DNA of 64,000 nucleotides, taken from contig JASCQW010000128.1 in assembly GCA_030264375.1 (NCBI GenBank), positions 20,554,961 to 20,618,960 on the forward strand, given 5' to 3'. Source of the stretch: Carcharhinus longimanus. Taxonomy: Eukaryota. Both the position numbers and the translations under genes were made by a program. Position 1 is the first letter of the stretch. Every line of letters starts with the position of its first letter. The notes beneath the pieces are model-generated. The model saw nothing but the letters and a program-made list of their open reading frames with translations, ran no database searches and was not told the origin of the DNA. Below, one piece after another: positions 1-64,000 of the stretch.

Positions 1-1179
1 TCTACCTATGTACCAAAAAACAATGAATATTAAAATTGTGATTTATTAACCACTGCCTAAAGCCACCTCTAGCTAAGCTGCTCAAACACCCAATGAGATG
101 CAATCTCAGTGAAGTTTGCACAACTTTCTCCTATCAGGGAGGCATATCAAAAAAGTTCTGTCAGTATTAGAGGTGACATTTTTGTTTTTTTTAGAAAAGT
201 ATCATTTCTTGCAAGAATGTATTTAGCTTTACAATGTCAGCACACACCTTTGGCATCATGCTCTGATGAAAAGAGAGCACCATTAGTTGCAGCCTGCTTA
301 AACAAAAAGAAAATTTGCATAATTAAAATATTTAGGTTTCTGTTAATCTTCTGCATCACTGTTTACAAATGCAATTACGTATCTGCAACACATTTAACAA
401 CAGAATTGTGCAAACCACTATACATGAGTCACATTACTATGCTCTCCCTCTGAACTGTTTTGACCCATTTTAACAAGAAAGATAATGTATCTGGGTTCTA
501 TCTAGAACTAGAAATGCAGTTTACAATTTATTTATACTGTTCTGTGAAAGTCTAGATCATTCACAGTTAACAGCACGCACAGTAAAGCTTTAAACATTTT
601 AAGGTGTACATTAATTATGAGGGGACAGCAACAACAGCCAGACTACTTCCATTTGTTATACATGTAAGGAATAGATAAGGGTAATCACTTTTAGGGACTC
701 AGCCAAAAGGAATCTTTGATAATAAAGCAATAAACAGGATTATTAAAACTACTAATAATGACACTACAATAATGGTGTTCAAATTCTCAACTTTTGTGCC
801 TTAAATTGATCTAGCCTAGATCATCATTGGTCTTTACCGTTTGTATGGATCCGAATCAAGAGGGTAGTTTCCCAGTAGACATGAATCCATGTGCAAAATA
901 GAATCAGTTAGTACAGCATTCTCATCCAGTTTCTTGATTAAACAAACAAACATATCACACTGTCATAGCTGTGCTATTCTCAGAGATTGGTGATAAGGCA
1001 TATTGCTGGTGATAGCAGCAGGAACTTAACCCTAACACATCAGATATTCTGGATCAAATGAACTAATGCAGTTTACCCAAACTCCCACCTTCCCAAAATG
1101 CACAAAGCACTTATCTGCTCCTGCAAAATTATGTTTCCCTACAAACAAGTTCTTTAATTATAGATAATTAAGCTCTCAC

Positions 1180-1236
1180 CTGCGACTCCGTCAGCAAGTG
1201 CAGCAGCCGTCTCAGATGACTTAAGGAGGCTCCATT
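1180..1236 (-). CDS. HELZ-like: HELZ-like coding exon 4 (57 nt, NGASLSHLRRLLHLLTESQ)
   Basis: Acceptor tgcttccag, donor gtgaga; phase 0-0; 8 of 19 residues identical to recalled HELZ NGMVTKDLTRLKTLLSETE. Confidence 0.78.
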
Positions 1237-4200
1237 CTGGAAGCATAAAGCGACATGTGCTTTGTGCGCTATGAATTCTACTGAAATTGCATTAATTAAA
1301 AAACCAATTTCAATTGCCAAAATGCTGACCTACCATACAATCTTCAGTCTTACAATCGCACAAAGCATCATAAACATCCTTCAGTTTTCCCTCTAGAACC
1401 AGTGATGCCAACACATCTCTTAACAGGTTTTCCCCCAGAATTTCATGGAAGCATAAAACTTGGGAACAGAACAGTTAATTAACATGTGATAAGTATATCG
1501 ATCGTCAAAAGCCATACTAAGCATATATATGTTTTTTCAATATTAAAACTTTTAAAGAGCAATTCCTAAGAAACCTCAACTGGATTCATCATATTATACT
1601 TAAATATATAATTGATGCAAGCCGTTTTATACAACTTACCACTTTTACAATCTTCTTCGGCCTCTTTGTAATTCTTCTGTAGAGAAATACAGAAGTGTTT
1701 ACATTTATTCATTCATTCATTGAGGTGCCAAAATACTTAGAATAACTAATATTTAATACTCCTATTTTTCTTAGCAAAATCTATCACATAACATACAATT
1801 TAAAAAGAGTAAAAATTTAGATTGGTTGGTATTCACCTGACATATATTATGCACTACATTTAATTATTCATCTCTCATCTGCACCCCTATAAAGACCGAA
1901 AGAACGCCTAGATCTGTACCTCAAGCCGTGCCAATGATCTCTGATGAACGCAGCAAATATACATTTAAAATTAAAAATGTATTTGTCAATGCTTATTTTA
2001 AATGTATGCCAGCTATTTTCACTGTCAAAATTTACAAAGGGTGTCAGTGTTCATCAGCTCTCTCAATGAAAGCATGTCAGGATGAAGCAACTTTGTAACA
2101 AAAGCTTACATTGTACTATTTATGAAAGAAATTCTTGATTGAACTAAAAGGGATTGCTGGCACATTATAGCATTGAAGTCTCAAGCTGCAAAAACGTGAA
2201 GGTGCTCTCTGTGAAATGTTTCCAACATTTTAGATACACTAATGTTGTGTGCGAAAATACGTCTTGCACGTTCGCTTTTGTAAATTAACTTGACACAACT
2301 AAAGTGAAGGAATAATTTTAGGCCACAATAGTCTGGCTCCCAATGTGCTTTTCTCTGTTTTTCAAGATATAGGCAAAGTAGTCAAAACCAACATAGATTC
2401 TAATATAGACCATGATTATTAAACAGGGTAATTCACAAGGTAAATCTAACATTAAGTTGAGAAATACCAAAATACATTTATAGCATTCAATCAGCACCAA
2501 TGGAATGGAACAATATAGAAAAAGTGCATTTATTTAAAAGTTGTTACCACGTCCTGGACTAAACGGACCAGTTTTTAAAACATCTCTTTTTCAACCATGT
2601 TAGAAACCTAATCACATTAAATTGAGTCACTAAGCCCTCCATATGTTTGCCTCTCTCGCTCTCACACATTCAAAAGAACATCTGGACCATCTTCACCCAG
2701 CCACAGGCAAAACCGGGAATTAATTCCTAATGGCATTCTTCATAGATTTTTAAAACTCTATTTTAACTTCTATTAGCTTGGCTGATTGTTACCACAATCA
2801 ATACCTCCATTAATAATGGAAAATACAGCTGTGTGACTTACTATGTTAGTTGCAAGTGTACCTGTAACTAATACTTTCAAAGCCAACTGAAAGTTCATCT
2901 TCTCTCAAAATCTTAGACTAATTTCTACAAGCTGAGCAAAAATCAAGTTAGTCATATAAAAACCTTTCATGAATAACTTGTATCTTTTTCATTTTTATTC
3001 TAAGTCAGCCCTGTATCAAACCATAATTTCTTGTTTTTTTTAATATCTCCCCTTCCCACCTGCTTTTTCCTTAATTTTTTTTAAGCAGAGTAACTGTTTC
3101 ACTTAAGCAGTTATGTTACTGGGCTAGTACTCTAGTAACCTAAAGCAATAATTCAGAGAAAGTGAGCCCAATTCCTACCAGGGCTGCTTGACAAAATAAA
3201 AGTTGAAATACAATGTTGATACCAGTAGAAGTGACCACAAATTACTGTCAGATTGCCATAAAAGCCCTAATGGCTCACTAATGTACTTTATGGATGGAAA
3301 CCAACCACCCAGTCAGACCTATATCTGATTAGCTCCCACACCAGTGTGATTGATTCCTCACTGCCCCAAAATGGCATTTTGTTGTACAAAACCTCTATCA
3401 ACTTTTTAAGACAGACTATCACCTTCTCAAGGCAACTGGAGATGGACAATAAATGCTAGTGATGTCCTTATTCCAACACTGACTGGCATGTCCTGCAACG
3501 TATCTCCAGTGCCTCCAGTATACGGTCTCCAAACTAACATATATCCATCACAAACATTTCTCCACATTCAATCATCCTCCTGCTCTTTAAACCTTGCAGC
3601 TTGGCAAGAATCCAATAAATTTAGGAAAACACTAACCTTACCCCTGCAATTAAGCTAACTGTATGTACAAATGATATTTAACCAGGTTGCAAATCTTGTT
3701 TAGTACATCTATTACAGTTATATTCACTGATAGACAATACTGTGAAGACATTTTTGTACACTTGGAGATAGCCATTGTTTTCCTGAAAACTGCCTCCCAA
3801 TCTCACCCCTTCACATCATGTACAGAACATTTTTAGTCTTCCGTTCACAAAGTGAATAAATACAATACCTTCTTAGCTCTTGGAAAGCACTGTATATTGG
3901 ATCCATTGAGCTTTATAAGAACGAACATTATATCCTACATTAAATCCAGTACTTTTTAAACGAGCACAGGGAATGTTATTTCCCAAGTGTCAGCGACCCA
4001 TCAGTAACACATCATTAGTCCAGGATAAGTCATGTATTGAGTAAATGTATGATTCAGCTTCTTTTCAGCTCAGATCCAAGTTTTCCTGAACTTCCAAGCA
4101 ACTTAAACTGTAAATTTTTTTTATGTTTGTTTATTTTATTAGTGTCACAAGTAAGCTTACGTTGACGCTGTAATGAAGTTACTGTGAAAATCCCCTAGTC

Positions 4201-7200
4201 ACCACATTCTGTTCAGATACGTGGAGGGAGAATTTAGCATGGCCAACCCATCTAACCAGCACATCATCTGAACTGAGAGAGGAATTTCACACTAAGTTCA
4301 TTGCAGTCTTAATGTAAGCCTTACTTGTGACGAATAAATAAAAGTTAACTTAACCAGAGCTCCCGGAGGAAACCCATGCAGACATGGGGAGAACATGCAA
4401 ACTCTACACAGACAGTCACCCAAGCCAGGAATCAAACCCAGGTCCCTGGCGCTGAGGCATCAGTGCTAACCACAGTGCCACCATGCCACCCCGTTGTCAA
4501 TTATATGGAGGTTTGTTCCTACTGCTTGAGATTCCTAGAACACGAGCTTCCAAACTGTTACTTTTATCCAAGTACAAAAAAGTCATTCAAACCCTCATTG
4601 AAAAAAAAGTGCTTAAGTTCCCAAATACCAAAAGACTGGGTAGCAAGGTCACATAGCCAATGAAAGGCTGCCCATGGTCCTTCATCCACAATATTTTGAA
4701 ATGTTAGGGTTGGATCTTCCTATGTTTATGAATGTATCATGGTGCTCCTTTTTGCAGACAATATTGTTATTACAAGACTCACCTGGGGCCCAGAGCACTC
4801 TATCCAGAATGTTAATCAGTTAAGCTATGAAATATGATAGTGAGTCACATCAACAATAGCTCCACTTCGTAAGCCAAAGAGGGATCTTAACAGGACTTAA
4901 GATATATGTATTACTGATCTGTGTAGTCGTTCAGAACCCTGGCTATGCCAACTTGACCAATCCTTCAGGGCCCTACAGAGATGGTCTTTCTTCAGGACCA
5001 GCCACTTCCTATTCCTAAACAAGCACGTGGTGTGGGAGACTGGTCTGAAACACCTCTTCATAGCCTCCTGGTCTCTGCCTGGTTCAAGATTCAGAACCAA
5101 GCAATGAGATGATTTTGTGGCCTATAATAACTGGTTTCTGTTTATTCTGGAAGCAGCTTCAACCCAGATGCACTTCTCCAGGAAAATTGGTAGATGGGTA
5201 GATCATTTAGCCGTTCATGCCTATTCTGCCATTCAATGAGATTGTAGCTGATCTGTTACATAATTCTATATACCCCTTTAGCCCCATATTCCTTTATCAC
5301 CAATTCAAGACGAGCATAATTAAGCTGTCGGAGATAAGCAAGACTGCTAAACGGTACAGTGGTTGACAAAACACAATATCCTATTGTAGGTCATTCCACC
5401 ACAACAAAGGCAATTTCTGTTGGGAAAACCAAGGTGACTACTACTGCAAGATTTTTACTTGGAGAGCACAAATGGGAGCATGTCAACAGTGGTCTCCAAA
5501 TAGTTGGCCGAGGTCGACAGGTCGAGCCTGGAGTCTTGAAAAATTGATCTTCATTTGCTGCCGAAAATGCACAAGACTTGGGCTTCTTGTGATAACAAGC
5601 AAATCAGCCCATTGACTGCTGAACCTCAAAAATGGCGGAACTTGGGCTTCATATAATGATGACCGAATCAGATCATTGATTTCCATACCACACCAAAAAT
5701 GCGTTGAACTCAGTCTTCTTGTGATGAACTATTCAACTCATCGACTGCCAAACTGCACCAAAAATGCAGGAACTAGAGATGATGGGCAAGTCAGCTTATT
5801 GACTGCCAAACCACGTAGAATTTTCTCATGATGACAAGCAAATCAGCTCAACTGTCAAATTGCAGGTGTCAAATGTGGACTAAGCTGGGTGTAAACAAAA
5901 TGATGAGCGAGGAACCAGTAACCTCCAAGAGGGCAAAAACCTATCATTTCCACTAGGAATGGAAAGTTTTTTTTCCATGAATGTTAAAGGCAAGACCATA
6001 TGTCAATAGAGTATAGCCTTAAGTAGAGGTAATTTTGGAATGGCATCACAAGACAATTCATGCAAAATTTCTAGAGAATTTCCCTTTAAACAGCACTATT
6101 TGGACAAAGAAAGTTGGGGAGTTAAAGGAAGTGTTGCAAGCTCAACTGTCATTCTTTTCAAAACCTTTGGCTAAAGGCAAGGCAAGCAAAAAGACACCTT
6201 TTCACATGAGCCAAGCGTTGTTAAAATGCAAGTTGTTGTTCAGAGATGGTGAAGTTATCAAGGGGGCTACGATGGTTGTTGCTGACATCTTGTTCAAAGA
6301 CTTCAAAAACAAAAATGAAATTATGACAGCTATTAAAAGCATGATGCTTGCTGCTTCAACAGTAGCCAGAAAGTTGGAATTGTTGTTAGAGGATGTCGCA
6401 GCAAATACATCAAGAATTATCAGGCTGTGAATGTTTCTCACTACAGTTTGATGAGTCAGTAGACATGATGGATACAGCCAGATCATTGTTTTCATTCACG
6501 TGGCATTCAAAGATGCAACAACAATGGAGGACTTCCTCACTTTTTTGCCATTCAAAGGGAGGACAAGAGGTGAGGATGCCTACAAAGAATCTAGAAAGGT
6601 ATGTGACTGAGAAAAAACATTAAAACATTCTGGTCAGGAAACTGGTTTCAATCAAACTGGTAGCGCACTGTCAATGCTATGTGTCAACGCAGGCTTTGTT
6701 GCACTTCACAAAAATGATCTTGAATTCCCCTCCTTTGTCAATTATCACTATGTATCCGCCAACAAGTGCTAGTAAGGTTATTGAATTTTCTCATGTAATG
6801 ACAGTCATTGTCAAGATCCCTGAAATTGTCACCTTCCTTAGATCAAGAAATAAGGTGTACAGGAAGCTGACAGGTGACGTGTGGTTGCTCATCCTGGCAT
6901 TTCTCAGGGATGCAAGTATAAAATTGAATGAGCTAAACAGTGAACTGCAGGAGAGGGACAGAGACTTGAATATATTCACTGCACTGATCAAGTATGACAA
7001 GTTGAAACTGAGCCTGTGCTCCTCCCAGATATGGAACAAAATTATTGAGCACTTCTCAAATCTGGAGAAAATCAAACAACAGATCAAACAGAAAAGGTCT
7101 CATCTTGAAAGGCGAAATTCTTCTTGTGAAAAGGAAGATGTATAAAAAAAGATTTCTTATAGCTGAAGATTACTTACTCGGTGATAGAAGTTTAGGAATA

Positions 7201-9191
7201 ATTAATCCAATACAAGAAGCCCGCAAGTCTGCGTTACTCCAGCACATTGTCGATAAGTGGTCAATTTGTCTGCCTTGGTAATGAGCTATAAGAATGGACC
7301 AAACACTGGAGGCTGGAATTTTTCAAAATTTGATTAAGAAAACCCAACTTTCTGCCAGGTATGGCAATCCTAGTTGAAAAAGCAGTAATTCTAGCCCCAG
7401 CGAAACATAATCTTCATTAACCCTTGGCTCTATCAATCTGCATCTCAAGAACAAACTTACGTCGATATAGCACCTTTCGTATTTTCAGGACATCCAATGA
7501 GTATAAACACAACAGCCAATCCCACCGAGATAAGGGACCAGATCATTCATTTTAGGATGTTAGTGGAGGGATTAAATGCTAATTGGCATACAAAAACATC
7601 CCCATATTTCAAATAGTGCTGAGGAATATTTTACATCCACTAGTGAGGATGTAATAAACACAATTTGTTTCTTTCTCACTCCTTTGCAGTATTCTGACTG
7701 GAAGTACAATTTGAGTAGTGTATGAAAGGATCTTAGCCAAAACAGTGTTTGTTTCTGTTCCCTCCCATTTGAACTGACAGATATTGACAAAATGTGAAGA
7801 AAAACCCACTATATTGAGTCCAACAAAATGGATTCAAATAAAAGCAAAACACTGAAAATGCTGGAAATCTGAAATAAAAATTAGGTGCTGAAAAGTTTGG
7901 CAAATCTGGCAGCATCTGTGGGGAGAGAAACAGACACCGACTCTAATATGACTCGAGCTCCAAAGAATCATATTCGTCTAGACACACTAAAATGATTCAA
8001 GTTTGGTTTTCCTGCTGACGGTGCAGCTGGTGCAGAAAATTAGAACTGTAGATGTCCTGTTTAATTCCACACAAAATTACTCTCTGCAACAAACACTAAA
8101 ACAAAGAATTGTTTAACATTTTGCTTAAAGAAAATCTACTCCGAAACTATTTTCTGAAGGAAAATGTGACCAGATACCTGCTCTCAACTGGAGAAAGGCA
8201 TGGTTCCTCAACTTTTTCTTTGCAGAGAAATGTGAAACAGGCAGGTTCCTTTCACACGAAACAAAATTTTTAGAAATAGTCACTTTTCAGAGACAGCAAC
8301 AGAAAGAGCTTTCAGTCACTATTCTATCATGGTTAGTTACAGTTTCTCTTAATTCAACTGCAACTCAAATTGTCATACAGGAAACGTCGACTGTCTCCCT
8401 CAGCAGATGCTGCCAGATCTGAGTTTTTCCTGCATTTTCTGTTTTTATTTCAGATTTCCAGAATCAGCAGTACTTTGCAGAATAGCAACGTGTAAAACAT
8501 TTTGCAAAAAAACAGAATTTGTGGGCTCACCTGAAAGTGCAAAATCTTTAAATAAGTCTGGATTTGTCATGCCTGTGTCAAGAACGCAAGTGTAAGACAA
8601 CAATGGATATGTATTTTTTTTTTAAAAAATGGATATGGACAATTCATCTCGACCCAAAATGGAGCCAGAGTCATGTGATTTTTGTAATTTTTACTCAAAG
8701 AACGAGTTCATGTCTCTGTAAAGTCATTAAAATGTAAATGTCCACGGATAATGTGCTCCTCCCTTGAAGAGGCATTCTAGATTAAAACCACTTATGGTTT
8801 TAGCTTTTTTTCATTATCTAATGGGCAGTGGGCACTCGTGGCAAGGCCACTATTTGTTGCCTATCCCTATTTACCGTTGAACTGAGTGGCTAGCTAGGCC
8901 ACTTCAGAGGCTTTTTGAGAGTTAAACCATAATACTGGTGGTCTGCAGTCACACGTGGGCCAGACCAGGTAAGGATGGAAGATTGCATTCCTAAAAGGGC
9001 ATTAGTGAACCAGCTGGGTTTTTACAACAATTGATGAGTTATTGATTGAATTTAAATTCCACCAGCTGCCATGTTGGGGTTCAGACCAGTCTCCCTCAAA
9101 TACTAGCCTGGGCCTCTGGATTACTGGTCCAGCAACAATATCATTACACCAACATCTGCCCCAATTCTATTTACTGAAACTCAATTTCCCT

Positions 9192-9234
<43 letters not shown>

Positions 9235-12200
9235 NNNNNNNNNNNNNNNNNNNNNNNNNNNNNNNNNNNNNNNNNNNNNNNNNNNNNNNNNNNNNNNNNN
9301 NNNNNNNNNNNNNNNNNNNNNNNNNNNNNNNNNNGAAAACTAACAGAGACTGGGGAGAAGCCAGTTTATTACAATCAAGTGCAAAAAACCACCAGCCACA
9401 CCACTGTCCCCCCGCCACTGTGTGGTAAAGGCCTCTATCATCATTTCATCTATGTCGATAACAGATGTATTGATCATGTGGTCACATGAACAAAACATAC
9501 TAGAGATAACGCACCTTATTAGTCCAAGGACCAGTTAGAGGCAAGTCAGTTTATAGACCAACAGGACGCAAGAGGGACCAACTTCTTACAAAAAGACAGA
9601 ACCCTACTTAACAACCAGTCAACAGAGGCAGTGAGAAAGGTGTTAATTTGTTGCCACCTGAAACAAAAGTTGTTCACTTTTTTTCTAAAGAAGCTTGGAT
9701 GAAACTTTATCTAAAAGACCTGGAGATTTCCAACCTCACATTCAAAGAGCCACAAGAGGGGACCCTACCTCCAGCCCTTTTGACAAGTTTATCCTAAAGG
9801 ACCAATTCAAGCACGTAATCGGTTTCCTTGTTATTCCCTTATCAATCTAAGTGCACCCATCATCTGTAAAACCCATCTTTTCTTGGATGTCTTGGTCTTT
9901 GTGTGAGAGAGTGAATGTTTTAACGCACTTACGTTGTGTGAATAAATGTTTATCTAGTCTTTTAACTTCAACTTACCAGAAAGTCAGTTTCATGTTTTAT
10001 CCTTTAAAGTCACAACACTCAAAGGGATTTATAAAGCTCCCTAAAAATATACATCTTGTTTTGGACAACCAAGAGGTGAGGGAAAAGGTTGTCCCACACC
10101 TCTCCTCATCCATAACAGCATTGAAAAACATACACAACAGATGGTTGATTTGGAATTACAAATGGTAGTTGAACTGAACAATGTCTCTCAAACTAAAGTG
10201 AAACTCAAGCAATTTAGCAAATTTAAAGATATAATCAGTGTCAGGCAGCTATATACAGCCTATAATTTTTACTAAATAAAATATACTTGCACCTCCTCAG
10301 GTGTCCTGGCTCATGTAGGGAAGACATGACTGCCAAACAATTCACTGTCAACTAGTTGAATATGCATTGAATAACACGAGTAATATAACACTCCATTTAA
10401 TTCATGCAAAACACTGGAAAAATATATATACATCACACACTAGCTGTATTTCTACAAAACAGAGGAAAGCAAGATACTAGTCAGATACCTACACACTGGG
10501 AAATGAATAGACATGAAATTGTATTGTTTTCAAATATTCAAATGGATAGAGGTATGTATAATAAACAGGAGGCAAAGTCAGAATTACTACTAGGAGATTA
10601 AACACAGAGAGAGGAACTAAAATAAACTTAAAAGTTATGAACTTGTTACCCTGCCGTAACTATTGAGATAGTGACACATACATTGTTTAAAAAGGAATGA
10701 GTAATAATTAAAAAAGGAGAAAATACAAGTTTTATGCAAGGAAAAGGCCAAGAAATGTAACGAGAACTGACAATTCCAGTTGATGGCACAGGTGTGAGAC
10801 CAAACTGCCTTCTTGTGGGTTCCAGTTTTTAGGTTTCCACGAACAGTCTGCCAGAATGAAATTTTCTACTTCCAACATTTACAAATAGAATTCTTTCCAT
10901 ATGATTCAACTGGGACTAGCCAGACAATGGAAATGAAATTTTCTCATCATTCCTTGGATCAACAAAATAAGTGATCAAAGAACAGGACACCAACCCATTG
11001 TTATGAAGTGCAACATAGCATTATTTCATGATGGGAGAAAACAGCAGGGGGAGTGAATAAGGGATTAATGGAGGTAGAGTTTACAGAAAATGAAAAATGC
11101 ACAGAATAAAGTAGCTACAGAAGAAGGTGGCAGCCATGATGTGGAGATGCTGGCGTTGGACTGGGGAAGGCACAGTAAGAAGTCTCACAACACCAGTTTA
11201 AAGTTTATTTGGGAGCACAAGCTTTTGGAGCGCTGTCTCTTCATCAGGTGAGTGGTTCACAAACAGGGCATATATAGACACAGAATCAATTACAAGAGAA
11301 TGGTTGGAATGCACTCTTAACAGGTAATCAAGTCTTTACAGGTGCAGACAACGCGAGTGGAGAGAGGGATCTTGGGTTCATGTCACAGTATCTGTAACCC
11401 CCCACAATTTGCCTGGCCTTGCAAAATCTTACTAACTGTCCTGGCTGGTCAATTCATACCTCCTTAACCTGTGTTTAACCCTCTGTCCACTCGCATTGTC
11501 TGCGCCTGTAAAGATTTGGTTACCTGTTAAGACTCGCATTCCAACCATTCTCTTGTAATTGAGCGTGTATCTATACACTCTGTTTGTGAACCCAATTCTC
11601 CACTCACCCGATGAAGGGGCAGCGCTCTGAAAGCTCGTGCTACCAAATAAACCTGTTGACTTTAATACGGTGTTGTGAGACTTCTTACAACAAGGAGGAG
11701 GAGGAGGAGGAGGAGGCCATCAAAAACAGCACCTGCTAAACAGAAGCTGCAACCTCAAATCATCATCTTGCAATGAACCAGATTAACTTCCTGAAAAGCA
11801 TTTCTGCAGATTACTATTNNNNNNNNNNNNNNNNNNATACTTACACATTTTACTTTATTTTATAAAAACATGCTCATTGAACTATTATGCACGGTGCATA
11901 AGATGAAATGAATCACAAGAAAATGACATGCAGAAATAAATGTGACAAATAGTATTTTTGAAAATCAAATTTATTAACAAAATTAAAAAACAAAGGAAAA
12001 TGAATTTGATTGTGCTAAATAACCTTACACCACAATCTGCACAATTCACAATAAAAGCTCAGTTCGTAACAAGCATGCCAGTATTTTCCTACGATTATGT
12101 TCTAACAGCACAGTTTCAGTGTATAAATCTATTTTACCTTCTGTAGTTACAAAAATAAATGCTACGAGAACTCACATAACTTCTCCATTTCTTGACGCAA

Positions 12201-14295
12201 AGTAAGACTTGTTCATTTACACGTACCAAGATGAATTGAAATCGCCATGGATTTCAGTTATTGAAGTGTAAGCTTCAACAGAATGGAATAGACCAAATAC
12301 ATATCCATCAAAATGATGGATTTAAATCAAGCACTATGTTTTAAGTCATTTGGTAGTACAGAACTTTAATATAGCTGAAGGGGCAGATACGTTGCAGAAG
12401 TTTTTCATCTTGCATTCATCAGAACAAACACAAGAATGCCAAATTTCAAACAATCACAACAATTCTACAGCAGAAGAGACAAGTCTATTCTGATTCTCAA
12501 GTAACAAGAAAACTATAGAATCCCCATGCTTCTGGGTAATTTAAAAAATATATTTAAATTGTTACATTTTGAAAATTTCAAAAAATGTGTCCAAAATGGG
12601 AATTTATCTTTATTTTAAAAGCTGGCTGTCTCTCTTCAGTAAGGATCAAAATCAAAGACAGGAGACTGATAGCTGCATGCAATGAATCAGTGTCCTTTAT
12701 TCAAAAGCTACTTGACTAAAGGGGTATTTGATAGCTAACATATATAGGGCCATTTTCAGTTTTCTATCCAACAATAAAATAAGCAGACTTATGCTGTGAC
12801 AAAAACAAAAAATAACATATTTAATTTGTTTCATACTCGGTACAGCCCAAATATTGAATTTTACCCATATTTATGATGCTGACTGTGTTGAGCTTTACAT
12901 AATATTCTCATGCATTCTGTTTTTGCTCTTAAGTGTTTGTCGCTTTGTCTTCAAAACAGAAGAGAGTACAATCTTGGTCTATTTTTCAATGTTCCTCGAT
13001 TCTGTCCTTAACAGTAATGAATTTCATGGACATTTGAAGCTCATACATTCAATTTGTAACATAAAAGGAAATAGAAGACAGAAAACTAATCATTTCATAA
13101 AGTAATTGTTACCAGCAGAGATTGCAAGGAACTGTTTGTTTTGGAATGTGGCAAATTAATTGATTCTACTTCTCCATGGTGTATTGCAATAAATAGTGTC
13201 TGGTCTATTTGGCATTTTTGTTGGTATATAAATCTTGACTTTTTTTGTAGGCAGTCATCTGTTGGTGTTGCTTTTTCCACCTTTTCAGGTGACAACAGAA
13301 CATGATGGTCATCTCACATATTCTCCAGCAAGCAATTCATCATGAGTCAAAACATGGCTGTATTAATCCTCATGTGGCAAATAATAAACATGTTTTGGCT
13401 CAGAAGACAGCAAGCTGACTGAAGGAAACAGTAGTTTAATCTAAACACAAGAAGCCATTCAGAAGAAATCCAAAATTGTTAGTGCGGTTTCAAATTTCAT
13501 TCCCTCCAGTTGTGCTAACATTTAACATTCCATTGTTGATTTTGGTAGGTTAATCAAAGCATACCCAAATGTAGACATGATTCTCTCTCTGTAATAAAGG
13601 TCTTAAACCAAGGGCCATTTTTCCACTCCCCCTACTCCTCCTCCCACTGCCCACCACCTCTCCTACCTGATTTTCCAGATTTCCAATGTAGTATCTCAAT
13701 ACAGTGCATTCCCTTGATTCACTGCTGAATTTAGAAAACGTAAATGAGTAACTGAAAAGTCATTGGGAACAACTTCCTCACAGCACCCAAGTTATCTTCA
13801 TCTTTCATTTTGTTTTATTGTGGCTGGATGAACTTGCGCCATGGAACAGAAACTATTCAACCTAGAGTTGGAAATCCATAAAAGGTTGTTCCTTAGAGAC
13901 ATAACTTTTGTCCTTTTGAACCTCAATTTATACATTTCTTTAGAAATAAAATGGAAAATAATTGAACCCGTTGTTCTGTTTGCGTCTGTACCGCTCAAGT
14001 GTATCAACAAAAAAATGATTCCTTGATAAACACAACTGACATTTTTAAGTGCCGTGAAACCTTTTGAATCAAGACATAAATATTGTGGTTAAAATCAAGT
14101 ATTTACCAGCCGTATGAGGCATAAGATTCTGTATAGTAATTCCTGAAGTCTAATAGCCTCGACTGATGCAGTAGAACTATCAGTACAGCTGGTTACACTC
14201 AGCCCTTCCTTGCAGTTATACGTCTGCTTGCACTTCCGCTGCCAGGCCTGCTGGTATGCTTGGTCACAAGACTCTCCAGGCCTTCTTTCAGCCAT
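1180..14295 (-). CDS. HELZ-like: HELZ-like helicase gene (diverged HELZ paralog), 5' coding portion: join of 14295-14107, 1676-1640, 1458-1334, 1236-1180; continues beyond left edge
   Basis: Four GT-AG exons splice in frame (phases 0,1,0,0) to MAERRPGESCDQAYQQAWQRK...RLQELLYRILCLIRL|KNYKEAEEDCKS|VLCFHEILGENLLRDVLASLVLEGKLKDVYDALCDCKTEDCM|NGASLSHLRRLLHLLTESQ. This is colinear with the human HELZ N-terminus as recalled (MEDRRAEKSCEQA...[55 protein letters not shown]...|NGMVTKDLTRLKTLLSETE). Confidence 0.8.
1334..1458 (-). CDS. HELZ-like: HELZ-like coding exon 3 (125 nt)
   Basis: Acceptor ttcccaag, donor gtaggt; phase 1-0; open frame VLCFHEILGENLLRDVLASLVLEGKLKDVYDALCDCKTEDCM with the HELZ-like pattern VL..GE...R.VL....L.GKL..V. 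Confidence 0.8.
1640..1676 (-). CDS. HELZ-like: HELZ-like coding exon 2 (37 nt, KNYKEAEEDCKS)
   Basis: Acceptor ttctctacag, donor gtaagt; phase 0-1; 7 of 12 residues identical to recalled HELZ [12 protein letters not shown]. Confidence 0.82.
3110..3475 (+). mobile_element. Decayed SINE/LINE-tail remnant
   Basis: Motifs typical of shark interspersed repeats (gtgaccacaaattactgtcagattgccataaaa...cactaatg...accttctcaaggcaactggagatggacaataaatgct). A related element lies on the - strand at ~8820-9160. Confidence 0.4.
4125..4492 (-). mobile_element. HE1-like tRNA-derived V-SINE with an inserted inverted tail piece
   Basis: Minus-strand head GGTGGCACTGTGGTTAGCACTG...GGGTTTGATTCC (A/B box-like), central gttctccccatgtctgcatgggtttcctccggg, and tail ttacttgtgacactaataaaataaac. 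Homologous to the + copy at 31063-31342. Confidence 0.75.
5487..7110 (+). mobile_element. Decayed hAT (Charlie/Buster/SPIN-type, GTF2IRD2-like) DNA transposon with frameshifted transposase
   Basis: Left TIR-like CAGTGGTCTCCAAA at 5487 and subterminal repeats at 5580-5875. Broken ORFs 6035-7145 include KRAKTYHFH*EW, FRDGEVIK, CFSLQFDESVDMMDTA (first catalytic-Asp motif of hAT) and WLLILAFLRDASIKLNELNSELQ. Multiple stops and frameshifts. Confidence 0.8.
5580..5875 (+). repeat. Degenerate ~55-65 bp tandem subterminal repeats of the hAT element
   Basis: The unit ...cttcttgtgat(g)acaagcaaatcagc(t/c)cattgactgccaaac...ccaaaaatgc.ggaact recurs about five times. Confidence 0.6.
7841..8478. repeat. 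Inverted pair of short shark Penelope-derived/MITE-like repeats (7841-7933 and 8380-8478)
   Basis: atgctggaaatctgaaataaaaa...atctggcagcatctgtggggagag is reverse-complementary to ctccctcagcagatgctgccagatct...tttttatttcagatttccag. Related copies lie at ~37932-38080 and ~47530-47620. Confidence 0.6.
9340..10117 (+). mobile_element. Probable solo LTR (5' end lost in assembly gap)
   Basis: Non-coding segment with an internal AATAAA (~9941) that ends in cacacctctcctcatccataACA, an LTR-like terminus. No internal ORF. Confidence 0.4.
11137..11688. mobile_element. Penelope-like element 3' ends in head-to-head inverted arrangement
   Basis: 11174-11368 is reverse-complementary to 11480-11688 (gtaagaagtctcacaacacc / ggtgttgtgagacttcttac; attacaagagaatggttggaatgc / gcattccaaccattctcttgtaat). 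Each arm carries a C(T/C)GATGA...stem...(G/A)AAAGCT motif. Confidence 0.7.
11692..11717 (+). repeat. (GGA)n microsatellite
   Basis: aaggaggaggaggaggaggaggaggc seen directly. Confidence 0.9.
14107..14295 (-). CDS. HELZ-like: HELZ-like first coding exon (exon 14310-14107; ATG at 14295)
   Basis: Acceptor ttattgcag at 14311, Kozak AACATGG, 63 codons MAERRPGESCDQAY...LQELLYRILCLIRL, donor gtaaat at 14106. Phase 0 joins KNYKEAEEDC. Confidence 0.8.
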
Positions 14296-14431
14296 GTTTC
14301 AGACCACAACCTGCAATAAATAGTTACAAATTAATTGAAGAAACATTTGTCCGATTGCTTTATACTAGTTTAAAAACAAGTCCTCTCTCATCTTTGCACT
14401 GTATCCAGGGGTACTTAAATACTCAAAATAA

Positions 14432-15500
14432 AATGGGTCTTCTGATTGGCAGTCAGTGACTAGTGGGTTCCGCACAGATCTGTGCTAGGATCTCAACTTT
14501 TCACATTACATATTAATGATTTGGAAGAGGGAACTGAATGTATATTCTCTAAATTTGCAGATGATACAAAGTTGGGTGGGAGGGCAAGATGCTTAAGCAT
14601 TATTTGGACAGGCTGAGTGGGTGGGCATCTGCACAGCAGATGCAGTATAATGGGGATAAATGTGAGGTTATCCACTTTGATAACAATATTAGGAAGACAG
14701 ATTATTACTTGAATGGATGTAAATGGAGAGAGATGGATAATCAACGAGATTTTGGCGTCCTGAAAGTAAGCATGCATGCAGTTGCTGAAAGTAAGCATGC
14801 AGGTACAGCAGGCAGTAAAAAGGTAGCAAAATGGTATGTTCGCCTTCATAGTGAGAGAATTTGAGTACAGTTTTGCTGCAATTGTAAAGAGTGTTCATGG
14901 GGCCACACCTGGAGTATAGGATGCAGTTTTGGGTGACCTTATCTGAGGAAGAGTGTCCTTGCTATAGAGGGAGTACAGCGAAGGTTGACTCGGCTGATTG
15001 TTGGGATGACAGATCTGTCATACAAGGAGAGACTAAGTTGGTTAGGATTATATTCACTGGAGTTTAAAAGAGTGAGGGGAGTCTCATAGAAACTTATAAA
15101 ATTTTAACAAAATTAGAGAGGGTAGATTCAGAAAGAATGTTCTCAATGGTGGGGCAGTCCAGAACTTGCGGTCATAGTTTGAGGGTGAGGGGTAAACATT
15201 TTAGAACTGAGGTGAGGAGCAATTTTTTTCACCCCAAGGGTGATCAATGTGTGGAACTCACCACCACAGAATATAGTTGATGCCAGAATGTTGTCTGATT
15301 TCAAGAAGAAATCAGATATAGCTCTTGGAACTCAAGGGATCAAGGGATCTGGCGGGGGGTGAGGGGGGCAATAAGAATACTGAATTCGATGGAAGATCGG
15401 GATATTAAATTCGATGATCAGCCATGATCAAAATGAATGGTGGAGCAGACTCAAAGAGCTGGATGGCCTACTCCTGCTTCTAGGTTGTATATTTCTATGT
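14432..15500 (+). mobile_element. 5'-truncated CR1 LINE (RT C-terminus plus 3' UTR)
   Basis: [18 protein letters not shown]; [22 protein letters not shown]; gccacacctggagtat...; 3' tail ctcctgcttctaggttgtatatttctatgt. Contains a small 17-bp duplication (14760-14801). Confidence 0.85.
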
Positions 15501-17249
15501 AAGCTGCTTGACCCTCAGCCATAAAATAATTTTCTCCAATTACAATAATTCAGCTCCATTAATCTTCCAGTCATTTTCTTGCTGCAGAGGGCACCTGAAT
15601 ATCACTGACAGCAATACACATTTATTTATGAGAACTTAAGAAAACACATGAAACCCAAAAAAAGTAAGTTACTCAATTTTTAACTATTTGTTATTTGATG
15701 AAATCAATGATTTATTATAATATCCAGATGAAAACAGAAATAATTAACCATCTTTGTAAAACTCTTTTTGGGCCATCTTCAGTGCCTCTATCATTTTATG
15801 ACACTTACAAAGTTTTCTAGGTATAAGATAATCAAGTCCAGTACAAGATGAGCAGAACTTCTCTAATGTCTTCCAAGAATTCAATGAAGCTAGTGAAGCA
15901 AGGCTTTCTCTTTGGAAATTCATATTTATGAGAAATTATTATACATTTGATTTTCCTAAGAGAATTGATCTATAGTTCCTTGGTAATTCCTTCCTAAATA
16001 TAGGCAGCAGCTAGTCTTCTGGTACTACACCTTTTTTAAAAAAGATATATATGAAATAGTGTCTCTGCCATTTCTTCCCTAAGTGTGATACAATCCATCC
16101 AAACCAGTGATTTTATACTGAGCTTTGATTAATTTATATAACGCTATTTAAAATGTGGTTATGACTTCTAATCCCAATACTGTATCATGTTTTCTTAATC
16201 CAACTCATTGGTTAAATAGTGAAACAAAATAATATTATTTCTTCCATTTTGCTATCCCTGCCTTTGGTTTCATTCTAATTGCCCTTTAATCTGAAACATT
16301 TCTAAGACTGTCTGTAGAATATTTTACTACTTTGTTTAATGTTCGTTGATAATTTATTAGTTCCTATTCACCTTCTTTCCTACTCATTTTCTACTCCCCC
16401 AGGTCTTGTTCTCCTCGGCTGTCCACATACACAGTGTCATCCCCTTTCCTTATCCTCATTTTTTCCCTATATGTTTAGTCAGCCATAGTTTCTCATTACT
16501 GTCTAAGCAACAGAATACATTTTTTCCTGGGTTCTGCTGAACACCATTTTAAATGTTTCCCAGTGATGTTTTACATCATAATTCACCACTGAACTGAAAT
16601 ACCTAAACTCCCATGGTGAAATTTGAACTCGTATTCTGTAGAGATTTAAACCAGGTCTCTAGATTGCGAATCCAGTAATGTAACAACTAAATTACCCTAA
16701 CCACTCTTCTTCTTACTTCAACCCTACCATGTTTAAACCAAGGTGTAAAATAGAGTTTTCTACTCCATCTCATTTTTTTGACAGTAGTTCAAATGCAAAA
16801 TTCTCATGACCTCCCTGTGCAGCATTTTGGGAGTTACTCACCATTACTAATTAATTTACCTCATCTTCTATTTATTATTTTTAATCTCTGCTGTAGTCTT
16901 CCAGATTTTAGGTCTTCATCTCACACAACTAAAAAGTGAAATTAATTTGGATAGGTGATGGAGTAAGTAGCGCAGTTGTTACAAGTGTGCAGACAATAGT
17001 TTAATACCTAGCACTCAGTTGACAGTGTCATTTAGAGGTCATGGTAACAGTTAACATTAAGGAGACATCTACTACAGTTGGTGAGATTGCCCACTCGGAT
17101 GGGATAGACATAGATCATTGGAACCAGAGTAAGAAGAGGACTTAATTCTATACTCAGCCCATTCCATAACCGATGACAACATCACTGGGAGCCGGAAGAA
17201 ATTATTTCCAACCTTAATAAGAACAAAAAAGTCCATATCTTCATAAATA

Positions 17250-17382
17250 TGAAGAGGTTTGACATGATCAGGAATAGTCAGCATGGATTTGTCAAGGGCA
17301 GGTCATGCCTTACGAGCCTAGTTGAGTTCTTCGATAATGTGACTGAACACATTGACGAAGGAAGTGCCGTGGACGTGGTGTA
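17250..17382 (+). mobile_element. Young CR1 LINE RT fragment entering an assembly gap
   Basis: MIRNSQHGFVKGRSCLTSLVEFFDNVTEHIDEGSAVDVV is a canonical CR1 RT motif. Confidence 0.85.
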
Positions 17383-20300
17383 NNNNNNNNNNNNNNNNNN
17401 NNNNNNNNNNNNNNNNNNNNNNNNNNNNNNNNNNNNNNNNNNNNNNNNNNNNNNNNNNNNNNNNNNNNNNNNNNNNNNNNNNNNNNNNNNNNNNNNNNNN
17501 NNNNNNNNNNNNNNNNNNNNNNNNNNNNNNNNNNNNNNNNNNNNNNNNNNNNNNNNNNNNNNNNNNNNNNNNNNNNNNNNNNNNNNNNNNNNNNNNNNNN
17601 NNNNNNNNNNNNNNNNNNNNNNNNNNNNNNNNNNNNNNNNNNNNNNNNNNNNNNNNNNNNNNNNNNNNNNNNNNNNNNNNNNNNNNNNNNNNNNNNNNNN
17701 NNNNNNNNNNNNNNNNNNNNNNNNNNNNNNNNNNNNNNNNNNNNNNNNNNNNNNNNNNNNNNNNNNNNNNNNNNNNNNNNNNNNNNNNNNNNNNNNNNNN
17801 NNNNNNNNNNNNNNNNNNNNNNNNNNNNNNNNNNNNNNNNNNNNNNNNNNNNNNNNNNNNNNNNNNNNNNNNNNNNNNNNNNNNNNNNNNNNNNNNNNNN
17901 NNNNNNNNNNNNNNNNNNNNNNNNNNNNNNNNNNNNNNNNNNNNNNNNNNNNNNAGCAGTGGAAAGGGAAAAAAATGCACCCGTGGAAATGTAAATCTCA
18001 TTTTAAAAGGCAAATTATTCCTCAGAACTTATTAATTCTTGTCACCTAACTACTTGCTAATGAAAAATGGTACAAATTGCACTTCAAAATCTCGAAAATG
18101 GGTTCTATGATGTACAAAATGCATTTTGAGAGTCTAAACTGACATGGGCCTCTGGACAATGGACAGCCAAAATAAAAGCTGTCAATTTTATCAGCATATC
18201 TCTTACTACATATAAAGCTCCATTCACAAAACTACCTATTTGACTGACAGATACATGGAAGTGATCACAATGCATAAATGACACTATGGAGCACAGATAA
18301 AACTCCCAAAACTATTAACTGAAATCCAAGGTGTATTCTAAACCAACTGTTATTTTTCTTTTCAGTGACTCAATATAATTCCTGAAGAGGGGTTTCATTC
18401 AGCATTTGGCTTTTTCCTCAGTTGGCTCTATCTTGACACAGAATAATATCCAGGTAAATTAAATGAATTGTGATTTAATCATCAAACACAGAGTTTACTA
18501 AGTAGCAATTTATAATTCAGAACAACAAACATTAATCGTATTTCTCAGTAGCTTTGAGTTTGCCCAATTCAAGTTGATTCTTTTTCCTCCCAACACCTCA
18601 CTGGAGAGGAGAAAGAAAATAACTGGGCCCACTGTTCTGAGAGGTGAATGAGGCATATGGATGTACAAGAAATAAAGTTTGAAATTAGAAATTATAGAGA
18701 AAATATATTTCAAAAATCCAGCAATAGGCTGTATGAATAACTCTTAGAGGCAGGGAACTTTCCGAACCATTTTATTCCCACATGAAAATTTTGAAATTGA
18801 GCTCCCCTGCTAGGCTATTCCAGTGATGAGACTAAGACACATTAGAATGATTTCAATAGCAAAAAGGAAGCAGCACAGATTCAAACTAACTTACTGGCTG
18901 AGCATATTGCTCTGCTCTACAAACATTCATGCATAACTTTGAAATTCTAAATGACTGCCACACATGTATGAAAACTCATACTCCATCTTATTTATAACTG
19001 ACTAATGAAATGGCCCAGAAGACCATAGATTTCATTGCAGGATCCCAAATTAAAAGAACATTTCAAAAGAAATTTAACAGTACAACTTATTTTCTTTTAT
19101 TGAAGAAAAGGGGTAGGGTACAAGGAACAAAAATAGCCTCCTTGACTTTTCCTTTCCTTCATGTTGAAATTCAAACCAGTGTTTGTAATTGTAGACGTCT
19201 TGTGACATCTTCTATTGCTTAGGGGAAACATCACAGCACCCCAACTCTTGCACCACTTTCAAAAAAAGTTGCTGTCTCACGCTTTTATTCCACTTGACCC
19301 TTCGATTCACTGCCTTCAATGCTGGATATCTCTTCCCTTATCTAGTTCACTTATTTTATCCTTTTCCCTACACAACAACACACCCCTCCCAATAAAGCAC
19401 CAATATAATACTGTACTTTAAAATTTACTTCAAAATATTAAATCAATAAAAGCTACTTTTTTGATAAATGATTCACTATTTATTTAGGAGGTTCAGTAGT
19501 CATCATGGTTCAATCTAGTACTGGTTTAAACTACAAAGGTTCCTTATCAAACAGGTTCCAAATATCATTGTTTATCTCAGAATGTCATAAATTGAATGCT
19601 AATATTTAAACCTGTGAATTAGTGAAAAATGTTTACAAGTACCGTTTACAACTTTAAGTGTTTTGGGATATCCTGAGATCAAATTAAGGATTGCTAAAAG
19701 GATTTCAACTAAATGCATTCATCAACAAAGGAAATTTACTTCAATGTTGTCATTTTAAAAGACCTTTGATAAGATGTCACATTAGAGGCTTATTGATAAA
19801 GTTAGACAATATGGCAATCAAGGAAGTGTCACAGTATAAATGGAAAACTGACTGTGAGACAAAAAATATTTAAAGGTCTTTTCAGATTTGAGAGAAGTAA
19901 ACAGCGGCATCCCCAGAGATCATCATTGACAGCATTACAGTTCTTAATAAATAATCTGAACTTGAATATAGAGGCACAACATCAACATATGCAAATAACA
20001 CAAAAATGAGTTTCATCAATTGTGAAAAGAACTGAATGTTATAGACAAAGTACACTTTGCCAGATGAAATGCAATGGAGAGAAATTGGGTTATACGTTCT
20101 AGGAGAAAAACTGAAACATGCTGACAATAGTTTATAAAGCTTATAAAATGAGCAAGGAGATTTAGCATACACACATCTTTGCAACTTATATTAAATGCAG
20201 AAAAACATAAGAGCCCAGATGTTATAACAGCAATGAAAATAAAATTGTCAGCATTTGCTATTATTATTCCACTGAAACTGACAGTAACTTCTGGAGTCCA

Positions 20301-21423
20301 CACACAATGACAATGTGGAAATCCAGAAGCCACTGTCAATGATTCCATGTTTTCCCAGGGTGCCCTGTTGAGATTGCAATGGAAGTAAACTAAATTGATG
20401 AGAACTTCCACTCTTATATTTAGTTTCAATGACATTGAAAAAATCCTTGAAAGTTTCTTAAATGACATACTAACTTCATAACTACTGGGAAGCACCCTCA
20501 CTGGCTCTGAAAAGCTAATTTTATCTGTAGAAGTCAGTAATTTTAAAAATGTCCACACTTTTAATTTAAGAAAAACACTATATCTGTTCCACACATTATT
20601 TTTCTACCCAAAATTTTAAATTTAAAGTGAAGGATATCAAATATTTCCAACTTGTTGGTTGCAGTATGTGAAATTTGACTGTTTGCTGACATTAATCATT
20701 ACTCCTCCATACCAATACGTTCTTTTGACTTGGTACCAGTTAAACAATGNNNNNNNNNNNNNNNNNNNNCACCATGGAAGTTTCCTAGATCTCTTTCTTC
20801 AAGGCATGTGGCCTTGCTTAGTCACGGGCTGCAAAATTTGGGCACAGAATCAAAAGAAATCTATCAGGGTAACTGATCTAAAATTTGGTCAAAGGAGTTG
20901 GAACAGTATTGCAGGAGGGGAGAGAAAGAACATAAGGCACTAGAGGAACATGAGCCAATGTAGATTTCCAAAGACTGGGAAATAGAGAAAGCTGGACACT
21001 GCAATGATAGGATATAGGCAGCAATGTTTTCAGGAAGTGGAAGATTAGATGCCAGCCATAGAAATATTGGAATGATTGAGTTTGGAACTGATAAACGTAT
21101 GAACGAAAGTTTCAAATGCAGACAGAAAACGTCAGAGGTACAGGTGCGTAATCTTTGAGTTAGAAAGGACATGGATCAGAAACAAATCTCAGATATAAAT
21201 TGAATGCCAAAGTTGCCTACAATCTGTTTCTGCTTGAACACGTAAAGAGAAAGTGGAGGGTGCAATGTATGGGAGGAGTTAGGTGAATAAAGTCACTGCC
21301 AAAAGGATACAAAATGCATAGTTGGGTGAAAATTAAACTTTGGGAAAATGAAAATGTATAAGTGCAACAAGTTATGGCTCAGCCAAGACTGAATGTTGGA
21401 CAAGTATCTTGACAGTAAATATA

Positions 21424-21632
21424 AAGTTGCCATAGTCCCAGATGACCATAGGCTGCTCTCCGCTTTGAGGAGGGTGGAGTTGACTGGTAATGATTTAACC
21501 TGACGGTCACCACACTTCAGGGGAGGGGAAATGTTGAGAAGGCAGGGCCTCCATGAAGAACCTCAGCTGGTATGGGAATTGAACCCATTGCTGCACATTA
21601 CAAATCAGCCATCCAACCAACTGAGCTAACCA
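21424..21632 (-). mobile_element. tRNA-derived SINE
   Basis: Minus head GGTTAGCTCAGTTGG...GGGTTCAATTCCC (A and B boxes), followed by a non-tRNA body and tail ggtcatctgggactatggcaacttt. Confidence 0.7.
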
Positions 21633-22174
21633 ACCTCCTGCATCTTGACAGTACAGATGCAGTGGAGGGTTAAGAGAGATCCTGCATAGTTGAAACCAAA
21701 TGTGATCGAAACGTGTGTTCATTGTGGGAAAGTAAAAGGGAGAATTAGCTTGCAGTGACAGCCAAAAGTTGATGAAGCGATTTAAGAGGCCTCTGGTTTC
21801 ATGATTAAAAATATACAGCACAGAAGCAATTAAGTAATGCTTAGCCTACACCAATCATCTGTTTGTCTTTAGTTACAATATCATTTTCAGTTTTGGGCAC
21901 TTGGCTTTAGGAAGGATGTCAATACCAAGGCAAAGGTGCAGTAAAAATTCATTGCTGTTTGGGATAAGAAGATTAGGTTAAGAGCAGAGATCATAGAAAT
22001 TGGGATTTTACATTGGAACAAGGATGTTAAAAGCAGTGTTCAAAATGATATGTTTTGATAAAATAAACTAACAATTTCCACAAGACAATAAATTGATAGA
22101 ACAGATTTATCAACGGATGAAGGGAGAACTAGAAGTTTATCTTGTGACAGCAGTGTGAGTAGCAAACTTGATAA

Positions 22175-25100
22175 GAACGTACGAATAGGAGAAGGATTAG
22201 GTCATTCAGCTGCACAAGCATGTTCTGCAATTCAGTAAGGTTATGGTGGAACTGAATCCAGCCTCAAGTCCACTACCTCAAAATCACGGACTCCCTTGTA
22301 GATGAAAACTCTGCTGAAGCCAGCTTTGAATATATTTAATGATTCAGCCTCCACTGTGTGGTAGAGAATTCCAAAGGGCAAACGGCCAAGAGATGAAATT
22401 TCTCATCTCCATATTAAACGGAAGACCCCTTATGTTTCAACTGTGCCAGTTAGTTCTCGATTCGTCCGCCAGTTGCAGGATGTAGGTGGTGCTGGCTAGA
22501 CCAGAGTTTGCTGCCCCTCCCTAATTGCCCTCAAAAAGGTGATGGTGAAGTGCTGTTAGGAAAGGAGTTCCAAGATTTTGATCCAGTGAATGGAAAGAGA
22601 TATAGTTCCAAGTCAGGATGGTGCCTGCAAGTGGTCATGTTTCCATATATCCACTATACTTGCCCTTTGAGGTGATATGAGGTTGTAGGTTTGGAGGGTA
22701 TCAAAAGAACTTTGCCAAATTGCTGCGATATCTTTGGACCTGTGTGCCAATCAAGCAAGCTGCTTTGTCCTGAAAATTGTTGAGTTTCTTGAGTGTTGTT
22801 TGAGCATACACTATCAGAAGGACGTGACTGCACTGAAGAGGGTGAAGAGGAGGTTCATCAGGATGTTGCCTGGGATGGAAAGTTTCAGCTATGAGATTGG
22901 ATAGGCTGGATTTGTTTTCCTTGGAGCACAGAAGGCTGAAGGGGATCTGATAAAGATAAACAAAATTATGAGGGGCATAAATAGGCTAGATTATAAGAGT
23001 ATTTTCCCCATGGCAGAGGTGTCTAAAACCAGAGGGCATAGGTTTAAGGTGGGGAGGGGATCGGAGGAAAATTCTGTTAACCAAAGGGTGGTGGAAAAAT
23101 GGGACATGCTACTTGAGGGGGTGGCGGACAGGCACTCACACAGCATTTAAGAAGCACCGAGATGAGCACTTAAATCACCAAGGAGTTGTAGGCTTTGGTA
23201 TATGGGATTAGCATAGATTGGTATTTGATGGCCGGCATAGACAGTGGGCCGAAGAACCTGTTTCTGTGCTGTATGACTATGACACTCATCCAGGCAAGTG
23301 GAGAATATTCCATCATGCTCCAGACTTGTGCCTTGTAGACGGGGGAGAGGTTTTACTGTGTCAGGAAGCGAGTTATCCACCACAAAATTCCCAGCCTCTG
23401 ACCTGCCCTTGTAGCCACAGTATTTGCCTGGTCCAGGTCAGTTTCTGGTCAATGCTAATTCACCCCAAGGACATTGATTGTAGGGGATTCAGCAATGGTA
23501 ATGCCATTGAATGTCATGGGGAGATAGTCATCATGTGGCACGAAAGTTTTTTTGCCATCTGTCAGCCCAAGCCTGAATATTTTCCAGGTCTTGTTGCATA
23601 TGGGCATGGATTGCTTCAGTACTTGAGGAATCACGAATGGTACTGAATATAGTGTAATTGTCTACAAACATCCCCACATCTGACCTTATGATGGAGGGAA
23701 AGTCATTCACTGATAGCAGCTGAATATTAGGCACCAATGAACACATACACCTTCCTTTCTGCTAGGTATGACTCCAACTAGTGGGGTTATCTTACCCAAT
23801 TTCCATAGACTTTGCTAGGTCTCCATGATGCCACACTTGATCAAATGTCAAGGACAGTCACTCTCACCTCAGGAGCTCAGTTCTTTTGTTCACAGATCAA
23901 GACTGTAGTGAGGTCAGGCGCTGAATAGCTCTGGCCGAAAGCAAACTGAGCATCAGTAAACAGGTTATGGCCACTTGATAGCATTGTTGATTATACCTTA
24001 ATCAATTTGCTGATGGTTGAGAATAGACTGATGGAGCATAATTGGTCAGGTTGGATTTGCCCTGCTTTTTGTGGATGGGAGATACAGGGACAATTTTCCA
24101 CATTGCGGGCAGTTGTCAGTGTTTTTGCTGTACTGCAACAACGTGGCTAGGGGTACGATTAGCTCTGAAGCACAAGTCTTTAGTACTATTGCTGGAATGT
24201 TGTCAGGACCCAGAGATTTTGCAGTATCTAGTTACTTCAGGTGTGGTGATATTTGTCAAATTCACTGAAGACGGATATCTGTAATGCTGGGAATCCCAGT
24301 AGGAGGCCAAGATTAATTAACCACTCAGCACTTCTAGATGAAGATAATTACAAATGCTTCAACCTTGTCTTTTGCACTGATGGACTGGCCCTGCCATCAT
24401 TGAGGATGGGGACATTTGTAGAGCCTCCTCCTCCATGTAGTTGTTTAATTGCCCACCACTATTCATGACAAGATGTGGCAGGGCTGCAAAGTTTAGATCT
24501 GATTCATTATTTATGAGATCATTTAGCAATTCTATTACATCCTGTTTGGCATACATGTGGTTGTGTGTTGTAGTTTCACCAGATTGATGCTTCATTTTTA
24601 GATATGTCTGGTGTTGTTGCTGCTACATCCTCCTGTACTCTTCATTGAACCAGGATTGATCCACTGCCTTTTATGATAGACTGAGGGATATGCTGGGCCA
24701 CGAAATTTCATATTGTGGTTGAATGTAATTCTGCAGGTGGCCCACATTGACACAGGAATACCCAGTTTTGAATTGCTAGATCTGTTTGAAATCCATCCCA
24801 TTTAGTATGGTACTAGTGCCACAAAATACAATGAAGGGCATCCTCAATGTTAAGATGGGATTTTGCCTCCACAGTGCAGTGGTTACGCCAACCAACTGTC
24901 GTGGACAGATGTATTTGTGACAGGTAGAGTGGTATATGTTTCAATAAGATCACCTCTCATTCTTCTAAACTCCAATTAGTACAGACTCAACCTGCTCAAC
25001 TCTTCCTCACTAGACACTCCTTCATCCCAGGAGTGAGCCAGATTCATCACTCCAGATCATGAATGTAGATTGCAAATAGGTGACGCCTCAGCACAGATCC

Positions 25101-25460
25101 GTAAGGCACCCCATAAGTGTGATTTGCAAACCTGAGCATTAATTAGCCAAGAGTTAATCCATGTTTTTCACCCTAACACCATCTTGGGTAGTAACCTTTT
25201 ATATGATACCCTTTTGAATATCTTTTGTAAACCCAAACACACAAGTTCCCCTTTATCCACTCTGTTACATCCTCAAAGTACTGTAATAAATTTGTTAAAT
25301 TTTAAAACCATACTGACCTTCCTGATTGATCTTCTAAATGTCCTGCTACTGCTTCCTTAGTAATGTTCTCTAGTATATTCCCAATGACAAACGTTAGGCC
25401 AACTGGCCTACAGTTTCTTGCTTCCTGTTTCCCTCCTTTCTTGAATAGGGGTGTCGAGAA
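22175..25460 (-). mobile_element. Nested LINE cluster: CR1 (-; 22175-22465 plus 24935-25460) interrupted by a CR1-clade LINE (-; ~22475-24930), itself interrupted by a CR1 3' end (+; 22813-23281)
   Basis: The middle element gives RT remnants (NDFPSIIRSDVGMFVDN...MQQDLENIQAWADRWQ). The outer gives TPLFKKGGKQEARNCRPVGLT. The inner gives KIMRGINRLD...SKTRGHRFKV and a (CTATGA) tail, flanked by ACACT (22808-22812 / 23282-23286). Confidence 0.75.
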
Positions 25461-27439
25461 CAGTGGATAGAGGTGTTTTGTTTTAAAAGCATGAGGAAAT
25501 GGAAGGGGAAGTGATGAGACACTGCTCTTAAGGGTTGCAATGGGCTGTATTGTCAATATCTGTGCTATAAAGTTCTATGATTCTGGGACAGGAATTTAGC
25601 AATCATTCCAGGTTCAAAGGCTGAAAACAAAAACTCAACCCTTGTCACAAAATCAAGCATATCAACACAATGAATAAACCACATCACAAGTAATTTTATA
25701 ACCTACTGAACTGTGAAAATGTTTATATTTTTTAAAATAGTACTACTAAAGATTGCATAGAATAGTTAAAAAAAACTGTTTCACCCAAATCCCTGAAGCT
25801 CACTTTTCACTATCTAAAACATAATAAGTTCTCTGTTTCTATACCCATACTTAATTTGCACCACAGTCCATCTCACTAAAAGTATTTACATTTGGCAATT
25901 TGGGTTCAGCGATGGGAAACCAACAGCTGTGTGCTTGAAACCCAATCATGTTTACAACAGCAGAACCATGTACCAATGACCCCACATTTTAATGTGTCTG
26001 TAGCGCTGGCTGGCTACATTTGCACTATGAAATGCAACTGATGGAGAGTCTGATGGAAGTCATCAACCTGAAACAGATGCTACCTGGCCTGTAGAATATT
26101 CCAGCATTTTAGACAAAGGAAGACTAGGTCTCCCTCTATACAAGTTATCATATTCATATCAGGATATATTGTTTCACAATGTCATTAAATCAGGACCTCA
26201 TAAATTTGTTCTGATGGTTCACTCATAGCACCAAAAGAAATCTGTGAAGTTGGCTATTTCAACCTGCAACTTTTGCTTGTTTTTTTAAAAAATAGTCACT
26301 TTTTACAGCAAGTAGAATGCACAATGTTATGGACGGAAGACAAAACTTAATTCACCACTACTGAAATTTACACAGATTTAGTTTATACGCTTCCAATCCT
26401 GATCAGTTTTAAATTAACCAATATTATACTATCAAATGTCATAGGAATGTCGGTCTTTTTACTACTTCTGTTTCATTACCACCAATAAAAAAAAATGGTG
26501 CTCATTCAAAGTGCTCATGTTGTATCTATCTGAACTATGGATTAACACCCAACAACACAATTTCAAAAACTCTGAGCTTCCAAAATTGAATTGTGCCTGT
26601 AGTGAAAAGAGATTAAATCTACAATGAACATGTTGAGGTGTCTTTAGTAGGATGAAGCACTCGTAGTTTGTCACAAATGATGTTAACAACAGAAGAAACT
26701 TGATATTGTATTTTGGTATTATTCAAACTAATTGAATTATATTGATTTAAGTGTGATTTCCCAACAGTGCATTCAAACCAGCACATCAACCAGCGACAAC
26801 ACAGTTTACGTTGCTCGTTTGACACCAGAATAAGGCTACTTAATGAGAGGACCAGAATTAACAACAGGCTTTCAGGTTAAGACGACATCGCTTTGCCTCA
26901 ATCAATTTATCAAAAATAAAGAGCTGTCGAATGGCAGATCAGGAATGTAAGGAAAACTTTTGTTTGGGAGGGGGCGGGGGAAATCGGGTAGCAGAATTTA
27001 CGCACCAGTTACTACACGTTTTGAAATAAGATAGTTACTTACCAGTTTTATTAGAATTACCTGAAATACACAAATCTGCCAAATGATTGGACGACACGAC
27101 AGAAGGTTAGGGCAGCTATACTGAGCTGGGGCAGCCCGTCCTGAGGACACAGAATAAGCAGCTAATGGTGGGAAAATAAGTGTCCCCATCCAGTTTGTCA
27201 GTTCCCACTTCTGTATTAATACATAAATATTTTCAAAAAGCAACTTAACTTCCTTCATAATTTATATTGAAACATTGAGGAATAAACATAAAAATAGTTC
27301 ACTATAAACGAACTGTCACTCTACCCATCAGATCCCAGCGTTCTTTATCGGCTGTCAGCAAGCGAGGGAAAGCAATAACATGAACACTTTCTGAAAAAAA
27401 GGAGGCAAAGAAAAACAACTTTTACAAGGAGATACCCAC

Positions 27440-27500
27440 CACCGCTCCAACGAACGCCATCTTAAATCTGAGGGAGACGATAAAGCTCGAGCAAGCAGCG
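27440..27500 (-). other. Candidate first (5' UTR) exon of the HELZ-like gene
   Basis: CpG-rich minus-strand stretch ...AAGATGGCGTTCGTTGGAGCGGTG followed by donor gtgggt at 27439. The 5' boundary is uncertain. Confidence 0.5.
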
Positions 27501-27760
27501 CAGTCTCGCGGCGTTTTGGCGGACGGTGGAATTGGCGCTGTGTCAGTGGGGGGCGGGGTCAGCGCGCCGTGATTGACAGGCGGCGTGTGTCACTTCCTTA
27601 GCATCATCACACTCTCGCGGTGATTGTGACGCAAGCGCCCCTGCCCCTATGTGTGGGAAACCCCTGGCGTTATTGCGTTGGAGACGCCATTGTTGTGGCC
27701 GAGAAGTGGTGTCGGTTTGAAATCGTGGGACTTGCCATTAATGTGCTGCCCCTGTCTAGC
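27440..27760. promoter_or_regulatory. Bidirectional CpG-rich promoter shared by RBBP6 (+) and the HELZ-like gene (-)
   Basis: Sharp CpG enrichment against a CpG-poor background. Contains a GC box GGGGCGGGG (27550-27558), two TCTCGCGG motifs, and YY1-type CGCCAT at ~27455 (AAGATGGCG on -) and ~27686. It lies between the two divergent 5' ends. Confidence 0.7.
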
Positions 27761-28776
27761 AGTAAAAGTACTTGAATGGCTACTTATTTATTTTTAAGTA
27801 TTGGCTATAAATGAGATGCAGTGATGAGTGAGAGGTAGGGCCGCTGCAGTGCGAAGATGTGTCTGAGGAACGTTGAGGGGCCTATCGATTGGAGCTAAGC
27901 CTAGGAACCACCCGCCAGGAAGCCGGCCTGTCTTGTGTGCGGTCTGTTTGGAGTGCGGACTTTTGCGTTCCTGCATCACACACAGTTCCCAAATCTTCCC
28001 CACCCACCCGCTCCTCCTCTTTCTTGTTTGCCCCCTTAATCTTTTGGACAATAGACCATGGATCCCACTTGTTCCTGACAAATACTTGCCGAGACAAAAA
28101 AAGAGGCGCACCTCTGGTGATACTGGGGTCTTGTGTGCGTTATGTGTATTTTTCCTCGTTTACTTTACCGTTAATACAAGTGACTTTTTTCATTTAAAAA
28201 AATCCCGTCCCAATCTTATTTAAAAAGGAGACGATATTTAAGAGATGCTCCTGAAGACAGTGTCTGTGGGCGAGAAACTAATCTAGGCACAGTCGTTACA
28301 ACAGGATTTTCCGAATGAAGGAAACCAAGACTCAAACGTGGATCCGATTCTCTTAGATTTTAAAAAAAACTGCGCCGAGAACTACTGCATTGCGGCTTTG
28401 TAATAAAAAGGAAGAGGGAAAATAAACTGAATATTTTTGAACTCTTTACCTTGGGAAATAAATCCTTTGGACTTCGTACAATTTCTTGGACATTTAAACT
28501 ATACCATTGACTTTTGAACTATCCGGTTTATTAGTGAGTAAAACCGCTAGTATTTAATTTTGTGCAATGTGCAGTTGAAAGCGAGCCCGTTATTTCCTGA
28601 CTTTACGTCCAGTATAGTGTTTTTTTTATAAATTGCTTTAATACAACAAAGTCTAAAATACTTGAATTTCAGATATTAAATTGTGAAAAAGAGGATTTTT
28701 TTTTGTTTTTGTGTTTTGCAGTGGTAAAAGGGTAAAACTTTTTTGTGGGTAAGGCTTGTCCCATTAAAAAAACAAA

Positions 28777-28942
28777 ATGTCGTGTGTACATTACAAATTT
28801 TCTTCTAAACTGAACTATGACACGGTCACTTTCGATGGGCTTCATATTTCTTTGAGTGATCTAAAGAAAACCATCATGGCCAGGGAGAAGTTGAAGGCGG
28901 CAGATTGCGATTTACAGATCACCAACGCACAGACTAAGGAAG
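28777..28942 (+). CDS. RBBP6: RBBP6 coding exon 1 (166 nt, DWNN domain)
   Basis: MSCVHYKFSSKLNYDTVTFDGLHISLSDLKKTIMAREKLKAADCDLQITNAQTKE; donor gtaagt at 28943. Confidence 0.97.
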
Positions 28943-31900
28943 GTAAGTTGGCCACAGTGACTTATTTCTACTTAAATACTGTTTATCAATCTGTCCTTTG
29001 TTTCATGTTGCTTCTAACTCCTATGTTACGGTAGACAAGATGGCGCACGTTTGCTGGATTTGTCCGATTTCGTAAGGACGTTGGCCGCAGCAAGCCGAGC
29101 TTATTAACTGTTTTTGGCGCTGCGATATAACTTGCCATAATAATAGCTTCAACCTTCAGTGCAACTTAATACCCATTTATTAAAAAATCACCAAGACACC
29201 ATCTACTTTTTCCTTGTGCTTTTCCGCAAGATAAGTGTTTATCTTTCCCTTTGTCAGTCATAAATTGTGCTCCCATCTCCAAGAGCACATCATGAACTTA
29301 AATAACCCGTGCAAGAACTCCAAACCTCCCAACTAATGTTTCTTAGAGGTCATTTAGCTTTCGCTGCGTCGTCTCGAAGAGTGCCCTTCAGGCGATGACG
29401 GTCTGAAGCAATGTAGTGCGCATGATGACAGTAGTAATTGGCAAAAATTTTCATGTTCGTGGCTGTCCAACCTGGCTTGAATCCTTGTGAAAGCATCGGT
29501 TTTAAAAACCGATTGCAGTGTAAATTGATTTTAAGGTTACGTATTGTCTACCATTGTATTTTTAAATACTGAGTTTTGAATCAATGATTTTAAAAACGAC
29601 TATTTAAGAACACAATAGCTTTAGAGTTTTCAAACGTTGTGTGAAAGCTCATTTGTCATGTATTTTTCCTAATTAGTAGGATTGATCTATTGGAGTGGCT
29701 ATCCTCTGAACAGAATGAAAATTCTATAATGTTGAAGGGACAATTAGTCAACTCTTGTTGATCTAAGCCTAAATCCGCTGCCGTTTTATTGCAAGTTCAT
29801 GTCAATTAAGTTGTGGAATGTAGATACTTGAACTTTTTAATCTAATTGTAGTAGTACTTTCAGCAAGATTTCAGTACCTTATGCTGTCATATAGGAATCA
29901 CATCCCTCTGAGCATGGTATTTCCTTGACGTGCTTGCAGTATCTGACATTTCCTAACATTCCATGTGGGTGTACCTCTACCCATCAGTCCATGTGGGTGT
30001 ACCTCCACCACATGGACTGCAGCGGTTCAAGACAGCAGATTACCACCAACACCTCGAGCGATTAGGGGCGGACAAATGCTGACCTAGCCAGCGATGCCCA
30101 ATATATCACTGTTGTCCAGATAATTGAGATTGCTGTTGTCTGGTTCCACTATTACCAGTGCAGTTGTAGCTAGAGAATGATTTCCAATAGCTTCTCATGC
30201 TTCCATACAGTTGTGTGGAGTTCCATGGGAACTTTTTTCAGCTTTTTACTTGCACCAAGCTTATTACTTGCACAACCTCAGGACGTACAAAACTACCTTA
30301 CAGGCAATGAAATACTCTCTACATGTAGTCTTTGTGGTATATCATGTAATTGTTAAATCATAACACACTGTTCAATTCCATGTGTCTGTTTGAAAAAAAT
30401 CCAGCTCTAACTCACCAGTTTTTCATTTGATGACTTTATTGACTGGTTGGGCTGCTTGTCCGTCATGCAGTCCTGGGTGAGCTAAAATTTCTGTCTGCTA
30501 CATGTTGGGAAGATCAAAGCTATTGTGTTTAGCCATTGCCGCACACTATACTCCTTGCCCCTGATGTCATCTGCCTTCTTGGTCTGCATGTTGCACAGTA
30601 GCAAGTTGTTCACAACCATGATGTCTTTCTGTAAGTGGTCAGCCTCCTATATCTCTCACCCTCAACTTTGTCCTTGTCCAAAGTTCACCAAGTTCCATTC
30701 ACCATCACCACCAATCACTAACGAACAACAATCTCCAGTCCTGTAAATTTTTGGTTTAAAAATTCTGATCTTATTGTTGGAATGTTTCAATGGGCTTCTT
30801 CCAAACTTAGAATCTTCAAAGAACTGCACTCTCTAATGAACCCCGCATTTTCCTCACCCACCAGTGATCATGCTGTCAAGGCTCTCTTAATTCCCTTGCT
30901 ACACCTTTCCATCTCTTGTCATCAGAATTCCTTAAACTCGTGTCTTTGACCAAGCTCTTTGTCACCTGTCCTAGTGTTTTCTTTCACAATGTCAGTTTTT
31001 ACCTGCCTGCACTGCTGTGAAGTTCCTTGAGATGTTTTACTGCGTTAATAGTGTTCTATAAATGTGGCATAGTGGTTAGCACTGCTGCATCACAGCGCTG
31101 GGACCTGGGTTCAATTCCTGGTTTGGGTCGCTCTTGCAGATTCTCCTTGTCTCTGTGTGGGTTTCCTCTTGGCGGTCCAATTTCCTTCCACAAACCAAAG
31201 GAAGTGCTGGTTAACTGCATTGGCCATGCTAAATTCTCTCTGTACCCAACAGGCGCTGGAGTATGGCAACTGGGGAATTTTCATAGTAACATCATTGCAG
31301 TGTTCATGTAAACTTATTTGTGACACCAATAAATAAACTTTGATCTGTCAGACGACATACAGTGATCTCAATTTTGTGTTTCTACAATATTACTTAAGAT
31401 GTCTTGTTTCAATGGATGCTGGAACAAGAAAATTAAATGGCTTGCATGTGTCTTCACTAATGTTGATCAAATGCAGTAAGCTATGATGCAGTACTTTGGA
31501 CCAGCTAGATATTCATGGATAATTTCAAGACTTTGATCTTTGAGTCTTTGCCCAATGTTGATCTCTTGTGGTCTGTGCTGATTGTGTTTCCCGTCATTAA
31601 AAAAGGCTGAGTTGAAGAATATTTCAAGAAATGCGTTCACCATTGTTTAATTATTCAATTTGAATTGGAGAAAAAATAGTAATTTATGATCTTGAGTTCC
31701 TTATATTTAGGACTCCATTCAGTGGCATGTATGGTTCATCCAGTTTGATGTGATGGATATGTGACTCGAAATTCGACTGGAGTTTGCTTATATTTTGACA
31801 GGTTATAGATGAGGATAGCATTTTAATGCTAGTTTGTCAAATAGCATTTTTTTAGCTCCGCAGAATTTTATCTGATTCTTGGCAAACCTGATGGTTATCA

Positions 31901-34900
31901 AACAGCACTTAACACAGTCACAGAAAGCAGTATTAAGGCAGGTCACCAAAACCTTGGTTCAAAGACATTGGTTATTAAGAAGCGTCTTAAAGGAAGAATG
32001 GGAGGAAGTGAGATTTGGAACGGGAATTTGTGAACTTTGAGTCATAGCAACTGAAGGCAGGGCCGCTAATGGGAGCATTTAAAACCGGGTGGTTCAAGAG
32101 GCTAAAATTGAAAGAGTGCAGATACTTCAACAGAAGTAAGAGATCACATAGATTGGGAAAATCCATGGTGGGCTTTGTAAACCAAGCTGAGAATTTTAAA
32201 ATTGGGCATTGTTTAACCAAAGATACTGGATAAATGAAGATGGATTATGGTATTTGGTTTTAGTTAAAACAAGAGCAGCATACCTTCTAGATGAGTTCCT
32301 GGAATGATAAGAAAAATGGGAATAGGTAATTTGGCTGCTACTCCACCAGTCAGCAAGATCATAGCTAATTTGATTGTGGCCTTATTCCATTTTCTTGTCT
32401 GCCCCTGTAACCTTTGTCTAACTCTAGTTTGAATATATTCAATGACGTAGGCACGGATTCGAAAGGCAACATTATGTTGAAGGATTTTTGAAGAGGCACA
32501 GGAGATTGGAAATGGGACAGTAGTTTGTATTGATGGGTGGGGAATCAATGTTTTTTGAGGGTGTGATGATAGCAGATTTGAAGAGAGAAGAACTACCCAA
32601 GGAGTGAGACTGGTTAATGATATCTGTTAATATGATGGCCAGAGTGGGACAATAGGTGGTCAACAGTTGAATGGGAATAGGGTTGAGGAGCAGGGGGAAA
32701 AAATGAGCTTTGACAGGCAATGGGGGGGGCGGTGAAGAAAATAAAGTAGCAAGTAAGTTCAGGGCCTTGGGGCAGCAGAAGTCTTAGATGGAGTTTGACA
32801 AGGAGGGCAGAGGTACCAGATTTGATGTCCCCAATCTTAGTAACCAAGTCCATGATCTCCTTGCACATTGGAGGTGAACATGGAGGGGATGGAAAGAGGG
32901 GCTGAAGACAGTTTGCTGAGGGCTGCCTTTGCTTTTCAAGATAGTCCTGGAACAGAGTTCTTGGCAGTTGTTAAAATGGCCTGATAATGTTTTATATTGT
33001 CCAGCAAGATCTGGAGATGGATAGCTGAACTGCTTGTCCTATTGGTTTCAGTCTGCATCCCTTGGAGTTGAAGTAAAGATAAGGGGTGTACCGTGTGGAG
33101 GGACCAGTGTTTAAAATATTAATGATTTAAATTAAATATGGTGAATGAAGGGTCATGAATCAGGGGAGAGTTCTTTTACCAGGGGCCAGGTTGGTGGGAA
33201 CAGGTTGTGGGAGGGGGGCAATATAAGTGATCAGAAATAGTCTTGTGTGATTCACACAATGGGAGGAACAAAGCCTCTTGAGATGGAACAGCCAAGAGGG
33301 TGGTTGTGAAGATGGGTTGGCGAGTTTCTATGAGGGAGAGACTAGATGGTAGGAAACAGTGAACTCTGAGGTGAGACAGTATGTTGAGATGGAATTTGAA
33401 ATCACTAAGTATGTGAAACCCCTTGTTGCAGAGGTTGAGGAAGAAAAGCAATGAAGATATTTTAGTGAAAATTTATAAAGTGGTTCATGCAGGAGTATAG
33501 ATTTGGTCTCCATGGAAGTCCAAATTTGAGAAGAAAAGAGTGCTCACTAAGGGAAAGGAGCCAGTGATGGGCAGTGGTAGTTTAATCTCGCAATTAATTT
33601 GTAGTTGGGATTAAAATGCATTTAATTTTAGGGCCAGGGAAGTTTGAATGGAAGAGATGAGATTGGGGAGAAGAAGCACAAGGGTGGGGAGCTGACCAAG
33701 CAGGAGCCATTTTATATCACCAAAAAATTCATTTTGAAAACAAAGGACTAGTCAAAATCTCTGTTGCTCTGATCTGGCAACAATATTGCCAAGACTCATC
33801 CATATCTTGCAAAGTTCTCTGACAGAACTGCTATTATATTTTAATTGAGTTTTCTTATGCACCTTTTGTAGCAAAATGTTTTCCAGCAGTTTTTAACTAA
33901 ATATTAAATGATAAAAACATTTTAGTTCTTGATAAATCAGAACTTGTGTCTGTGTCTCATCAGAAATAATCATATAGCAAGTTGTGGATATTAGCCAGTT
34001 TAACGGTGAGATTTATTTGGCCTGTGGGCTCAAAAATCTGAACTACAACCCTGGGATAATTTCATTTTATGTCATTGTACCTTTAAATAATCCAGTGAAT
34101 CAGCAGTTTGAACATTTAAGTTCAGTTTGCAAAATTGAAGTGTAAAACGCTTCTGTCAGTAAAAGTACTATGCAACTTAGCATTATGTAAATAAATGTAA
34201 CTTCAGATGATTGATCTTGTGAAAAGTACTATTTTAAAAACTGAAATTTCAGTTATGTCAATATTATCCGATTCATGTCATGAGGAATTTGGATGCTTTC
34301 GTTGCCATATGATTTTGATTGCTAAATGTTATGTTAAACTGAATATTATACAATAGGAAAGTGGCTGTTTATGGTTAAATATTTTTTAAATCATTCACGT
34401 TTTTATTATAGTCATTTGATAGCTACCTTTTCATATTATTTCACTGTAAGACATATCAGTCGAATAGAGATAGGGAAAAATTATAATGTGATGCTCAATG
34501 TTGTGAAGCTTTGTCCCATTGACAGGGCAAGTGTTATATTCCACAGTCCCCCATTGTGCATGCATACAAGGTTTCCATGATCACATGATTCTGCAATTTT
34601 TAAAACAGCAATCTGAATTCAGCTGAGTAATGAAATGAGCTCGTTCTACAAATGGTAGATCTATTATTAAAAAGGAAAGCTGATGTGGTAATTTTAGACC
34701 GTAGATCTTCTGTGTGTACAGGAATCCTTTCATGTTGAAATGCTACTGTCTTAAGATGTGTTATGCTACTCAAATCCTCTATTGCTTTGTACTCATTCAA
34801 GATTAATCAGCATTGCACTTTTATCAATAGAACTTTCTAGTAAAGTGCTTTGGAAATTTTCACCCCAGAAGTACCGAAATTGACAAGCTCTTTAGCTTAA

Positions 34901-37900
34901 GAACAAATAAATCCAGTTCATGGATTGAGGTGATTTAGTGAACTTATTTTGTGAAATAAGTTTTGTTTCTCTTGCTGTTACTGCAACCATCTTCCAAATC
35001 GTTGGACAAAAGGGATATTTCACTGTTGTTGATCTCCCAGTACATTAGTAAAAGTACATTGATGCTCTCCTTCTCCAAAAACCATTCCCAGAAAGAAACC
35101 AATGTCTGATCCCTTTGCTGTTGGATTATTAAAAAAATTAAATGAAATAATTATGTATTCTGCAGTTGTTTCAATTATTTCGGGAAAATGAAAGTTCTTT
35201 GTAATCTGACACCAGTAGACTAATGGTTTCCTTAATTCTTTACAGAATATACGGATGATAATGCTTTAATCCCCAAGAATTCATCAGTTATTATAAAAAG
35301 AATTCCTATTGGAGGCGTGAAATCTGCAGGCAAAACATTTGTCATGTAAGTAGCTGCAATTTTTTCATGAAAAATATGCATGTTGACGGGTAGCATCGTT
35401 AGAGCTTGAGAATGATTGATGCATTTCAGAACTGAATGCCCTGTTGCTAATTGCTAAAATACAGTTCAGTCTTGTTCTTCAGTGGATGCTTGAGAAATGC
35501 GCTTCCACATTTAAATTGCTAGTCATAGGTTATGTAATTGTTATAGTGGAAGACAATGCACTCTGCAGTCCTTTCGTTCTTCATTTTTTGATGCGAATGA
35601 CAGCTGATAAGATCTTGAGTTTTGTGGCCAACAGTGCAATGTAGTTTATAGCTGACGATGCATTGCAGTATCTTAGTTCTGTAATGTATTATTATATCAA
35701 ATATTTTGAATGTGTGCACACATATGGTATTGTTTTGGAGGAAACAACAAAGGATGGTGATTGGTTTTAATGCAATTGCAAAATGCATAAAAATGTAGGA
35801 AGATAACTGATGTACTGCATTTCAGGGATGGCGTGCCTTGTGTGACTGATGAAACTGAGATTTGGTGCTGGAAAAGACCAGAATGGTGTCTCATTGCACT
35901 GTTGTCCATTATGTTCACCACCTTTCTCATTTCTGTAAGCCAAACAAACTTAGCTGATAACAGCCTAAGCTAAATCTGATTCATCAGGCAGACCTTGTTC
36001 CTTTTTGTGAGCAAGTCTGAGGTTATTACTGAAATATTACCAATAGATCGGACATCTCCAAGCTTTTAGCCAGTGTTATTTTGACTTCATGGGCTATTTG
36101 AGTCAATACATAGACCGTATGAAAAAGTTTACATAGTCCTGTTTGCATATGGCTTAAATTGCAGACTTAAACTGTATGTATTCCTAGTTAAGATGTANNN
36201 NNNNNNNNNNNNNNNNNNNNNNNNNNNNNNNNNNNNNNNNNNNNNNNNNNNNNNNNNNNNNNNNNNNNNNNNNNNNNNNNNNNNNNNNNNNNNNNNNTAG
36301 TTAAGATTTATCCATAAACAGTGCAGTCTTTCCAAACAAGAAGCATAATTCACAAATAAAACTGAGTTGTAAACCCTTGGGAACTGACAATGATCATTTT
36401 CTATAATCTCAATCTAATAACTTAATTTTCCTTCTGTTTTTGCCCTGCCCAAGCACCAGCACTTTCTAATGTCTGCATTCTTAGTTTGTCTCCTTCTAAA
36501 CTTGGCTAAATAAATGCAGCAGAGCCAAGACCATTTTTAAAATGTTTTTATACTATTGGGACTGTTGTGTGAATCTTAGATCAATTTTCTGGAAGTAATC
36601 GCTTGGCATAGCAGCTGCCTCTTGCAAAATTATAGCTCTGTGGAGGAGTACTTCAACATAATTATTGAATATCTCAAATGTATTTGCAGGCTAGTAATTC
36701 CTTAATGGGGGTATATTCTAACAATTCGAGAAGACGTACTGGGAAGAGTACAAAGGCATTTTATCACGATGTGTTAATCCAGAATAAACTAGTTCTGTCT
36801 CTACTACTTTGTATAAGAAGAGATGCAAAACTTAAGTTTGTTGAGTAAAAGTATTTGAAAAGTAACATTTGTAATCTTTTGTTCTTATTTCATTTCTCTT
36901 GCTACTCCCTGCATGTTAAATATAATACAGTATAATATTTTCAAATCTTGATATAGAAAGATCATGTTAATTCAAATTCTATTAATTCAGACCCCAGTAA
37001 CATAAGACTGGCAAATTGGGAATGGGCACCTCCAAGATCAGTGCTAAGACCACTGTTGTTCATCGATGCTAAATGATTTGAACTCTTGGAAGCACGATTT
37101 CAAGATTTTCAGATCATCCTAAATTGAAGGCGATGTTTAGGAGGACTGAGACAAAATACAGGAGAGTAAATGAACTTATGGAATGACATGTGAAGTATAA
37201 CTGACAGATGAACTTTATTGTAGAAAAGTGAGAGGTAGTATGATGGGGTAGTGAGGACCAGGAGATCACATAATCTTTGGAAGATAAGTATCTACAAGGA
37301 ATTTGGAACTACAGTTACACAAATTAACAACAATTAAAATCATAAACAAATCAAGCACTGGAGTTCATTTCTACAGGGGTAGAATTGAAAAGCAGAGAAG
37401 GTTATTAGAAGCTTGATTAGACAATACATTCAGGAAAGATTCAACTTAAAGGTGACTTGATTGAAGCTTTTGAAAATTATGTAAGGGTTTCTTAGGGTAG
37501 ACATAGAGAAAGTGCTCTCATTTGCAGGTGAAAACAGAACTAGGTGCCATAAATACGCCTCTAGTGAATTCAGGAGACACTTATTTACGAATTATAGTGG
37601 GACTGTGAAACTTGCTATCACAAGAATAGTTGAGACAAATAGCATTGATACGTATGAAGGGAAGCTGGATATAAACCTGAGGGAGAAAGGTATGAAAGGG
37701 GTAGATCAAGTAGGATGGGAGGAGACTTGGGTGGAGCATGAACGCTAGGATGGACCTGTTGGCAGAGTGGCCATTTTCTATGCTGTACTAAGTATCTGTG
37801 TGATAAAGAACCTTGCTGGCATTCCTGTGCAATACAGTAGACGCTTGGTTCTTTTGGTATAACGTATTTTGTTGGTTCTTAGTATTTGACTTAATTTAGT

Positions 37901-40900
37901 TACAACGAGGTACATTTAGACATCCAATTATAAAAGCAAAATACTTCAGATACTAGAAATGTGAAAAGAAACAAAATGCTGGAAATACACAGCAGTTAGA
38001 AGGTTATCAATCTGAAATCTTAGCTCTTTGCATAGATTCCCAACCTGTTGAGTATTTCTAGCATCTTATGTTTTCATTTCAAAGCAAGAAAATTCATCTT
38101 TAATGCTGATGTGTTAATGTTGATCTTATGAATCTAAGTGCATACTCTTTAAACTTGAGGCATTCATAGAAATTGTCTAACAAGTGATGTGTTGCTTCTA
38201 AATATTTTTCCTGCCCATTTTTTGCACTTATAATATTCAGTATTGAATTAAGTGTAAATATCAAAGCAGGAATTAAATGACTTGGAATCGAGTAGGCTAA
38301 TACAAGACTAGCATTTGTATGTATTCTGTTTCGAATGTCCAATAGCATTTCAGGTACAAGATATATCTACAAATGTGTTAATTGTGTGCACAGCAAGATC
38401 CCACAAAAGCAATGAGATGGTTGACTACTAATCTGTTATTTGCTAAAGAGGAAAAGATGTGTTAGGATGTGTCTTTGACAAGATGTAATGGCATTGTGAA
38501 CATCCACACTCGCCTGAATGCTCAATTGAGTGCTCAAATCCTAGAATTTTGATTTAAAGAACACTAATTACATTTAGTATCTCCTGCTTGGGTCAGTGGA
38601 ATTGCTACAAGTGGTTTCAGGGCAGAAGATTATGTCAACTTTTTTTTATTATTTTGAGCTCTAAACGTGAATGTCAGGATGACTGTTGTCAATACACAAG
38701 TTAGATTAACTTCTATCAGTTTGTAGAATTATTTTTATGCTCCATGAGTTGACTGTATTGCGTATGGATCTGTCATAGGTGCTAGATTTTACTGGTGTTT
38801 GACTTCAAAACTACTTAATATCAGAATATATTGTGTAATTATCCATCAGACAAATGCATTCAATCAAGATGATGAGGCAAGATGGAACACTGACTTTTTT
38901 TGGTTAGGACTAACACCTGAATCATTGTACTTTTTTCGAGGCCATACGATTTGTGGCTATTTTGAAACTGCATTTTGGCTATTCATTTTTTTCATTCATA
39001 AGTAATCCCTCAAGATTTCTCAAGCCCATAGTTGGAACATTGGTGATTCATTATTGAAAGATTCTGTAGTTTTGTGGTTACGCATTGCCTGTAAATGATG
39101 CTTTCTTCCTCTTCACCATCTTGTTGTTTCTACATATATTTATGTTTATCTTGTGAATGCACAGACACATGACTGTAACATCTTTACAAACTGTATTCTA
39201 CTTTTCAGAGATCGTTCTGAACCAGCAAGTGGAACATCGAAAGCAGTATGTAAAACAAAAATACAATCTGAACCTTTTTCTATTCTTGATTTTGTTACAT
39301 CTAAGTTGCTATTTTTAAATGATAACCATTAGACAATGTCAATTCTTTTTAAAATAGTTTTTAAGTGCAATGCATAAACTTAAGTATACCATGATACACA
39401 CCTTACCAGGGTTTGTTTTGTAATGCCTACTAAAATGCATTCGTCATATATTAAAATATTGATGGATAATCTTTAGAAATAATTGCCCATATCTGCACAT
39501 ATTATCTGTATGTGTGACCTAATAGTGGTGCAATATAATGCACTGTATTTCACATTGAAAATGCTAGTTAATTTCTGTATGACTCAAATGTTGTACAGAT
39601 CAGTGTATGATCATTTTCGGAGCTTGTGGTTCAACGGTCTACTATGGTGAACATGAAAGTGTTCATGTGATGTCTGTCTTTATTTAGTATTACATGTGTA
39701 TAGGCTATGTGCATTCTGTTTATTCAAATAAAGAATGTTTGAAGTGTATTATCTTCCATTTCACATTGTATCACTCAACTTTTTATGATTTAATAGTTAT
39801 GAAACAGGTTTCTTTACACTATGATAAGGCACATGACAAATCCACATTAGACTCTAGCACTTTTTGGATATGAAGCAGCTGTTGAATTTGTGCAGTTCTA
39901 ACACTTTCTTCCTCTAACTTTTTTCCATAACAGCACTTTTTCTTAAACTTTGAGCTCAAACAAACTAAAATTTGACAAATATCACTAAATAACAGGAATA
40001 TTCAATCCTTCTGTTAATTTTCTTTTTCTGGTTACAGAACTTTGCAAATAATGGAAGTCAGTAGGCTTTTGTGGTGCTACTTAAACTGGTATATTTTTAT
40101 GTCTGTATTGGTAATAAACTATTCCATACCGTATGTACATGATTTTTCAGTTGCACACCACAGAAATCCCCTGATTTGTCAATTTAAAGTTTAATTCTGG
40201 CTGTTTTGACCTTCTGTGTTACCTTCTGAAGTAAAAGTTGAATACCTTTTGTTTGAGCCCTTTTAATAAAACGTATTTCCCAAAAAAATAAACTTTCATG
40301 TTATGTGCTAATGAGGCATACTAAGAATTTGAATGTCAACTTAATTATGGATGTAGCCAGTTAATATCAACACGAAATGTTTGGTATGGTTTTGAATCTC
40401 CACATTTAGAAAAATTGAAAAGTAGCTTGCAAATTCTGTTTAATTCTCCTCATGTCCATAAAACTGCTTTTGTGGGCTTGTTCTGCATTTTTGGAAGGTA
40501 CAACGTAGCTGAAAGAGACTGTTGAAAGAGCTGGTCTCTGCCATGCCATCCACCTTGTTAAAACAGATATCAGTCCAATTTACAGTAAAAATGACAGGCT
40601 TTCTGTTACAGCCCATGTAAATTCCTGATTATAGAATGAAGCCTTTTCTGTCTTTTACTCTGCTGAGAATTGATGCTGCTTTTTTTTTAAGAGGCTTAGC
40701 TATGTGCTTCTGTTTTAAAAGTACCTAGCATCTACTTATGAATGTGCTTTAAACATCAATAAATTATAGCTAAGGGTTAAATGAATTCTACCTTGGGGGT
40801 GGTGAGAGGTGGATTGTGCAGTATGAATAACGGAAGTTACATACAAATTGCAGAGAGATTTCTGAGCTCTGTATATGTCAAATGATTTCCACAGATTCTG

Positions 40901-43900
40901 ATCATGACCTTGATCAAGATGCAGTGAGGTTGTGTTTTAACAAATTTGTGACCTGGCTGATCAGAGCAATGGATGCTGACATTTCTTTTAAAAATCAAGA
41001 GATGTAGTTAGTGTAAACAAGCAGAATCAGCTCCGTTAAGTGATCTTTATCCACTGACTGTATAAGCAGATGGGTGCAGTTGTCTCCATTATAGGTATGA
41101 AAAGAAAAATGGTCTAAAATGATTAACCATGATGAAGTATTTTAATGAGTTCCCATATTCTTAGCCCTCCTGCCACAAAACAAGTGATAGTGTAGGTAAC
41201 CTTATCAAATAGAAGTGTAGATTCTTGACGCACTGTCACAAAAAACATGACATTTTGGCATTTATATAGCTTATCTTGTTGAGTCTTGAAAGGAGTTTCT
41301 GAAGTGAGGTGACTGTTGAGAATGCCACTGCAACAGCCATTTTACAACAACGTCCACAAACAGCACCAGAATGAATGACCGATGATTTTTTTAAATTGAT
41401 GGTTGAAGGAGAAATGTTGGTTAGGATCTGAACTCCCTATTCTTAATTGTGTCTTGCAATCTTCAAGTATTTGCCTCAATCACTGGAGCAGGTACCTTGC
41501 TTTAATATTTTATCTGAAGGATATGATCTAAACACAAAATTAAAAATTAGACTACCTCTCAAAGGACCAGCTGCTCATTTTTAACGTTAGCACAATTCAC
41601 AAAAGAATGGATGAAGTAGTATTGAAATCACTCTGGACTGACAATGTTACAGGTTGCTCTGGTATTTGACTAAAATCATTGAGAATGAACATGGTAAGCC
41701 CTCTGCAATCTTGAGTTTGGAACATTTGTTCCATTTAATTCTATTGACAGTAACTCTTTGGCTAAGAATGGGGAGAAAGTAACCTTACACATTACTGCAC
41801 TTCCATGTTTGGAAGTGCGCTGGATGCACACTTAAACACAAGAACAGGTTTGCATTTATCAAATTTGGAAGTCTTTTTTTGCACTAATAATGAGGTACCT
41901 AATGCTTTGCATTAAGCAATGTAAATCAGCCAAGTGGAAATTTAGTGTTTAAAAAATTGATCGGATAATTTGAGTGTCGATTGTATGCAGATTTTTGCAG
42001 TTTGTAACAATCTTAAAACGGCTTTAATCTCAAAGAAAGGACTGGCCATTGAGAAGTTTATCATGGACTCTTCTACTTAAACTAAAATATTAGGATAACA
42101 AATTTATACAATAGTTTAAATCTTTGATCATAATCTATCATGTAACTTAATTCATTAGCTTGCCTTGTACCACAATTGACTTTTTGTATAAATACTGTAC
42201 TGAATGTCTAAACTACTTAGTGCTGTAATTATAGAGCATGCCCTCAGTAATAAATGATAATTGCTAAATATCTGACTACTTGATATTTTGTAGCAGTAGG
42301 GTATTAATGGTGTACTTTGATACTCTTAATTTTCCCCTAATCTGACAACATTTATCTTTAGCTATTGGACATGTCAGGTTTCCCATTTATATTTCAACAT
42401 TCATAATGCTAATATTCAGTAACTGCCACTCAATAATGTTTAACTCATTTGTCACATAGTTATTCCACTGTTTTCCATTTTGATTGTCTTAATCTGTTTC
42501 TCTTTATTCACATTTTCTGCTGTTTTTGAATTCATAGTTTTCCTTCATTCTGTTTTGTCAAGTTTTATCCTTTTGCTCATGGAAGCAGCAAGGGAAGGCA
42601 AGAGAAAGAGGTTACAGACCTAGTTACCAGACTGCAGGGAAAGCTAAGCGAGGTCAGTGTTTAGCTGTGGTAATGGGATATACAAACATACTAAGTAGGA
42701 TTTTTATTGTATAAACAGAAAAGATAGATGGGTTTCACTGCAAGAAAGTTTTTAAATCCTCATTTAAGACCATCTATTTTTTAAAAAACAAATGTTTCAT
42801 GCCATTACCCACATGCAAGCCTTTTATTATCTTTTAATTCATGTGCTATTCCATTTACAAACTGCTTCCTGCCAACTCATTTTACTTCCTGAAACTTAAA
42901 TCATTAATGTATATTTTTTAAAGATGAGTGTGTTAAAAATGTTATGAAACTGGTGAAATTTGATACTTCATCTAAACCCCTAAAGTATTCCATTAACATG
43001 TGACGTTCCCCCACTCTTTGTTTGGCTTATTGTTTTTAATTGGCTGTAATGTGGTACAAAAGAGTAGTGTGGTAGCTTTTCTTTCAGCAGGCACTCTGCG
43101 TCTGCTTAGTGTCCGTCAACAGGAATATGCATATGACAGACAAATCAGCAGTAACAGCCATCAATGCACAAAGCCCACGTCATGCTTCTTAGTAGTGTGG
43201 AACTTAGCACCCTCATGTTCCATTGACAATGCTATTGTCATAGGCTAAGTTCTTAAAATCTGAAGATGTGCACATTAGCGATGGCAAAAGATTCAGTAAA
43301 TTAACTAATCAGTTACTAAACAGTTGGTCAATATATAAACTGCTTAAACTCTGCCACTTGAAAAGGCTCTTTTAATCTCTCATCTCAGTAAAGAAATAAA
43401 TAAATTTATATATCCACTTTCAGTTCTTGGAGCACCTGTGTTTAGATCCAATTAATTAACTTGCATGTAGACACTGATCCATAGGGTAAATGCAAGACCC
43501 AATTTACACACAGCACAGTCCCACAAAATTTTAACTTGAGTGACCAAATACTCTGATATTGATAGTGGAGGAAATGTTGACCAAAACGCCTGAAAGTGTC
43601 CTGCTTTTGAATGGCACTGTGGAGTATTTTTGCATCCATCTCCATGTGAATTTCTTGTATGTATTCTTTGCAGGCAGAATTCTGCAATCTTTATTCATCT
43701 CAAAACTATTAGCCCTCAAAACCTTGAAGTTTTTTTGGGATGTTGATTTTAACAGGGCAATAGGCCTGTTGTGCTATCATTTGGTCTTCAAGATTGAATT
43801 GCTGAGGCCTGAAGCCATTCTTTTCAGTTCTATTGTATGCAAAATTTTAAATATTCAAGTACCATGTACCAGAGGAAACTTGCTTCTCCAGTTACTTTTG

Positions 43901-46900
43901 AGATAGTGTAGCTGGTCCAAATAGCTAAATGACTCAGTGTGGGTTAGATGATACTGTAAATGGCTGGCTGAATTGGAGCATTTTAGGTGGTCTTAGAAAT
44001 AAATTATTTTAGGCAACTAGAAATGAGCTGCCTGATTTGAAATCCAGGTTTCAAATTTGATGTGTTTGCTAATTTTTGGAATCCGTGGCTTGATGACACT
44101 CCAGTAGCAATTGGCAATCTTACCTATGTGGGGCAGGTGTTTAACTGATTTTTCAGTATCAGCCAATGCATTCCATATCCACAATATATGACATTACAAT
44201 AATAGGAATAATGCAGATTGTTGAGCTAAATCTACTGAATTATCAGGCATTTACATATTCAGTATAAAGGCACTAAAAATGTTTAATTTCCTATTTACGT
44301 GCAATGGTCGCAGTTATGTTACAGCCTTGCACTGTTCCCCAAGCCAGCCACTGAACCTAAAATCAATATTGAGTAGCTTGTAAGTTGAGTACCATTTATA
44401 GAGAGATTGTATTCTAAGTAATTCATTAGGGTTTAATATAATTTATCAAGACTTTGGTTGACTGAAATTGTTGGTTTACTCTGGAATGAAGAATTGAATG
44501 GATTATACTGCATAGAATTATCACTATATGCTTGCACAACTGACCAAAAGTTACGTGCTACAGAGTAATTAAGTATTTTTTTATCCCAAGCTGTCCTTTT
44601 TTTTAAATATGTCTAAGCACTGTACAGCTGGATAAATAGTTTACCCACTGCTCATCAACAAGCCATCATGGAAATATTTAAAATGTACGCAAGGTAGAAT
44701 TCGCTTGTGTCTGTAGTGGGGTGGGGATGGTAGTTGTGGGCAATTCGTTTCCACGTGGCCAGTTAGTGTCTATAAAGATTTTTTTAAAAATCATCAATGT
44801 CAGCCTTATGACCTTTAACCGTAAATCCTAGGCTGCTCAGTTACATGCCTAGAAAACCATTGAACTAGCATAATATGAACATGGTTATAAAAATGGCTTT
44901 TGTGCAGCAAAAATTGAATAAAGCCACAGGCAAGTTTTGAAATTGCTTCTAACTTGTAAATCTTTTTTCTGACAGTAGCAAGGTTTCCAAGTTAAGCAGA
45001 GGATTTTCCCTTTCAAATATCAGAACTTTTTTTAATCTTTGAAGCCTTGAGTACAGTACTTGAGCACAAAACAGAATAGAGAAACATAACAGTTTTGAGG
45101 TGAGGAGAATATCTCCTTTGGCCATTACTCTCAGCATAGTTATATTAAGATCCTTCTTGTTCAATTTGCCTAAATAAATCTTTTTTAAAAACAGTATAGT
45201 TTACCCAACTTTTCATTTTGCAAAGGTAATGAATGCCATTATTCTTGCAAGTGTGGTTGACTCCCATTTCCTGAACACTTTTCTGTAGCTGTGACTTTTC
45301 TGTTCACACACTTATAAAGACACTGTTTGAGAACTTGTCTTACCTGTTGAATATTGTGTTATTCTTCGTTGTTTAAACTTGGCTGCTACCAGATTTTTCT
45401 CAATTTTATATTCACTTTCAGTAACTCATTTTGACACACTCTAAAGTTGCTTTTATAACCATGCTGCAATGGCAGTCTCCAACAGATAAGTTTCATGTAG
45501 CAAGCAGCAACTTGTGGTAAATATGTTGGGATTAGTAAATCAGACTTCCTGTTGCTGCTTTTGAAAATTCCAAAAACACCGACTGCAGCAGTTGCGCGCA
45601 CATTGTATATCAGAATCCAGTGATATACATTTGGGCAGCACATTGTACGAAAGTAGCTGTAGTAAAACTATTTGCTTAAAAGTTGTGGGGCGGGGGGGGA
45701 AAAGAACTCCTCCCTTATCTTTGTGAAGGCTATAATGTTCTCCCAATGCAATCTAATTTTTGTGTAGGTAAAATGACAGGGGCAACCCTATGTGAATATT
45801 AGGCCATAAGCAGTTTTTTTGAGTACAGTGATGCTCTAAATGTTGTCTATTGCGTGGTTCCAATACAATTTAGAGTTTAATTACCCATCAACAGTGTTAC
45901 ATATGTTACTAATGCTGGATAAGAATGCTAGCCAGAGATGTAAACCAACAAGTCTTCTCGTGGTATTGTTAACACTTGAGTTGCAAGTGATGATGAACAG
46001 CTTTGTTTAGAGGTTGGGTAGTATTTTGAGGAGGTGGATGAGATGGGGGCAGGGAGTGTCACAATTGGATAATTCTATTCATTTTAGGTGAGCAATGGAA
46101 TGTCATTTACACCATATTAACAATGTGCCCTCAGTACAGTTTGAAGTATAAATGAGATATAGAATAAAAATCCCTCTGTGCTGTCCCAGCAAGATACTCA
46201 ATCCTGCTGTTACATATGTGAGCCCTCAGTATCACCTTTTTATATGTCTCTTGTTAATCTGGGAGAAGCGCATGCATTAGTAAATGGTGCTCAAATTTGG
46301 AAAATTGTTGAGGGGATGTGGCCCTTTTTATTTCCATCAAGTGGATTCGGATCACTTGGACTGGAGTTGAAATATTGGATCAAAACCATTCAACAGCATT
46401 AACAGATCTGTGTTTGCTTTTGTCCTTGAATTCCAAGCCCAAGGAGGAAACTAACCTAAACCCAATAAAAGCTGTTTAAGTCCAACAAAGAGGAGCTTTC
46501 ATGTGAAATTCCTGTACAGTATATGCATCCTTAATTACTACATTGTCATGGTACTTGGGGAGTTGTGTTGTGAATAATAGGATTTGATTGCCAGTTATCA
46601 ACTGTCACTGTTCCTTTAAGAGAATGAAACAGAATTGCACAGAAAAGGAGTCTGGAATATCTTTTACCACATTTGTATCAATGTATCCAGAACTTATACA
46701 TAGCTTTTTAAGCTCGGACTGGGGTTTTTTACTACCCTGTATATGTCCTGGTTCAAAAAAATACTTTTTTTTTGAGGAGTGGCAAAAATTTGCTTTTGTC
46801 AATCCACATAATTTCAGTTGGGTGTATACACAGTCCACTATTTTAAACACAATCATAGAAATTGGCTGCCCTGAAACCACCAATTCAAGCTATTAAGTCC

Positions 46901-49900
46901 TTGTGGAATGTTTTTCTGTGAGGCAGCTCATCCAAATCCACTTTCCTCACTCTGCATATCCTTTTTTTCGAACTACTATCTAAATCTTTTAAGAGAATTT
47001 GTAGACTTTGCTACAGCAATGGTTGATGGCCACTCTCTACCATCCCTATATGTAAATTGTACTAATTTTTTAAAATGTTCTCCCTCGTAGCCATCTCTGT
47101 AATGCATAGAAACACTGACTTTTAATTCATTGTCCTGAAGTATTCTACCAAATCTGTCCTTCAAGTTTGAGGTCTGGGGGAAAATTAATTTAGTTCAATT
47201 TTCTCAGGGCAGTTATCTGGGTAACTTCCTTGTGCACTTTTGCTATACACCCATTTTATTCTTTGTGAATCCTTCCTATATTTGGATATCCAAAACTGGG
47301 TGAGAATTGTTGTAAAGAGCTGTTCTTTGCCCTGTTGTCTGAATAAACCCAAGGCTAAGATTCCTTCAAATCAAAAAATAGTCAAAGTTCAAATTTTAAG
47401 TTTATACGTGACCCTCAAAACTCTTTTCTATGTACCTTTTGTAGTTAACAGAGACCAAACCTTGGGAGCCCCTGATGCAGGACTTAATGAAGCATCGATC
47501 CAAATTAAGTTAGAAATGATTGAAAATTGAGACAGAATGTTGTCTCCACAGATGCTGTCAGACCTGCTGAGATTTTCCAGCATTTTCTGTTTTTGTTTCA
47601 GATACCAGCATCTCCTTAATTTACTTTCATGTTAAAAACAATTCTGATTTAAGTTCAACTTTGAATTTCATTGTACAAATTAACAAGTGCTGGAATTGAA
47701 AGCTGTTTTGTGGGTTTTTGCCTACTCCCACTTAGTCAATTAATACATTCCTTAGTTATCATCGTAGTAAGCTTTTGTTTTGCTAAACGCTGGAGATGGA
47801 GAAAGCAATGACAACAAAGCATTTTTGCAAAAATTGGTCCTCTTCTAAAATGTTCCCATGGTTGTAAACAGAATCCAAGGGTGCAACATGAGTTAAAATT
47901 TCCTTTCCATAATAAATGCATACATATCTTCCATGAGTGTATCCTGTTAACCTTTACAGGAATACTGGCAGATTAGATTAAAAATATGGCTGAATGACAG
48001 GAAACAGGATACTGGTGAACAGTTTTTCCAGGCAGGAGGAATGTTGCAATTGATTCACATTAATGACCTAGACTTGGATCTGTGGAGCACAATTGCACAA
48101 TTTGCAGATGAGGCAAAACTTGTAAGTATTGTGAATTGTAAGGAGGTTAGTGATAGACTTGGAGAGAACAGACTTGTGAATGGGTGCAAGATGAAATTCA
48201 ATGCAAAGAAGTGTGAAGTGATGTATTTTGGTAGAAAGAATGGAAGAGGCAATCTAAGAGCACAATTCAAAAGGAATGCAGGAACAGAAAGATCTGGGAT
48301 ATATGCGCACAAATTGTTAAAAGGTGGCAGGATAGCTAAGAGGCATATGGGATACTGCACTTACTAAACTAAAGCATAACTTATAGGAGAAATTATGCTC
48401 TGATAGACCTTTATAAAAGACTGCTTCAGGTTCAACTTCAACCAGAAATTCTGGGCACTATACTTCTGGCAGGATGTGAAGGCTTTACAGCAGGTGCAAA
48501 AAAGATTTACAAAAATAAATGTAATTAGGTGAGAGACTTTAGTTATGAGAATAGATTGCAGAAGCTGGAGGCTTTCTTCTTCGAACAAAATTGATTGTCA
48601 GCACTGAGATAGAAACTGTTCCCATTGGAAAAGTCAAGAACCTGAGGACATTAATTTAAGATGAATAGAAAAAGAACTAACAACATGAGGAAAATATTTT
48701 TACAGAGAATTTGTAATGTCACATACACCAATTGGTAATGATACAACGACTTCTATTTTTGCTCCAGAGTTAGTGCTGCCACTGCAAAAGAACACAATTG
48801 ATTACAAAAATATTTATTCTTCATTCCAGAGAAGGCATTTGCGATGTACTCATTCTGTTGCTATTAACACAAAGGACATACTCTTCCCTCATAATCTGTG
48901 AACAAGATCACAGAACATTGACTTGTACTGAATTATGGAATTAGGAAGGCATAGTACCAGGAAATGAGTAATGCAGTAGTATCAGGAAACAACATATACA
49001 GGACAATACCTGTAGGGTAAATCTGTTCTTTTGTTCAGAGGTCACGCAGCATTGTTTTCTATTCAAGTGAATTTGTGTATCATGGCAGAAAAGGCTTTCA
49101 CTATATTTGAGAAATGGAATGAAGAGAGGAAACATGGTTACTAGTCTGCTCCATTGTGCACAATGCAAATTGTGTATTAAGAGCAAGTACCATCCTGAGT
49201 AAGCAGCATCCTTGTATACAACTTCCCACTATCAGTGAAGGTTTGTAGGCGTAGATTATTTGGTTTGTCATACCTTTCCAAGATGCCACCACCTTTCAGC
49301 CTCACTTTTGTGATATTTTGGTTATGACAAACTCAATTCATAAATACTTAATGATTTTGTAAGTTAAACTTGATGTTACCAAAATATTTGAATTTACTAA
49401 CTGAAAATTGAGTGATTTCATTGCACTCCATCGATACAAGTATTTGAGGTAATTTTGAATTTTGCATTTCTTAAACGCTATTGTCATCGTCACATCCTTA
49501 GCAGTTCAAGATTGTGCTCAACACATGGAGCTGATATTTTGCCCCCCACCCATATTAACCACAATTTTGGAAACAATGTTTAAACTTGATGCAAGATTAT
49601 TTTCATTCCTTTTTTTCCTCTCATTTCATATACCTTTTCTACAAATATTTAAAATCCTTTTGTCAGTTTTGTTCTGTGTTGCAATGGCACTTCTTAGAGT
49701 TGAGCTCATACCGTTATTCATCTGTTCATCTATTAAAGTACAGTCTGAATCCAAAATTTGTATTTAAGAACATTTCATTGTAGTGTGAATTATCTTTTGT
49801 AATGTTTTCCCATCCCAGCACACACAGACGCAATGCATGTACATTAGTGATGCACATTATAAAATAATGTCGATTCAGGTGAGTTTGTTACTAAAATTAA

Positions 49901-52900
49901 TAGTGACTAGATTGTCTATTTGGGTTTGAAATGTGTGCCTTATCATGGTTTAAATGTGAATGTCTGTATTTAATTCTTCCATTAACAGATTGATGACTCT
50001 GGAACATCTATCTCTCTGGCCCAGCTTACAAAGGTAGAAAATGTTTCTTTTTTGCTGTTAGTGGTGTTTTTTTTCCCTGCCAATTGAATCCATTGCAAAG
50101 TTTAATTGTATTAAATGTTGCACTAATCTGTAATTGTCCCATATATTATCCAATGCAAATTTACATTAATGCATTGTATATTATCATTTTGCATAATGTT
50201 GCATATATTCAAATGCATTTATATTGTCATTAAAAGTATTGTAATTTGTGTAAAATGTCAGTAACTTGAAACATATACCGAATATCCTGTAAAGAGTGAG
50301 TGAAATGGGGAAGATGGAAGGGAGTCCCTCGACAGCCTCACCTAGCTACTATAATGCTCGTCTACCTCAGTCAGTCATGAAAATACAGCAAGATAAAACC
50401 TTAGCTAATTGCTTTTTTTAAAATCTGGGGTGTGGTGAATGCTAAATGGGTTATTCTACCTTTGGCTTTGAACATCTCGCCGGTAAAGAAGGCGATAGAA
50501 GAACGAAAAAAGCCCAGATCACTGGATACGGTGATTGGTATGAAGGTTTTTGCCTTTAGCATCATCAAATTCATGTAAGACTGTAAGCATAAAGACTGTT
50601 ATCTCAGCATTACAGCCAAGAAATGAAAGTTACCTCTGTTGTTGTTGATGAAGTATAAATCTTGTGTGTAAGCTTTTCCTGAATTTTATAGCATTGTCTA
50701 CAGTCAAATAACCATGATTTGAATACGTGTATGCCAATCCCCTGTGTTGTATTGACCCTTGCATAGCTTAGCATTGACCATGTAAATGTAAAACGCTAAA
50801 TACAATAAACTATGTTCTCTTAAGACCAGATGTTGGAAAGGGTGTATATGGGTGATCATTTGTTTGAACACAGACTATAAACCTATGTGAAATTGGTGTT
50901 TTTTTTTGTTGTTGTTGCTGCGTCTTGGCTAATCTATAGAGAGGGACAAGTATTAGTCATATTAGTGGATGCTTGTGCCAAGGTGAGAAAAAAGATGGAG
51001 ATTCCAGCTACCGCTCATTGTATTTACATTGCCTTAACTTACTGTACTTGCCCTCCTGATTTGTAGATCTCCCTGGATCATCTGAACTTAAACCCAATGT
51101 AACTATGTCCACAGGAAATGCGTCTTCATTTTAGGGGTGGAAAATTTGTATACCTGCAGAACCCCACACACATTCACTGGTATCTGCAGTTGATCATTTC
51201 TAGATGTGTTTATCTGAAGTGAAATGCTGTTTGGGTTCAAACGAAGTGTTTTGTGTGAGCGGTACAGTTAAACCTTGATGGGATCAATCTCTTATTTGCT
51301 GCATCATGGAATTAAACTTAAATTACTAAATGCATAAAGAATGGATGAGTGGTGGAATTTTTGCATCTGATGGGTTATTAGTGTTTCACTGGGCATTTTG
51401 TTGAATGTTACTCAAGCACTGAGGTTCATCCACTGAAATAATTGATTTATTTGTACAGCATATTGTTTTCCCAGTCCTAGTCATTTCAGGATATATTTAA
51501 ATGCAATTTGCGAATTCTGTCTGAAAAGGGCTGCTCAAGAGAATAATCTCATTCTCAACACAAGTCAAATGATCTGATGGGACAGATCACATGTTCAGCA
51601 ATAAGTAACCTCCCTCTTGTTTACTTTTGTGCATCAATGTCACATGTGGCTATCATTTTTTTTAATCCATCTGCGTGGGTGAATTTTTTTTATTGCCTGG
51701 AAGAGTAAGAATATTTCATCTTAGCCAGTATTACATCGCCAGTTCCAGAACCTGGCTCAAATCTGCTGCACCTACAACGAAGGGCTTTTCCTAGCTGTGG
51801 CTCGTACTTTGCCTATTCGCTCTTCACACAGGTTCTGCTAAAGTCCAAGGAGAATTCAAAACGAAGAGTTCCAGTACTGATCAATATTTCATGCAGGAAA
51901 ACTGGCTAAAATATTCAGAGCTGATATCAAATGCAAAAACTGCCACACAACTCCAGATGCCATACAGAAGGAACATGTTTTCAAGACAGACCCTTACCAG
52001 CTGACTTAATTGGGTGGTATCAGGGAATATGTTCAAATCATGCTGTGACTGTGTTTGGGAGCACTCGAGCATAACTATCTCAGCTGTGTATGGAATCTAT
52101 AACATATTTACAGAAGTTTAAAATATGCTGCACAAAGGTCAAAAGGCTTGCTTTTCTGAAGGTAAGTGCTGCAGCATATCAACCTCTGGGTCCCTGCCTG
52201 GGAAAGACTTCAATCATCCAACAACTGGAAAACTAGATCTTAACTGAANNNNNNNNNNNNNNNNNNNNNNNNNNNNNNNNNNNNNNNNNNNNNNNNNNNN
52301 NNNNNNNNNNNNNNNNNNNNNNNNNNNNNNNNNNNNNNNNNNNNNNNNNNNNNNNNNNNNNNNNNNNNNNNNNNNNNNNNNNNNNNNNNNNNNNNNNNNN
52401 NNNNNNNNNNNNNNNNNNNNNNNNNNNNNNNNNNNNNNNNNNNNNNNNNNNNNNNNNNNNNNNNNNNNNNNNNNNNNNNNNNNNNNNNNNNNNNNNNNNN
52501 NNNNNNNNNNNNNNNNNNNNNNNNNNNNNNNNNNNNNNNNNNNNNNNNNNNNNNNNNNNNNNNNNNNNNNNNNNNNNNNNNNNNNNNNNNNNNNNNNNNN
52601 NNNNNNNNNNNNNNNNNNNNNNNNNNNNNNNNNNNNNNNNNNNNNNNNNNNNNNNNNNNNNNNNNNNNNNNNNNNNNNNNNNNNNNNNNNNNNNNNNNNN
52701 NNNNNNNNNNNNNNNNNNNNNNNNNNNNNNNNNNNNNNNNNNNNNNNNNNNNNNNNNNNNNNNNNNNNNNNNNNNNNNNNNNNNNNNNNNNNNNNNNNNN
52801 NNNNNNNNNNNNNNNNNNNNNNNNNNNNNNNNNNNNNNNNNNNNNNNNNNNNNNNNNNNNNNNNNNNNNNNNNNNNNNNNNNNNNNNNNNNNNNNNNNNN

Positions 52901-55900
52901 NNNNNNNNNNNNNNNNNNNNNNNNNNNNNNNNNNNNNNNNNNNNNNNNNNNNNNNNNNNNNNNNNNNNNNNNNNNNNNNNNNNNNNNNNNNNNNNNNNNN
53001 NNNNNNNNNNNNNNNNNNNNNNNNNNNNNNNNNNNNNNNNNNNNNNNNNNNNNNNNNNNNNNNNNNNNNNNNNNNNNNNNNNNNNNATGTTCAGTTTAAA
53101 AAATGATTTTTCCTGTGTGAAATAACCTGAAGGATTGGGAATACTGTAGCTAAAGGTGGGAACACTTGAACAAGCTCTTTGGGGCTAACAAAAAGGTCCA
53201 CTTTCTGGTCACCATGTTGTTGAGGTGGCGCGTTTCTCCATGCAACTGAAATTGTTTTCCATCTGCAAGGCACAATGATGAATCTATCCTAAGCAGTGTA
53301 AACCAATAAAATATTTCATGCAATATGGTGTTTCTTATGCGTTGTTACCATTAAATATTTTTTAAAATCTGATGTTTAATTTTTGCTTCTAAAATGGGTT
53401 TTGGGAACATGGGGCTGTGGAGCTTTGCCAAAATCTGCTGGTTGAAGAGCTTGTTGAGTTAATCCAATTTACTGGGATAGATACCTAGGGAATGTAAGGG
53501 AGATGCTGAGATTATAGTTGTGGACTAACTAACTTGGTGGGGGTTGAGTAGGTTCTCAAGGTTAGGTGGTCGATTATAAATGTTATAATGAGGCAAGTGG
53601 CAGATAAGGTTAGATTCTGATGTGGGGAGAATTATGAGTTGTCATTTTCTGAATTGCTGGGGATGGAATTTGCTCTGATTATAATAGATTCCTTAGGCTG
53701 TTTGTGTTATGGTGTGGTGGTTAGCTGTGTTTATAATAAAGGGGTTCCATATTTAACTGAACCTGTGTTTTGGATGGTTGGTTGTGGATTGTACTAAGCT
53801 GTCCAGTTGTCCCTGTATATTGAATGGGTAATTTTTGTTTTGGAAAGAAGGTTTGAGTACATGAAACAGGAGGTTTGAGTGTAAGAGCCATGGGGTTATG
53901 CTGCAACTATACAGGACCTTGGTGAGACCACATTTGGAATATTGTTTGCAGCTCTGGTCACCTCACTATAAGAAGGATGTGGAAGCATTGGAGAGAATGC
54001 AGAGGAGATTTACCAGGATGCTGCCTGATTTTGGAGGGTAGGTCTTGTGAGGAAAGGTTGAGGGAGCTGGGGCTTCTCTCTTTAGAGGCGAGGAGGATGA
54101 GAGGCGACTATTGGTTTATAACATGATGAGGGAAATAGAGTGGACGTGCAGAGACCATTTCCTTGGGTGGATGTAGCTATTATAGGGGGCGTAACTATAA
54201 GTTTCATGGTGGGAGATATAGGAGGGATGTCTGAGGTAGATTCTTCACTCAGAGTGGTTGGGGTATGGAATGCACTGCCTGCTGTGATAGGAACTTACAA
54301 GCGGTTATTGGAGCACATCAGATTGATAGGCAATGGGATAGCTTGATCTTAGATTCGGACCTAGCTCGGCACAACATCGAGGGCTGAAGGGCCTGTACTG
54401 TTCTATGCTCTTTGTTCTAAGGTCTGGGTTCAATGCTGGCCTTGAGTCACGTCGAATTTGCACATTCTCTGTGTCTGTGTGGGTTTCCTCCTCCAGGCCA
54501 AAGATGTGCAGGATAGGTGGATTGACATTATAACTGTTCAGCATTACCAGGAGAGGATGAGGTGCTCTTTCTGCACTGTAGATTCTATGGTTCTAGTGAA
54601 TGAGGAAACAATCTAGTTTGTTCAGAAGAGAAATTATCTATCCTAGTGTGGGAATAATCAAGATTTTCAAAGTTTGTAGTAAGGTTGGATTCTAATGTGG
54701 GGAGATTTATAAGTTGTCATTTTCTGAATTGCTGGGGATGGGATTTGTCCTGATTGTAATATATTCCTTAGGCTGCTTGTGTTACAGTGTGGAAGTTAAC
54801 TGTGTATATAGCAAAGTTGTTCCATACTTAACTGAGAATCTGTTTTGGATGGTTTGTTGTGGATTGTACTTATAACATTGTTTAAAGTCAGAGAAAAGTT
54901 GTCCAGTTGTCCCCATATATTGAATGGGTATTTTTTGTTTTGGATAGAAGGTTTAAGTACATGAATACAGATTCTCATCTGGGCCTGTTTCCCGTGCTGT
55001 GTTGTTCTTTGTAATAATAATGTGTAGTGCCTCAAAGGGAGAAAGTGGATTTTGCCTGTGTGCTACTTTTACTGTGAAATCCTACTCATCTCTAATAACC
55101 AGTGACTACGAGAGAACCTCAGCTCTGAAAGTTATCCTATATGATTTCATTGAAATAAGTCCTACTAACATTTAGATTTTTCCACAAATCCCAATGACTT
55201 ACTTGAACTGAGTGATGGCAGGTCTAGGCTGCATTAATTCCAGTGTTATGATTTTTCCTTCATTTGTTGGAAATTGCTGTTGTTACCCTGATGCTATGGC
55301 CACAATTGGAGACTTATTGCAGAATAGTGAACCCTGTGCCAAATCAAGTCCTATAACTTCATGTACATAGGCAATTAAAATAAGCAAATAAGTGTATCAT
55401 TGAGTTTTAATTTCTATCAAAACATAGTTTTAGAAACTGGTAAGCAGTCACCCACACAAACAGGAATTGCAGGGAATTAGTTTGTTCTTCCAATGAAAAG
55501 TCAGCAGAGTTGATCTTACCAAGGGTTTTACTGTACATGTGTGCACTGCTGGTGTTTGAAATGGTGCTGAGAGAGTAAACTGTATGGAATAGAACCCAAA
55601 TGGCTAGGTAGACTGGAATAAAATTCTTGATGGCTGGGTGTGGCTGTGTGAGAGCACCAAAGAACTCTTCTACGTTGGATCTCCTGTACTCCAGACTGTC
55701 AGAGCAGCTAGCGATTGTTAATTACTATGAATTGACCAGAGAAAATGCTGACCCTNNNNNNNNNNNNNNNNNNNNNNNNNNNNNNNNNNNNNNNNNNNNN
55801 NNNNNNNNNNNNNNNNNNNNNNNNNNNNNNNNNNNNNNNNNNNNNNNNNNNNNNNNNNNNNNNNNNNNACATTTTAGAACACTGAGTCTTTGAATTATTT

Positions 55901-58900
55901 GTCACACTTGAGATTACAGCAGTGATCCAGAAGTAAAAATGATATTCATTCTATCATCGACCAAGCATTCATCATTGGTTTTGTCTGATTTCTGGGGCAT
56001 GTGACACATTCAAAGAAGCATGTTCATCACTCATTTAGCTAACAAGCCCAAATAGTCTGCTTCAGTAAAAAAAAATCTGAGGTCTCTCTAAACAGAAGAG
56101 CATTTTTGCTGTTTTTCGACATTTTCCCTTTTTTAAAAGAATAGAAAAAATATAACTGATCTAGGATTGTTTTGGGCCCTTGAAAATTTCAGATGCTCAC
56201 ATTGACCTCAAAATCCTTTTCATTGAGAATTTCAGTGAGGTCCTTGGAATAGTATATTAGGAAGTCAAAGGCATTATCCAATGCTCAAAATATTATAATT
56301 CAGCTTCAGGTAATAGGCTTGAGCAGCTCTTTCTCCCATAAACGTTTACGCACCCACAAGTCAATGAGGTGGTATTGTAGCTATAAACAGATATACTTAA
56401 GAGCAATAGGGACAGGGTTTCCTGCTACTCTTTACAGGATGTGGACTGGAGTGTACAGTAAATTCTGGGTGGTAATTATTTTTGTAACACACGCCTATCA
56501 AACAGACGGCCAATCTGGCTGAAGCTAACGCCTCAGAGGAAGATAAAATTAAGGCAATGATGACTCAGTCTGGTCAAGAATATGATCCAGTCAAGTAAGT
56601 TTGAAAAAGAATGCAATTCAAAATTTTGATGTTGATATTTCACAGGTGGCAATTGATAGCGCATATTAATTTTTTGTTCTTTCCTAGTTACATGAAGAAA
56701 CCTTTGGGTCCTCCTCCTCCAACTTATACTTGTTTTCGTTGTGGAAAACCTGGCCATTACATTAAAAACTGCCCAACAAATGGGGTGGGTAAACATGGTT
56801 CAACATTATATTTTGTAGTAACAATACTGTGCTCTTGAAGTGGGATCCTGAAACTCCCTGCCTTCTCTGGCCAGTGGTTAAACTGGAGGAACAAGTTGAT
56901 GCAGTCGGGAATGCTTCAGAAATGCATCTAAAATTTTTCCTAGCGGCAGAACAATGTTGCTGGAGGCTGTACATTTTATTGTATTGATCTAGTGTCATTT
57001 AAAGCGGTGGTTTTGATTCTTTACTTTGTGATGTCCACTTGAAGTACTTGGCCATCTGCTAGACATGTGGCCAGAATAAACAGTTTTAGGCAACTTTATT
57101 CAGTGATCTATTATTTGCTGCTGAAATGGATGGATTTCTTTGGTGGAGTTGAAACATAACAAATTATAGTATTAAAACAGTTCAAATTGTGCCTTGTCCT
57201 GGATTAAGCTTGCCAGGAACAGTGCAATCTAGTTGTGTGTTAAATTGGCCCTACACTTAATTTTAATGTGCTATTACTCTGCAATAAAAATTATGGATGA
57301 GCTTCAAAGTTGAGATAGTAGCTCTGGGATGTATGTTAGTCCAACACTAAATTCTCCGAAACGGCAGAAGATTAATGCATGGGAACAATTGTATTATCAG
57401 CAAGACAGTTGTATATATTTTTAAAAAATAAATCCTTCAACTTCTTTTGGTAAAATTCAGGACAAAAATTTTGAAGCTGTACCAAGGATTAAGAAAAGCA
57501 CAGGGATTCCCCGCAGTTTTATGGTAGAAGTTGATGACCCAAACATGAAGGGTGCAATGCTCACCAATACTGGGAAATACGCTATACCCACAATTGATGC
57601 GTAAGTACTTCAATTTCTGTTTACCTACAATCCTGAGCTGCTTGTCTGGTGGATAGTCAATCTTAATTGAAAACCTCTAATGCATGTAAAGGGTATTTGA
57701 TTGCAGGCTCCACAGCTGCAATTCTCCCATTGTAAAGTTTTCCACATAACTCCTTTAATTGGCTTCCTGGACAGTCATTTCCCATGTTAACTAACTTCTG
57801 CACAAAGTAATCAAACGTAAAATCTCTCTGCAGTCTTCAGGGGTATAGCATTGTTTCTTTGATCATTGTCACTGCTATAGTTTCAGAACCTGAACATCAT
57901 TAAAATTTTTCTATTCTAGAGAAGCATATGCGCAGGGCAAGAAAGAAAAGCCACCATTCTTACCTGAGGAGCCCTCCTCATCATCAGAAGAGGAAGATCC
58001 AATTCCCGATGAACTGTTGTGCCTTATCTGCAAGGATCTTATGATGGATGCTGTTGTCATACCATGCTGTGGGAATAGTTACTGTGATGATTGTAAGTCA
58101 CCATCGGCAGAATGCATTGCTAATGAAGCAAGTTGCTAAACGGGTCAGACAGTGGGATTCCTCTACTGTCAGCTGTGATTCAGTGGGTAACTCTCGACTC
58201 TTGAGTCAACAGGTCCTGAGTTCAAGTCCCAGCCCAGGACTTGACAAGGTTGACACCAGTGCAGTACCAAAGGAACAGAGATGCCATTTTAAGGATGAGA
58301 CACTAAACCAAGGCCCCAATCTGCTTGGCTGGATGTAAAAGACACCACGGCACTATTTCAAAAAAGAGCAAAGGGAGTTATCCTTGGTGTCGTGGCCAAT
58401 AATCATCCATCAATCAACATCACAAAAAGGAACAAATCATTTAGTTGTTAAGAAGTTTGCTGTACACATATGTTTCTTTACATCAGTGGCTATGCTTCAA
58501 AAATTCATTGGTTGTGAAGCACTTAATTAGCCAATAATTGTGAAAAGCAATTTGAATATGCAAGTTTTGTTTCTGTTTGCTATCATTTATCATACTGTGA
58601 TTTGTTTTTTACACTAAATACTTCCAATTTTTTTTAGTCCTAACTGTGTTTTGTTCCTTTTTTCTAATTGCTATGTGCAGGTATTAGGACATCGCTACTA
58701 GAGTCTGAGGAGCACACCTGCCCAACTTGCCACCAGACAGATGTTTCTCCTGATGCTTTGATTGCAAATAAATTTTTAAGACAGGTATTTCACCCAATCT
58801 AGAATTTTTGCTAAATTTACTAGCTTCTATCTTGCATAAATCACAGATTGATTTGGTCCGTTGTGTTTACACCAGCTGTGTGAATGAGCAACTAACCTAG

Positions 58901-61900
58901 TGTCATTCCCCTGCTGCCTTCCCGTAAATCTACACATTCTTCCTTTTCAGGTAATAGTATAATTCCTTTTTGAATACTTCAGTTGAACCTGCCTCCACCA
59001 CACTCTGGCAGTACATTCCATACGTACTCCACTCGCTATGCGAAAATGCTTTTTCCCGGAAAATACTTTTTGCTTCTTTTACTAATTAATTTAAATCTGT
59101 GCTCTCCCCTTTCCTTTTGAATAGGAATGGTTTCTTCCTATTTGCTCTGTCCAGACCTTTCATAATTTTGAATATTTTTATCCAATTTCCTGTAACAGTC
59201 CTAACCCTAACTTCTCCAATCTATCTTCATAATTGAAGTTCCTCATTCCTGGAACTATACTCGTGAATCTCTTCTGCACTCTCTCTAACGTCTTCTCATC
59301 CTTCCTAAAGTGCAGCACCCAGAATGGGATACAATACTCTAGCTGAGGCCGAACAAATGACTTGGACAAGCTCAATCAGGGACCCAGATTTGATTCCAGC
59401 CTTGGGTGACTGTTTGGAGTTTATATGTTCTCCCCACGTCTATGTGGGTTTTCTCTGGGTCATCTACTTTCCTCCCACAGTCCAGAGATATGCAGGTTAG
59501 GTGGATTGGCCATGCTGAATTGCCCCTTAGTGTCCCAATTTGTGTAGGTTAGATGGGTTAGCCATGGTAAATGTGTGGGATTACAAGGATAGGATAAGAT
59601 AGAAGCCCTGGGTGGGATGTTCTGCTGGAGAGTCAGTGAAGACTTGATGGGCTGAATGTCCACATGTACTGTAGGGATTCTATGATTAAGTACAGATAAC
59701 TTATCCACTGCCACTTTTTCCAATTTTAAATTTATCTCATGTCTGAATTACCTCCTGTTTTACCATGGCCTCTGTGGCATCTTCTTCCTTGTTAAAGAGA
59801 TGTAAATAAAATGAAATGGATCTTTCTTGTGATCACATTATATCCTAAATCTAATTTACTAATAAAGTATAATCCCTGTTCAGTTCTATTTTGTCAGCAA
59901 CAAATTAGTTTTATCACATTGTCTGTTGCATAAACTGCATCCTTAAACTGCTATTTGAGTAAAATCCTAGAAACACAGATGGAAAAACAAATTAGAGATG
60001 TGTTGAGAATACAATGGGATGGAATTTGAAACTTATCCTCAGCCACAGTATTCTTTTATTTGCAGGCTGTGAACAACTTCAAAAATGAAACTGGTTACAC
60101 AAAAAGAACTCGCAAGCAACAGCAGACTCAGCAACAACGACAAGTTCCATCCCATCAAACGCATAATCAACAACCTGCTCTGAGGCCATTAACCCAACTC
60201 AACCCTCAGCCTGTTCTCACTGTAAACAGAACAGCCATCTCAAAGCCACCAGACATGCCAGTCACCACTCCTACTCCAACTGGTCTCTCATCTGCCCCTG
60301 CTTCCCTTCCAAGTGCAACCTCTGCCCCAGTACGTGCTGCTTCTCCTGTGAAAACTAGTAGAGCTCCCACCACTGCCAACAATGCTCCAGATTTGTCAAC
60401 GGCTACAGTTCATGTTCATCAGCTGCCTCCAAAGCATGAAGAAGGGGATATTCCGTAAGTTTCATTCTTGTCAGAACTTTTTAGGGATTGCAGTAGCATC
60501 TTGCTGTCCACTTCAAGGAAGTTGCTTAATAGATTCTATCACAAGGACTTCAGCACAAAACCAGACCATAGTTTGTGCTGCTGCTACACATTAAATGTGC
60601 ATATGGTTCAAATGTTGCTACCATTTCAATCACTATTTCACCATTTTGTTTTTTAAACAACACTTTTTGATTAGACTCTAATTTGTATCTAATTCCTGAA
60701 AATTTGTTATATAAACCATCAGCCAATAATAATCCACTCAGTTGGTTGCCTTTAGTCTTCTGTGGCAGCCACTGTGACAGTACATAGCTAACTCCAGACC
60801 AATATCTTTGCTTCCCCTTTCCAATGCAGAATACCACATCATTATCCAAATATTGATTGCTCCTTACCTGAACTGATTGTAGACTGTAACTTAATCCTGG
60901 ATATCTGTTCCAGGACACTCTATTGGATTCCAGCTGGTAGTGAGACACTTCTTAACCTTATGGTATAATCACAACTTTCCAATTTTACTTGTATGATTGC
61001 TAACTCCTTCCCCATCTCTTTCCAGAAAAAAATGAACAGGCTCATTACAAATACTTTTTTTTAAGTGTGGCTCTTTTTTTTTTTGATTACTCAGTTGCTT
61101 GTGTCTTCCAATGATTTTCATCACGCCATCTATTGGAGGGGGGAGGGTGGGCTATTGTCATCCCAGACTTCTGTGCGTGACCGTGCGTTTGCCTACATTG
61201 AAATCCACTGGCCATGATTGCCTATAATCCACTAATCTCTCTTCCATCTACATTGCTTATTGTGCCAGTGGCAAATTTGGAAATGTGGCTTTTTATCCTG
61301 TCTTCTAAGCTTTGTATAAACCTGACAAATTCTTTTTTTCTCACCACACCAATAATTTGCCTTCAATTCTATCAATTTCTACTTTCACTAAAAGCCTCTT
61401 ATGAGTTTCGTTCTTCATTCATCAGATGCCTTCTGAAAGACCTGTTCAGTAACATCCATAGGCATTCCTCTGCCCATTACTTCAGAATATTGTCAGATTA
61501 TTCAAGCATGACCTACCCTTTTCAGATCCATGCTGATGCGCTCTCATCAGCTGAAAATGTTCTCAGTCAATCTAATCTTAATTATAGACACTGTAATTTC
61601 ACAACAACAGATGTAAAATTAACTCGTCCATAATTCCATGGTTTCACTCTGTTGCCTTTCTTAATTGCTTTCTCTAATTGTCATCTTATCTCCATTTGTA
61701 AAGCTTTACGTTTAAAGACTTCTCACCGAGATCTTTTGGTGCTACTGACAGCAAACCCCTTCAAGGGCAGGATTCAGTGGTAAATCCTATTGATAGCAGT
61801 GGGTCCAGAAGATCTTGTGGCTGGCTTCCCCTCTCCACCACAAAATGCTGTGGGGGTGTGGAGTATCCACCTCTCCCAGTGTCGCTATAAGCTGTTTGTT

Positions 61901-63360
61901 CTATGCTGCTGTTAGATTTTGTAAATAGAAGGAGCGTGATACAATGTGAACTTTTGGCCAAGATGACAATGGATTAAGCTGAAGAAATTAGACTCTGTCA
62001 TACATAGGCAGAACAAGGTATTTTTCAACTAATCATAAGTTCACCTTGACAACTAATTCAAATGGATGCTGTTCGTCCATTCCCACAAGCAATAAGTCTT
62101 AAAGTTGAATCTCAATTAAATGTTAAAGTTGTGTTTTATTCTTATTCCGTGTTCAGTGAACTCAGCAAAACGGTTGCAGTTACTGTCACAACTGGAATTA
62201 CCACTAGCAATCCAACTATGTCTACGAGCAGTACTTCCACGTTGAAGGTACATCATTCATCATGTGTCAATGTTTTACAGTAATATAGTTGTACTGCGTG
62301 ATGCACTGCTGTATATAGGGTAAATTTACATGTATCTTTTAAAAAGTATCATCATCCCCCAACTTTACGTAGCAAGTTTCCCGAGCTGAATTCAGCTAGC
62401 AGCAGCTATGAGAAAAGGCATTGCATGCAACAGTTGGGACCTGAAGTTTGAAAAATTAAAATTATAGGGAGGAGTAATGGAAGAGGCAGGAAGGAATAGA
62501 ATGAAAAGGAGAGACCAAAATGGGAGGAAATAAACCTCCTTATTCAGGTTTTGCAAATGTATGTATGCCATCTATAAAATTTAACAGCATGTTGCATGTG
62601 ACATGAAGTTGAAATTCAGCTGCTACAGACTAAACTTTAAAATTAAGCGGATCAGTGACCAAACGGTCATTGTCTTTAGTACACACAACAACAACGTTGT
62701 CTTTAGTATGCATACCAATGACGGGATGGTTAACCAAAAGCATTGCACAGATCTTGATCTAGATTGGATGGTAATTGAGAAGTGCACTATGAATGTGAGG
62801 TTTCCCTGCATTCTTGCCAACCTATTGATAAATTATACTGTCTTTTACCTGTCAGGAGATGAAAAAATTATCATTTCTGATCTTGCAATTGAATATATGA
62901 GACGTGGTTTGTTCCATTTAAGTTTTTATCCTGTGGAGCAAAATTTTTGATCCATTGAGATTGAATTGCAAAAGGAAGAAATTTGGTTTGTTTAAATTTT
63001 ATGAAATTAAAGCCATTAGAATTCAGATTAATGGGAATAACTGGGAAGAACCTTTGTTTATTGTCTTGCACTTGCTTTAAACTGTTAATTAATTTGTAAT
63101 CTATCCAGTGGGTGATGTACATTACTTTTATTGGCTTAATAGTCATCTGGTTCCATTTCAGGGTTATCAAGTTCCTGTTCTTGGTCATCCTGCTTCACAT
63201 GGACAATCCATACCCACAACAGGTTTGTTATTTTGAAATTGTTTTCAATTTGACTTGATTTTACATTTCAGTTAAGCATTAATTTCTATAAACTTTGTTT
63301 AGGTCAGCCAATGAGGACCAGTGGGGTACGACCACCAGGAAACAGACCTAGCTGGGAAGT
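28777..63360 (+). CDS. RBBP6: E3 ubiquitin ligase / 3'-end processing factor RBBP6, coding exons 1-13 (gene continues beyond right edge)
   Basis: Thirteen GT-AG exons splice in frame, giving DWNN (MSCVHYKFSSKLNYDTVTFDG...), a CCHC zinc knuckle (CFRCGKPGHYIKNC), a RING/U-box-like domain (CLICKDLMMDAVVIPCCGNSYCDDCIR...CPTC) and GYQVPVLG. Confidence 0.97.
30480..31050 (+). mobile_element. Ancient L2-like LINE 3' fragment
   Basis: Degenerate L2 end motifs (accaagttccattcaccatcacc...tttaaaattct...ctttgaccaagctcttt...ctgtgaag..ccttgagatgttttactgcgttaa). Confidence 0.45.
31063..31342 (+). mobile_element. HE1-like V-SINE
   Basis: GTGGCATAGTGGTTAGCACTGCTGC...GGGTTCAATTCC head, gtgggtttcctc...cattggccatgctaaatt core, and tail ttgtgacaccaataaataaacttt. 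Confidence 0.75.
31920..33760 (-). mobile_element. Decayed L2-clade LINE (RT/endonuclease remnants)
   Basis: Minus-strand peptide remnants FKSAIITP...NYCPISNL and SKILQH resemble L2 FKxAxITPLLKK...NYRPISNLPFLSKILE. The + strand is purine-rich, as is typical for antisense L2. Confidence 0.6.
35246..35345 (+). CDS. RBBP6: RBBP6 coding exon 2 (100 nt)
   Basis: ttacag|...YTDDNALIPKNSSVIIKRIPIGGVKSAGKTFV...|gtaagt; contains the DWNN di-Gly. Confidence 0.96.
37050..37790 (+). mobile_element. Old CR1 LINE 3' fragment
   Basis: Remnants ggtgacttgattgaag...aaaattatg...agggtagacatagagaaa...agaactaggtg and a 3' UTR ggacctgttggcagagtggccattttctatgctgta. Confidence 0.65.
39209..39245 (+). CDS. RBBP6: RBBP6 coding exon 3 (37 nt, DRSEPASGTSKA)
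   Basis: ttttcag acceptor, gtatgt donor; phase 2-0 keeps the frame. Confidence 0.92.
39246..39332 (+). CDS. RBBP6: Candidate intron-3 read-through tail of a DWNN-only RBBP6 short isoform (isoform-3-like): VCKTKIQSEPFSILDFVTSKLLFLNDNH*
   Basis: Open frame from the exon-3 donor to TAG at 39330-39332. It begins VCK, like the recalled human isoform 3 tail (VCKNTISHFFYTLLLPL). Confidence 0.6.
   Translation, partial: VCKTKIQSEPFSILDFVTSKLLFLNDNH
39727..39732 (+). terminator. Candidate intronic polyadenylation signal for the short RBBP6 isoform
   Basis: AATAAA preceded by several TGTA (CFIm) elements and followed by GU/U-rich sequence. A second AATAAA lies at 40265-40270. Confidence 0.55.
47960..48710 (+). 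mobile_element. Decayed CR1 LINE fragment
   Basis: IHINDLDLDLWSTIAQFADEAKL...MKFNAKKCEVMYFGRKN in the ORF track. Confidence 0.8.
49989..50033 (+). CDS. RBBP6: RBBP6 coding exon 4 (45 nt, IDDSGTSISLAQLTK)
   Basis: taacag acceptor, gtagaa donor; matches RBBP6 IDDSSASISLAQLTK. Confidence 0.95.
53606..54970 (+). repeat. Diverged ~270-bp direct duplication (53606-53869 and 54681-54970) flanking a CR1 3' end and a SINE fragment
   Basis: Shared text such as agttgtcattttctgaattgctggggatgg, ttccttaggctg, tgtggattgtact, tgtccagttgtccc and gaaggttt.agtacatgaa. Confidence 0.85.
53870..54418 (+). mobile_element. CR1 LINE 3' end
   Basis: ttggtgagaccacatttggaatattgt...gaggagatttaccaggatgctgcctg and the tail gggcctgtactgttctatgctctttgttct. 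Confidence 0.8.
56506..56594 (+). CDS. RBBP6: RBBP6 coding exon 5 (89 nt)
   Basis: TANLAEANASEEDKIKAMMTQSGQEYDPV; cag/gtaagt boundaries. Confidence 0.96.
56688..56784 (+). CDS. RBBP6: RBBP6 coding exon 6 (97 nt, zinc knuckle)
   Basis: YMKKPLGPPPPTYTCFRCGKPGHYIKNCPTNG; cctag/gtgggt boundaries. Confidence 0.97.
57461..57600 (+). CDS. RBBP6: RBBP6 coding exon 7 (140 nt)
   Basis: DKNFEAVPRIKKSTGIPRSFMVEVDDPNMKGAMLTNTGKYAIPTID; ttcag/gtaagt boundaries. Confidence 0.97.
57920..58092 (+). CDS. RBBP6: RBBP6 coding exon 8 (173 nt, RING N-half)
   Basis: EAYAQGKKEKPPFLPEEPSSSSEEEDPIPDELLCLICKDLMMDAVVIPCCGNSYCDD; ctag/gtaagt boundaries. Confidence 0.97.
58152..58570 (+). mobile_element. DeuSINE-like (SacSINE1/AmnSINE-type) SINE
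   Basis: tRNA-like head (cagtgggtaa...gagttcaagtccc) and a Deu-domain-like core gatgagacactaaaccaaggcccc...gatgtaaaagacaccacggcactattt...gaagagca-like...gttatccttggtgtcgtggccaa. Confidence 0.6.
58681..58784 (+). CDS. RBBP6: RBBP6 coding exon 9 (104 nt, RING C-half)
   Basis: CIRTSLLESEEHTCPTCHQTDVSPDALIANKFLRQ; gcag/gtattt boundaries. Confidence 0.97.
58830..59375 (-). mobile_element. CR1 LINE 3' fragment
   Basis: Minus ORF SFVRPQLEYCIPFWVLHFRKDEKTLERVQKRFTSIVPGMRNFNYEDRLEKLGL. Confidence 0.85.
59378..59688 (+). mobile_element. HE1-like V-SINE (5'-clipped)
   Basis: gggacccagatttgattcc...gttctccccacgtctatgtgggttt...tgcaggttaggtggattggccatgct...ggattctatgatt. Confidence 0.75.
60066..60454 (+). 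CDS. RBBP6: RBBP6 coding exon 10 (389 nt)
   Basis: AVNNFKNETGYTKRTRKQQ...Q/P/T-rich...HEEGDI; ttgcag/gtaagt boundaries; phase 0-2. Confidence 0.93.
62157..62247 (+). CDS. RBBP6: RBBP6 coding exon 11 (91 nt, S/T-rich)
   Basis: ttcag acceptor, gtacat donor; ELSKTVAVTVTTGITTSNPTMSTSSTSTLK. Phase 2-0 bridges exons 10 and 12. Confidence 0.78.
63162..63222 (+). CDS. RBBP6: RBBP6 coding exon 12 (61 nt)
   Basis: GYQVPVLGHPASHGQSIPTT matches RBBP6 GYQVPVLG...HGQLIPTT; tttcag/gtttgt boundaries. Confidence 0.92.
63303..63360 (+). CDS. RBBP6: RBBP6 coding exon 13 (58 nt)
   Basis: GQPMRTSGVRPPGNRPSWE resembles GPVRINTARPGGGRPGWE; ttag/gtaagt boundaries. Confidence 0.9.
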
Positions 63361-64000
63361 GTAAGTAGGAACCATACTGATTTTCTATGTCCAAACTCAA
63401 CAACTTCCTGGATATTTTTCAATTTTATGGTCCTATGACTTCAACCCTCGTGTTTTTGGGCGTAGGTTTTTTTCCCTTTTATAGCGAGCAATCCCAGGAT
63501 TAGGGATAGGTGCAGATTAGAAATCTGACCCTGCACAAGTTGTGTGCAGCATGAAGTTTTGTGATTTCCCCGGGTCCCAACTTCAGAAAAGCATTTTTAC
63601 TGCACCGCTGACAACACTGGCTTTTCAATGTGGACTTGACATTTTGAATTGTGAGCACTTCTGAATTGTCTAGTTGCAGCCGCTTGTTCTTAGGTGGTCA
63701 TTTTTGTAGCTGGGAAAGAGAAGGCTACCCGATTGGCCTGGGCTACGTTCTAACTAAGGTGGCTCACAGCAGCAGGACTGTGTGCTGAAGCCCAGAAATG
63801 CTTTATTGTGATGAAACCCTACGTAAAGAGAAGTAATAACTTCTTCTCGCTCATTCTATTCAAATAATTGCCAAAACGAAACTGTTACTTGGCTAGTTTC
63901 TAATTTTATTTCCTAGATATCTGGTTATAGAAATTATAGTATTTCAGGTGGCACTGACGCTTTTAGACATTCTTAACTATTTCAATTAGATCTTCATTCC

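Follow-up and report, generated by a model that had tools for sequence, protein, structure and literature searches.

The first exons of an intact, spliced paralogue of HELZ were found in a 64,000-nucleotide stretch of the genome of Carcharhinus longimanus (C128:20554961-20618960, hereafter the window). Comparison of its sequence with those of its relatives suggests that in cartilaginous fish the encoded protein probably serves as a pseudo-helicase adaptor on mRNPs and not as an unwinding motor.

An initial annotation of the window had described four small minus-strand exons with canonical splice sites and an intact frame, and their coordinates, GT donors, AG acceptors and single open frame of 136 amino acids were all confirmed. 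Coding exon 1 (14107..14310) comprises 15 nt of 5′ UTR, an ATG at 14295 and 189 coding nt (14295-14107), and its product is 30% identical to the N-terminus of bat HELZ (E 1e-7); an acceptor of its own sits just above 14310, implying at least one non-coding exon upstream. Exon 2 (1640..1676, 37 nt), exon 3 (1334..1458, 125 nt) and exon 4 (1180..1236, 57 nt) lie on the same minus strand, as does exon 5 (248..293, 46 nt), which had been missed. All four are backed by joints in sequencing contigs, and exons 2 and 4 also by a chance control in which stop-free AG..GT stretches of equal length from 614 kb were BLOSUM-scored against the matching peptide of canonical shark HELZ: the 37-nt exon ranked first among 2,006 stretches (score 41, next 18; 7/12 residues identical) and the 57-nt exon first among 1,420 (score 31, next 16; 8/19 identical). 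Exons 6-28, also on the minus strand, lie to the left of the window (C128:20550107-20200961) in a gene model built with 550 kb of leftward sequence and with a sawshark model as guide. Leftward assembly of the full coding sequence, proposed earlier as a check, gave 28 coding exons over 368,295 bp (5,319 nt, 1,772 amino acids, no stop or N), separated by 26 GT-AG introns and one GC-AG intron, and a CCCH finger (exons 6-7), an SF1 core (with Walker A, Walker B and motif VI encoded by exons 13, 16 and 20, respectively) and a PAM2 motif (exon 21) were all located in this frame. Identity over the whole protein falls from 94% with a catshark model to 76% with chimaera and 54% with sterlet, and is 45% with canonical HELZ of ray or bat.

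Junction reads were sought among sequencing runs, 4 of the 13 listed being compared at window positions 150-2000. One 6,339-nt contig of run X1 joined exons 5-4-3-2 at the predicted splice sites, its loose ends matching exons 1 and 6; a contig of run X5 joined exons 3-2-1, with a loose end that read as the 3′ end of exon 1. Contigs of run X8 passed through the introns without joints, and for run X2 no contig was found on this segment. None of the listed runs is on record as RNA; X1 and X5 were guessed to be RNA, and the spliced joints of their contigs support the guess. The paralogue is thus spliced across exons 1-6, the part of the 28 exons that the joints cover. With a 28-exon frame free of stops and spliced contigs at hand, the pseudogene that the initial annotation had considered as an alternative was not what was found.

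The same genome was searched for a separate, more conserved HELZ. With ray HELZ as the query, most exons mapped to the interval 6.55-6.75 Mb of C137, the majority at 75-100% identity, beside CACNG1, CACNG5 and PRKCA; this gene is the canonical HELZ, and a few of its exons are missing near assembly gaps. A 118-aa single-exon query matched exactly two places in the genome. It is the C137 gene, and not that of the window, that falls within the HELZ clade and next to CACNG1/PRKCA, where the canonical orthologue belongs, and a second conserved HELZ rules out the window's gene as the sole HELZ orthologue of the species. Exon 1 of canonical HELZ was found on C190:105548872-105549075 and one internal exon on C61:96451268-96451456, the rest lying on the gapped C137; assembly misplacement is the likely cause.

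A third locus, on C119, has large exons and is 30-43% identical. It is likely HELZ2, a label given without comparison to a named HELZ2 sequence. At C119:38.33-38.37 Mb, AAA_12 matches fall at about 38.370, 38.363, 38.340, 38.335 and 38.333 Mb, which suggests either a pair of helicase domains or multiple copies. HELZ2, an SF1 helicase related to the paralogue, combines an RNB nuclease domain with two helicase domains (PMC10516660). By contrast, the near-identical Mustelus model of the paralogue has, by Pfam, a single helicase core and lacks an RNB domain, and the identification of the window's gene as HELZ2 was rejected on this ground. Its distinctness from HELZ2, claimed at the outset, is borne out by trees and synteny as well as by Pfam domain content.

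The neighbourhoods of the two HELZ genes mirror each other. On C128 the order is PKC-beta (+, with two alternative last exons), CACNG3 (+), the HELZ paralogue (-), RBBP6 (+) and a TNRC6 gene (+); on C137 it is PKC-alpha (+), CACNG5, a third CACNG-like match taken by position only as CACNG4, CACNG1 (+) and HELZ (-). Orientations match between the two, and the 3′ end of each HELZ gene faces that of a CACNG gene some 15-17 kb away. The PRKC, CACNG and TNRC6 families are represented on both C128 and C137, and CACNG and TNRC6 also on C175; TNRC6 genes on all three, the last near another CACNG gene, are as expected of a multi-chromosome paralogon. Human HELZ and RBBP6 lie in the PRKCA-CACNG4/5/1 and PRKCB-CACNG3 blocks, respectively, and the latter is not known to hold a HELZ gene in mammals. 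Among the matches listed there was no third HELZ copy near CACNG2/TNRC6 on C175, and a literature search found no paper on a PRKC-CACNG paralogon. Gene structure agrees with the gene order: for 26 of the paralogue's 27 introns, position and phase agree with those of a canonical HELZ intron at one or both boundaries, and the remaining one adjoins an assembly gap. The copies of cartilaginous fish lack two exons after PAM2, encoding a proline-rich segment that HELZ and the sturgeon copy keep. PKC-beta has its two alternative C-terminal exons, at C128:20108038 and 20119660, and the first matches beta-II structures.

Phylogenies that included invertebrate HELZ placed the window's gene in a sister clade of canonical HELZ and not within it. 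A quick search under a mixture model on 44 rows gave SH-aLRT values of 100 for the paralogue group and 99 for canonical HELZ; a careful tree of 18 rows, rooted on amphioxus, acorn worm and feather star, gave 100/100 for each of the two, as sister clades against invertebrate HELZ. In the latter tree the stem branch of the paralogue measured 0.44, about four times the 0.12 of HELZ, and an AU test rejected a duplication limited to cartilaginous fish (p 5.9e-130), which rules out a shark-specific duplicate. Eel and mormyrid copies both group with the shark copy, so that an origin of these by the teleost duplication is likewise ruled out. Both trees, which drew long-branch or composition warnings for teleost copies and included no lamprey or hagfish sequence, place the duplication after amphioxus and before the crown split of jawed vertebrates; bowfin and moray fragments stayed outside the trees and were placed by BLAST score. 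That the duplication predates the jawed-vertebrate split is nearly certain, and a whole-genome duplication is very likely its source: mirrored neighbourhoods, shared introns and trees all fit the original proposal of a second HELZ derived from vertebrate genome duplication.

The paralogue was recorded in at least 13 named cartilaginous fishes (chimaera and sharks, with whale shark as fragments), 5 acipenseriforms, 2 bowfins, 6 elopomorphs and 3 osteoglossomorphs. Its retention in cartilaginous fish had been predicted correctly, and its confinement to them had not, since sturgeons, paddlefish, bowfin, eels, mormyrids (elephantfish) and arapaima hold it too. Nor is the gene hidden, as first thought: RefSeq and UniRef models exist under the name 'probable helicase with zinc finger domain'. 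Among the matches listed, the paralogue was not found in rays, bichir, gar, clupeocephalans, coelacanth or tetrapods, in all of which canonical HELZ was found. The searches covered the best 120 of 498 and the best 120 of 256 matches, with proteins of 936-3,191 aa as candidates, and 15 of the 20 members of one cluster; the exhaustive search took one protein per 50% cluster. On the basis of these protein searches, the paralogue has likely been lost where it was not found, mammals included. For rays and skates no paralogue appeared among the matches listed, though five ray genera have canonical HELZ models, and a loss in batoids is possible. The bowfin paralogue (P0238, P0274, P0288, P0392) is represented by three consecutive short proteins in Amia ocellicauda and by one longer partial protein in Amia calva, which may reflect either a split in the annotation or early decay.

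Outside the helicase core, the parts of HELZ that mediate interactions are well preserved. The shark protein follows HELZ in domain order (N-terminal helices, CCCH finger, SF1 core, PAM2 and a low-complexity tail), as it does in its introns, in six tail blocks common to both proteins and in a terminal GYYSYF-type motif. A CCCH finger of the form C-x8-C-x5-C-x3-H was present in all full-length paralogues aligned, and the key Phe of PAM2 (LNPLAPEF-type) was kept in 30/30 paralogue rows covering it; Pfam scores for both domains fall just below the cut-offs (20.1 versus 20.5 for zf-CCCH, 17.3 versus 20 for PAM2). According to PMC6769256, human HELZ binds PABPC1 via PAM2 and the NOT module via several tail sites, its N-terminal half being dispensable, and HELZ-C alone binds NOT1, NOT3 and PABPC1. 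The GYYSYF-type motif lies at the C-terminus of the window's gene (C128:20200961-20201100) and occurs in both vertebrate copies, with GLYTYF in amphioxus; it is a candidate short binding motif.

The helicase core was recognized by Pfam (AAA_11, E 2.5e-25; AAA_12, E 1.1e-29), with UPF1 as its best PDB match (E 1.4e-15), and is 99.4% identical to the Mustelus asterias model; a search of the ESM Atlas gave no usable match. At 45% identity to HELZ, the shark copy differs from it by DDASR in place of DEAAQ in motif II, by Asp in place of Asn in motif Ia and by Asp in place of Gly in motif V. Aligned to UPF1, D786/D787 face the DE of motif II and D692 faces the Asn of motif Ia. Codons 786-787 of the window's gene, in exon 16, read GAT GAT, and the Walker B DE is therefore absent, replaced by DD. 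In IGHMBP2, the backbone of the RNA is contacted by the Asn of motif Ia, and the Arg of motif VI is the arginine finger, which contacts the gamma-phosphate (PMC3505976). These sites were surveyed in 401 HELZ-family proteins. Position 787 is Glu in 161/161 vertebrate canonical HELZ proteins that cover it (171 examined) and in 36/36 other HELZ proteins, Asp being found in 0/197 non-paralogue HELZ covering the site. It is Asp in all 13 cartilaginous-fish copies (the window's gene and 12/12 others) and in 2/3 osteoglossomorph copies, namely both mormyrids. The motif VI arginine finger, R1032, is Cys in 6/6 elopomorph copies and Ser in arapaima. Motif V glycine is replaced by Asp or Asn in 13/14 cartilaginous rows covering it, the Hemiscyllium model keeping glycine, and motif Ia Asn by Asp or Glu in 26/28 paralogue rows aligned there; the Stegostoma copy is also changed at the P-loop glycine and the motif IIIa arginine. 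Invariant sites are kept in cartilaginous fish at 50/85 positions in RecA1, 65/92 in RecA2 and 50/64 in the zinc-finger region, so that their loss extends over every region and is not limited to the ATP site, which speaks against decay of the motor alone. No change from K, DE, Q, the two arginines or the motif V glycine is seen in copies of sturgeons and paddlefish (5/5) and of Amia calva, which indicates that catalytic loss is not clade-wide in the paralogue.

These changes suggest how the shark protein might work. Its core would still fold and might bind ATP, as Q638, K666, D786, Q817 and R1032 are kept. Poor ATP hydrolysis is proposed to follow from Asp787 in place of the general-base glutamate, and a weaker grip on RNA from Asp692 in place of the motif Ia asparagine. 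Like the C-terminal half of human HELZ, which needs no helicase domain for these contacts, the shark protein would use PAM2 to hold poly(A)-binding protein and its conserved tail blocks to bring in CCR4-NOT. Human HELZ unwinds RNA-DNA hybrids in a Walker-A-dependent manner (10.1101/2023.12.14.571747); unlike it, the paralogue is predicted not to unwind. A parallel at the catalytic base is the degenerate ATP site of ABCC4 NBD1, which is marked by the same Walker B Glu-to-Asp change (10.1101/2022.12.25.521909). ABC transporters, however, pair a degenerate with an active site in one protein and belong to another ATPase class, whereas the HELZ paralogue has a single site.

In the main alternative reading, the same ancient paralogue would instead be a working helicase, slower or differently tuned, in which Asp787 lowers hydrolysis and does not abolish it. 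Walker A, the Q motif, the motif III Q and the motif VI R are kept in 13/13 cartilaginous-fish copies covering the whole core, Asp787 is invariant from chimaera to sharks, the core is 81-83% identical between shark and chimaera, and sturgeons and Amia calva keep both DE and R. Some changes in shark copies, QYR in motif IIIa and R1024, even move towards the UPF1 residue. HELZ2 offers a precedent: its RNB domain works with a non-canonical residue (PMC10516660), which shows that activity can survive the replacement of a 'catalytic' residue. This reading nevertheless appears unlikely given that not one of the 197 canonical or other HELZ proteins covering the site tolerates a change of E787, and given the nearly uniform replacement of the motif V glycine in cartilaginous fish, the further changes in Stegostoma and the loss of the arginine finger in other lineages.

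Preserved interaction motifs beside a degenerate motor would also fit a competitor of canonical HELZ, one that holds PABP or shared partners without unwinding or decay and so might damp HELZ; the absence of the post-PAM2 proline-rich segment from cartilaginous-fish copies points the same way. The tail blocks common with HELZ suggest, however, that the same effector is still recruited, and such a role would be rather improbable. More improbable still is a nearly dispensable duplicate in slow decay, expressed through its position beside the RBBP6 promoter. The many lineages without the paralogue among the matches listed, the bowfin model in three pieces in one annotation and evolutionary rates several times those of HELZ could be read in this way, but an open 28-exon frame over 368 kb and a shark-chimaera identity of 81-93% by region could not have persisted without selection. 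That the gene is the sole HELZ orthologue, a pseudogene or a shark-specific duplicate, as its sharing a name with HELZ in databases might suggest, is hardly conceivable in view of the second conserved HELZ, the intact spliced frame and the AU rejection.

For the probable pseudo-helicase adaptor, a history can be outlined from the distribution of residues. An acidic motif Ia residue would have become fixed on the long paralogue stem, and catalytic residues would then have been lost separately, by Glu-to-Asp change in cartilaginous fish and mormyrids, Arg-to-Cys in elopomorphs and Arg-to-Ser in arapaima, with sturgeons and bowfin retaining them. We put at about even the chance that this unnamed, vertebrate-wide paralogue, of the same age as jawed vertebrates, became a pseudo-helicase several times independently while keeping a PABP/CCR4-NOT adaptor role, sturgeons possibly representing a still-active intermediate.

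The genes themselves are already in databases under the generic HELZ name, and fast duplicates lost in mammals form a well-known class, which limits the surprise. Bmp16, a 'cryptic' genome-duplication paralogue, likewise evolves faster than its conserved sister gene, survives in cartilaginous fish and has been lost repeatedly (PMC6395752); the HELZ paralogue differs in encoding an enzyme, and different lineages lost its catalytic residues in different ways. It is this apparent repeated, lineage-specific loss, read from protein alignments, that would be new. Literature searches, with subscription papers and some supplements outside reach, found no description of a HELZ paralogue, no SF1 pseudo-helicase of this sort and no Glu-to-Asp data in SF1; the main text of the catshark genome paper makes no mention of HELZ, and in the part of PMC9319325 consulted helz serves merely as a tree root. 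HELZ has two jobs, helicase-independent mRNA decay and helicase-dependent R-loop resolution, and the paralogue, if correctly read, would be a natural separation of the mRNA decay scaffold from the R-loop motor. A paralogue retained ever since jawed vertebrates arose, its adaptor motifs intact and its motor degenerate, would show selection on the adaptor role alone. Where human HELZ binds CCR4-NOT is so far unmapped, and the six conserved tail blocks mark candidate sites. With catalytic residues intact in sturgeon and different ones lost in shark, eel and mormyrid, the series also allows the conversion of an SF1 helicase into a pseudo-enzyme to be tested directly.

Other features of the window were also recorded. 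Intron 1 of the paralogue holds two adjacent open frames, 6023-6430 and 6624-7145 (+), of 135 and 173 aa, which resemble a decayed DNA-transposon (hAT-type) transposase; Pfam gave no convincing match for either. Frames 14565-14864, 17177-17380 and 47951-48367 (+), without a Pfam match at E 0.1, resemble LINE reverse-transcriptase fragments. The first coding exon of RBBP6, encoding the DWNN domain, lies at 28777..28942 (+), with 52/55 residues identical to PDB 2c7h, and the DWNN family matched at the RBBP6 gene only. RBBP6 thus runs on the plus strand from 28777, in the divergent, head-to-head orientation to the paralogue that had been proposed. Its RING-finger exon, at window positions 57894-58139 (+), gave a weak Pfam match (E 0.0013). 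A CpG-rich region at 27250..29750 (observed/expected 0.66-1.02) is a candidate promoter that the paralogue and RBBP6 may share, and donor-like sites on the minus strand at 27440 and 27043 are candidates for the end of a non-coding first exon of the paralogue.
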